Part shown: piece after piece, positions 1 through 64,000 of the stretch
How positions within the stretch are numbered: the first letter of the stretch is position 1
How the letters are laid out: every line of letters begins with the position of its first letter
Source: Paraspadella gotoi
Taxonomy: Eukaryota > Animalia > Chaetognatha
Direction: 5' to 3'
DNA length: 64,000 bases
NCBI GenBank assembly: GCA_051294375.1
Contig: CM119265.1
Span: 17,263,172 to 17,327,171, forward strand
Made by a program: the position numbers and the translations under genes
The notes under the pieces: model-generated
Told to the model about the DNA's origin: nothing
Databases searched by the model: none
The model's input: only the letters and a program-made list of their open reading frames with translations

Positions 1-2823
1 CCGTTTATATTGACGGCCGCAACAAAAAACTTGGGCATGTACTTTTCGAATCGGATTCGAATGATCAACGAAAGGAGAACATCCCTTCTGCAGGTATTAC
101 TCGTTTCTATGTTAGTCAATCAATCTGCAACCTCACGCTTTAAGTTTTAAATATTTATTAGTTAAACTAAAATCCTTGTACTTCAGGACAAGGTAATGAA
201 AAGAACAGTAACGAAGAGAGTAAGAATTTTTTTATTTATACGCGTTTCAAAATGATGCTCAAAATTTGCCGAGCACAATTATATGGTCGTTATGCTATAT
301 TCATTCCTAAATCTTTTTTCCCCGAAATTCCCAAATGTAGAAATGCACTGCAATTGTTTTATTTCAATACCGAACCTGTCTTTGATTTTATGTATAGAGC
401 CTAGTCCATGGGGAGCCAACGAATCCATACCTTCGACTGAAAGTGCGTCGAAGTCATCTGATTGACGACGCGCTTGTCGGCCTCGAGATGGTCGCAATGG
501 AAAATCCTGGCGATCTCAAGAAGCAGCTTTATGTCGAGTTTGACGGGGAACAAGGTCAGTAAAAGAAAAAAAATTCAAAAGAAAAAAAGATATTCCAGAA
601 AAGTACAAAAGATCTTTATCTATTGTAGGAATTGACGAAGGTGGAGTCTCCAAAGAGTTTTTTCAGCTCGTCGTCGAGGAAATTTTTAATCCCGATTTTG
701 GCATGTTTGTCTACAACGATGATACTCATCAGGTGAAACTCTAGCGACGCTAAAGCCTAAATCCAATTTTCTGTACTTTTATACAAGAATGAAAAAAAAT
801 TTGATCAATTGACAACTTTAATTCAGTCAGTTAAAATTTTGCGTCAAAAAGTAAAAGTCGTGTTTTCTTGATAAATTTTAGTTTTGGTTCAACCCTACGT
901 GTTTCGAATCCGACGCTCAGTTCACTCTTATCGGGATTGTCTTGGGCCTCGCTATCTACAACAACGTTATCCTAGACGTGCATTTTCCCATGGTGAGCGA
1001 TAAATTTTACCTCCCGTAGGTAATTAAATTTTGGCCAGTTGTTAATTAAGCTAGTGAATTTTTTTTTTTTAATTTTCTAACAGGGGGCATCTTATATTAT
1101 TATTTATTGTTGACCTTATGGTTTGTGGTAGAATGCTCGCATTGTTCTTTTTGCTGTTCTACTTGATAATGTTTATGAATTAATAAAGAGAAGCAATAGT
1201 GGTTAATAACATTATTTATTGTATTGTTAACTTAACATTATTAATATTACACAAGATACATGATGGTTATTATATTATAAGTGGCAAGCTAAGAAAAGGG
1301 CATAGTGGTTCAAACCGACCCTGAAATCCTAGCTGATTAATAGCTAGGCCTTTGACAATAACAATCTTCTATCAAACATGAGCCAGTCTCCCAGAACAAG
1401 AAAAATACTTCCATTTATAAAGCGACAATACTACTATGAAATATTTTATTAATAATTGGAAAACTAAAACATTATTAAAACCTATTAAAACTATTGCTAA
1501 AACCGTAAAATAAGACTATTATGAAAACTCTATCAAAAGATATGAGAAATGGTCCAAACTACTACAATATGTAAATGAGATTGAAGAACTCAATCTCATT
1601 TGAAATGAACCACAAATTATTCTGCTACAATTTGATTTAGGTTGTTTATCGAAAGTTGCTCGGAAAGCGCGGAAGCCTGCACGACTTGAAGGATTCTCAT
1701 CCAGTGTTGTATCGTTCGCTGGACGATTTGTTATCCTACGAAGGAGAAGACGTTGCGGAAACCTTTATGATGACTTTTCGCATTTCCTATCAGGTTCAAT
1801 TTTTTAGTCTCTCTCATTTGGATGTCGATATTTTTAAGATGTCTAATTCTTTTTTTTTTTTTTNNNNNNNNNNNNNNNNNTTTTTTTTTTTTTTTTTTTT
1901 AGGACGTGTTTGGTTCCGTCTTAACACACGACTTGGTAGAAGATGGAGACGCCGTCCCAGTCACAAAGAGTAATCGACAAGAATTCGTTGATTTATATTC
2001 GGGTAATAGTACGAATAATAATAATCGAAACCAAAGTTATCTAGGAGAAAATATGTTATAAACGATTTAACATTCTTTCTTTCATTTTTGGCGCAGATTT
2101 TCTTCTTAACAAATCGGTTGAAAAGCAATTTCGAGCGTTCCGTAGAGGATTTATAATGGTGACCAACGAGAGTCCTCTGTCCATGTTGTTTAGACCGGAG
2201 GAGGTAAATATAGACTTTTTTTTCTTACCTGTGAATTTTCAATTTTGATCTCATTTATCTCATAGTATTTTAATTATATTTTTATGTATTTGCCTATACC
2301 ATCATGAAGTCACCGTATACGGCAGAATAACAGCCATTATCATAAAACGTTATTGATATCGCAAGTCGCCCTTTCTCAGGTCTTGCTGCTGGTTTGTGGT
2401 AACAAGGATTTCGACTGGGGAGCTCTTGAAGATGCTACCGACTACGACGGAGGTTACACCAAGCAGTCTGAGACAATCAAAATCTTTTGGGATGTTTTTC
2501 ACAAGGAGTTTGACGAAGAGCAAAAACGAAGATTTTTACAGGTGAGCTTTATTAATTCTTGTAAATTTGAATACATTTTTTTAAAATTCGTACTTCACTG
2601 TCTATTTTTATTCAAGTTTACTACGGGCAGCGATCGCGCGCCAATTGGTGGCCTTGGAAAACTCCGATTGGTGGTCGCGAGAAACGGAAGCGATTCTGAT
2701 CGTCTCCCGACTTCGCACACCTGTTTCAATGTTCTCCTGCTTCCTGACTACAAGAACAAGGAAAAACTCAAGGAATGCCTGACAAAAGCCATTTCCTATG
2801 CCAAGGGGTTCGGTATGCTTTAA
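1..2823 (+). CDS. UBE3A: HECT E3 ubiquitin ligase UBE3A/E6-AP-like, 3' part (multi-exon, starts upstream of window)
   Basis: Spliced exons read [42 protein letters not shown] / [27 protein letters not shown] / ...[18 protein letters not shown]...[11 protein letters not shown] (catalytic HTCF; C-terminus typical of E6-AP). Stop 2821-2823. Confidence 0.93.
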
Positions 2824-3346
2824 AAGCAAGTTTTTGACCCTGCGGGTTAAGCTTGCCCATGAGTTAGACGTTTTGCCGAATTCGCGAGTTTAATCCACTA
2901 TGACCGCGTTTGCCCTCCATAACTCCATACCCACGAATTTATACACCGGGACTGTGATTTTTGGAACGATCAAACTAACTTTAGGACATTTTTGTTGCGT
3001 TGATATGTAAAACCGCCAGGTCATTTTGATTGTTTTTTTGCCACCTTGTAAGGTCATCATCTCACTTGTAATTTGAATCACAATTTTTGTCTTTCGTCAC
3101 TTTTTTACATCAGATGCTTTTTATGAAAGACGAAAGACGGATCGATTTAAATAAATCGCTGTCCCGATAAAGAGGCCCGAGTTTCTTCGAACACTGGCTT
3201 TTGCTGCAATAATCAATACATTTTATATTTATTTTCCTTATTCTTATTACCAATGACGAAGCTGCTTTATTTTCCTCTGGTTAACCCGTTAGCTGAGATT
3301 TTCGACCCTTAACGATGAAAGTTGTCTTTGTCAGATTCATAAGTCC

Positions 3347-3880
3347 ATGGCAGCGAATAAGGAAATCCCTGGCTTCGTCTCGGAAGTCGACGATCCTTAC
3401 GCTATATTTGGCGTCCAGTCAAGCTGTGACCTCAAAGACTTGAAAAAACGTTACCAGGAGCTTTTGTTACGATTTCACCCGGACAAAACGTGTTCGAGAG
3501 ACTCGCGGGGTCGGACGAATTCGTCGCTCGAAGACGCGCCAATCTCCGACGGGGAGAAGTTTCGCCGTCTGGAGACGTCTTGGAGGTTATTACGCGACCC
3601 GGAATCGCGGCGCGTTTGGGACGACTCCGTCAGACAACGCGACCGGTTGCAGTCGCATCCTGTCGGAGATCGAGTGTCGCTGACCGAAATGAATGCGGAA
3701 GTGGAAGACGACATTACTACCTGGTCCTACGGCTGCCGTTGCGGTGGCGAATACGTCTTGAACTCCCTAGACGAACTTTATCGACAATCTCACGAAAGAG
3801 ACGAAATGCTCTTATGCTGCTCTGATTGTTCTCTCGCCATCGCGGTCTATATCGACTTTGTACCGTCATATAAAGAATGA
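3347..3880 (+). CDS. DNAJC24: DnaJ domain + CSL zinc finger protein (diphthamide biosynthesis DPH4), intronless
   Basis: J-domain DPYAIFGV...LKKRYQELLLRFHPDK, then CRCGGEY...CSDCSLAI zinc ribbon. Confidence 0.92.
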   Translation: MAANKEIPGFVSEVDDPYAIFGVQSSCDLKDLKKRYQELLLRFHPDKTCSRDSRGRTNSSLEDAPISDGEKFRRLETSWRLLRDPESRRVWDDSVRQRDRLQSHPVGDRVSLTEMNAEVEDDITTWSYGCRCGGEYVLNSLDELYRQSHERDEMLLCCSDCSLAIAVYIDFVPSYKE

Positions 3881-4123
3881 AATTCTCTTTCATTTATTCG
3901 TTTGTTCCCCCTTTGACTTTTTAAGTTATAGATGGAATAGGGCACAGGGAACTTTTTACCTGAGCGCCAACCCTTTGATGGGTTTATAAAAATTGAATCA
4001 GCTGCGCTCGAGACGATAAATTTTTTTCTATAAAATTAGGTAAATCGTTAAATTTGTGGATATATCTGATGCCTATTCGGTCTAAAGATGAGATAAATAC
4101 AATTTATTTCTTGGTATTGTAGT

Positions 4124-6244
4124 ATGATTGGCGCCTGTTCCGCGATGGCTTCACTCCTTCCCCGCGGCTTATTGACCTTCTCCTGCGGAGCTCGCGTTCT
4201 CGGGGCCGTTTCCGCAGCGCCCTCCCTTGTTCAACCGAAAAGACATCTCAGCCTCCACGAGCATTACAGGTTTAAATTAAAAGCAAATATGGCAACTGCT
4301 CCGTTGCTTGGGAGCGCAGAATAAACTAAAATATTTTCGTTTTACCGTATTTCATTTCATCAAGCGTTATGTGACTTAAAATTTCAGTCTTCAAATGATG
4401 TCCGAAGCCGGCATTCCCACACCCAAATTTCATATTGCAAAGAATGTAAAAGAAGCAACAGATGCTGCCAAAAGACTGGGTGGAGCAGACTGCGTTTTAA
4501 AAGCACAAGTGAGCAAAACTGAGTAGTAAGTTATCGATTGTTTATTCGATCATACAGAGGAATTAAATAACCGTTCTTGTATCAGATCCTCGCTGGCGGA
4601 CGTGGCAAAGGAGTTTTTACATCAGGCTTGAAAGGCGGTGTTCGTATCGTCTACTCGCCCGAGGAAGCGACTGAGGTCGCAGGTCGCATGATTGGTCACA
4701 AGCTGATTACCAAACAGACTGGTGAAGAGGGCCGTCCTTGCGACAAGATCCTTGTCTGTGAAAGACTCTACCTCCGACGGGAGTACTATTTCGCTCTTCT
4801 CCAATCCCGCGACACCAACGGCCCGTGCATCATTAGCAGCAGTCAGGGCGGCGTCAACATCGAGGAGGTCGCCAAGGATTATCCGGATGCCATCATTACC
4901 CACCCCATCGACGCCTTAAAAGGATTGTCGCAGAAAGAGGCTGATGATGTTAGCGTCACTTGAACGTTTATTACTGTATTTTCTTCGATAGACGACTAAT
5001 GATTATTTAATTTTGTATTATAACTCTTTCCAGGTGGCGAAGAAGCTCGGGTTCGAGGGTGAGGCTCTGAAGCAAGCTTCGGGCATCTTCATGAAGCTCT
5101 TCGATCTCTTTCTTAAGAACGACATGACCGCCCTCGAAATCAACCCGTTGGCGGAGGACCTTAACGGGCACGTGTACTGCATGGACGCCAAGTTCAATTT
5201 TGACTCCAACGCGGAGTTCCGGCAAAAGCATCTTTTTGATTTGGCCGATCCCTCGCAGGAGGACAAACGCGACGTTATTGCCGCAGAAGTTAGTGTTGAT
5301 GGGGACTTCGTTCTCTCCATAAAGGAGAATAGTTGATAGTGTGGACGCAACAAGGTTAAAAACGATAACAGTCAGATGCTTAGTCTATAACAATGGATAT
5401 CGACAAAGTTTGACCACAAAAATAATGAGGGAAAACGGTTGAGGGTAAGGTTGGTAAGTTCAGTTTTGACCGAGGTTGTGTGTTGTAGTTGTTCGTCCAC
5501 AATAGCCTGATAAGGATAGTCAACTTTAATCGGCGAGAATTGGTAATTTATTGTAATTTTTACTATTCGTTGACTTGTACATTGTATAATGTATATGCGT
5601 GCGTCTTTCTCTAATAATGTATATTTTGATCCCAGGTCGGATTGAATTACATTGGTTTGGATGGCGAGATCGGATGTTTGGTGAATGGGGCTGGGCTCGC
5701 CATGGCTACGATGGATATCATCAAACTGCACGGAGGTTCTCCGGCCAACTTTCTCGATGTGGGCGGCGGAGCCACGGCGGAGCAGGTTCGTCGCATCTTT
5801 CGTAACTGTTCACGCGTTACATTGCTAAGTTGCGAACGACTTTCTTCATTTAGGTGACGGAGGCTTTCAAACTTATCACATCCGACTCTCGCGTTCTCGC
5901 CATCTTGGTCAACATTTTCGGCGGCATCATGCGTTGCGACGTCATCGCTCAGGGCATCATCACCGCCGCACAGCAGCTTGACCTCAAAGTGCCCATCGTG
6001 GTTCGGCTGCAGGGCACAAAAGTCGACGAAGCCAAGGCTCTCATTGCCGGATCTAATTTGAGGATTCTCTCCTGCGATAATCTCGACGAAGCCGCGAAAA
6101 TGGCTGTCAGGCTCTCCAACATCGTGTCTATGGCAAAGGTTAGTTTCAATTTTTATTACTTATTTTTTGCGTTACATAATGACTAATGATGACCGAATAT
6201 TTTAGGATGCTCGCCTGGACGTCCGGTTCGAATTGCCGCTTTAA
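4124..6244 (+). CDS. SUCLA2: Succinyl-CoA ligase [ADP-forming] beta subunit, mitochondrial (multi-exon; start at 4124 or 4145)
   Basis: Transit-peptide-like N-terminus, [77 protein letters not shown]; last exon 6206-6244 [12 protein letters not shown]. Confidence 0.92.
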
Positions 6245-7573
6245 GAAGAACGAAACCTCATTTATTTGTGATTTTTTGACGGAGTGAAAGTAAAACTGTT
6301 TTCATTTATTTATTGTCTCATCAAGAACTGATGGCAAAACATGATTATTAGAAGGGGTTATGAAAATTTTGTGAAACGAGATAGATTTTATTTAAATCAT
6401 CCGTTGCCCGCATCACTGTTGCATTTACTAGCCATCTGACTAATATTGTAGTATTTTTATCTGATTTTTATTGCAGTTAGTTTAATTCGAAACAATGTGT
6501 GACATTCTAAAAAAAGACTTATTACGCTGAAAAAAGGTCGTCCAATATATTCCTTATACAGTATACATTATACACCACCACAGCATCGTACCCTGCAAAT
6601 TTTTAGGTCGGATCAGTTATGTTGTTAAAATGTTAAAAATTTACCCAATAAAAAAATTGGACCCGTGGCTTTTGTTTAAAAAATAATTTTATTCTTGACG
6701 TGACGAAAATAAGATTGGATTTGTTAAGGAACCTGTGCTCCATACTTTTTTCTTTGAGTTAGTTAAAAGATCCCTTTTAAAAACAGTATAGTTATTAGTT
6801 AGTAATGCGAGTTCTTCATAAGTACCTGATGTGAGATACAATAAGCAGAATTAAGACTCTAAATACAAAATTTTAGTTTTTTAACTTTTTCACTAATTTT
6901 TCCGACTTCTATAAGTGTATGAAGATTTTGTTGACAGCATTTTTGACTTTTATTAGATTTTGTGGTCGGTTTTTTAAGATTATTTAAAATTATTATTAAA
7001 ATTATGCTTTTATAATTTATCATATTTATTTATTTATTTAGTACGGTACTGTATTTGAGCAATATCTTAGTTTTATTCATTATATCTTCCTATTGAGTTA
7101 TTGTGAATAACGTTGATTCAAAATATTTAGGAAAAAAATTGTCCGAATAATTCTACTTTAAATATTTATGTTTATTAAGAAAAGTTAGATAATATAATAA
7201 ATCGTAAACCCTGTCCTCCTTGCAGAAAGTCGATTCCTTTTGTTTTCTCTCTTCATCTTCCCTTTAAATTTAGCGACTCTCTTCCTCTTCCTTCGACTTT
7301 TTTTATTCGGCTGTAGAGCTCATTCCACAATGCTTAAAAAACAGTTTCAATGATTAACTTTTAGGTACCATATTTTCAGTTTTTTCTCTCGCCGATGTAC
7401 AGTAGGCACCAATTGACCTTTTGTTCTCGTAAATCGTGATCTCGAATCATCAACGTTTAACTTGCCAATAACTTTTCGGGAATTCTGGGAAATTTCATAT
7501 TTCTTCTGTCGCAATGCGCCTGACTCGAGGATCTTCTACATATGTGACTTGATCGATTTTCCATAACGTCATA

Positions 7574-10500
7574 ATGAGAAATAAACGTCATCCCGATAAA
7601 AAACCGTCGGCAACCGGCGGCGCAGGCGGCAGACCGCCGCCCAGACCCCATCACCACTACCACCACCCTCCGGAAGGTTTAACGGCGGACCGGTTTACCC
7701 CGCGCGCCTTCCAGGTCGAGCTACTTGACCATGCATTACGGGAAAACACTATCGTCTGTTTGCAGACAGGAAGTGGAAAAACGTTCATCGCCGTTATGCT
7801 CATTAAAGAGTTGATGTCCAAATCGGAAACAGTGCGGGAGCCTCTCGCCCACGGAGGAAAGAGGGCCTTCTTCCTCGTCAACACTACGCCCTTGGTCCAT
7901 CAACAGGTCGGTCGGGGGAGTTCGATAGAAACGTAACTTTTTACTCGCATAACATACGTAACGGTTTCACCTCCAGAAAGAGGCGATAGAGCGACACACG
8001 GATCTCAAGGTGCAAGGTTATGTGGGCGAGGACGGCGTGGACTATTGGTCGGGCGAGAGGTGGTACGAGGAATTGGACAAGTTTAACGTCCTCGTCATGA
8101 CTTCACAAATCCTTCTGGACATCCTCCATCACGGGTTCTTCCGCCTCGACCAGGCCAATTTGCTCGTTTTCGACGAATGTCATTCCGCTGTCAAAGATCA
8201 TCCCATGAGGTGATCAAAGCATTTTCGGACTATTGTCAACGACCCGTCTTCCCCGGTTCAATCGGATCGATCCTCTTTCTTTTCAGAAACATTTTGAAAT
8301 TTTACGACGAAGTCGAGGTCATCGATCGTCCGCGAATCTTGGGTCTCACCGCCTCCCTCCTTAATTCCAAAATTAAATTTGAGGATTTAGAGAGACGCAT
8401 TCGTAACTTGGAGATGAGCATGAGGAGTTGCGTGAGAACGGCTTCCGATCACGGACAAGTACGTTTGTAGCGTAGGCTCAAATTGCCTGTCGACTATAAA
8501 CAAGCGGCCGTTATTTTTTAGGTGGAAATTTACAGCACCAAACCTCGCGAACACCTCGTCGAATGCGGCCACATGTCCACGTCCTGTCGCGAAATTCGAG
8601 AAAGTCTCGACGCAAAACTGGCGGAAGCTTTGGAATTTTTGGACGTGATGATGGTTCCCTTGGAAGAGAACGAGACAGATCCTAGGCAAGGACCCAAGGA
8701 CGAACTGCGCAAGGTCCAAACCATCCTACATGAGCTGGGTTAGAGTCATGACGGAAACGACATCGTGAACTGATATCGATATCCTTTCGTAATATTTTCA
8801 ATTAATTTTGATCCAGGTCCTTGGCCTTTCTACAAAATGGCATTCAAGGCGATGAACGAGGCGAATAAAAACGCGGAATGCATGCCGCTCATGATAAACA
8901 TGTATCTTTTAAAATGGCTTGAGACTTACTTGCGACAGATGTGCGCCATGTGCGAGGATGTTTTTGGTGAGAATTTTTTGACGCTAATGTTTCTTGAGAG
9001 AATTCGTCGATTCTCTTTTTCGTCGCAGGAGAACCTTCGACCCCCGAGGACGTCATGGCGTTTTTGTCACCGAAAGTCGTGAGAGTCGTGGAGTGCCTCC
9101 GCGAGTTCGCGCCGTCGACGTTGCACAACGACGTCTCTCAAACTGACTCTGGTTGCGAGAGCAGCGCGTCCGTCGGACGGACCGACGTAAAGGCCTCCGG
9201 CGCGGATCGGAAACGCGTTAAAGATGTCGTCCGAGACGCTTCCGCCGAAGCCGCCGCCGAGAAGCTACATTTGGAGGTGAACGAGGAAGAGGAGGAAGAG
9301 ATGGAGGAGGAAGAAGCGAATCCGAAGCCAGAAACAGTTAGCGACGCTGATGGTCAGGCGGGGCTCTGCGGAATCGTTTTCGTGCAGCACCGGATCGTCG
9401 CCGAGGCTCTCAGCAAATGCCTCAATCATCTCAAACAAATGGACTCGACGCTGGATTTCATTCGACCCCGACATCTCGTTGGACAGAACTTTAAGGAAAA
9501 AGCCCCTAAAGTGGCTGACGAAAACTTTGAAAAGGTACCAGAGAAAGAGAGAACGGAAGCGAGCTAGTAAGTATACTTGACCGATTCTACATATTATTCA
9601 AATACTGATTTGTGAATCCTACTTGTTGACAGGAGCAACAATCTGCGAGTAGATCTCAAGAAGAGGTTTTACGACGCTTCCGTTCCAACGATGTCAACCT
9701 CCTGGTCGCCACCGACATCTTGAAGGAAGGCATCCACGTCCCCAAGTGCAACGTTATCGTTATGTTCAGTCTCCCGCTTACGTTCAATACTTTCATTCAG
9801 TCCAAAGGCAGAGCTCGGGCTCCCAAGTAAGCCTCGCTCAATCTGTTATATATAATGCAGGCGAAAAAAAAGGGTTGATTCTACCCCTTTTTAGATCCCG
9901 TTACATAATGCTTTGCAACGAAGCGGAGAAGATCAAGTTTGCCGATGCCCTGGACGAATACAAGCAAATAGAGAAAGTGTTGAGATATTACTGCAATGAC
10001 AGGGATCAGCCCGAGGAAGATGAGGTTAGTTTTTATGACGATATGAGTAAAGAAAACATCGGTGTAAAGCTTTGTCTTTTCTTTTGTTCTTTTATCAGTG
10101 TGACGAACATATGGCCGAGGACCTGCTTCCCGCCTACATCCCTGAACGACTCCGTACCAAGAATGTCGACACGAAGCACGACGAAGACGAAGAAGCCCGT
10201 CAAGCGTCGTCACCTCGCGTTACTCTAAATTCCGCGATTTCTCTCGTCAACCGATATTGCGCCAAGGTGCCAATGGAATTTAGGATAAGAACGGAAGTGG
10301 ATGTGTTTTAAACAGAAGGTTCATTTATGGTTCATAATTTATATATTTGCTTCAGTTACCGTCCGACGCTTTCACTCATTTGACGCCGAAATGTGAGACA
10401 CGGATGATCGATGAGGAGGGTCGCGCCATCGTGACAAAGGCGGCCAGAAAAGGCGAACGTTGCCAGGAGGGCAGGCTGTGGGTCTCCTCGCTCAGATTTC

Positions 10501-13500
10501 CCATTAATTCCCCGCTCAAGGACGTCGTCTTCGGTTAGCGCGGCAGTCATTTTCCCGTCGAAACTTTGATTTTATTGAGTCTTTTTACAATTTCTCAGGT
10601 GCCCCGATGCCAACGAAGCGGTTATCGCAGAAGGCCGTGGCGTTGAAGGCGTGCCAGCTTCTGCACGAGCGAGGGGAACTTGACGACCACTTGTTGCCTC
10701 TGGGGAAGGATATCCGGGTGGAAGGAATGGAGGAGGACGATACTACGGAGGAAGAACGGGCCGAGTTGGTTCGCGCGGCCGAGGACGGCACGGCCCGGCC
10801 TGGCTCAACTAAGAGGCGCCAACATTACAATAAGAAAATTGCCGGTGATTTCTCTGCCTATTATTTATACTTTCTACCATGCGAATTTTTCGTACGGAGC
10901 AAAAAATAAAATCCCACTTCTTACGAACACCAGAAATGCTGTCGGACGGTCTTCCGGAAAACTCTAAACCCTGCTCCCTCTACGTACTCTCTATGCGACT
11001 GACTTGCCCGATCAGCGAGGCTCAAAATACCCGTGGTCGACGCATCTACTACCCCGAATCGACCACCCTGGGCTTTGGGGTATTAACTTGCAACTCACTT
11101 CCTTTTACCCCGGGTTTTCCCATTTACTCGCGGTCGGGCGAGGTGATGGTGGAGGTGGTGTTGGTCGACGATAACGTTGTTATGCCTGAGGATCAATATT
11201 GCCTTATTGTCAACTTTCACAAATTCGTTTTCTCGTCGGTCTTGCGTCTTGAGAAGGATCCCATGCAGTTTAATCCGAAAAAGGTGCGGCATTGTTGTGA
11301 TCATTTTATGTTTTTCGGTTCCATTTCACAATCAGTAACAATTATCGCTAGGCTCCAAGCAAATACTTCGTGGTCCCATTACAAATGAGAGCGAACGGCG
11401 AGCTCGGCAGCAAAGACTGCAAGATTGAGGCAGAAATCGATTGGAAGTTCATCGAACAAGGTTTCTGACACTCTTGATACATGATTGTCTAATTCTTATT
11501 AACGCTCATCTATTATCGATGTTAGTGAAAGAAACAGTGATGGAATTGAAGAACAGATTCAACACGGGCGAACACCCTCTCCCGGGCGGGTTCGTCGACG
11601 TTAAAAAGTACGATGACGCCGTGGTAATGCCCTGGTACCGGAACATGGACCAACCCCATTATTTTTACGTCGCCGAATTGTGTGCCAATCTGAACCCGCG
11701 AAGGTAAGTACGACTATTTTTACTAATTAACTCTTGCAATTTTCTTCAAGTGATTTCTATATTTTTAAAAGCGCGTTTCCCTCCGGGGAATACGACACCT
11801 TCTACGAGTATTATTACTCCAAATATGGCCTAGAGATTTTGGACAAAGAACAACCCCTCCTCGATGTGGACCACACGTCTCTCCGACTCAATCTGCTCAC
11901 CCCACGATACATGAACCACAAGGGTAATTGGGTCGGATTTGCTACTACCGCAACAGGATTGCAGCTTAAATAGTATTGTTTAAATAAATTTTACTTAGGT
12001 GTAATGTTACCGACGTCTTCGGCCGAGACGAAGAAAGCGAAGAGGGAAAATTTACAGCAGAAGCAAATTCTGGTGCCCGAACTATGCGACATCCATCCGT
12101 TTCCCGCGCCTCTGTGGCGCAAAGCAGTCTGCTTGCCAGCTATTCTGTATAGAATCAATTCGTTACTCATCGCCGAACAGGTTAATTTTGAATTTAGATT
12201 ATTGTATCATCAATGACAACATATTTTTTTCTTCTCCTAATACGTAGTTTCTCAGAGTTATCAGATGTATGTATTAATAAAGTGAATTAAGAACCAAAGC
12301 TGGCTAATAGGTTTTAAAAACTCCGCAAGCGAGAAAGCGGATGTTTCCGATATCCGGCTTTTAAACTTTTTTAAAAAAATTTAATTTAAATTAGTTCACA
12401 AAGCGTAAAATATATTTACTGACAAGAGCGAAAATTTTAAATAGTAAAATAAAAAAACTTTTCTGTCAGTTTTATTTAAAGAAAATAATTTTATGTTTAA
12501 CGTATAAGTCACAGCCCTGCTTTGTGAAGTATTGGCCGTTTATAAGTTACTTAAGTAAAACTTAGCTTTATATATTCAATGAATATTAGAGAGGAGCTCT
12601 TGAGAACAAAAATTTGATTTGAGTCAATTAACAATAATAATTTTATGCGAGAGAGTGTGATTATCGAGTACAAAAAGTATTTTGTTCATATTGTTTCGGG
12701 AATAGAAAAGCAAAATACAATATATTTATAGTATTATCTTTATAAAATATGGAATTTTGAATTTTTTATTATTAAAAATTCAGATTTCTCATAAAAAGTT
12801 AGACTAAAAATATAAAACAAGTTATCAACAATTTTTATATCTACAGTATTAAAAATAGAAAAAAAGGTCGAAATTCTCCACTTTTTCACTCTGTAGTAGA
12901 AACTATTATATGATAAACATTTTTTATTATTTTTCGCAGCTTTAACATTAAAATATTATATAATAATATATTATATAATAATATATATATAATAATAATA
13001 AATTTTACAAAAATTTCTCTTTTTTTCAAATTTTGAAATTTGGCGTTTTACGTTAAGTCACCATAATTTCATCTTTGAAAATTCTTCTTTCCCTAGTTAC
13101 GTAAAGAAATCGCTGAAAAGGCCTGTATCGGCGTTGTGCAACTCCCTGAAGAATATCCTTTCCCTCACATGGATTTTGGTTGGGGCAAGAGAAACGAAGA
13201 GGACGTTGAGCAACAACTTTGTATTAAAGGTAAACGTTAAAATGAAAGGAATCAGTAAAAGTTAGCAAAATAAAACGCTCGTCATAAAAGTATAAATATG
13301 AAAGAATGGAATCGGTTTCGTCACTCAGAACATATCATTAGATTGTCGATGGTGACGTAGTAATTCCGCCAGTGTTTCGAGGCGCGGATCTCAGTGATTT
13401 CGATACGCAGTTTGTTGTAGATTTTCCTCCTTCGCCGCTCGATGATGTAGTCGTTTCTTAGTTTGTCGTTCGACGACCCAACGTCTCGCAAAAGCGTCTC

Positions 13501-16500
13501 CCATTCACCCCCGATCGTTGCCGACAGTAGGTTGAAACGAGTAGGGGCCGAGCGCCAATTCCACGCCCCGAAGGTGACTCGTCCAAATCGCGTCGGTCGC
13601 GCGAAATTGACGTCGAGTCTGTGCGGGCAGGCGCGGCTGAGCGTGGAATCGCAGGAGCCGCCGCCATCGCCGAGTCGTAGCCAAGCGGACGACCAAACGA
13701 GTCCGTCAAGCGCGCGACGCGGTCCCCAGTAAGAAGACCACGACGACGTGGCGTTTACGATGGCTCCGGCGACTTTACCGGAGCAATGATGTCCACCGCG
13801 GTCGGACACATGGCCCATCCCCGTCGCTGTGGTTGTCCAAAGAAGAAAGGCTACGAGTACTTGAATAAGTTTTTTCATTGAGAAACAAGTAAAATTTTTT
13901 TAAAATATCAACGAAGGAAGTAAGCGTGGTTTATATTCGCGATAAAAAATATTATTCGTTGTAGTCGTGATCGAACCTAAACGGATCTGGATCATCGTGG
14001 GTCACGGTTTTTATTTAGTCTGCCTGCTAGGAGAAGACTCGCAAGACATGGTTGAAAAAAAAAAAGTCGTCTCACTGCATTCTTTTCTTCTTCCTATTTT
14101 TTTTTTAAGGCAACGAACCCTCGAAGAAAGCGACGGCGGAACCCGCGATAACTCGGACGTAGATTCCGAATACGACGACGACGACGACGATAGCGACGAC
14201 GACCTCGACGAGAAGGAGAGGGCGAAACGAAGATTAAAACGGACGACTGCCAAATACCAAAAGTCCACAGGTTTTTTTTTTTCGGCGTTCGCGCTTTTCT
14301 GAGTTCACAAGAAATAAAATGATAAAAGGAAAGGCGTCAGATTTTCAGCTGACCTAGTTTTATTACTTTTTATTTTTGTTTGTAATGCTGTAAAAATTAT
14401 GTGATTGAAAAGCATTTAGATCTAAATTTTTAAAGGCCAATTATACTATAAATTCTATTGTTAATCCTTTCCTTTACGGACCAGGGGAAACGGTGACATC
14501 AACGAGGCAATTGATTCACGATCCCTTGGCGGTCATCGCTGAACAAGGAATTCAAGACGATTATCCTGAAGGAGCCGGAACAGGTTTGGGTGAGTTCCTT
14601 AACACGTTCAGCCGATAAATAGAAAATGACCTCACCTGGAAAAGACGATAATTTTGGATTAAAATCTCAAATCTTTTTAATGATTACTTTGAGATATTCC
14701 TATTTTTTAAAAATAAAAAACCTCGAGCCTGAGCCGACGATAGACCTCTAGTTTTAATCTTTTCACCCCTTTTTTCGTGTTGCAAGCTCTATTTTAAATA
14801 TTTTTCTCATACGATTTGGTTACTTCTAAAAAAACATAATAAAGCGGCTCGGGTAGAAAAGACTCGTTGCTTTCCCTCGGGGATGGGCACTTACCCACTC
14901 GACCGACGTAACCGATGCCGAGCAGCAAGGCCGCAACAATCCGGATCTCTTTAATCATTAACGATCTCGTCGCGCCTTTTGAGATTTTCTCCCGATTTGG
15001 ATTCAGGGAGTCACCGCGATCCGTATCTCGATGACGAAGAAGACGAGTCTTTTTCTGACGACGACGGCGATTTCCCCGATTCGCCCTTCAACTTTGGCCG
15101 CAACGGCTTTTGCCACGGAGGGAGGAGTCATGGAGGTAAAGAGAAGAGGGGAACGAGTACTATATTGAATTAGTAAAATTTAAAAATGAAATTTAATTGA
15201 CTCAAAATGGATTGTTTCTATTTTTTTTTTCTTTCTGACAATGGATAAGATGGCATTGCCAACGATTTTGTTATCGGAACCTGGGATCCGAATGAGGCTT
15301 CGACGGCGGCTCCCTCGTGGATTCCTTCGCCACGCCCACCCTTGTCCTTTGCCGTCGGGGAGGAAGGAGACGCTTCTCCGGAGAAACCGCCGAAGGAATC
15401 GATGCCGGAAATAAGCTTCGGCGTTCCGGCCGTAGGTTAGAAAAATGAGAAGATAAAGGCGAAATTTTTTACCCAACTCCTTGCCTTCGTTTCACTCTCA
15501 GATATACTAAACTAAAGCACCTGGGCTTCCTCGGTTGCACTTATGCACCAGCGGCCGATTTCCTTTGTCAAAGTATTCCTTTTACTTCTCGATTTGGATC
15601 GGGTTATTTTTTCTTCGGTTTCTCTTTCCTTTTTATTTTTCTTGTTAATTAGGGTATTGTTCATTTTATCGCTCTTACTTTTTGTTATTAGATTCGCCGT
15701 CCTCGACGGTGAAGATCGACACTTGGGAGGACATTTCGCGTGATATGGCAGGGAGCGGCGAGGCGGGGATGGGATGGAACGACGCGCAAGGCATCGCCAT
15801 CACCGCCAGGGGAACCAGAAAGGTTAACGAAGGTATATTTTCTTTATTTATGTTATTATTTTTTCGTTTGTTTCGTTCTTATAATTTATATAATATTCTA
15901 CTGCAAAAAATGTTTCGATCCCTCGTTTTTCACAGCTCCTCCGGCTTCAACCAACGGGGCCTCACAATTCCCTGGGTATAGTGACGACGAGGACATGTCG
16001 AGTCTTAGCGACGACGACGGACTCGGCCTCGCCGCCGGTGATGAACTCATGATACTCGATTCCGGGATGGGAGATTTCAACTTAGGTAAATCCATTTATA
16101 GGTCGAAGATTTTTTGTTAAACTTTACTTTATGGCAACACTCGGGTTGCCTGTGATTCCCATTTGGAAGTGGCATCTCTCTGTTGGCTTTGAGGGCTTCC
16201 CTAGGACGGTCTCGCTTTGTCAACGCAGAGGGAAGTCGTAAGGACTGTGGATGGAACACAACGCCTGGGATGGTGTGTTCCCCCTCTGAGCCAATGGAAT
16301 TGGCTGAACGATGATGGATGTGAGGCGGCGTGAATATACCACCACAACTTATTCGTTCGATTTTTCAGCCTTTTTAGGAGAAACGTCAAACCTTAATGCC
16401 GGCAACAAAATTGAGACGAAGTTAAACGGAGAAATTCCTGCAACTTCCGGCAAGAAGAAAAAAAACAAAAAAGGAAAAGGAATCGGGAAATCGAAGAAAG

Positions 16501-19500
16501 ACTCGTCCCTTCCATCTCCTCCTCTCTCGTCTATCGCCTCTTTCGATTATTTCCCTCCTGCTGAAGAGAGCGATGAAGAAGCAGCGCCCGTCGTCGACGC
16601 CTCTGACGGCGCCCCGTCCCGTTCTCAAGCGGGCGCCTTTAATCATACCGATCCTCTCGCCAGCGGCAGCGTCCGCCTTTTGTCGCACTCGGAGAAGATA
16701 ATCGACGTCACAGAGGAAAATGGGACAGAAATAGGTGAGAAGAACGAATGGTTAGACGATGAGCATCGATACGAATTAGAAATTGTCACGGGTGTATCTT
16801 ATTTTGCAGCTTCCATCGCACCCACGTTGAAAGATGATGCTTCGTTCAGTCATAATTCATTGGATCGATCTTACGTTGAGTAAGTTCATCATTCTATCAT
16901 GTTGCTCCTCTCCACCTCGAAGAGGCAATGTGGTGGAGAATATCCATGAAGAATCCCGGTTATATTTGGAACCATACATTTTTTTTTAACTCTCCTTCAA
17001 TTTTGAAAAATTTTTCTCCATCAGTTCAAAAGCAATTTGTGATACGCAAAGCGCTTATAGCGAATCCTCCATTAAAAGTCACCACCAAGTCATTCACAAC
17101 TCGAGAAGTAACGAAGGTTGGTGTCCATGCATTGTTAGTTTCAGTGCTTATTTTCTTAAGCACATTTCCCTCGGACTTTCTCAGAAGTAATGGAAACCGA
17201 ACGTACCTCGTTTGATACCAACGGTCGTCCAACTGATGGCAAGTGTCTTGCGAATTTTTCGAAAGGAACCGCAGAACCAATGGACATATTATTGGGGGCG
17301 ACATCAAAGGTTATTTGTCATCATGTTATTTGTATCCTATTGACACTCTATTGACTCTCTCCTAAATTTAATATATTTTCGTCTGGTAGTTTCCTTGGAA
17401 CTGATTCTGGACTCGATAAATTGAAAGCTCGTTTTCTAATATGAAGACTTCTGTACTCTCAAGACAGTCACTCTGGGCTTGCTCACCTCAGTGTGCTGTC
17501 TTGGGAGGGGGCATGTGTGGCGAATCCTAAATTCGCCTCCCATATAGCTTGGTGAAACTCAGCTGGTCCCATTGCTTGAACAGCTCGTTCACCAACCATA
17601 AGTTCCTAATTCAATTCCCTCACGGTCACTCTGGTTAAGTGTGATGGTGTTGACGTAAAGGTCCAAAGCCCTGAGCGCCAGCTAACGGGAGATGCCTCAC
17701 ATTCAAGGGAACACATATGTCCCTGTTGCCCTTACGTCATTTTTTTTTGCAGCTAACTGTGAATATTGAAAGCGGCTGTGATAAGGGAAGCGAGGCTGGT
17801 CCTCTATTCGTCTCTCAATCGATGTCGTCAACGACTCAATCATCGCTACCTCTCTTCTCACTCGATGTTCAAGTTCCTCTGGAAACTCACCCTGGACCCA
17901 GTCCCTGTCTCATTCTCCAGGTCGGAAGGATGTTTCCTTCAACTATGACTATGACTATGAAATAACAATATGAAACGCAGTAATTTTTTTTTTTTTTTTT
18001 TTTTCATTAAATGTTTTAGGCGCTAACGATGTCTAACTCGAACGACGGCTTCAACCTCGAGCGCCTCGAGATGATCGGGGATTCCTTTCTCAAACAAGCG
18101 GTCACTACCTTTCTTTACTGCTCATATCCTCAGATGCACGAAGGACGTCTTTCGTTTTTTCGAAGCAAGCAAGTGTCGAACTACAATCTCTACAAGCTTG
18201 GTCCGTTTCATTTTTGCCCTTTTTGTTTTTCCTCAATCGATTTAGCTCAGTGTCCGCTCCTTCCAGGAAAACGCAAGGGTCTACAAGAATGCATGATCGC
18301 GACTAAATTCGAACCGTCGGAAAATTGGTTGCCGCCAGGCTTCAGCATCTCCCAAGACAGGGCCTTCCCCATCGCCAAGTGGGCCGTGGAGATGGCCAGG
18401 AAGGAGGCGGAGAAGGCGGCTAAGGCCAAACTAAAGGGAAAGGGTAAGAAGTCCAAAGAATATTCGCCATCAAAAGAGGGACAAGCCGATCAAGAGGCGA
18501 CTGCCTCTTCGGATGACGGCAGCGGCGCCGCTGAGGGCGCGGACCAAGCTGCCGCCGAGATTTCGGCCGAGCAAACTGAGAGTGATGAGCCGAAGGGTGG
18601 TGAAGAAGCGGAGACCAATGGACAATCTGAGAACGTCGAGAACGTCGAGGAGGAGGCTGTTGAAAAAGAGACTGAAGAAACTCCGGACGACGCATTGGCT
18701 GCGCCGACGAAAGCCAAGGACCTAGATTTCACCAAATTACACGCCACGCTGTATAAAGACACGGACATAGAGCATCTTCCATATATCCTTCAAGTGAGTT
18801 TTGATAAAATGACACGGGCCGTATGAGCCAACTGGTTATCAAAATTTTTCCCTAGATTCAGCACACGCTTCCCGACAAGAGTATCGCCGATTGCGTGGAG
18901 GCGCTCATTGGGTGTTACTTGACCGAATGCGGTCCGCGGGGAGCCCTGTTGCTGATGGCGTGGCTCGGCCTCCGCGTTCTGCCCAAGAAGGAAAAAGTGA
19001 TGGTTGACTTGGACGAGGAGGATGCTGACAAACTGATGGAGACGGGGGATGCCGATGACCGGACCGAAGCTCTCGATCCGGCGGCCTTGACTTGCGGTTA
19101 GTCGTAGGAAAAAACTTTGAATTTCTTACATATTTTCTTTCCTTCATTTTTTTTTATCCCTTTTCAGCCCTGATAGACAAAAACTCCGGTCCTTTGAAAG
19201 AAGGAGCGTCTTGGATGCACTTACCCAGACCACCGTCGCCGCTGTTGAACCATCCCAAATCCCATGAAAAACTCGAAAATTTGCTGACGGGTTTTGTAAA
19301 GTTCGAGGAAAAGATCGAGTACAAGTTTAGAGATCGGGCTTACTTATTGCAGGTGAGAAAGCCATTCAATTTTCGATGATTGTTTAAGCCTTTGTAAATT
19401 GTTTGTTTTTAACTATACAACCGAAAAATTTATTTACACTAAAGTTTTTTGCTTTAACCGATTGTCACGGAATCGTCAATCCGGATTTTACTTTTAATCT

Positions 19501-21191
19501 GATAGACGACACTGTTACAATATGAGAAAGAACTAGTTAAACTAAAATGGTTCTGAGTTGTATAGATGAAAAAATATATTGAGCCTTAACTAAAAAAATA
19601 ATCTACGTATTCGCTCCTTCACTTAAAGGCCTTCACTCACGCTTCCTATCACTACAACGACATCACCGATTGCTACCAACGACTCGAGTTTCTTGGCGAC
19701 GCCGTCTTAGATTACGTCATCACGCGTCATCTTTACGAGGACGAGCGGAAGCACTCACCCGGCGAGCTCACCGATCTCAGGTGCAAGAGATACATCAAAA
19801 GTATACAGGGATAGAACCATATATCCGGACAAAATTTTAAAAATTATTATTCGAAAATTGTTAATGATTTTTTAAATTTTAATAAATAGTCAAATAATGC
19901 TCTTTTTTATATTAGTTCTTTTGAAATACTTTGATATAATGCGTATTTTGATACAGAAAAGGCTGTTTTCTCCACGCGCTTTGGAAAAAAAATGTTAGAA
20001 TACTTATTGTTTAATCTCAGTTTGTAAGCTACCAGATTAAATTATTTATAAAAATATTTATTTATAGTAAAGAAATGCTTTTCTTTATTTACCATATAAG
20101 TATTAGGTATAATAAGTTAAATTTGGATGGTTATGAAAAGGGGAAAATTTAAAAAATTGATATTCAAAAACTGTCACTAAAAATATAAACAAGTATGGTT
20201 TTCATTGTATGCAATGCAATGCGAGCGCATAAAAACGATAACATTTTGAAAACATTCATTAGGCTTAAATCGTTCAGACGTTAAGTTTTGTCCGAATATA
20301 TGGTCCCAGCCCTGTACAACAATGTCTTTATTCCTTCAATCAATTTGTTTTTTTAGATCCGCTTTGGTAAACAACAACATCTTTGCCGCATTGGCTGTCA
20401 GATACGATTACCACAAATACTTTAAGGCGTTGTCCGTTGGACTTTTCCAAGTGGGTCTATATGTGATTTTTAAATTTATATTCGATATGCAACATAATTC
20501 CTTTTTTTTATTTTAGGTCATCGAAAAGTACGTGTCTCTGCAAGCCAATTGCGACATAACTAATCTCGACCAGGTAATTCTTTTGTTTGTTTGGCCTTCT
20601 CAAGGAATTCCTGCTCTTCATCGATTATCTGTTGATTTCTTCTTCTTTTTTTTTTTTTTTGCCTCCAGTTCGCCAACGTTCCTGATTCCGACGATGACTC
20701 GGAAGACAAGGAAGAGACGGAAGTTCCAAAGGCGTTGGGTGACGTGTTTGAGTCGGTCGCCGGCGCCATCTTTCTCGACTCGGGCTTCTCTTACGACGCC
20801 GTCTGGAGGGTCTACTACAAGATGATGCGCCCCCTCATCGATCAGTATTCGGCAAAGGTGCGAAGACGAATTGAGTATTGAACGCAATGATGAAAACCGA
20901 TTATGAATTTTACTATTTTTGAAAAAAAAAATCTCGTCTCTGCAGGTTCCCAAGAGTCCGGTCAGGGAGTTGCTGGAAATGGAGCCGGAAACTGCAAAGT
21001 TCGAGAAGCCCGAGCGCACCTTGGACGGCCGAATTCGCGTCACCGTCAACGTCATCGGCAAGGGGAAGTGGAAAGGTGTTGGTCGGAACTACAGAATTGC
21101 GAAATGTGCCTGTGCCAAAAAGGCGCTCAAGGCCCTTAAATTGGCAGAGCCTGGGTCGGTGGGAGGCAAGGCGGAATCAATGATTGGTTAG
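7574..21191 (+). CDS. DICER1: Dicer-1 endoribonuclease (many exons)
   Basis: Helicase [24 protein letters not shown]; DUF283 [19 protein letters not shown]; [11 protein letters not shown]; [39 protein letters not shown]; RNase IIIa [12 protein letters not shown]; RNase IIIb [23 protein letters not shown]; ds[17 protein letters not shown]. Exons of the low-complexity PAZ-RIIIa linker (13.1-17.9 kb) are not fully resolved. Confidence 0.96.
12586..12960 (-). mobile_element. Diverged copy of an AT-rich non-autonomous DNA-transposon-like repeat (Dicer intron)
   Basis: Aligns by eye to the reverse complement of ~38440-38825 (e.g. tagagaggagctcttgagaac vs tagagtggagcactggggaac; tttttcgcagctttaac shared). 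Confidence 0.6.
13321..13878 (-). CDS. Nested intronless secreted protein with F5/8 type C (discoidin/galactose-binding-like) domain
   Basis: 185-aa GC-rich ORF inside the Dicer intron ~13230-14109, opposite strand; signal peptide [20 protein letters not shown]; [32 protein letters not shown] pattern. Confidence 0.7.
   Translation of the reverse strand: MKKLIQVLVAFLLWTTTATGMGHVSDRGGHHCSGKVAGAIVNATSSWSSYWGPRRALDGLVWSSAWLRLGDGGGSCDSTLSRACPHRLDVNFARPTRFGRVTFGAWNWRSAPTRFNLLSATIGGEWETLLRDVGSSNDKLRNDYIIERRRRKIYNKLRIEITEIRASKHWRNYYVTIDNLMICSE
16129..16340 (-). mobile_element. Twister-retroelement subfamily A, internally deleted copy (Dicer intron, antisense)
   Basis: Reverse complement of 53467-53682; keeps GTTGAC-AAA-GCGA-GA-CCG...GGAAGC-CCTC-AAA-GCCAAC and the GTTGCCATAA end. 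Confidence 0.8.
17514..17734 (+). mobile_element. Twister-retroelement subfamily B with ribozyme remnant at 17631-17681 (Dicer intron, sense)
   Basis: Homologous to the reverse complement of 59789-60031; CTGGT-TAA-GTGT-GA-TGG-TGTTGACG-TAA-[P2/GCC/P3 deleted]-AGG-TCCAAAGC-CCTG-AGC-GCCAG; ends GTTGCCCTTA. Confidence 0.8.
19806..20314. mobile_element. Tc1/mariner-type MITE in a Dicer intron
   Basis: Imperfect ~34-bp TIRs CAGGGATAGAACCATATATCCGGACAAAATTTT / AAGTTTTGTCCGAATATATGGTCCCAGCCCTG with TA on both sides (19804-05, 20315-16); non-coding interior. Confidence 0.8.
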
Positions 21192-22028
21192 TCCAATGAC
21201 AATGTATTTTTGTTTCCTCAAAGTGAAAAGATGAATTTTCACTTAATTTCTTTTACGAAAAAAAATATTACTTGGTCTTCTGTTTTGAACGATACTAGTC
21301 GTTTTTTGTTTTTTGTTTTTTACATTTTTTTTATTTTAATAAACAGTTCTTATACTTGTTTAATTTTTTTTTTTTTTTAAATTATCGACTTTTTCGTCGA
21401 TCGATGTGCCAAACAAAGAAATATGAAACGAATTGGCTAAAAATCGGTTTGTCCTCGCAAAACACAGATTGCTCTAATTTTGAAGATCGTGTATCGTATC
21501 GTATGGTATCATATCTTTAAAACCTGAAAATCGCGCCTTTTTCTAAACTAACACGAGTATTCTTTTGCCGTCTGTGTTATTCAGTGCCGCGCCGAAATTT
21601 TGTTTTTCGAAAATTCGTTTTCTTGCTAAGATCTGTAATAAGTTATTACGACTAATTAATTGTATTGATTGTAATTTTTAACTTTTTGTTCAAAAGCCAA
21701 AAACTCGCTTATTGAACTTTTTAATTTTTTTTTTTTTTTTTATAAATAAAGTATTCTTGATTTAAAAAAACCCGAGTGGCCCTAATTTCCATGCAAGATC
21801 AGAAAGAATTAGTTTGACTCAATCGAGTTAGTTCCCATCGAAAACCGACTAAAATTAATTGGCATTGCAAGCGACACTGCGTTAGTCGAAAACTGTTGAT
21901 TCAAATGAAATCGGGAAGAAGCTTTTCTCGCCCGACGCTTCTTAATCGGATTTGGGCCGACCTAAATGTCATTATTTCAGTAAAAGTTTTCCCCCTTTCT
22001 TCTTTCACTAACTTTTAACGGCTCTACC

Positions 22029-22877
22029 ATGCCCTTAGCGTGGCTTACTGCCCTCAACGATTACCTCCAGCGTCACGGCGATCCCCGAGTGACCTCCTGG
22101 CCACTCATGACCAGCATGTGGCCCAACCTGGCCCTCTGTTTTTCTTACCTTCTCATGCTCTCCCTAATTCGTTGCTGGATGTCGTTCCGTCAGCCCTTTC
22201 GACTGCGCTCCCTCATGATCGCCTACAACGCGTTCATGGTCGTTTTCAACGCCTTCATCTTCGTCGAACTGATGCGTTTCGCCTGGGGGCGTGGCCACTC
22301 GTTCCGCTGCGGAGACGTGGACCGATCGGCTAGCCCCGATTCTCTCCGTGTCGTTCGCGTGGGCGTGCTGTTCTGGTTCGTCAAGATCGTCGAGTTCGCC
22401 GATACGTTCCTCTTCGCTCTACGCAAGCGCGATGATCGCATATCTTTTCTACACGTGTTTCACCACTTTGCCACGCCGCTTTCCCTCTGGTTCGCTATTC
22501 GCGTCGCGCCCGGCGGCCACGGGGTCTTTTTCGCCACGCTCAACTCCCTCGTCCACGCTATCATGTACGGCTACTACGGTTTGGCGGCGCTGGGTCCTCG
22601 GTTTCGTAGTCTGCTGTGGTGGAAGATCTGGTTGACGCGGATGCAGCTCGCGCAGTTCGTGGCCGTATGCCTCCACTCGTTGCAACTCTTTTTCGACAAC
22701 TCGTGCCAATACCCCATCGTCTTCACCTACGTTCTCGCTTTTTACTCCGTCGTATTTTTCGCGCTCTTCGTCAATTTCTACCGGAAGTCTTATTTAACCA
22801 GTGACGCGCCAACAGGAGGCTCTTGGCTGAAGAGGTTGGCTGGAGTGGCGGATTTCCGGGTCTCTAAACTCGAATGA
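22029..22877 (+). CDS. Very-long-chain fatty acid elongase (ELOVL1/7-like), intronless
   Basis: GDPRVTSWPLM, KIVEFADTFLFALRK, FLHVFHH, NSLVHAIMYGYY, LTRMQLAQF, FVNFYRKSY motifs. Confidence 0.93.
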   Translation: MPLAWLTALNDYLQRHGDPRVTSWPLMTSMWPNLALCFSYLLMLSLIRCWMSFRQPFRLRSLMIAYNAFMVVFNAFIFVELMRFAWGRGHSFRCGDVDRSASPDSLRVVRVGVLFWFVKIVEFADTFLFALRKRDDRISFLHVFHHFATPLSLWFAIRVAPGGHGVFFATLNSLVHAIMYGYYGLAALGPRFRSLLWWKIWLTRMQLAQFVAVCLHSLQLFFDNSCQYPIVFTYVLAFYSVVFFALFVNFYRKSYLTSDAPTGGSWLKRLAGVADFRVSKLE

Positions 22878-23153
22878 CGAAATATAAAGGGTTTTCGACA
22901 TTTCGGAACTTTTTTTCCCACATAGATTTCAGAACATACTGTATTAAATTGTAACTTACCATAACTTGTTCATCTAATTTCATTTGCAAAGACGACATTG
23001 CTTCTAAAGCTGTAACTTGTTTTTACGATTTTGTTGGTCATTTGTAATGTTGTGCAGAGTTAAAGATATTTGCAAAAAGGCGATTACGAAAACAAAAAAA
23101 TAAATAGGAGACAGCTATGCTCAATTTGCTCATTGCTCAAAACTCAGTCCATA

Positions 23154-26100
23154 TCAATACGAGGAGCGAAATTTCAATTGGGCGTTGTTGTTCCAAAAGT
23201 AGGCGTGGCAGGCGAGTCCCGAAAATGAGTTTGTGGGGTCCGTCCCGTTGTCGGAGCCGGGCTCATCATTCCGCGGATCCCGCTCGATTTGGGGGAAGCG
23301 TGACCTCCGCCGAATACTTGCTGCGTCAATATGCTGTCGACGAGTACAGAAGGGGGGGGGGAAATCTTTAGGAAATTTTTTTAAGTGAATTACTAAGTAA
23401 AAACTCAAAATCATTTTCCAAGCTACTTAGATACTTAACATTAACATTTTCACTACTTGATTGATTTTTAATAAATTGACAACTAATATCAGCAAGATTA
23501 AAAATTGTTTGTATACCAGGAGTAAACCAACGACCTGTTTCTATTTTGTGCCATCTGTAGATCTCTTCTGATAAAGTCGCACTCGCAGCGAAGCATTGAC
23601 AAATCGCTTTCTATCAATCGCCTAAAATATGAAGTGGAAAAAATATTTTTGTTGTTATCCCTATCCTGAAAGGAACAATTTTAACTGGTGTCTGACATAT
23701 TTCTGTGTCGGTTCTGACCGACTTTATTCTTCTCGCAATAAAGTATTGTTTAAAGTAACCAGGCACAGGTTTTTAGTTTCCCCTTAGCCTTTTGCTCCCG
23801 ATCGGAATTGAAAATCTGGCGCGTTGAAACCCGGAAGATTTGACGTCATCATCAAGCTTCATTCGAACCTCTGTGTGTTTGCAGTCTGCAAAGCCGCTTC
23901 CAAATCTTTGATCGTTTGATCTGCTTTGTCAAACTGTCTTTTCGTCACAAGAAGCTCGTCGCTGGTTCAAAAAAAGAAAAAAATGCCAGTGTGAAGAGAA
24001 AGAAATAATTATTATGAAATTGGTACAACCAATATAAAAATTATCCATTCAATTAGAGACAGGACCGTTCAATACACCTTGTTACAGCATGTTTTTTGAA
24101 AGACTTACCGCGTTTTGGTCCTGTCTCGCTCGAGCTGCGCCAGTTTTCCTTTCAGCTGCTGGTTCTCGATAAAAGTCTCTTCGCTGGCCCTATCCTTTTC
24201 GGTGTTGTAGGTAACTGTACCCAGAGTTTCCTCCACCTGTAAAACGCGAGTGGGGTTAGATACATTACACCAATTCGACCTTAGTAAGTCTCGGCATTAC
24301 TTTATAGTAAAGTTTGTCGTTGTCCGATTGCGCGGTGTTGAGAGCGGCCTCCAACGTTTTGATTCTTCTCACGAGGTGTTCGTTGCTTAATTGCTGACGC
24401 TGATTGGCCAATCTAACCAGAAGAAAAATTAAAATCACATAGTTGAGAAAGTAACGAGGAACATTATCAAGAATAAAACCTCTTTAACTCACGTCAATTC
24501 TTCGTTTTCCCCCCGCAGTCTCCTCGACTCTTCCTTGCTTTTGTCCAACATGTTGTTCAAACTAGAAATTTTCGCCGCCATCTCTCTTTGAGCTTTCGTT
24601 AACTTTGACCTCAGCAAGTCCTGTGAAAAATTAATGGGAATTACACTCAAGGACCCAAACGAGTCTTTCCCCTTTGGGTCTCACCTTTTCAATGACGACG
24701 CTGCTTAGCTTCTGCTTGACCTCTAATAATTGCAACGCCTCCATCCCGTTGGCGTCTTCCGGGGCCGCCGCTTCGGCGCTGCTTCCGGTCAAAATTGAGG
24801 CGGCGGACTTGGGCGATACGCGGGCGGCGAAGCGGGGCGGTGAGTCTCTCTCGTTAATTGGGGAAGAAGTAACGGATCTGAGTGAATGAACGGAGTCAAT
24901 TTTAAATATTATTATTTATATTTTAATTACTATATGAATACGACCTCTCTGGCGTAGCGCGGATCGTGGCTCTCGGTTTCGTCGCCCTTTCCGCTGCCCT
25001 CGGCCCCGACGGGCTTCTCGTTTCCTTCCTTCCTTTTTCGTCTCCTTTCTCGTCAGCCTCCCTTTTCACCTCCATCAATTCCCCAGCCTCGCTCTCATCT
25101 CCTTCGTTATTCTCTCCATACTTTCCTTTTCCTTTCTCTCGGTCCCCCTCCTCCCCCCCTCGCTCCTCCTCTCCGTTCTGTTTTCCCTCGGTTTCGTGCT
25201 TTTCACTCTTTGCTCTCCGTTCTTCATCGATTTCTTCGTCCTGAGTAGAAAGAAAAGGTAACCATTTTTACCCTTTTTATTTCTTTTTTTTTTTCATAAA
25301 TTTTCTTTGTCGCTTCGTCGGTGACGAATGAGTATTTGATTCTTTTCTACGTCATTAATTGAAAGGAGACGGAGAGGAGGAAAAAGAATTAATGAGAAGA
25401 AACTGCGTCGCTCCCGTTTTATATTATCAAAGTGAGAAATAAATTGCTAGTTTTTTAAATGACATTTCAAGAGGAAAGTTGGGATTCGGAAGTCGTTTTA
25501 AATCTAATACGTCAAGTACAAGTACGCTTAATGCAAATTATACGGGTTTAATATTGGCTAAATCTTTATTTGACTTCTCTGTTTTATCTTATCCATTGTT
25601 TTAACCTTCTCTGAGGGTACTTTTTCTTTCGATTTGTTCAACGAGTTGTCACTGATTTTGGACGTTGATTCAATCGACATATCGGAATTATCCTTGTGCT
25701 TCCTCCCGCCTTTCGGTCTTTGCGTCGGCGTCGCTGATTGAGACTTCTCGAAACTCGCAGCATGAGGAGGCGTGGCGTCCGTCACCTTTTAAAATCCGAG
25801 TTTTTCTTTCTCACCACGCTCATCTTTCTATTTCAGCTGTCTTTTAATGATTCATTTCTTTTTTTCTATTTTCTTACTTTGTTTTTGGTTTGTTTTCCTT
25901 TTTTCTTACTTTGTTTTTTCTTGTTCACTTTTTTTTTTATTTATTTCTATTTTTATTTATTTATTTTTATTTTTCATCAGATTTTTATTTTTGTTTGTAT
26001 TTTTTTCTTTCTGTCTTCTCTTTCTTACCTTAATCTTTGGAAACTGTTCCTTATCTTTTGAATTTCTCCTCGAGCCTTCATCCACCGCCATCGCATCCTC

Positions 26101-27385
26101 CAGCGAATGTTTAGAATCTCTTGACGAAGGCTTGGAGCCTCTGGACAAAGGATTAGAGGCTGCGGATGAACCCGACGACTTTTTGGCGGATGCGTTCGAG
26201 GCGGCGGAAATTGACTCGGCGGCAGAGACCGGGGGTGGGGAGGGTGAGGACTGGGGTGGCGGCGCGGGAGGCGGCGCCTGCTGCGGCGGAAGCGGCGGTG
26301 ATAGAGTCTTTGATTCTGAAGACGAAGGCTTCGGCGAAGACGTCATCGGCGCCGATCGGGAACTAAAGACCGAAAAAACAAAATCTATTAATGATTATAT
26401 AATATATACGTATATAATAAATATTCTAACCCTCCATCAGATCATTCCAGATTCATCTAGAACAACCAGACACTTATTCTAAAAAAAAAAATTGATAACT
26501 AATTGTTAATAATTTAAAACAAACAAACCTCTGGCTCTGGACAGATTGAGGACGCGAACCGCGAATGGAACTCAAACGCGAGATTCGATCAGAAGCGGAC
26601 GAATGAATCTGAAAGTCCAGGTTCCAAAGATTGAATTTCCATTTCTCGTAATTGCGAAGAGAAAAACTAATCTTTAGGAGATATTTAATTTTGTTTCTTG
26701 AATCCTTAAACACGGATTTCCAATGGGAGTGACATGAAAAGAGTTGTTATAACTATTAACTGACTGGCTGTGATTAATATTTGTTAATTTCATTAGTTGG
26801 AAAATTCTCTTATAAGTCAATTTCAAACTCATTGTTAAAAAAATTGAGCCGAATATTTCAATTTCTTTTACATTCATTATAATGTAAAGTTCATTATAAC
26901 ATTCAGTATAATGTCTTGGTAACATGCAAAAGCTTTTGACATTCTGATTGCTCAGACACATACTTCGAAGTCTATATTTGTAAGATGAACCAAAAATTTT
27001 TAACATTACATTTTTTTTCATAAAAATATCTTTTATAACAGTAAGATTCTACGTTTTAAATTAAAAAAAATTCCTCTTTTGAAAAAACCATTGATTAGCA
27101 CATAGCTAAGAAAGTAACCAAGCTGGACAACTGGGAGTTAAAAAATATTAAAAGTCAGCGATTATTTTACCATGGTGCAAAATGAGTATAAGTATGGTGG
27201 ACTAAAATCCTCCTACCGTTTATCAGCTTTTCATCTTTTCATTTCACTCCCATCCGTGTAGTATTCTAAAAAAATACTCAACTTACAGACTCAACTTCTT
27301 CTTCGGTTGTGACTTCTTCGTCCTCCGTCAGATGGGGACTCGTCTGACTCGCTTCGTCACGGGTTTCCGGCGGAGTCGACGCCAT
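23154..27385 (-). CDS. Uncharacterised multi-exon protein: acidic/Pro/Ser-rich N-half, coiled-coil C-half
   Basis: ATG at 27385 (MASTPPETRDEASQ..); a series of GC-richer exons with GT-AG borders at 23.8-26.6 kb encoding coiled-coil-like LRSKLTKAQREMAAKISSLNNML; putative last exon ends ...QLKFRSSY* at 23154. Ends uncertain. Confidence 0.55.
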
Positions 27386-29129
27386 CTTTTCCCACTTGTC
27401 AGACTTTTGTTACTTATGATCTTCATAAAAATGTCGCGCGATAAAAAAAGGGAAAATATTTTTTTCTTTAAATTTTAAAGTATTGTTTTCTTTTTCTTTT
27501 TAAAATGTTATTAAAAATTTGAGAAAAAAACTGCCACTTGTCATAACTATTGACATTTTTGGTCAGGGGAACTTTTTTTTTTTCCTCGAACCGGCGCCTT
27601 TCGAATGCGACTCTTCGATATCGTAGAGGAATTTTCGCTCCTCCTCTGTCGTTATATTAGGGAACCAGAGTCATGAGTTTTGCGACGTCGGTTGAGAAAT
27701 GGAATCGTGCATGCGGAGAAAGCGAGAGGGAGAGGGAGCGAGTTGTAAATGGGTAATGAGGCAATGGAGGGGGGGGAGAGGATGAGGTGGCGATGGCACG
27801 CTAGGTTCGTAGAGCCATCGCGGAACTTCGGGGTCATGATGGCGTAGGGTATGATGCGTTCGGGCTCGTTCTACGACGTTCATGTTCTCTTTGGCAACAA
27901 CGACAACGAGACGAGTAGATTTATGGAGCGAGTCTAAGGGGATAGTTGGTTGGACATAGGAATTCGCTTGGTGGACGGGAGCTGCTCGCAAAAAAGTTCC
28001 CGACGACGTCATAGCATTCGTCGTCGTTGTCGTCGTCTCGTGACGTAGACAACTTTTTCGAGAAAAACTTGGCAACAAAAATCGATGTCCAGCCTAGTCG
28101 TCGTCGTCGTCGTCGTCGTTTTCATAATTTATCGTCTCTTTAATGGTCGTCATCCCGAGTCTGGGGTCGTGGAATGTGTTAGATTAGATTCTTGGCCTCA
28201 GACATGAATTTTTCTGCATTTTTTGTATTCGTTGCGCACTGGACATTCTGATGATGAATGAAGCCTCTCGCTAGATTATTAAAACGGGAGTTTAATTTGC
28301 TCGGCTCGAAACTCAGGAACGTTCCTTCCCCTTTCCATCATTTTCCTGTCAAAGATTAACGCAATTCTTATTATTTGAAAAATGCAATGACAAGGCTTTT
28401 ATTTGAAATATTTTTTTTACTTCGCCAAGCATTTTTATTGTTTGGTCAGGTCTTTTTCTCATTCGTTTCTTCTTAATTTTTGGCACGTTCGTTATTCCGA
28501 TGCAGATTTGTCTTTTCATCGCCTAGCAACGGGTAAATTGCGGGAAATCCCGCCAAGTTGCGAATTTTGAAGGAGCTGGGAAATAGATATTAATAAAGGA
28601 TAATTGGCGATGGAAGCTTCAGAAATGTAAGAAAAACAGAAACGATGCAAGATATAATGTTGGGAAAAGTAAAAAAATTATCTTAGATTATTAGGAAAAA
28701 AAATTTTCAGGACTTTTTTGGAATAACACACCATAATCTCAGTATATGGGAATCACATTGACAACCTCTTCACCCCTTCGTTATTTTAGATGCCGAGGAA
28801 TTATACTGCCATTTTTGGTAAAAATTCGGTCGGTTATGATTAAAGCTGCCGCATTGTATTGTCAGACCCATCCTCGTTTGTTGCCATTAGCCGATTCCAT
28901 TAGTCCACGCCCCGAACATATGAATTTTTCAACAAGATCGGTGCATCCAATTTGTTGCGCCGCAGTGAAGATCTTTTCACGTGTTTTTCCTTGTGATCAC
29001 ATGACTATAAAATTTATGTATAACAAACGTCTTTATATTGTATTCGTATTTATGACACGCACTGCATCGGGAATTCCGTATTTTTTTCTTTATAGTTTTA
29101 GGATTTCATGAAAGCGGCGCTATATTTTG

Positions 29130-29296
29130 ATTTTAGGCTTTATCCTATCTTAATAAATGAGCAACCAACTATATGCGAGTTATGAATATAAGCATCTTTA
29201 ACTAAGCGGGACAGATCGAAGGACAGACAGACGGACCCACCGACCGACAGACATACCGACCGAAAAGTGACTCGTACCCGCGGCGCAACTAAAAAT
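29130..29296 (-). mobile_element. Helentron/DINE-1-like repeat fragment
   Basis: (GACA/GACC)n tetranucleotide tract followed by aagtgactcg..gcaactaaaaa; mirror of the element type at 44002 and 45465. Confidence 0.45.
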
Positions 29297-29445
29297 CAAT
29301 GACATCAACCCAAAGACAAACATTAAGCCAGATAGGTTTTGCTCTCAAAATCGATAACCGAAAGCGTCGCTTCTCCATCCTCGTTTCGCTAATTTCACAT
29401 CTCTCCTTGTTTCCGATCGAATGCACAAAAGATTTTTAAAAAATA

Positions 29446-31446
29446 ATGGCAGTTTTGAGAGTGGTTACGATTCCTTGGTATCCGTTTGCGATGCAAGACG
29501 ATCTCACTGGCCAGGTTCGAATTTGACTATTCGACGTTGATTCAAACTCTCTTAAACTGGTCTTTGTCCTTTTAAATTCCTATTCTATACGTAACTCAAC
29601 TTTTGAGCCTTCAATTGAACATTTGAGTTACGTACCGGTCGAACATACAATCTTACCTACAAGGCGACAATTAAAAAAAATATAGTCTTCAGAAAGCTAC
29701 CATTTGAAAACATGTAGGGTTGGGTCGGTTGATCCGAAAGTCTGGGTTTTTTTGTCCTTTCGTACAGAGTAAATAAGTAATCCTCATGAATTGCCTCTCG
29801 TCTCTTTAGTCGGTTATGACGCCGGACTTCCTTTCCTTTCAGTGGAGCGGCGTCTGCTTCGACATATTTAACGAACTTTCCCGTGAAGTCGGGTTCGAGT
29901 ACGAAGTCACGAAAGGCTCCCCGACTTGGGGAGTCCGCGACGCAACGGGTCGATGGACGGGCACTCTGGGCGAGGTGGTCGACGGCCGAGCCGACATCAT
30001 GGTCCAGTCCGTCACCGTGACGTCGGATCGGCTCAAGGTTGTCGTTGCTGCTATTATTTTTGTCGTTTGTTTCCAAAACGGACGGGAGTGCCCGCTTGTT
30101 TTTGATTCCGTTTTCTCTAGAATATTTATTGTTTTTATCAAAAGATGAAAGTATTTTGTTGCTGTTTTTTAACTCGTTTCGATCCAGAGGGAGTTTTTGT
30201 TCCTCTCAATTTTAATTTTCAAGTACTGGAATTCTTTTTTGGCCATGGAACTCTCAACTAGCCCCTCCTGTACCCTGCCTCACAGGACGTCGACTTCCTC
30301 CCCCATTTTCTCTTCAACAATCTCCACGCCCGGATGAAGGTGCGTCACGAGCACGACATCTTCCGCTTCATCCGTCCGTTCAGCCCGTGCCTCTGGTCGG
30401 CGATACTCGCCGCGGTCGTCTGCTTCTCAATCGCCCACCATCTGCTGAGGTGGAGCGAACGCGGCGACGTCGATCGCGGTTTCGGCGATAGCGTTTGGTT
30501 CTTTATTACGGCCATATTGGGAATTGGTGCAGAGGTGCCATCGCGTACGCTGGAGGTGCGCATTCTGATGGGTGCTTGGTTCTTCTTCTGCTTGGTCGTT
30601 GTCTCCAGCTATACCGCAAACATGACCGCTTTCCTAGGGGAGAAACCGAGAACGATTCCATTCAAAAACGTCAACGAGGTTGGGCGGGGGGGGGGGCGGA
30701 TAGTGGATATAAAAATATAAAACGAAGATTGGTTCCTTATGATATTAAAAAAGTTCAAATTCTCTTTTTAACATTCGCGAAGGAAAACTAAAAATATAGA
30801 TAACTGGAGGCGATTAATTAAAATTTGGATTGAATTTCGATCTTTCCGTATTTTCCTCTTCTCCCATTTCCTCTTCTCCCATTTCCTATTCTCCTAGCTT
30901 CTCGCCCAAGACAAGATCCCCATCGTGATCCCAACCGGAAGCTCGACTGAGACCTTCTTTACCAACTCGTCGTCGCCGCTCCTAATGGACGCGTATCGTC
31001 GCGCCCTCAGTCGCGGCGACGTCGTGCCCCTCGACGACGAGAGCGCATTTATCCGCCGCATGGAGGCGGGCAAGGCGGTCTTGTCGGAGTCGAAAATTTT
31101 CGAGGGCGCCGGCAAGGAATGCGAGTACATCGCCGTCCCCGAAACCCTCAACCGCCTACCAATCTCCTTCGCCATCCGCCGGGGTCATCCCCTCCGGCGG
31201 AACCTCTCCTCCGCGATGATCAACTTGATGACCTCCGGACGAACGGAGCGAATCGTATCAAAGTGGAAGAGGAAGGATCGTTGTCAGCCCCGGGATAAGG
31301 AAGGCGTGGAGGGGCTCAGCGTCGCCGACATGACTGGGCTCTTCGTCGTCGTCGGCTTAGAACTCTGCGTGGCCCTTTTGTTGGGATTCGGGAGAAGGGT
31401 GTTCAGCGCGGTTGCGCGGTCGAAGAAAACCGCCGTCGCTGGGTAA
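29446..31446 (+). CDS. Ionotropic glutamate receptor-like / IR-like channel (no amino-terminal domain visible; true start may be upstream)
   Basis: Exons MAVLRVVTIPWYPF / WSGVCFDIFNEL..GRWTGTLGEVVDGRADI..VTSDR / DVDF..FIRPFSPCLW..DSVWF..SSYTANMTAFL / GSSTE..FAIRRGHPLRRNLS..KW..M4. Confidence 0.85.
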
Positions 31447-31576
31447 CTTGCGAAATTTTTTTTTCACTTTTAGTTTTACTCCTTTGCTTAGGTATTTAAC
31501 TTGCGTTTTCATTTTTGATTCAATATTAATAAAATAAATAGTCTCTCTCTCTCTCTTTCTCTTTCTCTCTCTCTCT

Positions 31577-31627
<51 letters not shown>

Positions 31628-32344
31628 AAGTTTCTCACGCTCCAATCATCCGCCAATCACTTCCTTATTGTCAGCTATTTCGTCATTTCGCTATCATGGA
31701 GATAAATCGGCTTTTTATCATCCCCCTCACCTTCTCTGTCACATTTGATCTATTTCCTCGCACCAACGTGTGAAAGACCTCATTATTTATTCACGAACGT
31801 CTTTGTGAATGAGGTGTTGATTTCGAAGAACCAATAGGTGATATGCGATGCGATATTCATGTTCTATGCGATTTGATTTTATAGAGAACTAGAGATACAC
31901 AGAGAGAAAAATAAATTTACTATAATTATTTGGGATTTCTTGATCTTTGTTTCTTTGTATTTTTGTATCATTTAAGTAAGTAGACAGGGATTTCAATACG
32001 AAATAAAAGTGGAATTTTATTATCAGAAAATATACAAGAGAAGACAGTGTCAATTTTCAGACAGTGAATCAAAGCAGAAACAGCCTATTTATAAGGGGCA
32101 AGTTGAATTATCATAAAATAGATTTTTCCTGAAATTAAATTTAAAACAAGTTCAGTCACTTCATGGGTCCCTTTTTTTATTTCGCGCGACGAGAAACACG
32201 AATTCGTTCGTGCGCGTCCAACGCGCGATGGACGCAGTCGGAATTACTGTTTTTTTTTCTCGAACCTCTTTCGCCTTAAATCTGGATAAAGTACATAGAC
32301 GTCGCCAGTTTTATTTTGACCTATCAAACAAATATTTAGACATC

Positions 32345-34055
32345 ATGTCAGCGAAATGGACGAATTTTTTTGTTTTGATTCGTTTTATTTTCATCGCGAA
32401 GATTTGCGCGGGAAGAAAAACTTTGAGAGGTAAAACGTAATCTGAGGCGGTGTGAATCTACCGCCTCAAATCGAACGGTGATGTGATCAACGTTGTCGTT
32501 TTTGTATTATATAGCGCTTTGTTCTCCTACGTGTTGCAGTACAAGTCGGCGTTAGTTGTTATGATGCTGTTGTACTTTACGGTTGACAAGTCTGCTTTTA
32601 ACTTAATTTACGCCGGGTCGTATCAAATCTCGTCTTTTTCTCCCCTTGCGCGCTCTTAGCCCCCGCCTCTCAGGTCCGTCTTGCCAGTGGCGGCGATCGC
32701 TTCGGCCGCGTGGAGATTTCATTGGACGGTGGCGTCGAATGGGGAACCGTTTGCGACGACTTTTTTACGCGGGAAGCCGCTAGGATCGTTTGCCGCCAGG
32801 TCGAACATGTGTATTGTGCATTGTGCAGGGTGCATTGTGCAATGTTCGGGCGTTAGGCGGACATCATGTTGAATTGTTGATTGTTTCTTTTCATTATATA
32901 TGACAATATTAACGATTGACATATAGTCATACAATAAATATCAGCGAAAAAAAAAATCGAGTAAACCTCTACTTCTCATTCATGTTGGATGTCGTTTCAA
33001 ATTGAAGTTTGTTTCTCCACGAGGGCGGGCTAATCAATCAATCAATCAATCAATCATAGATTTTTTACAGTTAATAATTTGAGTTTTTTGTTCCAATTTA
33101 GTATTGGCATTAATGTATCGTTAACAGGCGGGGTTTGCCGACGTTGACAAAGCCGTCCCAGTAACCGGCGCCGTTTTCGGAAGAGGCGCCGGCACCGTCC
33201 TCCTCGATGACTTCCGGCGCTGCAACGGCGAAGAAGCAGACATCGCCGGGTGCGGCGTCGATCGGCGTCGATGGAAGTGTGGACACGCAGAAGACGCCGG
33301 AGTTGTTTGTGGAGGTGGGTGGAGGAAAGAAAGAAAGAAAAGAAGAAAGAAAGAAAGAGAAAAAAGATAGAAAAGAAGAAAGAATAAAAAAAATGAGTGA
33401 AAAAAGCAAGAAAGAAAGAAAGAAAGAAAAGAAAAAAGAATAAAAAAAAGAAAAAATGACTGAAAAAAGCAAGAAAGAAAGAAACAAACAAACAAAAAAG
33501 AGAAAAAAGAAAGAAAGAAAGAAAGAAATAAATAAAGTCAAATAAAAAAAAGAAAGAAGAAACAAACAAAGAAACAAAGTAAAATAAAAAAGAAAGAAAC
33601 AAAAAAACAAAGAAATAAAGTCAAATAAAAAGAAAGAAGAAACAAACAAAGAAACAAAGTCAAATAAAAAGGAAAGAAAATAAGAAAGAAATAAAGTAAA
33701 ATAAAAAAGAAATAAGAAACAAACAAACAAAGTCAAATAAAAAAGAATGAAAAAAAAAGTTGCATGCATAAGTAAAAAAAAAAATTGTACGTTTTTATTT
33801 TAGAAGAAATAGGAATTGATATTCATTTTTTTAAATTACAGTAGTTTTCTTCCCATAATTAAGAAAAATATTTTTTCTTGCGTGCCATCTTTTTCATCAG
33901 ATTCAACGAAAAAAAAATCAGGCATTGGTTCCTTCCTCAACTCAAGCCCTGGGAATATTTTATCAAATTTATCTAGGCCGACGAATGATCAATTACTGAG
34001 CCCCAAATGCCACATCGACCAACTGATTTGAAAGTCAAACAAATCCTTTTTTTTC

Positions 34056-34099
<44 letters not shown>

Positions 34100-34674
34100 T
34101 CCTTTCAATTATCTCGGCTTTGACGAATCGTCAATGGAAAATTATGTAAATTGGAATTTTTGTTCTCGCCGGGGAAACGAAAACAAACATTTTTTAACAA
34201 CAAAAAATTGTTTTTTCTCTTTTGCGACAGATTTGCGCTCGGTCGGTCTGATTCGCCTTCGCCCCTTTCACTCCTTTCACATTTCCACCTCCTCCTCCTC
34301 CCTCTCCTTCTCCTCCTCTCATTCCCAACTCCCTTCGGCCGGCGTCGTCGAGGTTTCCATCGACGCCGGCGTCAGCTGGGGATCCGTTTGTCGCGATGTT
34401 TTTGACGCCGCCGCCGCGCGGGTCGCTTGCCGTCATCTTGGATTCCGTGGCGCTATCAGTGCCGTACCCGTCTACACTGGCAACTCGGTGAGAAAAAGGC
34501 GCTCGTACGGTCGGCGCCGGCGACGCCGGCCTCCAAGTCGGCGCTTTTTATTAGATTCTTTCTCTCTCTGCGACGGCGAAGAAGAAAACCTTTTTGATTG
34601 CGGAAGAAAAAACAATTGGCACTCTTGCATTGAGGGAGAAGACCAGGCTGCCCTAGATTGTCGCGGTGAGTTAG

Positions 34675-34763
<89 letters not shown>

Positions 34764-35585
34764 TCTTTCTTTCTCTCTCTCTCCCCCTCTATCTCTTTCT
34801 CTCTCTCTCATTCTCATGTGTTCTTTTCTTAAATGTGTTTTTCGTACCAAGAGACACCAGTTCGATGTAAAAAAGATTTGAAGATTTTAAAAATAATTAA
34901 TCCACAAAAAATTTTATTTTAAAAATTATCGAAGGAGTTCGACTCACCGGCGGCGCCGCGCCGTACGAAGGCTTTCCCGAATTTCGGGGGTGGCGTAGTT
35001 GGCGCCGGCTCTGCGCCGACTCTTTCAACTCATCAACGGCCGACCTCGTTTGTCGCTCCGTAGGATTCGGCGCTGCATCCTCTTTCGGCCTTGCGTCTTC
35101 TTTCGGCGCTGCATCCTCTTCCGACGCTGCAGCTGCAGAAAGCGGCGCCCTGACGCTGCATTGCAACGGAAGCGAAGAGACTGCGATCGAATGTCGCAAA
35201 GAAGAGAAGAAATGCGTCGAAGACCTTTGGATCAGATGCGACGAAAAAAGTCAGTTTCATCGAATTTTAATCATTTTTTATCTTTTTTTTTAAAACCATT
35301 TTATTTTTGGATTTTTTTGATGAAAAAAAAAAGAACGGTAAAAACGTCTGCTCTAGCGTTTTTAACGTTTTTGATTTTTTTTACGTCAATCATTCGTGAC
35401 ACCTCGTTCATTTTATCCCTTTTTCTCTGCCTCATCCGCGCCATTCTCTCTCGCTTCCCTTCTTAGTCAGAATTCTGCAAGATTTCCTCCAAAAATCTTT
35501 GGGTCCGGAATTTTGTCAATAAAAAAGATTTCCCAGAATCAGATCATGCTTCGTCCGTTTCATGGGATCTATTTTATTGTTATTA

Positions 35586-35635
<50 letters not shown>

Positions 35636-36231
35636 GTATTCCTTCCCCTCTCCCACCAACTAACTCGACCTAATTTACATTTGGCTAAATCCTTTCTATT
35701 TGGAAACCAACTCATCGATTTCAATTGTGCCAGATTCTTTCCAAAAGCCAATGACGCCAAAATTGCCAACTGAGCTGATACATTGCACCTCGGGTCTCAT
35801 ATAGGGATCCATCGATGTTTTATTTCTCTCTTTAATTTAAGGATTCGCGGTTTCCATGAATTCAAAATTTCGTTGGGAGTATCAATTTCTTTAATTATTC
35901 CGCGACGCATCATTATTTCATACCTATATGTCGTTTCGGTATCTGAGAGGATGCGTCGCGGCGACCCTACTCTCTAAATACTTTACTCGAGTTTTATCCT
36001 TCCGTATTTGCTCGCAAGTGATAAAAAATTCATGCCGAGAAGGTCCATGTCAACTTTGTCAACGGTGTCGGCTCGCGCTGACAATCATCTGACCTTTCCA
36101 CGACCACCTTTCAATCTTTGATAACCACCCTTTTTATTCATACCCAACTTCAGATACACGCTTCGTTCGCTCCGACCAAGTTTCCGCCGACACCCTTCAA
36201 ATCTTTCTCGACGGTGAATGGAGCGAAGTTT

Positions 36232-36271
<40 letters not shown>

Positions 36272-36868
36272 ATTTGACGACGAAGAAGCCGGCGTTGTTT
36301 GCCGATGGTTGGGATTCGCGACGGGGAGAAGGGAAAAGCCCGAGAAAGAAAGACTTGATAGAGGTGGGAAAGTAAAGGGGGAAGGAGGAAGTAATGGAAT
36401 TAAATGGCGCCGTCTGAGATGCAGAGGAAACGAAGAATCCGTCTTTGATTGCGAAATCTCGAAAATTCTCGATTGCGCGGGAAACCGAGCGACCGTCAAA
36501 TGCGTCTCGGGTGAGCGCGCGGTTGGGAAAAAAAAAAATATGCACGATTTGGCGAGGAAATGCGCCCGTTTATGCGTTTTATGCTTTTAGATTCGTTTTC
36601 CATTGATGGACAATCGGAGACGAGGCTGAGAACCACGCCGTCCAGTTTCAGAGGTAAGGGACTAAGGTGTCGATGCGTTGGACAGGGTTGGCGAGGTCCA
36701 TAAAGCACTCGGCAGGACTGTCAAAGTGAGTAAAGCCCCAGGGCAAGAACGAAAATAGGTCAGTGAGGCTATTACCAAATCACTTTGACGATGATGACAG
36801 ATGCCATCATTCCGGGGGCATTTTTCATCTTATTCATTTATCCACTCTCTCTCCCTCTCGCTCTCTCG

Positions 36869-36907
<39 letters not shown>

Positions 36908-37013
36908 GCGCAAAACCATGAAAGTGCAGGCGTGTCGCCGTGAAGGCATGGAATTTTATAAACTGATGAGATTTTAATGAAAGAACGTTTGAGTTCCTCA
37001 CCTCTCTCTCTTC

Positions 37014-37047
<34 letters not shown>

Positions 37048-37417
37048 AAGAACCTTGTTTGTACAACTCTATTTTTCAGAGCAATCACCCTGCCTCAACG
37101 ATTCTCCATGTCACGAGCACGCATCCTGCGTTTCTCGCGGATGGCGCCGGTTTTGCGCGTGCCACGCCGGTTTCGCGGGAGACGGGGTCTCGTGCTACGA
37201 CGTCGACGAGTGTTCGGATCCAAACTCTTGTCACGCTCAAGCCGCGTGTCGCAACACGTTGGGCAGCTACGACTGCTCGTGTCGTTGGGGATTCTGGGGA
37301 GATGGGAAATCGTGTCGCTACGCTTTCCGCGGGAACGGCGTTAGGAACCGACCTACCAGGCGTAGCAAGGTCGTTGGATGGCGGCTACTCTGTATTATTA
37401 TTTTCGTGTTTATTTAA
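32345..37417 (+). CDS. Multi-SRCR + EGF-like domain membrane protein
   Basis: SRCR exons [22 protein letters not shown] (32674-32799), ..[18 protein letters not shown] (33128-33314), and further repeats at 34231-34666, ~34935-35250, 36154-36510; EGF/cbEGF exon [24 protein letters not shown] then a hydrophobic tail. Start codon (signal-like [23 protein letters not shown]) is tentative. Confidence 0.8.
33325..33760. repeat. A-rich low-complexity (GAAA/CAAA)n tract
   Basis: Direct reading; explains the spurious Phe-rich minus-strand ORFs. Confidence 0.9.
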
Positions 37418-37802
37418 CTATATCCGTAACTCTGTTGTTTTCCCTTTTCTGCTTTTAATTAACTCCTTCCCGATACCAATTTATTATCGCTCCGTTGGAA
37501 AATAATGTACGTTTATTATCAAAGGCTTTTTCTGTGATAAAAAAATAATTAATGATCTAAAAAAGCGAAATCTTCTTCTGTTAGCAGTTTATACAGAGAT
37601 TTTGAAAAATTATACTTAATCTTAAATATTTACAAAATTTTTTATCTTAAATTCTGGGGGATAAATCTTCACAATTAAAAAAATACGCACAAAGAAATCT
37701 CGGGTGATTAAAATATCATCTGACAGTAAATCCCCAGTGAGGTTGGGAAAACTTTTCTCCGCCATTTGTTTTTACGGAGATTACAAATTTCGAAGCACAA
37801 CA

Positions 37803-37837
37803 CGGAGGCGTGGGTTCGAATCCCACCGCTGCCACCA
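37803..37837 (+). pseudogene. tRNA-Leu 3'-half fragment with genomically encoded CCA
   Basis: CGGAGGCGTGGGTTCGAATCCCACCGCTGCCA+CCA matches the eukaryotic tRNA-Leu(NAG) variable arm, T-arm and acceptor end; 5' half absent. Confidence 0.8.
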
Positions 37838-38189
37838 CATTTAAGTAATAGACAGGGATCTGGTGAAACCAACGTGGATTATTTACAAGAAAATCGACAG
37901 TGAAAATGGTGTCAATTTTAGACAGAGTGACTCGCCATGAAAACAAGAGCTTTTATACAAGGGGAATCGGATCCGTGACTCGGGCAACTTTGCCCGCCGG
38001 ATGAAGCCCGTGCTGACCATTGGCTGGTGCCATTTGTCGTTCGACCAATGAGAGAGTCTCTTGTAATTTCTTCTCGCGTCGCCGATCCGATTCCGACTTT
38101 AGGTTCGATTCCTCTGCGATGCTGTTGTAAATATTTTTAAATAATTCGCCTGCTAACGATATTGCACGACAGTGACGTTCAAACTGCAC

Positions 38190-38833
38190 TGTGCACTAGG
38201 GTGGAGTGATGAAAAGATTGAGCGATGGAACAATGTTTTTTTGCTGCCTTTGTATATGTAATATAAAATAATTAAGCCCTTTTTTAAAAAAAAATTACAT
38301 AACAGTATCATTAATTAAATTTTTTTTATAGTAATATCCTTATAAAATCATAAAATTTTAAAATCATATTTTTTTTAATTTTAAGAACTGTTTTGGATTC
38401 GCCGGAAAAAACTGAAAAACTTTTGTAAAATATGTTTTATGATATTTTTAGGTTAAAGCTGCGAAAAATGACCAAAACGTATCATATATATATATCATAT
38501 AATAGTTTTTACTACAAAGTAAAGAATTTGACCTTTTTTTTCCATTTTTGACGCTGAAGACATTGAAATTTTTAATAACATATTTTATATTTTTGATCTA
38601 ACTTTTTATGAAGAATTAGAATCTTTAATAAAAATTTAAAAAAAACTATTTAGAAAATTTATCATTTTATAAGAATATTATTATAAATATATTGTAATTA
38701 ATGATACTGTTCCCCAAACAATATAAGCAAAATATTTTTTGTACTCCTTAATCATACTATCTCACGTCTAAATATCCTTGTTTGATCACTCAAATAAAAT
38801 TTATGTTCCCCAGTGCTCCACTCTACTGTGCAC
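38190..38833. mobile_element. Degenerate MITE-like element with terminal and internal inverted repeats
   Basis: gtgcactagggtggag ... ctccactctactgtgcac ends; internal IR ~38300-38360 vs ~38655-38711; related copy at 12586-12960. Confidence 0.55.
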
Positions 38834-38880
38834 GGCAAGGGAACATTTTAAACACCCAACAAAAAAGAGGCATCATGGTA

Positions 38881-39920
38881 GAGCCAAACTTCGTCAATGG
38901 GGTGGGTCAGAAGTTTGATTTGGGAACCTTTCCAAATGAAACTTCATACATTTCTAAGAAAAATTTCAATGGACCAAAATTTTTTAAAATGGCTAGAAGC
39001 ATTAGTAATTAATTTTTTAATATTTATTTATAGATAGAAAATGTCAAAAAAATTTTTTTGAATTTTGTATTTTTAAAAGCAGATTCAAATAGCTTATAAA
39101 AAGTTATTTGCACAAAGTATAATTCTTTTTTCAATATTTTGATGATAAGTGGGTTAAAATTGGGAAAAACCTTAAAAAATCATCATCATCATCATCATCC
39201 GATGATTTTAGCAGTTTTTACTAATTTTTAATAATAATAGATCAAAATTTTAAAAAGTTGTAATTATATTTTTTGCTTAACTTTTTAAGCTCTATCAGAA
39301 TCAATTAAAAAAACTTAAAATATCCCAAAAAGATTTTTGACATTATATAGCGATAAAAAAATAATAATTAACTAATTACTCATGGTTCGGAACATTTTTG
39401 CCATTAAAATTTGAATTCGGTCGGCTACCGCTAATCATGGGTCATGAAAAACATGCAGAAAAACAGCCCTTTACTTTCGGAGTCATCTTTTATTTGCTGT
39501 AGCCGACCAAATTCAAATTTTAATGGGAACAGCATTAAACTAATCCATTATTGGTATTAATTATTGTGTTAAAATATTTTTTTGCAAAAATGTTCCGAAC
39601 CATGAGTAATTCGCTATTTTTTAATTTTTTTTAGATATTTTAAGTTTTTTTAATAGATTTTGATAGAGCTTAAAAAGTTAAGCAAAAAATATAATTACAA
39701 CTTTTTAAAATTTTGATGTTTTATTACTAAAAATTAGTAAAAACTGCTAAAATCATCGGATGACGATGATGATAATGATTTTTTAAAGGTTTTTCTCAAT
39801 TTTAACCCACTTATCATCAAAATATTGAAAAAACAATTATACTTTGTGTAGATAACTTTTCATAAGCTATTTGAATCTGCTTTTAAACTTCTGACCCACC
39901 CCATTGACGAAGTTTGGCTC
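38881..39920. mobile_element. Foldback non-autonomous DNA transposon (GAG...CTC termini, possibly Sola-like)
   Basis: Perfect 36-bp TIR GAGCCAAACTTCGTCAATGGGGTGGGTCAGAAGTTT, plus ~250-bp internal IR (39074-39325 vs 39634-39885) and nested IRs at 39373-39610. Confidence 0.85.
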
Positions 39921-40166
39921 AACTTTTATCCTTCATCTTTTTTTACTCATATCTCTCAGCCTGGTGAATCCCAATCCTCATTTTCCCACCTCGTTTCTCG
40001 CTAATATTTCATGAAGAAAGAGTCGAGCCTGGTCACTAAGATAACCGGCGTTTTCTTAAACCTATTCCCTTTTAATTCTTTAAACCTAAACAATAAAAAT
40101 CGATTCTACGCTTTTTTTCTTTTTTGAATTCTTTATTTTTTTTTAAATTCATTTTTTGACGAAAAA

Positions 40167-41862
40167 ATGGTTGACGGCAAAGACAAAAAAGAGGAAGAGT
40201 CGACGATGACGACGAAGACGATGCCGAAACAGGCGTCGACGATGAATCTGACGATGGGGATGCTCGTCGCCAACAACATCAACACCAACAAGAAAGACAA
40301 GAAAGATAAGAAGGAGAAGAAGGATAAGAAAAAGAAAGATTCTCAGGACACGGATAGCCAGAAAAAAAACAACAACCGTAACGATAACGATTTGGGACAA
40401 AACCAAAACGCCAAGAAGAAGGACAAGGACAAGAACAAGGACGACAAGGAATCCAAAGGTGGCAAAGGCACCCAGGATGAAAGAGGACTCGAGTCTGGGA
40501 CGACGATGAAGGTCAGTTCGACTCCGAACCCCACCCCACCCCTTTAACGAGGCCACCCTGCCTGCCTTCTGGAGATAGGATAGCTGAGAAGGTCTCACTT
40601 TACTGTCTTTGTCTTAATATAATATATTAAATGAATGGATAATTTTTATATTGGTTGTACCAATTTCATATACATATAATATAATATTGTGGCAGCAAGA
40701 CTTAAAGCTGCCTCACTGCTGTCCGTCCTCAGCTCGTCTCCAATGGCTGAGCAGGCTAAATCATCTCATTCCACTCGCTGCGTCACGGGTTTAATCCCTG
40801 GTATCCCGGTTCTGGCTTAAATTGACGGTGCCGGTATAAACATGCCAGTGACAGGTGGCGGTCACTGAGGGTCCGCAGCCCCTACGCCAGTTGGTGAGAT
40901 ACCCCGCGCCCCGGGTATCACAGGCTATCCTCCCGTTGCCATAAGTGGTGAGCCCTACTCTCGAACACGCAACCGCTGCGCACCGTGCGCCCACGCTTAC
41001 GTCGCTTAGGGTATGCATATCACGCCTATGCCCTACTTCTCTGGTAAGCTCCAGACTCGCTCGCTCGCCGCTCGCTCTCACTATGGCAATGAGATCAAAA
41101 CCTTCTCTCAGACATCTCCTCAGGATTTGAGGCCCCTGTGGAGAAGTCTGGTGGGGGATCCTGTGGCAGCAAGACTTAAAGCTGCCTCACTGCTGTCCGT
41201 CCTCAGCCTCGTCTCAATGGCTGAGCAGGCTAAATCATCTCATTCCATCCGTGCGTCCCGGGTTTAATCCCTGGGTATCCCGGTTCTGGCTTAAATGTGA
41301 CGGTGCCGGTATAAACATGCCAGTGACAGGAGGCGGTCACTGAGGGTCCGCAGCCCCTACGCCAGTTGGTGAGATACCCCGCGCCCGCGGGTTATCACAG
41401 GCTATCCTCCCGTTGCCATAAGATATTAATATTTTAATATTCCAGAACAGGAACCAAGGCCCGGATATGACTCAAATGGCGACGAATCAAGATCCGGCCG
41501 CTGAAGAAGCCCCCTCGCCGGATCAGGCCGACGCCGAAGCGGAAGAGCACGAGGAGGAGGACGACGTAAGGAGAATTGCTCGAGCCCCAATCTTCGACGA
41601 TTGTTATCTTCTTTTTTTTTCTTCTTTTTATTTTTATCGCAGATCGAAAGATGCGAAGTCGGCGCCCACGATCCCGAGGAGATTCACAAGATCCTCACCA
41701 AGATCCACTTCCCCTCCATGCATCCCATGTTCCTCGCCGAGAACGTGGCGCCCGCCGTTCTGCCCTCCAATCTTCTCTCCGATCACGAGATGGTCACCAT
41801 CTTCGTCGATTGTCTCTCTCGATCCCCGAACAAGTTTAACCTTTTTCCCAACGACAAGAGGC

Positions 41863-41922
<60 letters not shown>

Positions 41923-43631
41923 AACAAAGAAATAATAACAGAAAGTGAGATATATTGTATTTGAATTCACTTCTTGAGTTATATCAGTCGCTTTTAAGGG
42001 CCTCACTTAGTGCCTAAAGCCTCACTCGGAGAAATGTTCAATGTTCTCTCTCTCCCTCCCAGATCGATCACGCCTCTGCTGTCGATCCGCCCGATCCGGT
42101 CGACGGAACGCCCCTTCACCATAGAATTCAATCGGAGAGATCGAATCGGAAAAGAATTGAAGCAGAGGATCGAACTCGTGTCCGGCTTACCCCCGGATAG
42201 ATATACTCTAAGATCGCAGGCGTGAAATAGGATAGAAAGATTATTGTATAGGATATTGTAGACAACAAAAAAAAAGACAAGAAATCTTTTAATATCTTTC
42301 GCGCCCATTTTTAACTTTGATGACAGGACGATAACGTTAATGCGAAATTACAAGTGGGTCCCGACTCGGTGACGGTCGGCGACTTGGGTCTAAAAGAAGG
42401 GGACAAGCTGGAACTTGTCCAGTCTATTAGGGTCAAGGTTATCGGACCTCTAGCTGATGATTACGGCACTGGTGAGCGATGTGATCGTCGAAAAGGTAGA
42501 CGTTTGTGTTGAGATAAAACAAAAAACGAGTGGTCGTCGTTTGAGTATCCCGATATAACCCGATATCCCGATATAAGTCGGCTAATTCATAAAACTAAAA
42601 AATATCACGAAATTACTAGTGATTATTAATATAATTTAACTCCTTTCTAGAACCGGATTATATGAACGACGGGGGGCAGAGCGAGGGCTGCAACGCTCGC
42701 TGTGCCGGCCCCTGCGCCTTCCCGGCTCCGCCCTGCAACGACGCGCCGGCTCCGTGTTACCGTAACACCCTCGGCACTGTCGACGTTATAGAAACTGACA
42801 AGATGCGCGATTTAAAACCTAAAGTTCAAAGGTCCCAACTTTAAGTTAGATTAAAAGAAAACAGTTTAGGGATTCCTTCAACGTATGTACCTAACTCGCT
42901 CTAGAAAACAAAAACAAAACAAAAAAGTTTACTGATCATTTTAACTCTAAAACAGCACAAAACAACAACGAAAACAATAACCAGAATAAAATCAACAAAC
43001 CATAAAACCACAAGTACCCTCGCTCACCCATTTTTTTAACTATGTTTTTTCTCCTTCATCGTTTTCCGTTGAAGGGGGAGTCAGCGCAGCTGGTCATAAA
43101 TTTTTACTAACAACACACAGAAGGGCCCACCAAAAAAAAACAAACGAAAAAAACTTTTCACGAATGTCCCAAGTAAATTTCTCATTTCCCCCAGCGCCTC
43201 CACCTCCTCTTCTTCCTCATCCTCTTCCTCCTCCACCTCCTCCTCCAACCCCTTCCCTGCTCTTGCTCAGAGTACTCCAAGATCGAGGTATGAACGTCGA
43301 TGGCCTCGTCTTCAAGAGCAAATGCGGTGAAGTCTGCGATTCAGCGGGATTCTTCGAGTGCAGCGTCGACCACACCGGCTGCGGTCCCTGCGGTCCTTGC
43401 GGTCCCTGCACCGGGCCGCCGCAGCGGGCCGCCCGGTACGAAGACGACGTATTTATAGGACGCGGGGGCCCTCGAAGCAGCGAGGAAGGCGATCCATGCG
43501 GGCCCTGCGGACCCTGCGCCCCATGTGCCAGCGGTATGGGCCCCCGCCGCGGGGGCGGAGCCGCTGACGAGTATTGCGCCAAGCCCGGATGCGACGAAAC
43601 GCGGTGCGTCGGTGCTTGTCGGCGAATGTGA
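40167..43631 (+). CDS. Uncharacterised protein: Lys/Asp-rich N-terminus, ubiquitin-like domain(s), Cys-Gly-Pro repeat tail
   Basis: Exons at ~40167-40511, 41446-41565, 41643-41860, 42063-42219 (IGKELKQRIELVSGLPPDRYTL), 42328-42471 (TVGDLGLKEGDKLELV), 42651-42830, 43271-43631 (CGPCGPCGPC). Linking all exons into one gene is inferred. Confidence 0.55.
40812..40890 (+). ncRNA. Twister ribozyme, P5-type, copy 1 (1-nt deletion in P2 3' strand)
   Basis: Same as 41286-41365 but AAATTGA replaces AAATGTGA; predicted site U40837^A40838. Confidence 0.65.
41286..41365 (+). ncRNA. Twister ribozyme, P5-type, copy 2 (apparently intact)
   Basis: CUGGC-UUAA-AUGU-GA-CGG-UGCCGGUA-UAA-ACAU-GCC-AGUGAC..GUCACU-G-AGGG-UCCGCAGC-CCCU-AC-GCCAG: P5, P2, P3, P4, T1 (CCG/CGG) and T2 (GC/GC) all pair; predicted site U41312^A41313. 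Confidence 0.8.
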
Positions 43632-44001
43632 CATAAGCGGACGCCCGGATGAAGGCAATAGCTAATGGCGAAAGCTCTACCATTATTATTTTATGGAAAA
43701 CGCATAAAACAATCAAACGACAGTGAAAAATGGGCAACCGCCCATGAATACTCAATTACTCTTTCGAGCAATCGTAAACATTATCATTTATTTTTTTTCT
43801 AAATACATTAAAAAACGAGCTGAATCAGATAAAAAATGAAAAGTTTAGTTGGTAAGTACTTGTCATGCTAATGATGGCCGTAACGAGCGACCAAGGTTCC
43901 GCCTTAATTGTTTCTCCGCTTCTTCGTTCTCTTACTTACCTTTTCGTCCGTTTCTTATCGTTCGTTCTCTAACTTATCTTTTCTATCTTTTTCGATCTTG
44001 T

Positions 44002-44470
44002 TTTTTAGTCGGATCTGCTTATCAGCAGATTCCGACTCTATAATTCACTTCGTCGGTCCGTCGGTCCACCCCCAAAATCTTGTCGGTAAATCATTTTTAT
44101 CATATCAGAACATCGAATTGTGATAAATTATGCAATAAAAACGATGTCCATCTGTCCGTCTGTCTGTCTGTCCGTCCGTCCCCCATTAGCATTGAACTCT
44201 AATATTCGTGATTGGAGGGAAGGATTGGAATGAAATATTTGATGGAATCGTGCGAGTGGAAATGAGTTTAAATGGAATATTTACTTGAAGCATTTTTACT
44301 CATATTTACTCAGAATTATTATATTTATTAAAAATTAGATAGATAAATTGAAATGAAATTTTGTGTGTGGGAAGGCAAGTATGTGATTATGCTAGATAAA
44401 AATTTTTGATGGAATCGTAGGAGTGGGAAAGTGTTTAAAATAAAAAACCAAAAGACACATTTATTTCAAT
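44002..44470 (+). mobile_element. Helentron/DINE-1-like repeat
   Basis: ttttagtcgga-hairpin-tccgactctata start, (GTCY)n tract; shares gatggaatcgt..gagtggaaatg..tttaaatg with 45465-45650. Confidence 0.55.
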
Positions 44471-44501
44471 TTTTATAAGTTTCTATCTCTCTGATTGATT
44501 A

Positions 44502-44526
<25 letters not shown>

Positions 44527-44534
<8 letters not shown>

Positions 44535-45010
44535 CCAAATTATACCAGTTAACCAAATTATGTCGGTTGACCAAATTATTGACCAATTTATGCAAGTTGA
44601 CCACATTTTGCAAGTTGAACAAATTATAAAAGTTGAAAAAATTATGCCAGTTGACCAAATTATGCCTGTTTACCAAATTATGCCGGTTGTCCAAATTATA
44701 TCAGTTAACCAAATTATGCCAGTTAACCAAATTTTGTCAATTGACCCATTTATGCAAGTGGACCAAATTATGCCAGTTGACCACATTTTGCAAGTTGTCC
44801 AATTTATACAAGTTGAAAAAATTATGCCAGTTGACCAAATTATGCCAGTTGACCAAATTAAGCATGTTGACCAAATTATGTCACTTGACCAAATTACATC
44901 AGTTCACCAAATTATGCCTGTTGACCAAATTATGCCAGATGACCAATTTATGCCAGTTGATTAAATCATGCTACTTTATTAAATTATTAAAGTTGACCAA
45001 ATTATGCAAG
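44527..45010. repeat. 18-bp minisatellite, consensus GTTGACCAAATTATGCCA
   Basis: About 25 degenerate tandem units read directly. Confidence 0.92.
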
Positions 45011-45464
45011 TTGGTATTGGCACAGCAACTGGTAATGATAGATAGATCAATTGAATTATAGATTTTTTTTCGTAGATTTATTAAGAAGTCTGTTTTGATT
45101 GGTTATAATCACAAATTGAGAGTCAGAAAAATTACCATGATTTATCACCGGATTATTACCGCTTACTTATTATCGTAGGCAGATCCGACATTGTTTGCTC
45201 AAACTCGTTTATCTTTAATTCGTCGCACTCTCGCTCTTCTTGTCGATCCGGTTCGACGGCGGACTTTTCAGTGCGGAACTCGGGGGCCCCGATTGAAGAG
45301 AGGATCCGGTTTTGCTGTCCGGCAGAGACGTCGAAATGCGGAGGCGGTTTTCGAGATCGATTTACGCCCATCCATCCTCGAAAGATCTTGGTGGGCTTGG
45401 GAGAAAATTGGATCGGGTCGACCGACTTTTTTTTTTTTCTGAATCAAATCAATTTTAATTTTTT

Positions 45465-45650
45465 ATATAATTCACTTTGTCGGTCCGTCGGTCTGTCGGT
45501 CCGCTCCCCCATGTGTGTCGGTCATTTACACAATTATGGATGAGGCGATTTATTTTAAATTTTGTGTGTGGGTCAAGAAGTGTGTGATTGAGCTGGAAAT
45601 CAAGTTTCGATGGAATCGTCTGAGTGGAAATGGGTTTAAATGAAAAATAT
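45465..45650 (+). mobile_element. Second fragment of the Helentron/DINE-1-like repeat
   Basis: tataattcactt.gtcggtccgtcggtc shared with 44039-44066; downstream motif also shared. Confidence 0.5.
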
Positions 45651-46429
45651 ATAATATGCTATATATTATGCTTTCTATTTTTGTATGACATGTAAAATTG
45701 TAAATGCAAACTGTAATCAATAATATTAATTAAGTGAGTGCATTTAAACGGATTTTCTTGTTTCATCGAGATTCTGGGCCCACTTGGAGCCAAATATATA
45801 GTTTTCTCCACTATTTTTATATTTCTTGTTTAATCATCAATGTTAAAATCGGATAAAGAGGCCCCCCAAGGCTTATTTTTTTTAACTTTGGGAGTACACT
45901 CCTCTGCTGTGGGCGTTTTCGATGTCTAATTATACTGATATCAAATTATGCTGCATTCTATCCTTTTGGGATGTTATGGGATGGAATATTGTCACAAATT
46001 TTTCGAATTTGTTACGAGTGTTTTCCTTTTGGGTAAGTCGTGCATCTCCTCAGTCGTTATCAACATCTAACTTTGATCGAAACTCGATTGGCTATAGCAA
46101 ACGTATTCAATACTCAAAACTGGTTTCTCTCAAATCAAATCAGCGATCGAGAACTCGTAATAATGAAGCAGGTAAAAAAAAAGAATTTTTTGGGCCGAGT
46201 CTCGAGCAAAGGGAGACAGAAAATTGGAAAAAGTTGATCGGTACTGAATGTCACCGAATCAACTTGGCGTTTTACAATCGAGAAGACATGAATCATTCTC
46301 TCGAAAAAAAAACCCATCACATTTTTCACGATCATGGGATAACTTTCTGCAGCATCTTCATGACAATCCCGACGTCATTCGAGAATATGACGAAATGATG
46401 CCGGAAGGATGGCACTTGCGGCGACGCGG

Positions 46430-49400
46430 ATGACGTCGATGCTAATCGCGGTTGTTGTTGTTGTTGCCTCGTTCCACGTTGCCGGCGCCATTTCGGCGGA
46501 CAAGTCGTTAAAGACTCTGTGCGATCAACTCGGGACGGAAAACTTCGATATCGTTTACGACATTTACGGCGTCAGTCTAAGGCACAAAAAGTAAGTTATC
46601 TTTTATTCAGAAAGTGTTTAATTTTAAGAGATACATAAAAGCAAACGCTTGGCATGAAAATCGTCTCGTAATAGAAAAGTAACGAAAAACAAAATTTGTT
46701 TACGAACGTCTTCAAAACAGATCCATCCGCGACGAGTCGACGGCGACACTGGACGAGATGGAAGGCTTTTGCGTCGACATGTTTCGGAAATTCATTCGTC
46801 GTTGTCCGATCAAATACAAACTAAAAAAAAATTTCGACGGTTACTGGGGAAACAACGTGAACGGAAGTTGGAACGGAATGGTGGGACAGTTGGTCAGGGG
46901 AGAAGCATCGATGGGTAAGGACACCAATATTTTTTTCCCCCTTCCCGTAGTCAATCATTCTCAATTTTCTAGTTATCTCCAACCATTTCTTATAGCCCTG
47001 ACCTACTACTACATCCAACCACACCTCTCGCCGGCGGTTGACTTTTCCCGCGCCTTCATGTCATCGGGCATCGCGATTGTCATGCGCGACATGCAGGCCG
47101 ACAACCGCTCTTCGCTGCGCCAGTTCCTCTTCCGCTCCTTCACGCTGGATGGCTGGATGTTGTTGCTGGGAATGACTCTGCTGGGGCTGTTCGTCGTCAT
47201 GCTCCTCGTGTATCTGACTCCGCCGACCAAGCGTTACGCCCACTTTGACGCTAAAGACACCATGCAATACCACATGCACCAGTTGACGCCCGAAGAGTAC
47301 AAATACAAAATCTTCTGGTTTTTTATGTGGGTATCTCTCCATCTGGTTTAACTTTTGAGAATGATTGAATTACAACAAATTGTTTGCTTATAATTATAGA
47401 TTTAAAACCCGTGGCTGTGAAATCAGAAATTACACACAATGACACACAAACACACACAAAAAAAGCATTCACTTATATGTGATTTAGTCTATAAAATATC
47501 CCGATTGCTCTCAGATACTCCATGCTGGGATTCGACGACGTCAACCGGAGTCTTTACAATAATCCTCTGCGAATGATGGGATTCTTTTGGGTTTTCTATT
47601 TTTGGATCGTGTTCACCATCTTCTCCGCCCAGATAACTTCCGACATGACCCTTGGAAGCGTGAGCCGTCAAGTGGAGACATTCTCCGACCTCCTGGCGAG
47701 CCCCGGTCTCAAATATTTCTTCGACGGCGGAGATACGGGCCTCTTGCGGAATCTTAGGCTGCACCGCAGTAAGACGGCTCAGGATTTGCTGAGGAAGTAC
47801 GAATCTTTTGGGGAAGAGTACCACAAAAGCACGAGACCTTCGGACGTTTACCTTTCGGCGGTGAGACATCGGCCATGCTGATATGATGTAATCCATTTTA
47901 AAACATTTGTTGAGACTCCTTTTCCCCACAGGAGGACATCCAGAAGTACACCTGCCCAGGATATAATGCCCTCTTATCAGAAGGCATCGACTACTCGGTC
48001 GTCATGACGAAGAACATGATGCGTCAATGTCAGATATACTCTGTCACAGATTACACTATCAAAGTGGATCCTGCCTTTGTGTTCCGCCAGAACTGTCGCA
48101 AGACGGCCAAGCTCAAGCGTGCCTTCAACATTTTCATTAGCATCATCATCCGGGACGGAACGTTGGATCGCATCATGCGCAAGTGGGGAATTCCTTATCT
48201 CGGCGAGAGAAAGGCGATGGCGAAGGAGGACAGCGCCGAATCGGATGACGACGACGACGACGACGAGAAAGAGGAGGAGAGCGAGAGCGGCAAAAAGGAA
48301 GGACTCACCTGGGACCACCTCTTCCAGTCGGCGATCGTCGCCATCCTTGGGCTCGTCGGAGCCATCCTCGTCTCGGCGGCGTCGAATCTTCGAAGTCGCG
48401 GTTTTTTCGACGGCGTCGTCAAAAGAATCGAAGCCTGGCGCGTGGACGTCAAGGAAGAGGAGAAGCGAAGAATCAGCGTGAGGAGGGGAGAAGAGTTTGC
48501 GAAACTTTTGACGAAGGTCTCCACGAACGAGCCGAACAAAGAGGACGACGATTTAAACATTCGCGCGCAGAGTGATAATGATGATAAAGATGCCAAGAAC
48601 AACCTGATCACACGAGGCATGGCAGATAGAGACAAGGTAAGTCATAAATGCAAGCCGGAATCCCTCTTTTAAATAAAAATTATTTTGTTATTAAGAACGT
48701 TTTTGTCCTAAAATTTTTTAAAATAACGAAATCTAAATACTGGAATATGGAAAATAACTTTCCATTTTAATTGTAAGTAGTAGAATGATATATAATTTGA
48801 TACTTACGGTTTTTTAGGTGGAGCCAAATTTAAACCGCTCTTCTTCGGACGTTTCAAATAGGTAATACTATATCTATACGTTAAATTCCCGTTAAAGTTT
48901 ATGCTAGTTGCCCTTATTCTCGGTTTATTTTCCTGAAATGTTAGGAAGCGCAAATTAGGGAATGGCGTTAGTCCGATGATCCCCTACGATCTGTCAGCGG
49001 ACACTCTTTCGGACATACCCGAACGGAAGAGATCAACAGAATTTCCATTTTCCCTTAACATCAAACCCTTCGATTGGCAAGGAAGTCGTAGAAGTCAAGG
49101 AGTTAGTCAATCTGCCATCGAGCTCTCTCGTCCCACAAGCAAAGACCTTGAGGGAGACAGTTTTTTCGATAATTTTGGTCCTCAAGTTAACCACCAGGAG
49201 CCAGATGCCCCCAAAGTGAAGAAGTCTCTGGAAGCGAAGAAGACTCCGGACGAGCGTCGCGTCCTCAAAATGTTTGATCGAAAGAGAAACAAAAGATTAC
49301 AACGCGAAAGTGTCTCTTCCATCGACCTTTCCAATGACGTGACCAAAAGTTCTGACGGTAATTTATCCAACGAGGATTTACTTTGCAATCACGTCCGATT

Positions 49401-50280
49401 CCTACCCGAAACCGGCGAAGTCGATTACAACGCCAACGTTCGACTTAAAAAGTCAGCGTCGGAACTTCGCCTTGTGAAACAGATCGAAAGGAAGCGAAAC
49501 AAAAGGCTTCGACGCGAAAGAGAATCTCAGGACGATTTCGAAACCTTGCTTTCCCTGTCCCCCAACCATTCCGCGAAACCTCGAGATTTTCACCCACCGT
49601 CTTTCCCCTCCGGATCTCTTCTCGGTTTTCTTCCCAACTCTTCCATGGACTGCTTGAAATTAAAGAGATCTTCCCAAGATCTCCGCGTCGTCAAACACTT
49701 CGCGCGCATTCGGAACAAGAGGTTGGAGAAAGAGAGACTCTCGCAAAGCGTCGATGACTTGGAATCCGTCCACAAACACTTAATACAGCCCGCTATCTTA
49801 ATAGATTCCGCATCCTCAGAGTCGCGTCTTCTCGGCGAAGATCCGATCGATATCGACGCCGACTCCGACCTCGATTCTACGGATGAATCCGATCTGTCAG
49901 CGTCGGACAACATCGCCGATTCCCCGATCGCCGTCCTTGCCATCCTCTCTACTTCCACACACGCATTGACACCGATTCCCGAAGAGATTAACGCGGCGAA
50001 CGAAGATCGCCGTTCTCCGTCGAATTCGTCTTGCCCGTCGGCGAGCGACACCTCCAGCGAACACTCTTCGACGCCCTCGCTGCGACTCGACAAATTAAAG
50101 GCGCCGCTTCAACGAGCATCGAGCGTCATTGGTCCGCTAGGTCCGGTCGATCCCGGGCAATTAGACTCGACTTGGTCGCTCAAGGACGTTGAGGTGCGCG
50201 ATTCTTTCGCCCCTTGCGATCCGAAAGCGATGAAACTCGGTAGACGCCTTACAAAAAAGCCGCGTCTTAAACTTTTATGA
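46430..50280 (+). CDS. Divergent IR/iGluR-like receptor with a very long cytoplasmic tail
   Basis: Signal peptide MTSMLIAVVVVVASFHVAGA directly followed by S1 (EGFCVDMF..GSWNGMVGQLVRGEA..AVDFSRAFM), M1, M2/M3, S2 (DGTLDRIMRKW), M4. In-frame GT-AG splicing 48636>48818-48861>48945 joins ORF 48976-50280. Confidence 0.78.
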
Positions 50281-51284
50281 GAGAGAACAGGGGAAAAGTA
50301 GTATTTCTCGACTAATTTTTTTTCTTTTGCCAAAATACGTATCTGTATCTGTATCTCTCTCTCTCTCNNNNNNNNNNTCTCTCTCTCTCAAAACTAAAAA
50401 TTGGTCATGATCACTAATTAATTTTGAATTTTCAGTTTTATTTATGATAGAAAGTTGAGCGTTGAAAGAAATATTGAAAATAATAGAAAACTATTTTTTC
50501 ACTGATCCTTGGATTTTATCATTGCGCATTAAATCCCACGGAGGTCCAGCTCTTTTGGGACTAACTTTTAAAAATTGTTTGGACGGGTTTTTGTTCTGTA
50601 AGTTCTTGAAGTTAGTCCCATTAGAGATGGACCTGTAAGTCGAAAAACTTTTTACGGATGGACAAAGATACAAATTAATTATTTAATAATTTTTCGCTTC
50701 GTTATTATTCTCGTTTTAGTTGGTAAAAAATTAAAAACAAAACAAAAATAAATAGCAGGTAGTCTGTTTTAAAAAAAAAGAACATCGTATCGAGGTTAGT
50801 AATTCGGTTCTTCGAATTCGACTTCGGTTTTGTAGCAATATTTCGGAAAGATTGGTCGACCGGACCCGAGGATCGCCTCGCTCCTGATAAAGTAATGCAG
50901 AAAAAATATTTAAATTTATATAATTTTTTAAGAATTTAATTTAGTAAAACAATTATTCTTGTAATTTTCATAAAAAAAAAAAATATTACGAAAAGCTGTA
51001 AATTATGCTATAAAATGATTTGTCGTATGGGATTAGTTTTGATCTTTGACGACACGTCTCCGCTCGTATAATTGCTCCACCTGGTGTAGAATATTCCGTG
51101 CAAAAATGGCGGGATCGGGTCGGCGGTATATAACTGTTTTCGTAACTCGATTTCCACCCTATCTTGTTTCTTGGGGGGAGGGGATTTTGTTCGATTTCAT
51201 TAACTCTCAAATTATGAAAAGCAATCTTATCAATGATAATGATAATATCACCAATCGATCCCAGTTTTCTCTCATTCATTATTT

Positions 51285-54110
51285 TTATAACCAAACTACC
51301 TCGTCATCCGCTGCGTTTATGTTTCTTGAGCGTTGCGACAGATTGAGGTTAGGTTCCTTAGAGAGCGACCTCGATTGGCGGACATGATCTGTGCGTTTCG
51401 ATCGCCAGGACGTGTCCCTTGGCGACCAAACCTGTCTCTTGCTGGAGGAGCGTTTCTTCTTTCGGCCACTCGCGTTTTTCGGTTTAGCTGGTGAGACGTT
51501 TCGGTCAGTCGCGTTAGACAACGACGCGTCCTTTCGATCCTCCCTTCCTTTTTTTCCGCCGACGCCGGAACATCGCCCACTCGATCGTACAGTTTCCCTA
51601 TGATTTTGAGACGATTTGACTGTTTTGTTGACGTCCCGATTCTCGGCGTTGAAATCCATAGATTAAGAAAGATCAGTGTTGGGCACGGAGATACGAGACG
51701 GATCTGACTGGTGAAGTTCGGTATCAGTTGAATGGCTGAGGCTCGAGTTAAAATTTTTCTTACGCTCCAATATGAATTTTAAAAAAAGCTCAAATTTGAA
51801 AAAAAAAATAAATAAAAACGTAAGAATTAGCTACGAAATGCCTAACTTAGCTTTTAATGTTGATGATGAAAAAGGAAAATTTAAAAAACAAAACGTAAAA
51901 AACAAATCAAAATTAATCTTTGATATCGTGTACACTGTTCGTGTACAGTGTACACTTAACACTTACAAGCTGTCAGCAAGCGTAAAACAATATTTCTTGT
52001 ATCAATTCCTTGGCCGATTAAAAACATAAATACGCTTGTTTCTTTCCTTAAAATTAAGGAGCTTATCATAAATTTAAAATTGATATAGCATGACGATAAA
52101 GGAGATGTTAAAAATAATTATTAAATGACATCGAGATTCTCACGGTCTACCGATATAAGGAAAAAAACAAATAAAACGAAATAAACGTATAACCGCAAGT
52201 TGACATTTATGCGTATGTATTTTATCACGATACGTCAGCTCTTACAAAAAATTACAAGTCACAAGAGCATTATTGTAATTTTACGTTTAATTTTAATTTT
52301 AAGAGCGTTTCTTCACTTCACTGTTTCTACCATGTTGGACTGAACTATTTTTTTTAAAAATCGGTGTAGTAAGATTTATCTTTGGTCACTTTGCTCTTCG
52401 CGTAACAACTGGCGGGCGTGTTGGGCATTCCTGGACCTCGGATCGCTTCGCCCCTAAGTGCAAAAACTTTGTTTTAATCAAGGATTGTTAACCAAAAAAA
52501 TGAGCGAGAGATACCGTTTGTAAAAAATCCCTATGCTGTGATCCGGAATGGGATTAGACTCGTAATATCGCTGGCGCATGTCGTCGTCATCGTCGTCGAA
52601 CTTTTTCATCGGCTTCGCTTTTTCCTTCGACTACCGATGGCATCAATATTGTTTTATTTCCTATTTTTCTTTTTATTTAATTATAATTCAAAATAGACGC
52701 AAATCACAGGACCCGTCATTTACTTTTGTTGCCCGGGAAACCGCGTTCTGGTTCTTCTTCTGTAAAGTGAAAACCAGGATAAAAAAATGAAAAATATATC
52801 ACTAACTAAGTAATAAAGTCGGCTAAAATTTACCTTCGGGTCTTTTTTCTCAAAATTTTCATTTTGACCCTCTGTTATTGCCGTTTCTTTTTTGTCTGTC
52901 TTGCTTATTGACTTGCTTTTGACTGACGTAGCATTCAGGTTTCCACTTTTCAAATCTTTAGCTTTGAATGATATGTACTGTAAATAAGTATTAAAATTGT
53001 TACAGAAGGTTACCACCCATCTCATTTGCTTCTGGCCGAGTTCGCCTCGGACGACTTTTAAAAAATTGTCCGAAGTTGCAATACATTACGAAATGATAGG
53101 TGCCACCGTATCCGGCCGTACAAAACCGTTTCTGGCCTTTTAGTCAGTCCATAGTTCTTATTCGAGAACCGTTCTGTCTGGGACTCCTGCCCTATTGCTT
53201 TTTATGAACAACGGTTGGCGCCGCAGAAGAGTTTTTCGGTATTAAGCTCCTCCGTGCACAAAAATTCTTACCTGAATATCTTTTGAGGGTTTGCTACGAT
53301 TGAAAGCAGTGGGCCTTCCCTGTACGTATAAGTATCAAAATAATTTTGTTCGTAATTACTTGCATCGCTTTAATTTAACATAGAAAACGGCAAAATTGCT
53401 TAATATTTAGATTGCATATCTATGTCTAATTGTATAATATATATATATATATATGTATATTGCGGCGGTATATTCACACCGCCTCACATCCACCATTGCC
53501 CCAGAGGGGGAACACAGCATCCAAGGCGCTGTGTTCCTTCCACAGTCCTAACGACTTCCCTCTGCGTTGGCAAAGCGAGACCGTCCCAGTGACTGGCGTC
53601 ACTGAGGGTCGGAAGCTCCCAAAGCCAACAGCGAGATGCCCCATCCCAATGGGCATGAAAGGCAACCCGGCTGTTGCCATAATCTGTCTAATTGTCTACT
53701 AGCTATGGGATTGACTCAACTGATTTTGAGCTCTTTCGGCTCCCGCCATTAGTGATCTTGGAACCCATCAATTTATCACTGAAGAACGGTAAAACAGATG
53801 CCAAGGTACTAAAAATCGTTAAATTCCTACGATTTTAGTAGAACAAAAAACTTACTTGTAAATCGAGTTAACATTTTTCCGTTCTGCTGTTAATACGTTT
53901 GCTAATTCGTCCTCAAACGCCGAGTCTGAATAAAGCGCTCTTTACGAATTTATTGATAATCGAACTTACTAATTTAATCAATTAATGCTTACAATTTTTA
54001 CGGTTTCGTCGCATTTCGAGCTTTTTACTTCTAAACTATATTCGAGTATTCTATCATTTAAATTTTTCACTATTTTGTCAAATTGCTTTAAAATCGCATT
54101 TTTCGCAGTC
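51285..54110 (-). CDS. Possible multi-exon gene of unknown function (Ser/Lys/Arg-rich)
   Basis: Several exon-like blocks with splice borders (53991-54110, 53855-53935, 53272-53325, 52833-52978) and ORF 51285-51659; no recognisable domain. Confidence 0.3.
53467..53682 (+). mobile_element. Twister-retroelement subfamily A; ribozyme remnant 53566-53629 lacking the cleavage site
   Basis: GTTGGC-AAA-GCGA-GA-CCG-[P1/UAA/P2 deleted]-CAGTGAC..GTCACTG-AGGG-TCGGAAGC-TCCC-AAA-GCCAAC; ends GTTGCCATAA; TGTCTAATTGT on both flanks (53423-33, 53685-95). Confidence 0.8.
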
Positions 54111-54442
54111 TAAATAGGATTTGAAAGGTTTGCAGAAAATGGATTGACGGATTTTCTCTTCTGTCCAATCAGAGAGGCTTCCCTCATGAAACGTACGGGA
54201 TAAGAGAGAGATTAGAGTGATGAGCGGAATTTATTGTAGAGAGCTCACCTCGAATTTGTTTCAGCTTGAAACAAATTCCCAAGTTCCCAAATTCCCTAGT
54301 TTATGAACTATTTCCTTCATACTTTAATTTATCATTTTAATCATCGTAATCTCCCTCAATTATTATTATCTACTCGTTTATTAAGGTTTAAAAAAACTCC
54401 TCTAATTTTCTGGTAATAACACACGCCCGCGTTACTTCGTTG

Positions 54443-54488
54443 TGGTGGCAGCTGTCGGATTCTAAACCGGGCATCAGAATAGACTGGT
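54443..54488 (-). pseudogene. Degenerate tRNA-Leu 3' fragment with CCA
   Basis: Minus strand accagtctattctgatgcccggtttagaatccgacagctgccacca resembles the tRNA-Leu 3' half and the 37803 copy. Confidence 0.5.
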
Positions 54489-54642
54489 CACTAGTCACTA
54501 CGTTACTTCGTTCAAATTATGAACAGACTTTTCCAAAACATAATTAGATATTAATAAAACATAATTTATATTCATCCAATGACTGCTATGACAATAACAC
54601 GAATAAATATCTTGAAAAAATGTTTTTATGTAAGTCGCGATG

Positions 54643-57600
54643 TCAGATGTTACCCCATTTGTCCAAGATTTGCTGGCAATATTTGGGCGTTCGGTGTTTA
54701 TGCATGGCGGCCTCGCAGCTCGACACCAATTCCTTGGTGCTCACGGAACCGACTTGCAACAGAACGGAGCACACCAGTTCCTGAAGAAAAGAAAAAAAAA
54801 TAACTAAGGAAGAAAGCTTGAGAGATGAAAACCTCACTTGAAAACTCTGTCGAGGATCGTCCATGTGGATCAGAAGACCTTTGTAAATATCCTCATAATG
54901 ACCTCGAAAGGTCATCGTGTCAAAGTCCTGGAAGAACGCTCGTGAATATAAAAGTTCCGATTGAGGAAACCAAAAGATAAACTTACAGGTCTCATGGCAA
55001 TGTTGTGGAAGAAGGATTCGAAGATGGAAAGAGCTGCGGCGCGAACTTCATCGTCCACGTCGTCCATTCTGTTAACAGATTTATAGAGAATAACGCTATT
55101 AGTATTAACTGTAACAAATCACATAGAGATGTGCGACAAGCTAGAGCAAGATTGTGATCACGAATGAGCTAGTTAAAAAGTAAGTGTTTTCATTGACAAT
55201 ATCAACAAGAACGTCCCGACCTTTTCAAAAAATCCGGATACAGTTTGTGAAGCCGATCGATGTTCAAATCTTCGCCGCAGGATTCGATGAGCGCTGAGTA
55301 AAAGAAAATAAAACATTACTTTCTTCCATGAACCAAAAAAACAAAAGATTGTCATCTCACCCTTCAACACTTTGCAAGAGATTTGCCGAGTGTCAGGGGA
55401 GTCGTCCTCCATGGTGCCAACGATCTGCTTGACGATTTCTTCTTCGTGTTTCAGCATCGCTCGTTTCGAGAGCGCATGCGTCAGCATCAATTGCCACAAA
55501 CACGCGACGCAAGTGGTGCGCAAAACGGCTAAAAACAAAACTCGGAAAATTATTTTTTTATAATTCAAGTTTTCTTTTGTTTTTTTTTTTTTTTCATCGC
55601 CGTCTCACCCGCGGTTCGACCCGCCTTCCACACCAGATTCGGCATCACAGCGTCGGTGAGAAGAATCTCCGCGTAATCACCCAGTAAGACTCGTCGCGAC
55701 TCGATTGATCCTGACGAAATTAGAACCGTCACAAAATTGCATGAAAAATAAAAACAAACCAAACTGCCCAGTTTGTCAATCATTTTTTCAACCAAACTTT
55801 CAACGGAATGGTTCACACAAATTATCCTTTCAATCGGAACCGGCATTAGTGAAGAGGCGTATGAGAAGGCCGAAAAGATGCTGCCGCAACTCGAGATCCT
55901 TTTCGGGATTTAGGTTAACGACGATAATGGGGACGACTTCGTCGATGATATCCGCCACGACGTCCTCGCCTCCCGCGACGTCATCCCCCGCCAACGCCGC
56001 CGGCGAGGCGATGGCCCGCAGCATCAGCGACTCGAAAAGGCGGCGCTCGGGCGAGAGGGCGTTCCAGTACTCGTGGTCGGACTTTAGAAATTCGAGCGCG
56101 AAGCCGGCGTGGCGGCGGAGCAGCGCGGACACGTCTCCGTCCAATTGCTGCGTGTAGAATTGCGTTAAACTTTTGCATTCAGCCCATAAACACATTGAGA
56201 CACTCATATATTCCCCTAACCTCCGCTCTCGCCAATTCTTCCAATGCGCGCCCGGCGTCTTCCGCAACTTCCGGCGAATTTGTCAACGACTCGACCGCGA
56301 CGACGATGAGGAAGAGGAGTTGGGCGACGTCGTTGACGTCGGCTCCGAGGTTTACGACGATGGCGACGACGCAAGAGAGGAGGGCACGCTGGGTGTCGGA
56401 TGCGAAACACCTACATACGTTGCGGGGAAATCATAACTTACTTATTTACTTACTTTGATTTTAAAAATTATAAGGATTAATTAACGGAAAAAGAATTAAA
56501 CTAGCCTGAGAAACCTACCACATAATTTCTGGTTCCATGAGCGCCCGCACAACATCCGGAGCCACTTCGAGCAACGGCGTCTTTTCGGTTCCTCTCAAGG
56601 CGCCCGACAGCACGCGCACCACGAAGGCGGCGCCGGTTGTTTTCCTCAGCGCCTCTAACAAAAGCGGCCACCAAACGTCCGGCGTTGAAAAGTAGCCCAC
56701 CAACTCGCTGGTGCGAAGTGCGAAGGTTACAACTTCGGCCTCTTCGTCCCTGCATAAAGATTGTTCTCAACGTTTTTGCTTTGAGATTTTATTATATCGG
56801 GTTTTTATATGAAAAATTGCAAGATTACTTTAAAATTTTAAAATAAATGTAATAATAAATGTAATAAATGTAATAATAAATGTAATGTAATAATTTTATA
56901 TATGATGAGAGATCAATCATAGAAAAATATCATGTTATCAATTTGACAAGTTGTCAATCATCCTAAGGTGTCAAGTGTGAAAATCTTTGTAGGTAGTCAA
57001 GAGAAGAAATAAAGAGAAAGAAACAATGGAAGATAAAAAAAATTTTAAAAAAAGGGAAGAAAATCAAAACGAGCAAAGAAACAACTAGAAAGAAAGGAGA
57101 AACAAAGAGGGGAAGCATGGGGACGGCCGTAAGCCGCCTTGGGGGCGTGGAAAACCCTCAAGCCTGGTTCCAAGCCCAGGACCCGTTTCATGGCTGCTAG
57201 AGGGGGTTAAAGAAGTTGCGGATAGCACACTTCAGCCTAACTTAGCGCCTTATCCACATATATAAAAAAGAAAACGGAAGAAAAAAACGAGAGACCGCTT
57301 GGACTCGATCTCATAAAACAAAAACAAAATTAAAAAATCAGCTTCACAGTAGACCTGGAGCCTCTGTAAAGACCGTCCAGCAACCCCGGCAAATGCTGGT
57401 TGATGTTGTCCTCCGACTGCAGAATGAGGTAAAACATGAGCCTCGCCGCCATCTTACGGGTATCGGCTACCCAATCCTTGAGGTCGTTGACGGCAGCGGG
57501 AAGGATTCGAATCAGAGATGAGTAAATGAGGGATCGGCATCCAAGATTGGGCCTTTCGAACCCTGTGCGAGGAAAGGGGTGAAGAGCGATCGTATATAAC

Positions 57601-59430
57601 GTAAGCCCATGCTGCTTGCTGATTTTTGTTGTTTTCTATCTTCACTTATTTCATTCACCTTTTGGATAATGCGCCGGCATCGGTTTCGGATAATTGATCT
57701 TGTCTTTCAGGTCTTCTTCGTTTTCCTTCTCGTACTTGACGCCGGCGTCGTGCCAGAAGGCTCGCGCCGATTCTGCGATTTCCGGCATTTCGTCGGCGAA
57801 GGCGGCCAACAGCAAAGGGATAAAGCGATGCCAAAACGAATACCTGAGAGTTGAGCGAATTTGCTCATAAATTATAGATTGAATTTACAACAAAAGCAGC
57901 TTGGTGGCCTCGTAATTCTCGCCTGTCGGGCAACTCCAAAATCCAGTTGCCGATGACATCGACGACGGCCTGTCGCACGGTCGCCGCCCTGTCGAACATC
58001 CGCTGAGCGAGATGGCAGATGACGTCGTCAACACTTTTGTTGTTACCGAAGCGAACGACATCGCCTATTCGACGAGAGCGAACATAAAAATAAATATAAT
58101 AGTTATATTTAAATATACATTTAAATTTCCATAAATTCATAAATTAATAAATAGTTTTTAAAAAATTTAGACCATTTCGCATAATAAAAAAAATTTTCTC
58201 TTTTGTTTTTCTCGTTACTAAAGCTCCGAGACGTACGAATGTTTTCCGTAAAAACAAAAGGTCGTTCGTTATGTTTTGCGAAACTCATTCATTCACATTT
58301 ACATAAGAAATAAGTTATTTTAGTGAGAATTAAGATCTATTTTAATATCAGTACAAATGTATCAGTAATAGATACAGTTTTCTCTTCTTCTTCAGTGCGA
58401 TCGTGGTTTGAAATATTTATGTATCTTTTACAAATAATTTTTTAGTGCAATGAAAAAAAATCTTAATTCCTAAAAAGAAAATCCTTTTTAAAGTTAATTT
58501 TAAACTCAAAATAAGAACCTGTGGCGGTGATGAAAGCCACACGAACCCTTGAGTGCTGATGAGAAAGGCCCTTAGTCAGCGGATCGATCAACTGTTCGGA
58601 ACACTGATGGAAATAGGCGGGCGCCGACTTCGCTAGGAGCGACGCGCAGGCGCAAGACATTTTCTTTAAATCCGGAAAGGCGTCAAGGAGCGTACGTCCC
58701 AGGATCTGAACGAGTTTGAGAAAGAAGTAGGCGAGTTTCTTATTAGTTTGTTTTCGCCTTATTTTTCTTTTTGTGGAGGGGTAGATTACCGTATCAATTT
58801 TTTAATATGAAATAAACTACTCATTAGTAAAAAGGGAAAAGATTTACCTTGACGATATCTTCGACGTAAGGGGCGATTTTGTCGGAGACAGTTTCCACAA
58901 TCTCCACCAACATCTCGACGAGTTGAAGACGAATCTCTTCGCACGGTTCGACGACTTCCTTGCCGGCCAACCTCTCCACCAAAACGGCTACCACATAGGG
59001 TAAGTGTGACTCGGAATGTTGTGAGCGTCGGAGAACGTCTCGGGTATAGGCGATCGACAGTTCCCGACATTTCTCGACTGGGTCGTGGAAAAGTCGCAGG
59101 ACGGTTTTGTGAATCTCGCTAAATTTAAAAACATCCAATATATCATCATAGTTTGAAAAAAAAAAGAGGTTGAAATTTATCGAAAGAAACCTACTATTAC
59201 CAAAAAACGCGATCCAAAATGGCAGGATCCAATTTTAATGTGTCGTTGGAGATTCCTTGGATCGATCTTTTCCTTATGGCGCGGTTGTTGTCTTCGAGAC
59301 AATTCAAGTGTCGTCCTATTTCCTTGAGGACGTCGCCGGCGCTTGCCGTCGTCGAGTCTCCGCTTTCCGGCGAATACAGTTTCAAGTGTCGCGTCTCGTC
59401 GTCGTTGATGTCTACTGCGTCAACCGCCAT
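54643..59430 (-). CDS. DNAAF5: Dynein axonemal assembly factor 5 (HEATR2), multi-exon
   Basis: RHLNCLEDNNR, LLRLFHDPVEKCRE-like segment, VEPCEEIRLQLVE, LSHQHSRVRVA, LAQRMFD..VRQAVVDVIGNWILELPDRYSF, PNLVWKAGRTA, LLIHMDDP HEAT repeats. Confidence 0.88.
57147..57257 (+). ncRNA. Twister ribozyme-like motif, P3-type (antisense in a DNAAF5 intron)
   Basis: GUGGAAAA..CCUGG-UUCCAAGC-CCAGG..GCUA-GA-GGG-GGUU..AGCC-UAA-CUUAGC-GCC-UUAUCCAC; T1 UCC/GGG; P2 irregular. Confidence 0.6.
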
Positions 59431-59788
59431 CGTCGAGTTTTTTCTATAATTGACTTCAGGTTCCGAAAAGAAGTATGACGCGGTTTTAAAAGCCTTTGAC
59501 AGGAATAACTTTTTAAACAAATATTACCGCTAATGTCTAAAAGCGTTTAAAAGCCTAAACGCATTTACATTTACTGAGAGTTGCAAAACGTATTGTATTT
59601 TCAGTTTGTAACAAAAGTCAACATTTAATCCGCGCATTGACATTGTGAAGGCAGTGCGAAAGAAAACACCATTTTTTTTTGGTTCAATAAATTAAACAAT
59701 TTATAAGGGCTATAAACTTGACGCCTCAAACCAGTAACTTTGTCACAAAAGACAAACAATAAAACTTTTTTTTGTGATTACGAGAAAA

Positions 59789-60031
59789 TTATGGCAATTA
59801 TGGCAATGGGGAGACATGTGTGATATGATTCCCTGGGTTTGAGGCATCTCCCGATAGCTGGCGCTCAGGGCTTTGGACCTGAAGAAAACCACCCCATGTT
59901 ACTGGCGTGTTTATGCCGACTCCATCACACTTAACCAGCGTGACCGTGAGGGTTGGTGAACGAGTCCGAGCCATTGGGACGAGCTGATTTTCACCAAGCT
60001 ATACGGGAGGCGAATTTAGGATTCGCCACAC
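59789..60031 (-). mobile_element. Twister-retroelement subfamily B, downstream of the NEK4 stop
   Basis: Homologous to 17514-17734; tail is (TTGCCATAA)2 on the minus strand. Confidence 0.82.
59857..59939 (-). ncRNA. Twister ribozyme, P5-type
   Basis: GCUGGU-UAA-GUGU-GA-UGG-AGUCGGCA-UAA-ACAC-GCC-(imperfect P3)-CAGG-UCCAAAGC-CCUG-AGC-GCCAGC; predicted cut between 59913 and 59912. Confidence 0.78.
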
Positions 60032-60066
60032 AATAGTATTTCGTTGTTTTTTTTTGTTTTTTTAAT

Positions 60067-63032
60067 TTACTTCAAATTAAAAGCCGAGTCTTCACAAAAT
60101 TTCAGTTGCCAAATTTTTCCAGAATACAGATCAAACTTCTCTTGTCCTAATAGGTTGAGCAAGCGTTTCTCCATATCATTTTCTTCAACATCTTCTAAAA
60201 GTTCAAAAGCCTGTAAAAAAATTAAACATTTCTCGAAAATCAGCATCGTAACAGTCCACAAAATTGTAAATTAAATTACCTCCGCCAATAATTTAAAGCC
60301 CAATGCCTTGATGCAATCTTTTCTCAATCTGTTTATCCTGTCCAACAGTCTTCCCGAGGCGGAAATAGTCATGGTGCCATCGTAGCGTTGAGGTTTCGAA
60401 CCAAGATCATGCACGTTGTCGACAGGTGTTGGCTCCAGCGTTCGCAACTGATCATCTTCTGGGATTTCCGCCGCGACTAAAGTCGCGTCGCCGATGTCGT
60501 CCAAACTGTCGCCGCAGATCGCTTTCGTAGTCGAAGCGTTTCCCTCCTCTTCCGGAACTTCCTCTAAATTGAGAGTGCTATCGAGAAGCTGGATGAAGCT
60601 GGACATCTCCTTTTTCTTGGCACACGTCTGTTATGAAAATATTCAACTGTTCTTAAAAAAAAAGTTTGTTTTTTATCTTTTTTTAAAGTTTTTTCTTTCT
60701 CTCTTTCTTTCCCCTTCATTCATGTTTTTATAAATTAAAACTTATTTAAAACAAAATTTTTTATCTCTTTAATAAATGATATTTATTTTTCAGTAAATAA
60801 GAAAAAATGATTTCAACACCTTGCTATCGGAATCCTCATCTGAATCGACGGAACTGGCGGAGGATTTGGCTTCTCTGCTCCTCCAAACGGACTTGGGTGC
60901 CGAAACGTCGTTGTCCATATCTATCGGCGACGCTGCGCTTCTGGAGCTGACGTCGCTGCTGGAGCTGGCCGTGGACGTGGGTCGTCCGTCGGGGACGTCT
61001 TCGCTGCCTCTCAGTCTACGCTGCTGCGCCTCTTTCTCCGCTGCCTCTTTGTTCCTCTGTCTTCTTCTCTCTCTCGCGCTGCTGATTCCCGTCGGTGGAA
61101 CTTCTCGAGATTCGGTTGCGTCTTTGATCGGCTGCTGCTTCGAGGGCGGCGGCTTCGGAAGCGGACGCAGATCTTTAGGAGGAGCCTCTGCCGCCTCTCC
61201 CCCAGGACGCAGATCGTCTGGCAAAGCCGCCACTTCCTTTCTCTCAAGCTCCTTTTGTTTCCTTCGTCGCTGCCGAGCGGCCGACGCCGGCTTTTTCACC
61301 AACGCGCGGTCGTCCTCTCCATTTTCGCCATCTTTGATGGGTTCGGTCACTTTCTCATCTATTCGGCTGACCTCCCTCTTATCGTCTATCGCCCATTGAG
61401 GAGGACGAACGTCCCCTGGTTTTTTTGCCAACAAATTCCCGCCATCGACTCGCAGATCATCCTGACCGGCGCGCTCTTTGGGACCCCAACGCCTTCGTCC
61501 CGCATTGACCCGAGGTGCTGGAGGCGACGATTTCGCCCCGGAAGTTAACGCCACTGGTTTTTTTGGGGGCGAAAGTGCGGGAAAACGAGAATCTTCCTCG
61601 ACTCGCGGGCGTCGCCGCTCCAGTGGCTGCGGCACCGCTCGAGCGTTACTTCCTCTTTCTGATCCTGTAATGAGGCGATTTTTAACTCAGGCCTTAGATA
61701 CAATAACATTCTTTTTCCTCTTTCTCGTGGCAGACGGGTCACCACGGTTACTTTGCCCGGGTATTGTCAATGACATTAAACCGTCTAGACAAAGCAATAT
61801 TACTAAGGAGTGAGGAGACCATAAGGACTTGACCATGGGGACTCCACAGTACTATTGCTTTGTCCAAGCGGTTCTAATTTATTGCCAATCTTCAGGCAAA
61901 ATTTACGTGATGACATGCTAACAAAGATAAAAATAAGTATACGTTAACTTTTTAAGTAAATGTTTTATTACCGGCAGATGCAAGCGATGAACGTCTCTTT
62001 TTTGTCGTTTCTAAGAATTGAGCGATGTTTCTTTTAATAAAGGCGTTTCTTAAAATTTGATTGACGCTGGGCCTGAGGTCAGGGTTTTGATGCAGCATTT
62101 GTCGAATGAGTGTGCAGAGATCGGCGCTGTAGTTTCGTGGCATAGCCGGCATTTTTCCTTTCAATATTTTATACACCAGTGAGTTCATGTCTTTAGCATT
62201 GAAGGCGTGCTTCAAAGTTGCCATTTCGTAGACGCAACAACCAAGCGCCCATACATCGGATTTGTGGTTGTACGGTTTGTTGGAAAAAAGCTCGGGACTC
62301 ATGTAATAAGGAGTGCCAATGAGAGTGCTTGCCATGTCTGTGCTGCTGTCAAGAACGCGGGCGATACCCAAATCCCCCAACTTAACAATTTTGCTTTTTG
62401 TCAAAAAAATGTTTTGAGTCTTGAGATCTCGGTGAAGAATGTTCCGTTCGTGAAGATACTGCAGTGCCATGGAAATTTGGACAAACCATTCAACAATCTA
62501 TAAAAAGGTATTAAAATTAAACAAGTAATCTAAAAAAAAACAGCTGATTTTCACTAATTACAAATTTTCAAAATATTAAATTTTTATCAACTACGTAGGT
62601 ACTAAGTAGTTGTAACGTAGGTTCGAGGGAGGGAATGGTCATTTTCTAACATTTGAAATAGTTATAAAAATTTTCTACCAATTTCATAGCACTTCTCATA
62701 TGGCATACCTGTTTCTCCTCCAAATAGGCTCCGTTTTGCTTTTTCAACCGGTCGTATAAGTCGCCTCCTTCGCAGTATCCCATGGCGATACAAAGGAAAC
62801 CATCCTTGCTTTCAAAACTGTCTTTGTAAGCAACGATGTTTGGATGTTTTAAGGTCGATAGGAGTTTGGCTTCTTGCTCTGCGGATTCCCGTTCTTTTTT
62901 GGAAGAAGTCGACAAATCTATTTTTTTTAGAACGTATTGTTTTTTATCCTGTCGATGTTTGACTAACCATACTTCGCCGTAACTTCCCTTTCCAATAACG
63001 CGGATTCGATTGTAGTCATTCAGAGTCATCAT
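60067..63032 (-). CDS. NEK4: NIMA-related kinase 4
   Basis: VIGKGSYGEV..AEQEAKLLSTLKHPNIV..CEGGDLY; HRDLKTQNIFL..GDLGIARVL..LIGTPYYMSPELFSNKPYNHKSDVWALGCCVYEMATLKHAFNAKDMNSLVY; C-terminal ..IWQLKFCED. Confidence 0.92.
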
Positions 63033-63249
63033 TAAAGAGACTAAAGAGAGTCATCCCAGTGTTCCAGAGGTGACTAAACTTCAATTTGTACAATGTACAA
63101 TGTCTAAGATGATCACAAATGAGATAGGGTACGCCAATTGAATTTTTTAAATACATTTAAGACGACTCTTTATAGGGTATATTTGTGACAAACTAATCAA
63201 ATAAATATTTAAACATGAATTGTACTATCATTATCATAACAGAATTTCA

Positions 63250-64000
63250 TCATTCCTCGTAAACAAAGTCAAATCTGGCAACAGCATCTTTTTCGGCGTT
63301 AAAAGTAGTTTTTTGCTTGAAACCGGCTCTGTCGGCCATAGAAATGATTTTCCCCGCATACTGATCGTGATTTTCTTTTCTCAAATCCAAAACAAACTTG
63401 CTAGATTCGACGACGAGTTCCGCTTTCTCAGCAAACAAGCATTTGAGTTCCGGCTCCAGAAGGTGGACAAGAGAATTTGAAAAAAAAGCGAAGTTAAAAC
63501 TGCGCTGGAACTCATGTTTTTTTGCAATATCTCTCGTGCTGGCGAGCGGCAGAAAAATGACTTTAAAATCCCCAACATCGATGGCACTATGCTGGGAAGA
63601 CTCTGCCATGGAAAGGCCCGTTTGAATACTCTCTTGGACGATTTCATCTAAAGTTGGTTCTTCGGTGATTTCCGTAATTTTCGGCCCGTCTCCGTCCCCT
63701 TTTTCCTCCTTGACCGTTTTATTTTCGTATCTGGTTCGGTGAGCGATTTCGTAGAACATGGTCGTTACTGCATGACTGGAAATGGTGACAGCGGTAGAAA
63801 CATGTACCCCGTTCCGGGTTTTTAGCAACTCTGGATCTTCGGCTTCGATCCCGTAGGCGATGTAAGGAGACGTGACGATATCCCCAAAGTACCCGCGTTT
63901 CGCCATTTTTTCGCCCTTTACGCGAACTAAAGCGCCGGAAGAAAGCGTGCGGTTGGGAAATTCATAGCAACCGTCACGGCTCTCGAAGGCGATGCCCTTT
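63250..64000 (-). CDS. DNAAF3: Dynein axonemal assembly factor 3 (PF22), 3' part; continues beyond window
   Basis: AFESRDGCYEFPNRTLSSG..RGYFGDIVTSPYIAYGIE..KVIFLPL..FFSNSLVHLL..LVVESSKFVLDLRKE. Confidence 0.85.
   Translation of the reverse strand, partial: KGIAFESRDGCYEFPNRTLSSGALVRVKGEKMAKRGYFGDIVTSPYIAYGIEAEDPELLKTRNGVHVSTAVTISSHAVTTMFYEIAHRTRYENKTVKEEKGDGDGPKITEITEEPTLDEIVQESIQTGLSMAESSQHSAIDVGDFKVIFLPLASTRDIAKKHEFQRSFNFAFFSNSLVHLLEPELKCLFAEKAELVVESSKFVLDLRKENHDQYAGKIISMADRAGFKQKTTFNAEKDAVARFDFVYEE

What the first reader, a model, noticed from the sequence alone, without database searches (positions are those of the whole stretch)
40688..41422. Twister-based retrozyme: a 474-bp partial tandem with two self-cleaving motifs
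Seen: a non-coding GC-rich unit repeated ~1.5 times, each repeat holding a P5-permuted twister fold, with predicted cut sites 475 nt apart (40837, 41312). Known: described metazoan non-LTR retrozymes are short tandem units, mostly hammerhead-based, processed into monomers and circRNAs; twisters are known from RTE-type retrotransposons (e.g. Schistosoma Perere-3). Inference: this is a twister-driven retrozyme whose transcript would excise a ~475-nt monomer able to circularise, and the 1.5-mer could record reverse transcription of a circle.
Basis: partly seen in the sequence, partly recalled or inferred. Interest (0 to 1): 0.93.

Follow-up and report, generated by a model that had tools for sequence, protein, structure and literature searches.

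The report
Twister-ribozyme LTR retrozyme in an animal
This 733-base piece of animal DNA is a small LTR-type jumping gene whose two end repeats each carry a tRNA-derived promoter sequence followed by a twister self-cutting RNA fold (damaged in the left repeat of this copy), so intact copies would likely cut out a roughly 475-base RNA and close it into a circle, a design I found described only for plant elements with a different ribozyme; cutting and circles are untested.

Summary
The repeat and the twister fold are real, but this is not a non-LTR 1.5-mer. It is a miniature LTR retroelement: LTR (40688-40943, TG..TA), tRNA-Trp primer site, short centre, purine tract, LTR (41162-41420), 4-bp target duplication. 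Related solo LTRs lie elsewhere in the window, and public reads show a high-copy family. Each LTR holds a tRNA-derived A/B-box promoter (as in Helenus TRIMs), and just downstream a P5-permuted twister. The twister has both pseudoknots and 5 compensatory pairs against a sister solo LTR, but scores below Rfam's cut-off. The right-hand twister matches the family's main contigs; the left one lacks one P2 base in this copy. Most likely mechanism (inferred): Pol III starts upstream of the ribozyme, two cuts free a ~475-480-nt monomer, a host ligase closes it, and a tRNA-Trp-primed Gypsy (CsRn1-like) helper reverse-transcribes and integrates it, as proposed for plant LTR retrozymes. Published animal retrozymes lack LTR, PBS and PPT and use hammerheads. 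Published Trp-primed wasp Helenus LTRs appear, by eye, to carry an unremarked hammerhead at the same position. Cleavage, Pol III use, circles and the helper are not shown.

The parts
40684..40687 (+). left target-site duplication ATAT
   Evidence: sequence; right partner is AGAT 41421-41424 (one mismatch), or exact ATAT 41423-41426 if the AG spacer was kept
40688..40943 (+). 5' LTR, 256 bp, TG...TA
   Evidence: same ends in solo copies
40737..40800 (+). tRNA-derived head in 5' LTR: A box from 40744, B box from 40788
   Evidence: A+B pair found only in the two LTRs, 0 in 100 shuffles; start inferred from the 3' LTR alignment
40812..40890 (+). P5-permuted twister, left copy; predicted cut 40837^40838; P2 damaged by a 1-nt deletion after 40822
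40946..40996 (+). tRNA-Trp(CCA) primer-binding site, extended: antisense to acceptor end, T arm and D arm, anticodon arm omitted
40946..41161 (+). internal region, 216 bp; 41075-41095 is predicted to pair with the LTR 3' end and PBS start
   Evidence: no plus-strand frame of 120 codons or more; fold
41150..41158 (+). polypurine tract, 3 nt before the 3' LTR
   Evidence: sequence; contigs of 4 of 4 runs add one more G
41162..41420 (+). 3' LTR, 259 bp, TG...TA
   Evidence: loose ends begin before 41162 in X5, X9, X11
41211..41274 (+). tRNA-derived head in 3' LTR: A box 41218-41229, B box 41261-41271
   Evidence: colinear with a tRNA-Lys(TTT) gene from its first base, 0 of 300 shuffles as good; reads carry C at 41265, the canonical B box
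41286..41365 (+). P5-permuted twister, right copy, intact; general-base G41299, predicted cut 41312^41313
   Evidence: matches the main contigs of X6 and X10 with 1 difference and no gap
40838..41312 (+). predicted cut-to-cut monomer, 475 nt (about 480 in the family's main contigs)
   Evidence: z -3.06 linear, -3.2 circular, 62% paired
41421..41424 (+). right target-site duplication AGAT (or ATAT at 41423-41426)
40512..41445 (+). host-gene intron that contains the element in sense orientation
   Evidence: exon-exon joined contig in X9 (loose end before 41444)
59838..60032 (-). sister-subfamily solo LTR with intact twister (59930-59867), TSD ATTG/ATTG, B box deleted
17514..17710 (+). decayed solo LTR of the 59.9-kb subfamily; deletion from just after the cut site through P3
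53460..53681 (+). solo LTR of a third subfamily; keeps P5, P3, P4 and a reversed T1 pair but lacks the cleavage strand
16129..16347 (-). solo LTR of the third subfamily, TSD AAGT/AAGT, further deleted

Best explanation
A non-autonomous LTR retroelement (TRIM) of an invertebrate-type animal genome whose LTRs each carry a tRNA-derived promoter sequence and a twister-ribozyme fold, and which likely propagates as an LTR retrozyme through a self-cut circular RNA. Shown: LTR/PBS/PPT/TSD anatomy, A and B boxes, the twister fold with covariation, tRNA-Trp complementarity, a multi-copy family. Inferred: (1) Pol III starts near LTR position 50, about 100 nt upstream of the cut, so both twisters are transcribed; read-through of a host intron could do the same. 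(2) Cuts at U^A in both LTRs release a ~475-480-nt monomer with 5'-OH and cyclic-phosphate ends and no repeated R. (3) An RtcB-type ligase closes it. (4) tRNA-Trp anneals over the extended PBS, and a CsRn1-like Gypsy RT copies once and a half round the circle, rebuilding LTR-centre-LTR without a first strand transfer. (5) Gypsy integrase inserts it with a 4-bp TSD. This particular copy probably cuts well only at the right-hand site.
For: Anatomy; solo copies with exact 4-bp TSDs in 2 of 4, one mismatch in a third, none recognisable in the fourth; loose ends at the LTR edge in 3 of 4 runs. PBS: a window-derived pattern hit 129 metagenome loci, 115 of them tRNA-Trp(cca) by ARAGORN; best duplex with that tRNA among 6381 window tiles, -63.8 vs next -58.0 kcal/mol. 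Promoter. Twister: 60 of 62 cells paired, 5 of 21 pairs with compensatory change in P2, T1, P3 and P4, none in six slid controls. A divergent contig in X13 adds a compensatory P1 pair, two pair-keeping changes and the canonical L4 A. The four positions intolerant to any change in Osa-1-4 are all kept. The departures from Osa-1-4 were measured active there: A28C 1.00, C27G+G47C 0.86, C27A+G47U 0.83 (read by eye from a machine-parsed table). Tandem twisters make circles in mammalian cells and RtcB ligates retrozyme monomers (passages). Same layout, by eye, with a hammerhead in two Trp-primed wasp Helenus LTR consensuses.
Against: No cleavage, RNA end or circle junction was observed; all runs laid were contigs. 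Rfam scores are below threshold. The left twister is damaged. P1 is only 1-2 bp. The isolated twisters do not fold better than shuffles (z +0.43 and +0.63). From the predicted start, the minimum-energy fold (-46.8) beats the twister-constrained fold (-41.1, pseudoknots not counted). Covariation rests on two lineages plus one contig. One of 13 control windows folded with a stronger z (-4.3, 8 shuffles each) than the monomer. 3 of 4 solo LTRs have lost the cleavage region, and the third subfamily persists with a PBS though its two copies here lack the cut site. No helper element was seen (no genome held).
Confidence: 0.62

Rival explanations
1. A Helenus-type Pol III TRIM with an active twister that only trims a linear RNA, for example by defining the 3' end in place of a T-run terminator. 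Replication goes by ordinary strand transfer on uncut or singly cut RNA with a ~100-nt R, and circles are absent or a by-product.
For: Many Helenus LTRs seen have a T-rich run after the tRNA-like part, whereas here the twister follows and the first TTTT is in the flank at 41432. A competing fold could slow the 5' ribozyme. A subfamily without the cut site seems to persist.
Against: The two LTRs are copied from one template, so both carry the same ribozyme; double cutting removes R and leaves circularisation as the route. The monomer is more self-paired than shuffles.
Confidence: 0.24
2. An ordinary TRIM in which the twister is a captured relic or is no longer active; the TATAAA over the cut site could be a Pol II signal.
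For: Sub-threshold Rfam scores, minimal P1, deletions in 3 of 4 solo LTRs, damaged left copy.
Against: Compensatory changes in P2, T1, P3 and P4 between subfamilies and in X13. Main family contigs keep the intact motif. The sister LTR reads CATAAA, not TATAAA.
Confidence: 0.09
3. One reading: a non-LTR tandem retrozyme or Penelope-type partial tandem, the 1.5-mer being a record of reverse transcription round a circle.
For: A 511-nt contig in X5 closes on itself as a 480-nt cycle. Twisters in Penelope-type pseudo-LTRs were noted in other genomes by this scan (unchecked).
Against: PBS directly after the first copy, PPT directly before the second, TG..TA ends, 4-bp TSDs and solo LTRs are what metazoan non-LTR retrozymes lack (passages). 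The cycle is expected from any LTR-internal-LTR DNA in an assembly graph, and X5 is guessed to be DNA.
Confidence: 0.04

Closest known systems
Plant LTR retrozymes (Cervera et al. 2016, PMC4918200; passages read)
   Same: Ribozyme inside each LTR, short centre with PBS and PPT, 4-bp TSD, solo LTRs, self-paired monomer with the ribozyme predicted to be blocked, Gypsy-dependent model.
   Different: Animal host; twister instead of type III hammerhead; tRNA-Trp instead of tRNA-Met PBS; tRNA-derived Pol III boxes in the LTR; monomer ~475-480 nt instead of ~600-1000; circles not shown here.
Helenus / TRIMp3 (Kojima 2024, PMC10886601; main text parts 1-4 of 6, supplement parts 1, 5, 6, 9 of 11)
   Same: TRIM under 1 kb, tRNA-derived A/B boxes in the LTR, PBS, PPT, 4-bp TSD in animals, Trp-primed families exist.
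   Different: The paper describes no ribozyme (the word occurs once, in a reference title; 'twister' 0 times). Six twister L4 motifs and six motifs from this element were not found in its supplement (line breaks can hide matches).
Metazoan non-LTR retrozymes (Cervera and de la Pena 2020, PMC7229834; passages read)
   Same: Animal host, short unit between two self-cleaving motifs.
   Different: They lack LTR, PBS and PPT, use type I hammerheads, are under 50% GC, occur as multimers and have longer TSDs.
Twister T-variants of Schistosoma Perere-3 RTE (Liu et al. 2021, PMC8501958; passages read)
   Same: Twister with a reduced P1 serving a retroelement.
   Different: One 5'-end ribozyme on an autonomous non-LTR element; no LTR, no paired cuts.
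CsRn1-lineage Ty3/Gypsy elements (PMC3630058; passages read)
   Same: tRNA-Trp PBS and typical 4-bp TSD. Five metagenome loci have a CCA-containing Trp complement extended over 32 nt or more, one upstream of a retroviral-type protease.
   Different: They are autonomous and coding; no such element was found in this window, and no genome was held.

Membership tests
Twister ribozyme (type-P5 permutation) | U^A site, general-base G, conserved core (G13, G30, A46, G48 equivalents) | tested here: met
   U41312, G41299, G41319, G41353, A41300, G41302
Twister ribozyme (type-P5 permutation) | Helices P2, P4 and pseudoknots T1, T2 with covariation | tested here: met
   60 of 62 cells paired, 5 compensatory pairs; right copy and sister LTR complete, left copy lacks one P2 base
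Twister ribozyme (type-P5 permutation) | Rfam gathering score | tested here: not met
   17.7 of 67.2 bits (twister-P1); 20.3 of 37.6 bits (Twister-P5, sister LTR)
Twister ribozyme (type-P5 permutation) | Self-cleavage | not testable with these tools
   only contigs available
TRIM (non-autonomous LTR element) | Two LTRs, PBS, PPT, short TSD, under 1 kb, no gag-pol | tested here: met
   a 131-codon minus-strand stop-to-stop frame (40791-41186) was not tested
Helenus / TRIMp3 | tRNA-derived A and B boxes inside the LTR | tested here: met
Helenus / TRIMp3 | 4-bp TSD in animals | tested here: met
Helenus / TRIMp3 | Transcription by Pol III | not testable with these tools
   absence of TTTT in the element is uninformative (1389 of 2000 shuffles also lack it)
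Plant LTR retrozyme | Self-cleaving ribozyme in each LTR, PBS, PPT, 4-bp TSD | tested here: met
Plant LTR retrozyme | Type III hammerhead and tRNA-Met PBS | tested here: not met
   twister fold and tRNA-Trp PBS; no hammerhead hit at E<=10
Plant LTR retrozyme | Accumulation of unit-length circular RNA | not testable with these tools
   a circle junction is identical to LTR sequence in contigs; no raw reads offered
Plant LTR retrozyme | Highly self-paired monomer (over 70% paired reported) | tested here: inconclusive
   62% paired, z about -3.1 to -3.2; 1 of 13 control windows stronger
Metazoan non-LTR retrozyme | No LTR/PBS/PPT, type I hammerhead, GC under 50%, multimers | tested here: not met
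Client of CsRn1-lineage Gypsy | tRNA-Trp PBS and 4-bp TSD | tested here: met
Client of CsRn1-lineage Gypsy | Autonomous partner with matching ends in the same genome | not testable with these tools
   no genome held

The most novel reading that the evidence does not exclude
Animals harbour an overlooked class of LTR retrozymes: Pol III-promoter TRIMs that place an interchangeable self-cleaving ribozyme (twister here, hammerhead in Trp-primed wasp Helenus) just downstream of a tRNA-derived promoter, make abundant viroid-sized circular RNA and feed it to a tRNA-Trp-primed Gypsy reverse transcriptase. It would be a natural, genome-encoded twister-twister circularisation cassette.
Probability: 0.5. 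Interest if true: 0.86.

Novelty: new variant of a known kind. Interest (0 to 1): 0.74.

Why it matters
Reviews divide retrozymes into plant LTR forms with type III hammerheads and animal non-LTR forms with type I hammerheads. This element breaks both rules at once, and it links two separately described groups, retrozymes and Helenus/TRIMp3. It gives the twister a testable natural role in an LTR element and predicts a specific 475-480-nt circular RNA. It offers a short, fully mapped system for asking whether an LTR reverse transcriptase can use a circular template with no R region, a step proposed for plant retrozymes and bearing on the origin of viroid-like RNAs. It also suggests that repeat libraries already hold more such elements unrecognised.

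Tried and rejected
Rfam at gathering score over the whole window: 0 hits. ARAGORN on the window: 0 tRNAs; Rfam found no tRNA at E<=10 in the element, so both tRNA-derived parts are below gene-finder level. No genome held, so no copy count, empty-site allele or helper search. Run search: no RNA holder listed on record; X9 and X10 are RNA by guess only, and depth figures were not used as copy number or expression. The closed 480-nt cycle in X5 was rejected as evidence of a circle. One X9 contig begins at 41314, next to the predicted cut, after unrelated sequence; single contig, not used. Viral-contig scans for the PBS pattern and the twister core: 0. No relative of the element among the 129 metagenome loci by blastn or among 7 of them by my covariance model. 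The P1-type fold suggested by Rfam was rejected because its T1 partner does not pair. Lack of TTTT: not significant. One search used a miscounted structure string and is void; one search replaces it, with P5 left out because it is offset by one column in that alignment. Earlier-findings look-ups by sequence, place and eight words were empty. L059's frame looks by eye like a CsRn1-type gag but gave no gag family in Pfam.

Full report
Observation. The window holds two direct copies of a GC-rich sequence at 40688-40943 and 41162-41420: 256 and 259 nt, 250 identities, 4 mismatches, 7 gap columns. The host is an animal: compact intron-containing genes with RNase III, ligand-gated channel, SRCR and EGF domains (8 and 21; 7 of 10 frames tested had a Pfam family), and a Nek4 fragment whose best named relatives are a mollusc (84%) and a lancelet (81%) protein. 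No genome was held.

It is an LTR element, not a tandem. Each copy runs TG...TA. The first is followed by AG and then TGG; the second is preceded by a purine tract. The flanks are ATAT and AGAT, or ATAT and ATAT if the AG spacer was retained on the right. Four related single copies lie in the window. Two have exact 4-bp duplications (AAGT at 16.1-16.3 kb, ATTG at 59.8-60.0 kb), one has a one-mismatch duplication, and one has a decayed end. In public runs, contigs diverge into unrelated flanks exactly before 41162 in 3 of 4 runs laid, and one contig shows the TA end followed by another flank. Run X2 laid 8128 contigs on the 1101-nt stretch, many of them on a separate 46-nt repeat beside the element, so the family is multi-copy; depth was not read as a copy number. 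The stretch is held by 13 of 17 listed runs from 7 studies.

Primer site. I recalled that the start of the centre resembled the complement of tRNA-Trp and tested it. The centre aligns to three such tRNAs with 2, 0 and 14 of 2000 shuffles scoring as well. The 62-nt tile at the PBS forms the best duplex with the animal-type tRNA-Trp among 6381 tiles. The predicted pairing covers the acceptor end (imperfectly), the T arm and variable region and the D arm, and leaves the anticodon arm folded. Five of the 129 loci carry a CCA-containing Trp complement of 32 nt or more, one upstream of an aspartyl protease, so long Trp complements occur in other retroelements. A Trp PBS with a 4-bp TSD marks the CsRn1 lineage of Gypsy (PMC3630058, passages). 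Contigs in X5 and X10 show that the third subfamily also joins its LTR to this PBS.

Promoter. A paper search led to Helenus, TRIMs with a tRNA-derived sequence in the LTR (PMC10886601). An A box plus B box at tRNA spacing (consensus recalled) occurs only twice in 64 kb on both strands, once in each LTR, and 0 times in 100 shuffles; with one more mismatch allowed, shuffles gave 18. The one B-box mismatch in the window (T41265) is C in nearly all depth in 4 of 4 runs. The segment 41211-41274 aligns colinearly to a tRNA-Lys(TTT) gene from its first base, better than 300 of 300 shuffles against 65 tRNAs; that set is Trp-heavy, so the isotype is not established. The predicted start lies about 100 nt upstream of the cut, so a transcript from the 5' LTR would contain both ribozymes.

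Twister. In the 3' LTR the order is P5, P2' (41295-98), G41299-A, T1', a 2-bp P1 hairpin, U41312^AA, P2, GC (T2), P3, P4 with loop UCCGCAGC, P5. Rfam scores are weak. My descriptor finds this copy and the sister LTR strictly, and the left copy only when P2 is relaxed to 2 of 4 pairs; shuffles gave 0 and 2 hits in 150. On the three-sequence alignment 60 of 62 cells pair, and 5 of 21 pairs change on both sides (P2, T1, P3, two in P4); 4 of 500 shuffles reach this and six slid controls give none. This is in effect two lineages. One divergent contig in X13 adds a compensatory P1 pair, a G-U to A-U change, an A-U to G-U change and the canonical loop A; 31 rows of that table were not shown. In the rice twister only four positions tolerate no change, and P1 is dispensable (PMC5113685, whole main text); all four are kept. 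Its supplement (part 6 of 12, machine-parsed, read by eye) gives relative activity 1.00 for A28C, 0.86 for this element's T1 pair and 0.83 for the sister's; the combination was not measured. Against: isolated folds are no better than shuffles, a competing fold is 5.7 kcal/mol lower before pseudoknots are counted, and the left copy lacks a P2 base. The family's main contigs match the right copy (X6 and X10: 1 difference, no gap). The window differs from contigs of all four runs by several shared indels, so the left-copy deletion may be decay or an assembly error.

Monomer and expression. The cut-to-cut RNA (40838-41312, 475 nt) folds better than 100 of 100 linear and 60 of 60 circular shuffles, 62% paired, with the ribozyme halves held apart; 1 of 13 control windows was stronger. 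X9, RNA by guess, has contigs joining 40511 to 41446 and another exon pair, so the element lies in a sense-strand intron (40512-41445), and it has a contig over the centre. This is compatible with transcription of the family but shows neither strand, ends nor circles.

Mechanism. Shown: anatomy, promoter boxes, fold, primer complementarity. Inferred, following the plant model (PMC4918200, PMC7761336; passages): double cleavage removes the repeated R, ligation restores a continuous template, tRNA-Trp primes, and a Gypsy RT and integrase finish. RtcB ligation of retrozyme monomers and twister-driven circle formation in mammalian cells are reported in PMC7229834 (passages). I put this at 0.62, a linear end-trimming role at 0.24, an inactive relic at 0.09, and the non-LTR reading at 0.04.

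Comparison and novelty. It passes the TRIM and Helenus sequence tests, works like a plant LTR retrozyme but fails its hammerhead and tRNA-Met features, and fails the metazoan non-LTR retrozyme definition. Ten paper searches (seven of them aimed at this combination) listed no description of a twister in an LTR element or of an animal LTR retrozyme. I saw most hits as listings only. I also read passages of PMC6765202, PMC6154101, PMC8501958, PMC9901934, PMC11722881 and bioRxiv 2022.07.19.500677. The library lacks most subscription papers and Repbase; bioRxiv supplements were closed and could list twister circles of this kind; the 2020 review mentions unpublished insect elements with type III hammerheads. 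In the Helenus supplement (parts 1, 5, 6, 9 of 11 read), two Trp-primed wasp LTR consensuses starting TGTGG carry what reads by eye as a type III hammerhead just after the A/B boxes, which the paper's text does not mention. I did not fold or score it. If right, it is an independent case of the same design.

Verdict. Observation partly confirmed, interpretation partly supported and re-classed. New variant of a known kind; interest 0.74.

Noticed in passing
PMC10886601 supplement, Helenus-2_SyJa-LTR and Helenus-2_SyUm-LTR: By eye, a type III hammerhead (CUGAUGA core, GAAA, three stems, loop-loop pairing) lies just downstream of the tRNA-like promoter in two Trp-primed wasp Helenus LTRs; not mentioned in the paper's text.
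   Followed up: partly
window 53460-53681 (+) and 16129-16347 (-): Third LTR subfamily keeps P5, P3, P4 and a reversed but still complementary T1, yet both copies lack the ~14 nt holding the cleavage site and P2 strand; it still occurs joined to the Trp PBS in X5 and X10. Either a ribozyme-dead parasite or an enzyme-strand-only twister that could act in trans.
   Followed up: partly
window 40625-40670 and 24013-24055 (-): A 43-46-bp end fragment of a different, very high-copy repeat sits 17 bp left of the element; reads share one upstream continuation and diverge into AT-rich flanks after 40670; it contains a small hairpin.
   Followed up: no
window 38858-39943, 38301-38825, 12587-12973: AT-rich foldback (MITE-like) elements with long inverted arms just upstream.
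   Followed up: no
window 40128-41945: Host gene with low-complexity first exon and no Pfam match, spliced across the element in X9; the element ends 25 nt before the 3' splice site.
   Followed up: partly
L034 and L059: Two or more tRNA-Trp primer sites in tandem, the first extended over 32 nt; L059 is followed by a gag-like frame with a C-H motif (by eye).
   Followed up: partly
window 44527-45061: 18-bp-period tandem array with open frames in two phases.
   Followed up: no
window 7553-18826: Dicer-like gene in many exons (helicase-like start, RNase III domain at 18020-18826); two solo LTRs (16129-16347, 17514-17710) lie within its span.
   Followed up: no

Follow-up and report, generated by a model that had tools for sequence, protein, structure and literature searches.

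The window, that is, the whole stretch of 64,000 nucleotides of Paraspadella gotoi DNA analysed here, carries two neighbouring genes on its minus strand, NEK4 (coding span 60067..63032, stop codon TAA at 60069-60067) and DNAAF5 (first coding exon 59200..59430, ATG at 59430-59428), and 636 nt separate the NEK4 stop from the DNAAF5 ATG. The names given to these genes in the preliminary description hold: all 120 best listed matches of the kinase exon in a protein search were animal proteins with 74-85% identity, most of the named proteins among them are labelled NEK4 or NEK4-like, and the gene downstream of NEK4 matches Pfam TPR_DNAAF5 (E 2e-26). Dicer and further genes of the window were also supported by Pfam. 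The preliminary description had placed a sense-oriented twister between NEK4 and DNAAF5, starting about 35 nt past the NEK4 stop, with a predicted cut about 155 nt into the 3' region and about 480 nt before the DNAAF5 ATG. These distances were measured as 36 nt (60030), 154 nt (59913^59912) and 482 nt (59430), respectively, and both the motif and NEK4 lie on the minus strand. The motif was also correctly located within 59789..60031, but the true element spans 59799-60030, and the 10 additional nucleotides at its 3' end belong to a flanking duplication. The features of the locus are as follows.

60061..60066, minus strand: ATTAAA hexamer directly after the NEK4 stop, inferred to be a possible poly(A) signal that precedes the element
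60031..60034, minus strand: left 4-bp target-site duplication, ATTG
59799..60030, minus strand: copy A, the flagged element, read as a solo LTR of 232 bp, TGTGGC...TTGCCATA
60009..60027, minus strand: 5' hairpin of the copy A LTR; the C and D copies have a hairpin of different sequence in the same place
59924..59944, minus strand: competing hairpin (-12.4 kcal/mol), expected to tie up the P2 strand together with one arm of P5
59857..59939, minus strand: twister fold of copy A, type P5, including both P5 arms; the core spans 59866-59930 and the predicted cut is 59913 (U)^59912 (A)
59914..59921, minus strand: 8-nt linker replacing the P1 hairpin, with A.A at its ends and self-complementarity over its inner 6 nt
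59795..59798, minus strand: right 4-bp duplication, ATTG

Read along the minus strand from 59939 to 59857, copy A presents a P5 arm, GUGU (P2'), GA, UGG (T2'), the 8-nt linker and U^AA, followed by ACAC (P2), GC (T1), P3, the P4/L4 hairpin CAGG-UCCAAAGC-CCUG and the second P5 arm. Its helices are P2 (GUGU/ACAC), T2 (UGG/CCA), T1 (GC/GC), P4 (CAGG/CCUG) and P5 (GCUGGU/GCCAGC). The U^AA cleavage site and the general-base G with its adjacent A were found both in copy A and in a second copy of the window, C2, together with the pseudoknots T1 (GC/GC) and T2 (3 bp) and with all four pairs of P2 and of P4; the closing P5 helix was paired in 88.9% of cells. A strict twister descriptor retrieved two loci in the 64 kb, copy A and 41295-41358, and none in any of 100 block-wise dinucleotide shuffles. 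A loose descriptor retrieved three loci against a shuffle mean of 2.1, which is not above chance, and therefore only the strict result is counted.

An Rfam scan of the whole window reported no twister at cut-off. Copy A scored 20.3 bits against Twister-P5 (RF02684; cut-off 37.6, E 0.44) in a register that differs from the fold proposed here, and the C1 region scored 17.7 bits against twister-P1 (cut-off 67.2). A type-P1 reading with GGCA/UGCC as P1, prompted by the Rfam alignment, was discarded, as its GAGA loop is unable to form T2. Judging from its sequence, the flagged stretch contains a twister fold of type P5 with a predicted cut site, and the original twister call is sustained by the strict descriptor and by the covariation of helices across related copies.

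Comparison of the window with itself showed that the flagged element is a repeat, one of six related copies of 217-259 bp, and a profile search (nhmmer) of the window returned exactly these six copies and no others. Two of them, C1 and C2, are the LTRs of a single element, and the copies other than A are listed below.

17516..17734, plus strand: copy B, the closest relative of A, sense within a predicted Dicer intron; flanks CATG/CGTC, no target-site duplication
16130..16346, minus strand: copy D1, read as a solo LTR, antisense within the Dicer gene; perfect target-site duplication AAGT/AAGT
53461..53681, plus strand: copy D2, read as a solo LTR, starting TGCGG; flanks ATAT/ATCT
40688..41420, plus strand: element C, complete two-LTR element of 733 bp; flanks ATAT/AGAT
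40688..40943, plus strand: C1, 5' LTR of element C; predicted cut site after 40837
41162..41420, plus strand: C2, 3' LTR of element C; intact type-P5 core 41295-41358, predicted cut site after 41312

The 5' ends of the family read TG(T/C)GG and the 3' end is TTGCCATA in five of the six copies, copy B ending in TTGCCCTTA. The termini are TG...TA, not TG...CA, and the terminal inverted repeat is imperfect. C1 and C2 are 98% identical, A and B 88.7%, and D1 and D2 89%, with 67-76% between subfamilies; over aligned columns, copy A is about 75% identical to C and 67-74% to D. Among the five loci, the flanking 4-bp duplication matches at four of four positions in A and D1 and at three of four in C and D2, and is absent in B, the background probability being 0.012 for a full match and 0.10 for at least three of four. 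The last 9-10 bases of the copy A LTR are repeated after its right ATTG; if this repeat is a slippage duplication, the right flank may instead be ATTT, a match at three of four positions. Copies lie in sense orientation at three loci (A, B and C) and in antisense orientation or intergenic DNA at two (D1 and D2), and this mixture means that orientation carries no signal. Apart from A, the copies occupy introns and intergenic DNA, facing either way and without a link to 3' ends.

The twister core is undamaged in only one of the six LTRs, C2, and four carry core deletions. In B, a 30-nt deletion takes out the P2 strand, the T1 strand and P3; in C1, a single nucleotide is missing from the P2 strand P2'; D1 has lost the cleavage site, P3 and part of P4; and D2, which keeps P3, T2 and P5, has a cleavage-site deletion in common with D1. 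D1 (antisense) and B (sense) thus both stand within the Dicer gene (16130-17734) with the ribozyme core gone, and copy B ends 18 nt upstream of a predicted 3' splice site. No Pfam reverse transcriptase or integrase domain was found in the 24 frames scanned, of 75 window frames of at least 120 aa. An exact 22-nt pattern had no match in metagenome contigs, and a degenerate family pattern had none in viral contigs. Three metagenome loci that matched the degenerate pattern were attributed to chance, as they had no upstream twister module, LTR pair or match to the window.

Element C consists of C1 and C2, identical at 250 of 254 columns, and of 218 non-coding bases between them, in which two further features were recognized.

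40946..40955, plus strand: primer-binding-site-like sequence TGGTGAGCCC, 2 nt past the 5' LTR, the interior beginning AG-TGGTGAGCCC
41140..41157, plus strand: purine-rich tract ending GGGGG, polypurine-tract-like, 4 nt before the 3' LTR

The polypurine-like tract ends in a run of five G but has three pyrimidines among its last 12 nt. The primer-binding-site-like sequence presumably shares a longer likeness with an arm of tRNA-Trp. It starts with TGG, and its first 6 nt are those of the tRNA-Trp primer binding site given for the Gypsy element GyRex2 in the available text of PMC3587641. The Rfam search yielded no tRNA match to this site, and ARAGORN found no tRNA in the window. Like a TRIM, element C is shorter than 1 kb, has two LTRs and is devoid of a coding region; its anatomy is that of such a miniature LTR retrotransposon, with a predicted twister fold in each LTR, damaged in C1 and intact in C2. 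The circular fold computed for the C monomer had a z-score of -2.9, with 62% of bases paired and none of 60 shuffles as low. Upstream of copy B, a purine-rich G-run occurs in the same register as in element C. The resemblance of this upstream DNA to the interior of C was not significant (21 of 500 shuffles as high, for one of eight flanks tested), and copy B is only tentatively regarded as a 3' LTR.

This anatomy bears on whether the repeats are LTRs at all. The copies might instead derive from a short non-LTR retrozyme or from a Penelope/Naiad pseudo-LTR, with element C as a tandem dimer separated by a spacer. The retrozymes known from animals are non-LTR elements, as described in the accessible parts of PMC7761336, and the family ends in TA rather than CA, both of which would fit such an origin. 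The copies nevertheless share sharp terminal inverted ends with 4-bp duplications, and the interior of element C has TGG 2 nt past C1 and a G-run 4 nt short of C2; the animal non-LTR retrozymes are presented in the same parts of PMC7761336 as having no LTR, primer binding site or polypurine tract. We consider a non-LTR origin very improbable. These results suggest that the flagged stretch is probably a solo LTR, that the family it comes from consists of small non-coding LTR retroelements with a type-P5 twister fold in their LTRs, and that this damaged copy likely sits behind NEK4 as a bystander.

Other repeats of the window were noted alongside this family. A second, unrelated twister-like element lies at 57117-57255 (plus strand), antisense in a DNAAF5 intron. 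Besides a P4/L4 hairpin CCUGG-UUCCAAGC-CCAGG, it contains a GAGGG motif, and a UAA...GCC segment recurs in similar form about 110 nt away. It scored 19.3 bits against Rfam Twister-P5 and fails the twister descriptor; it is perhaps a degenerated monomer from a tandem twister repeat. At 37791-37837 (plus strand), the 3' half of a tRNA-like sequence ends in CCA and partially matches the Rfam tmRNA family (E 0.016). Its minus strand resembles a primer binding site starting with TGG and directly follows a stretch of about 300 bp with CCAAT and TATAAAA boxes, which is possibly the 5' LTR of another element. Nested AT-rich inverted repeats with arms of up to 185 nt and 90% identity, MITE- or foldback-like, occupy 38300-39920 and have a related copy at 12580-12970, and 27 copies of an 18-bp unit form a tandem array at 44531-45013.

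The predicted pairs of the twister were then followed across copies. On five copies, 93.5% of 108 cells were paired, a level reached in none of 500 shuffles, and slid controls were paired at 32-43%. Seven of the 26 pairs had changed on both sides, although one of the seven (P2, copy D2) is a gap-placement artefact and, with five to six related copies from one window, such counts reflect few events. T2, for instance, is CCA/UGG in A and B, CCG/CGG in C and CGG/CCG in D2. This covariation supports, but does not prove, an RNA fold maintained in the family.

In place of a P1 hairpin, the family has the 8-nt linker, whose self-complementarity extends over all four pairs in B, C1 and C2; in A it covers the inner three. 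Among background 8-mers, 1.4-2% are as self-complementary as the former and 4-5% as the latter, and all changes of the linker between copies are transitions. The linker alone folds no hairpin, and its central pairs are unable to form within one strand, which suggests that P1 might be formed between two LTRs. We give about an even chance to the idea that P1 is completed by pairing between both LTRs, so that cutting would be favoured only where a transcript contains the two. When the whole of element C was folded, the linker duplex had a pair probability of 0.001 and a penalty of 4.1 kcal/mol in nested folds computed without pseudoknots. Given the robustness of twisters, the dimer idea may be unnecessary.

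A further helix is suggested by the cut-site U and the four bases before it, which pair with a distal strand past P5, as GGCAU/AUGCC in A and GGUAU/AUACC in C, and at four of five positions in B. With one compensatory change in its favour and a computed pair probability near zero, this helix over the cut site could act as a brake, as a distal P1 or as a clamp joining two cut ends. Folds of whole LTRs leave P2 unformed, and enforcing P2 and P4 costs 4-6 kcal/mol.

Every catalytic and pseudoknot position is kept in copy A, but it shows the defects in P3 and P1 that had been described, with a U.U mismatch and one additional base in P3. In addition, the C15-G19 pair (Osa numbering), which is C-G in C1, C2 and D2, is C.U in A. 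In the mutant matrix of Osa-1-4 (Kobori 2016, PMC5113685), whose values were obtained by counting cells of the supplement and checked against A7U, G19U retained a relative activity of 0.57 after 2 h, C27A+G47U (the T2 of copy A) 0.83 and A28C (the loop of C2) 1.00. The authors of that study equated a moderate drop in activity with a much slower rate (PMC5113685). By analogy with Osa, the loss of the C15-G19 pair in copy A would be attenuating rather than lethal.

The upstream hairpin is predicted at -12.4 kcal/mol in A, against -6.3 in B and -2.5 in C2, and in A it is transcribed first and would hold P2'. In natural twisters, according to the available text of PMC11662667, mean cleavage fell from 0.85 to 0.40 where an upstream hairpin was present, 94% of the candidates tested were active, and P1 was dispensable, defects in it having no effect. 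The attenuation anticipated in the preliminary description is in agreement with the lost C15-G19 pair, the damage to P3 and this hairpin, and in its context copy A is expected to be a slow cutter or to be inactive. Given the high share of active natural twisters, some residual activity is quite possible, and copy A may well cut in vitro.

The Clec2 3'-UTR hammerhead is a sense ribozyme located shortly downstream of a stop codon. On this model, the element behind NEK4 had been proposed to remove the poly(A) tail or to split a NEK4-DNAAF5 read-through transcript. Copy A resembles the Clec2 case in that a sense ribozyme, here a predicted one, stands just past a stop codon, but differs in belonging to a mobile repeat. 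A co-opted or incidental regulator would act if NEK4 mRNA ran through the element and the cut at 59913^59912 removed its poly(A) or parted the DNAAF5 read-through. The sense orientation, the gap of just 636 nt between the two genes, the retention in copy A of all catalytic and pseudoknot positions and a second ATTAAA at 59629, downstream of the element, would be consistent with it, as would the many defects that twisters tolerate (PMC11662667, in the part available). However, copy A has decayed where the intact copy C2 has not, its upstream hairpin is predicted to block P2, and copies of the family occur in both orientations with no tie to 3' ends. Moreover, a UG-rich stretch lies at the edge of the element about 30 nt past the first ATTAAA, so that this signal may end the NEK4 mRNA before the element is reached. 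We therefore regard host regulation as quite improbable; the motif belongs to a solo LTR of a dispersed repeat family, and this part of the preliminary description finds no positive support here.

If the twister serves the element rather than the gene, a mechanism can be proposed by analogy with plant retrozymes. In the available text of PMC4918200, plant retrozymes are circularized, primed by tRNA and integrated by Gypsy proteins; they leave solo LTRs, and their ribozyme is blocked in the fold. Similarly, a transcript through both LTRs of element C would arise from its own promoter or from host read-through, and the latter could be supplied by the host because element C lies in sense orientation within a predicted intron (about 40512-41445). 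With both LTRs cut at the same U^A, an RNA of 475 nt lacking terminal repeats would be released. Ligation would close this RNA into a circle, a tRNA would prime its copying from the primer binding site, and a helper of the Gypsy type would carry out the copying and the integration. Recombination between LTRs, or short cDNAs, would account for solo LTRs, copy A among them. The full reading, an animal LTR retrozyme family that uses twisters to cut in both LTRs, moves as a circle of about 475 nt with a Gypsy helper, and silences its solo LTRs through a palindromic P1 and distal-helix gating, is offered tentatively and falls a little short of an even chance.

The deletions described above bear on this proposal. 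D1 and D2 share a cut-site deletion yet each has its own flanking duplication, and for this reason the family seems able to move without cutting. This keeps alive the view that the family is an ordinary TRIM whose ribozyme is a passenger, acquired in a single capture for which a Penelope-like element or a non-LTR element may have been the source, and now dispensable or being lost; such a TRIM would use an LTR-internal promoter and normal strand transfer, with no circular RNA stage. Core deletions in four of the six LTRs are in line with this view. Promoter-like signals are also present: the cut sites of element C (40829-40841 and 41304-41316, plus strand) read TATAAA and a CCAAT-like box occurs near position 55 in copies A, B, C1 and D1, so that signals for a promoter may coincide there with those of the ribozyme, and some of the conservation could be owed to the promoter. 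On the other hand, compensatory changes in T2, P2, P3, P4 and P5 between subfamilies with no more than 67-75% identity point to long selection on the RNA fold, and an active twister in both LTRs would remove the terminal repeat needed for strand transfer, as outlined in the available text of PMC4918200. A passenger ribozyme in an ordinary TRIM is thus an unlikely explanation, and by analogy we describe the family as LTR-retrozyme-like, although it falls outside the hammerhead-based definition of an LTR retrozyme.

In the literature covered, which included the available text of PMC7761336, PMC6765202, PMC9695139, PMC8501958, PMC10085705 and PMC9901934 and of several preprints, we found no LTR element with a twister and no account of an animal LTR retrozyme. 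A 2026 preprint, in the portion available, places LTR retrozymes "primarily" in plants, and accounts available in part report twisters at the 5' ends of RTE elements and in viroid-like circles. The family and element C carry the interest of this window, and the link to NEK4 probably matters little. The window also contains a ready set of natural variants for testing: a copy with an intact core, a copy that is probably attenuated, a copy with a point deletion and three copies that have lost parts of the core.

The closest parallel is with the plant LTR retrozymes (Cervera et al. 2016, PMC4918200; comparison with the text available), which are also non-coding and shorter than 1.5 kb, with two LTRs, a ribozyme at the same position in each, a primer binding site, a polypurine tract, 4-bp target-site duplications, solo LTRs and a ribozyme blocked in the predicted LTR fold; the counterparts of their two priming signals in element C are the primer-binding-site-like sequence and the polypurine-like tract. 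They contain a type III hammerhead, whereas the family described here has a type-P5 twister fold in an animal host, and Rfam searches of the window gave no hammerhead match. Plant LTRs and interiors measure 300-400 and 300-600, respectively, in that source, against 217-259 bp and 218 bp here. The site in element C also differs from the tRNA-Met primer binding site, as used by plant retrozymes, that is printed in the available text of PMC3587641; the same text describes non-canonical termini in GyRex2. Plant retrozymes form RNA circles, whereas for the present family a circular fold is predicted.

TRIMs, including the animal Helenus and Ajax elements (Kojima 2024, PMC10886601, as far as its text is available), are likewise shorter than 1 kb, with two LTRs and no protein, and have a primer binding site and a polypurine tract where element C has its putative signals; the Gypsy-dependent Helenus also shows 4-bp target-site duplications, and solo LTRs flanked by such duplications occur. 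The LTR cargo in this group is a tRNA or 5S promoter, in contrast to the ribozyme fold and TA ends found here. With type-P5 twisters (RF02684; PMC10085705, available text), the family shares the order P2'-GA-T2'-P1-U^AA-P2-T1-P3-P4 closed by P5, with the catalytic positions present in A and C2, but the long P1 hairpin of RF02684 is replaced by an 8-nt self-complementary linker, a distal helix is proposed, and the score lies below the Rfam cut-off.

Twisters have been described in another animal retroelement, the T-variants of Perere-3 (RTE) of Schistosoma mansoni (PMC8501958, available text). These non-LTR elements have a single ribozyme, at their 5' end, and their target-site duplication lies at the cut site, unlike the twister inside both LTRs of the present family. 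A short palindromic helix completed by a second copy is also found, as helix III, in the dimeric type I hammerheads of animal non-LTR retrozymes and Penelope-like elements (PMC4209133, available text), but these belong to another ribozyme and element class, and dimer dependence in the present family is only inferred. A dimer-gated twister would, if true, be new for its class. In the available texts of PMC4918200 and PMC7761336, LTR retrozymes come from plants and use hammerheads, and animal retrozymes are non-LTR hammerhead repeats. If our reading is true, the circular-RNA route of LTR transposition would have arisen again with an unrelated ribozyme, and the twister class would have a second role in retroelements besides 5' processing in RTE elements.
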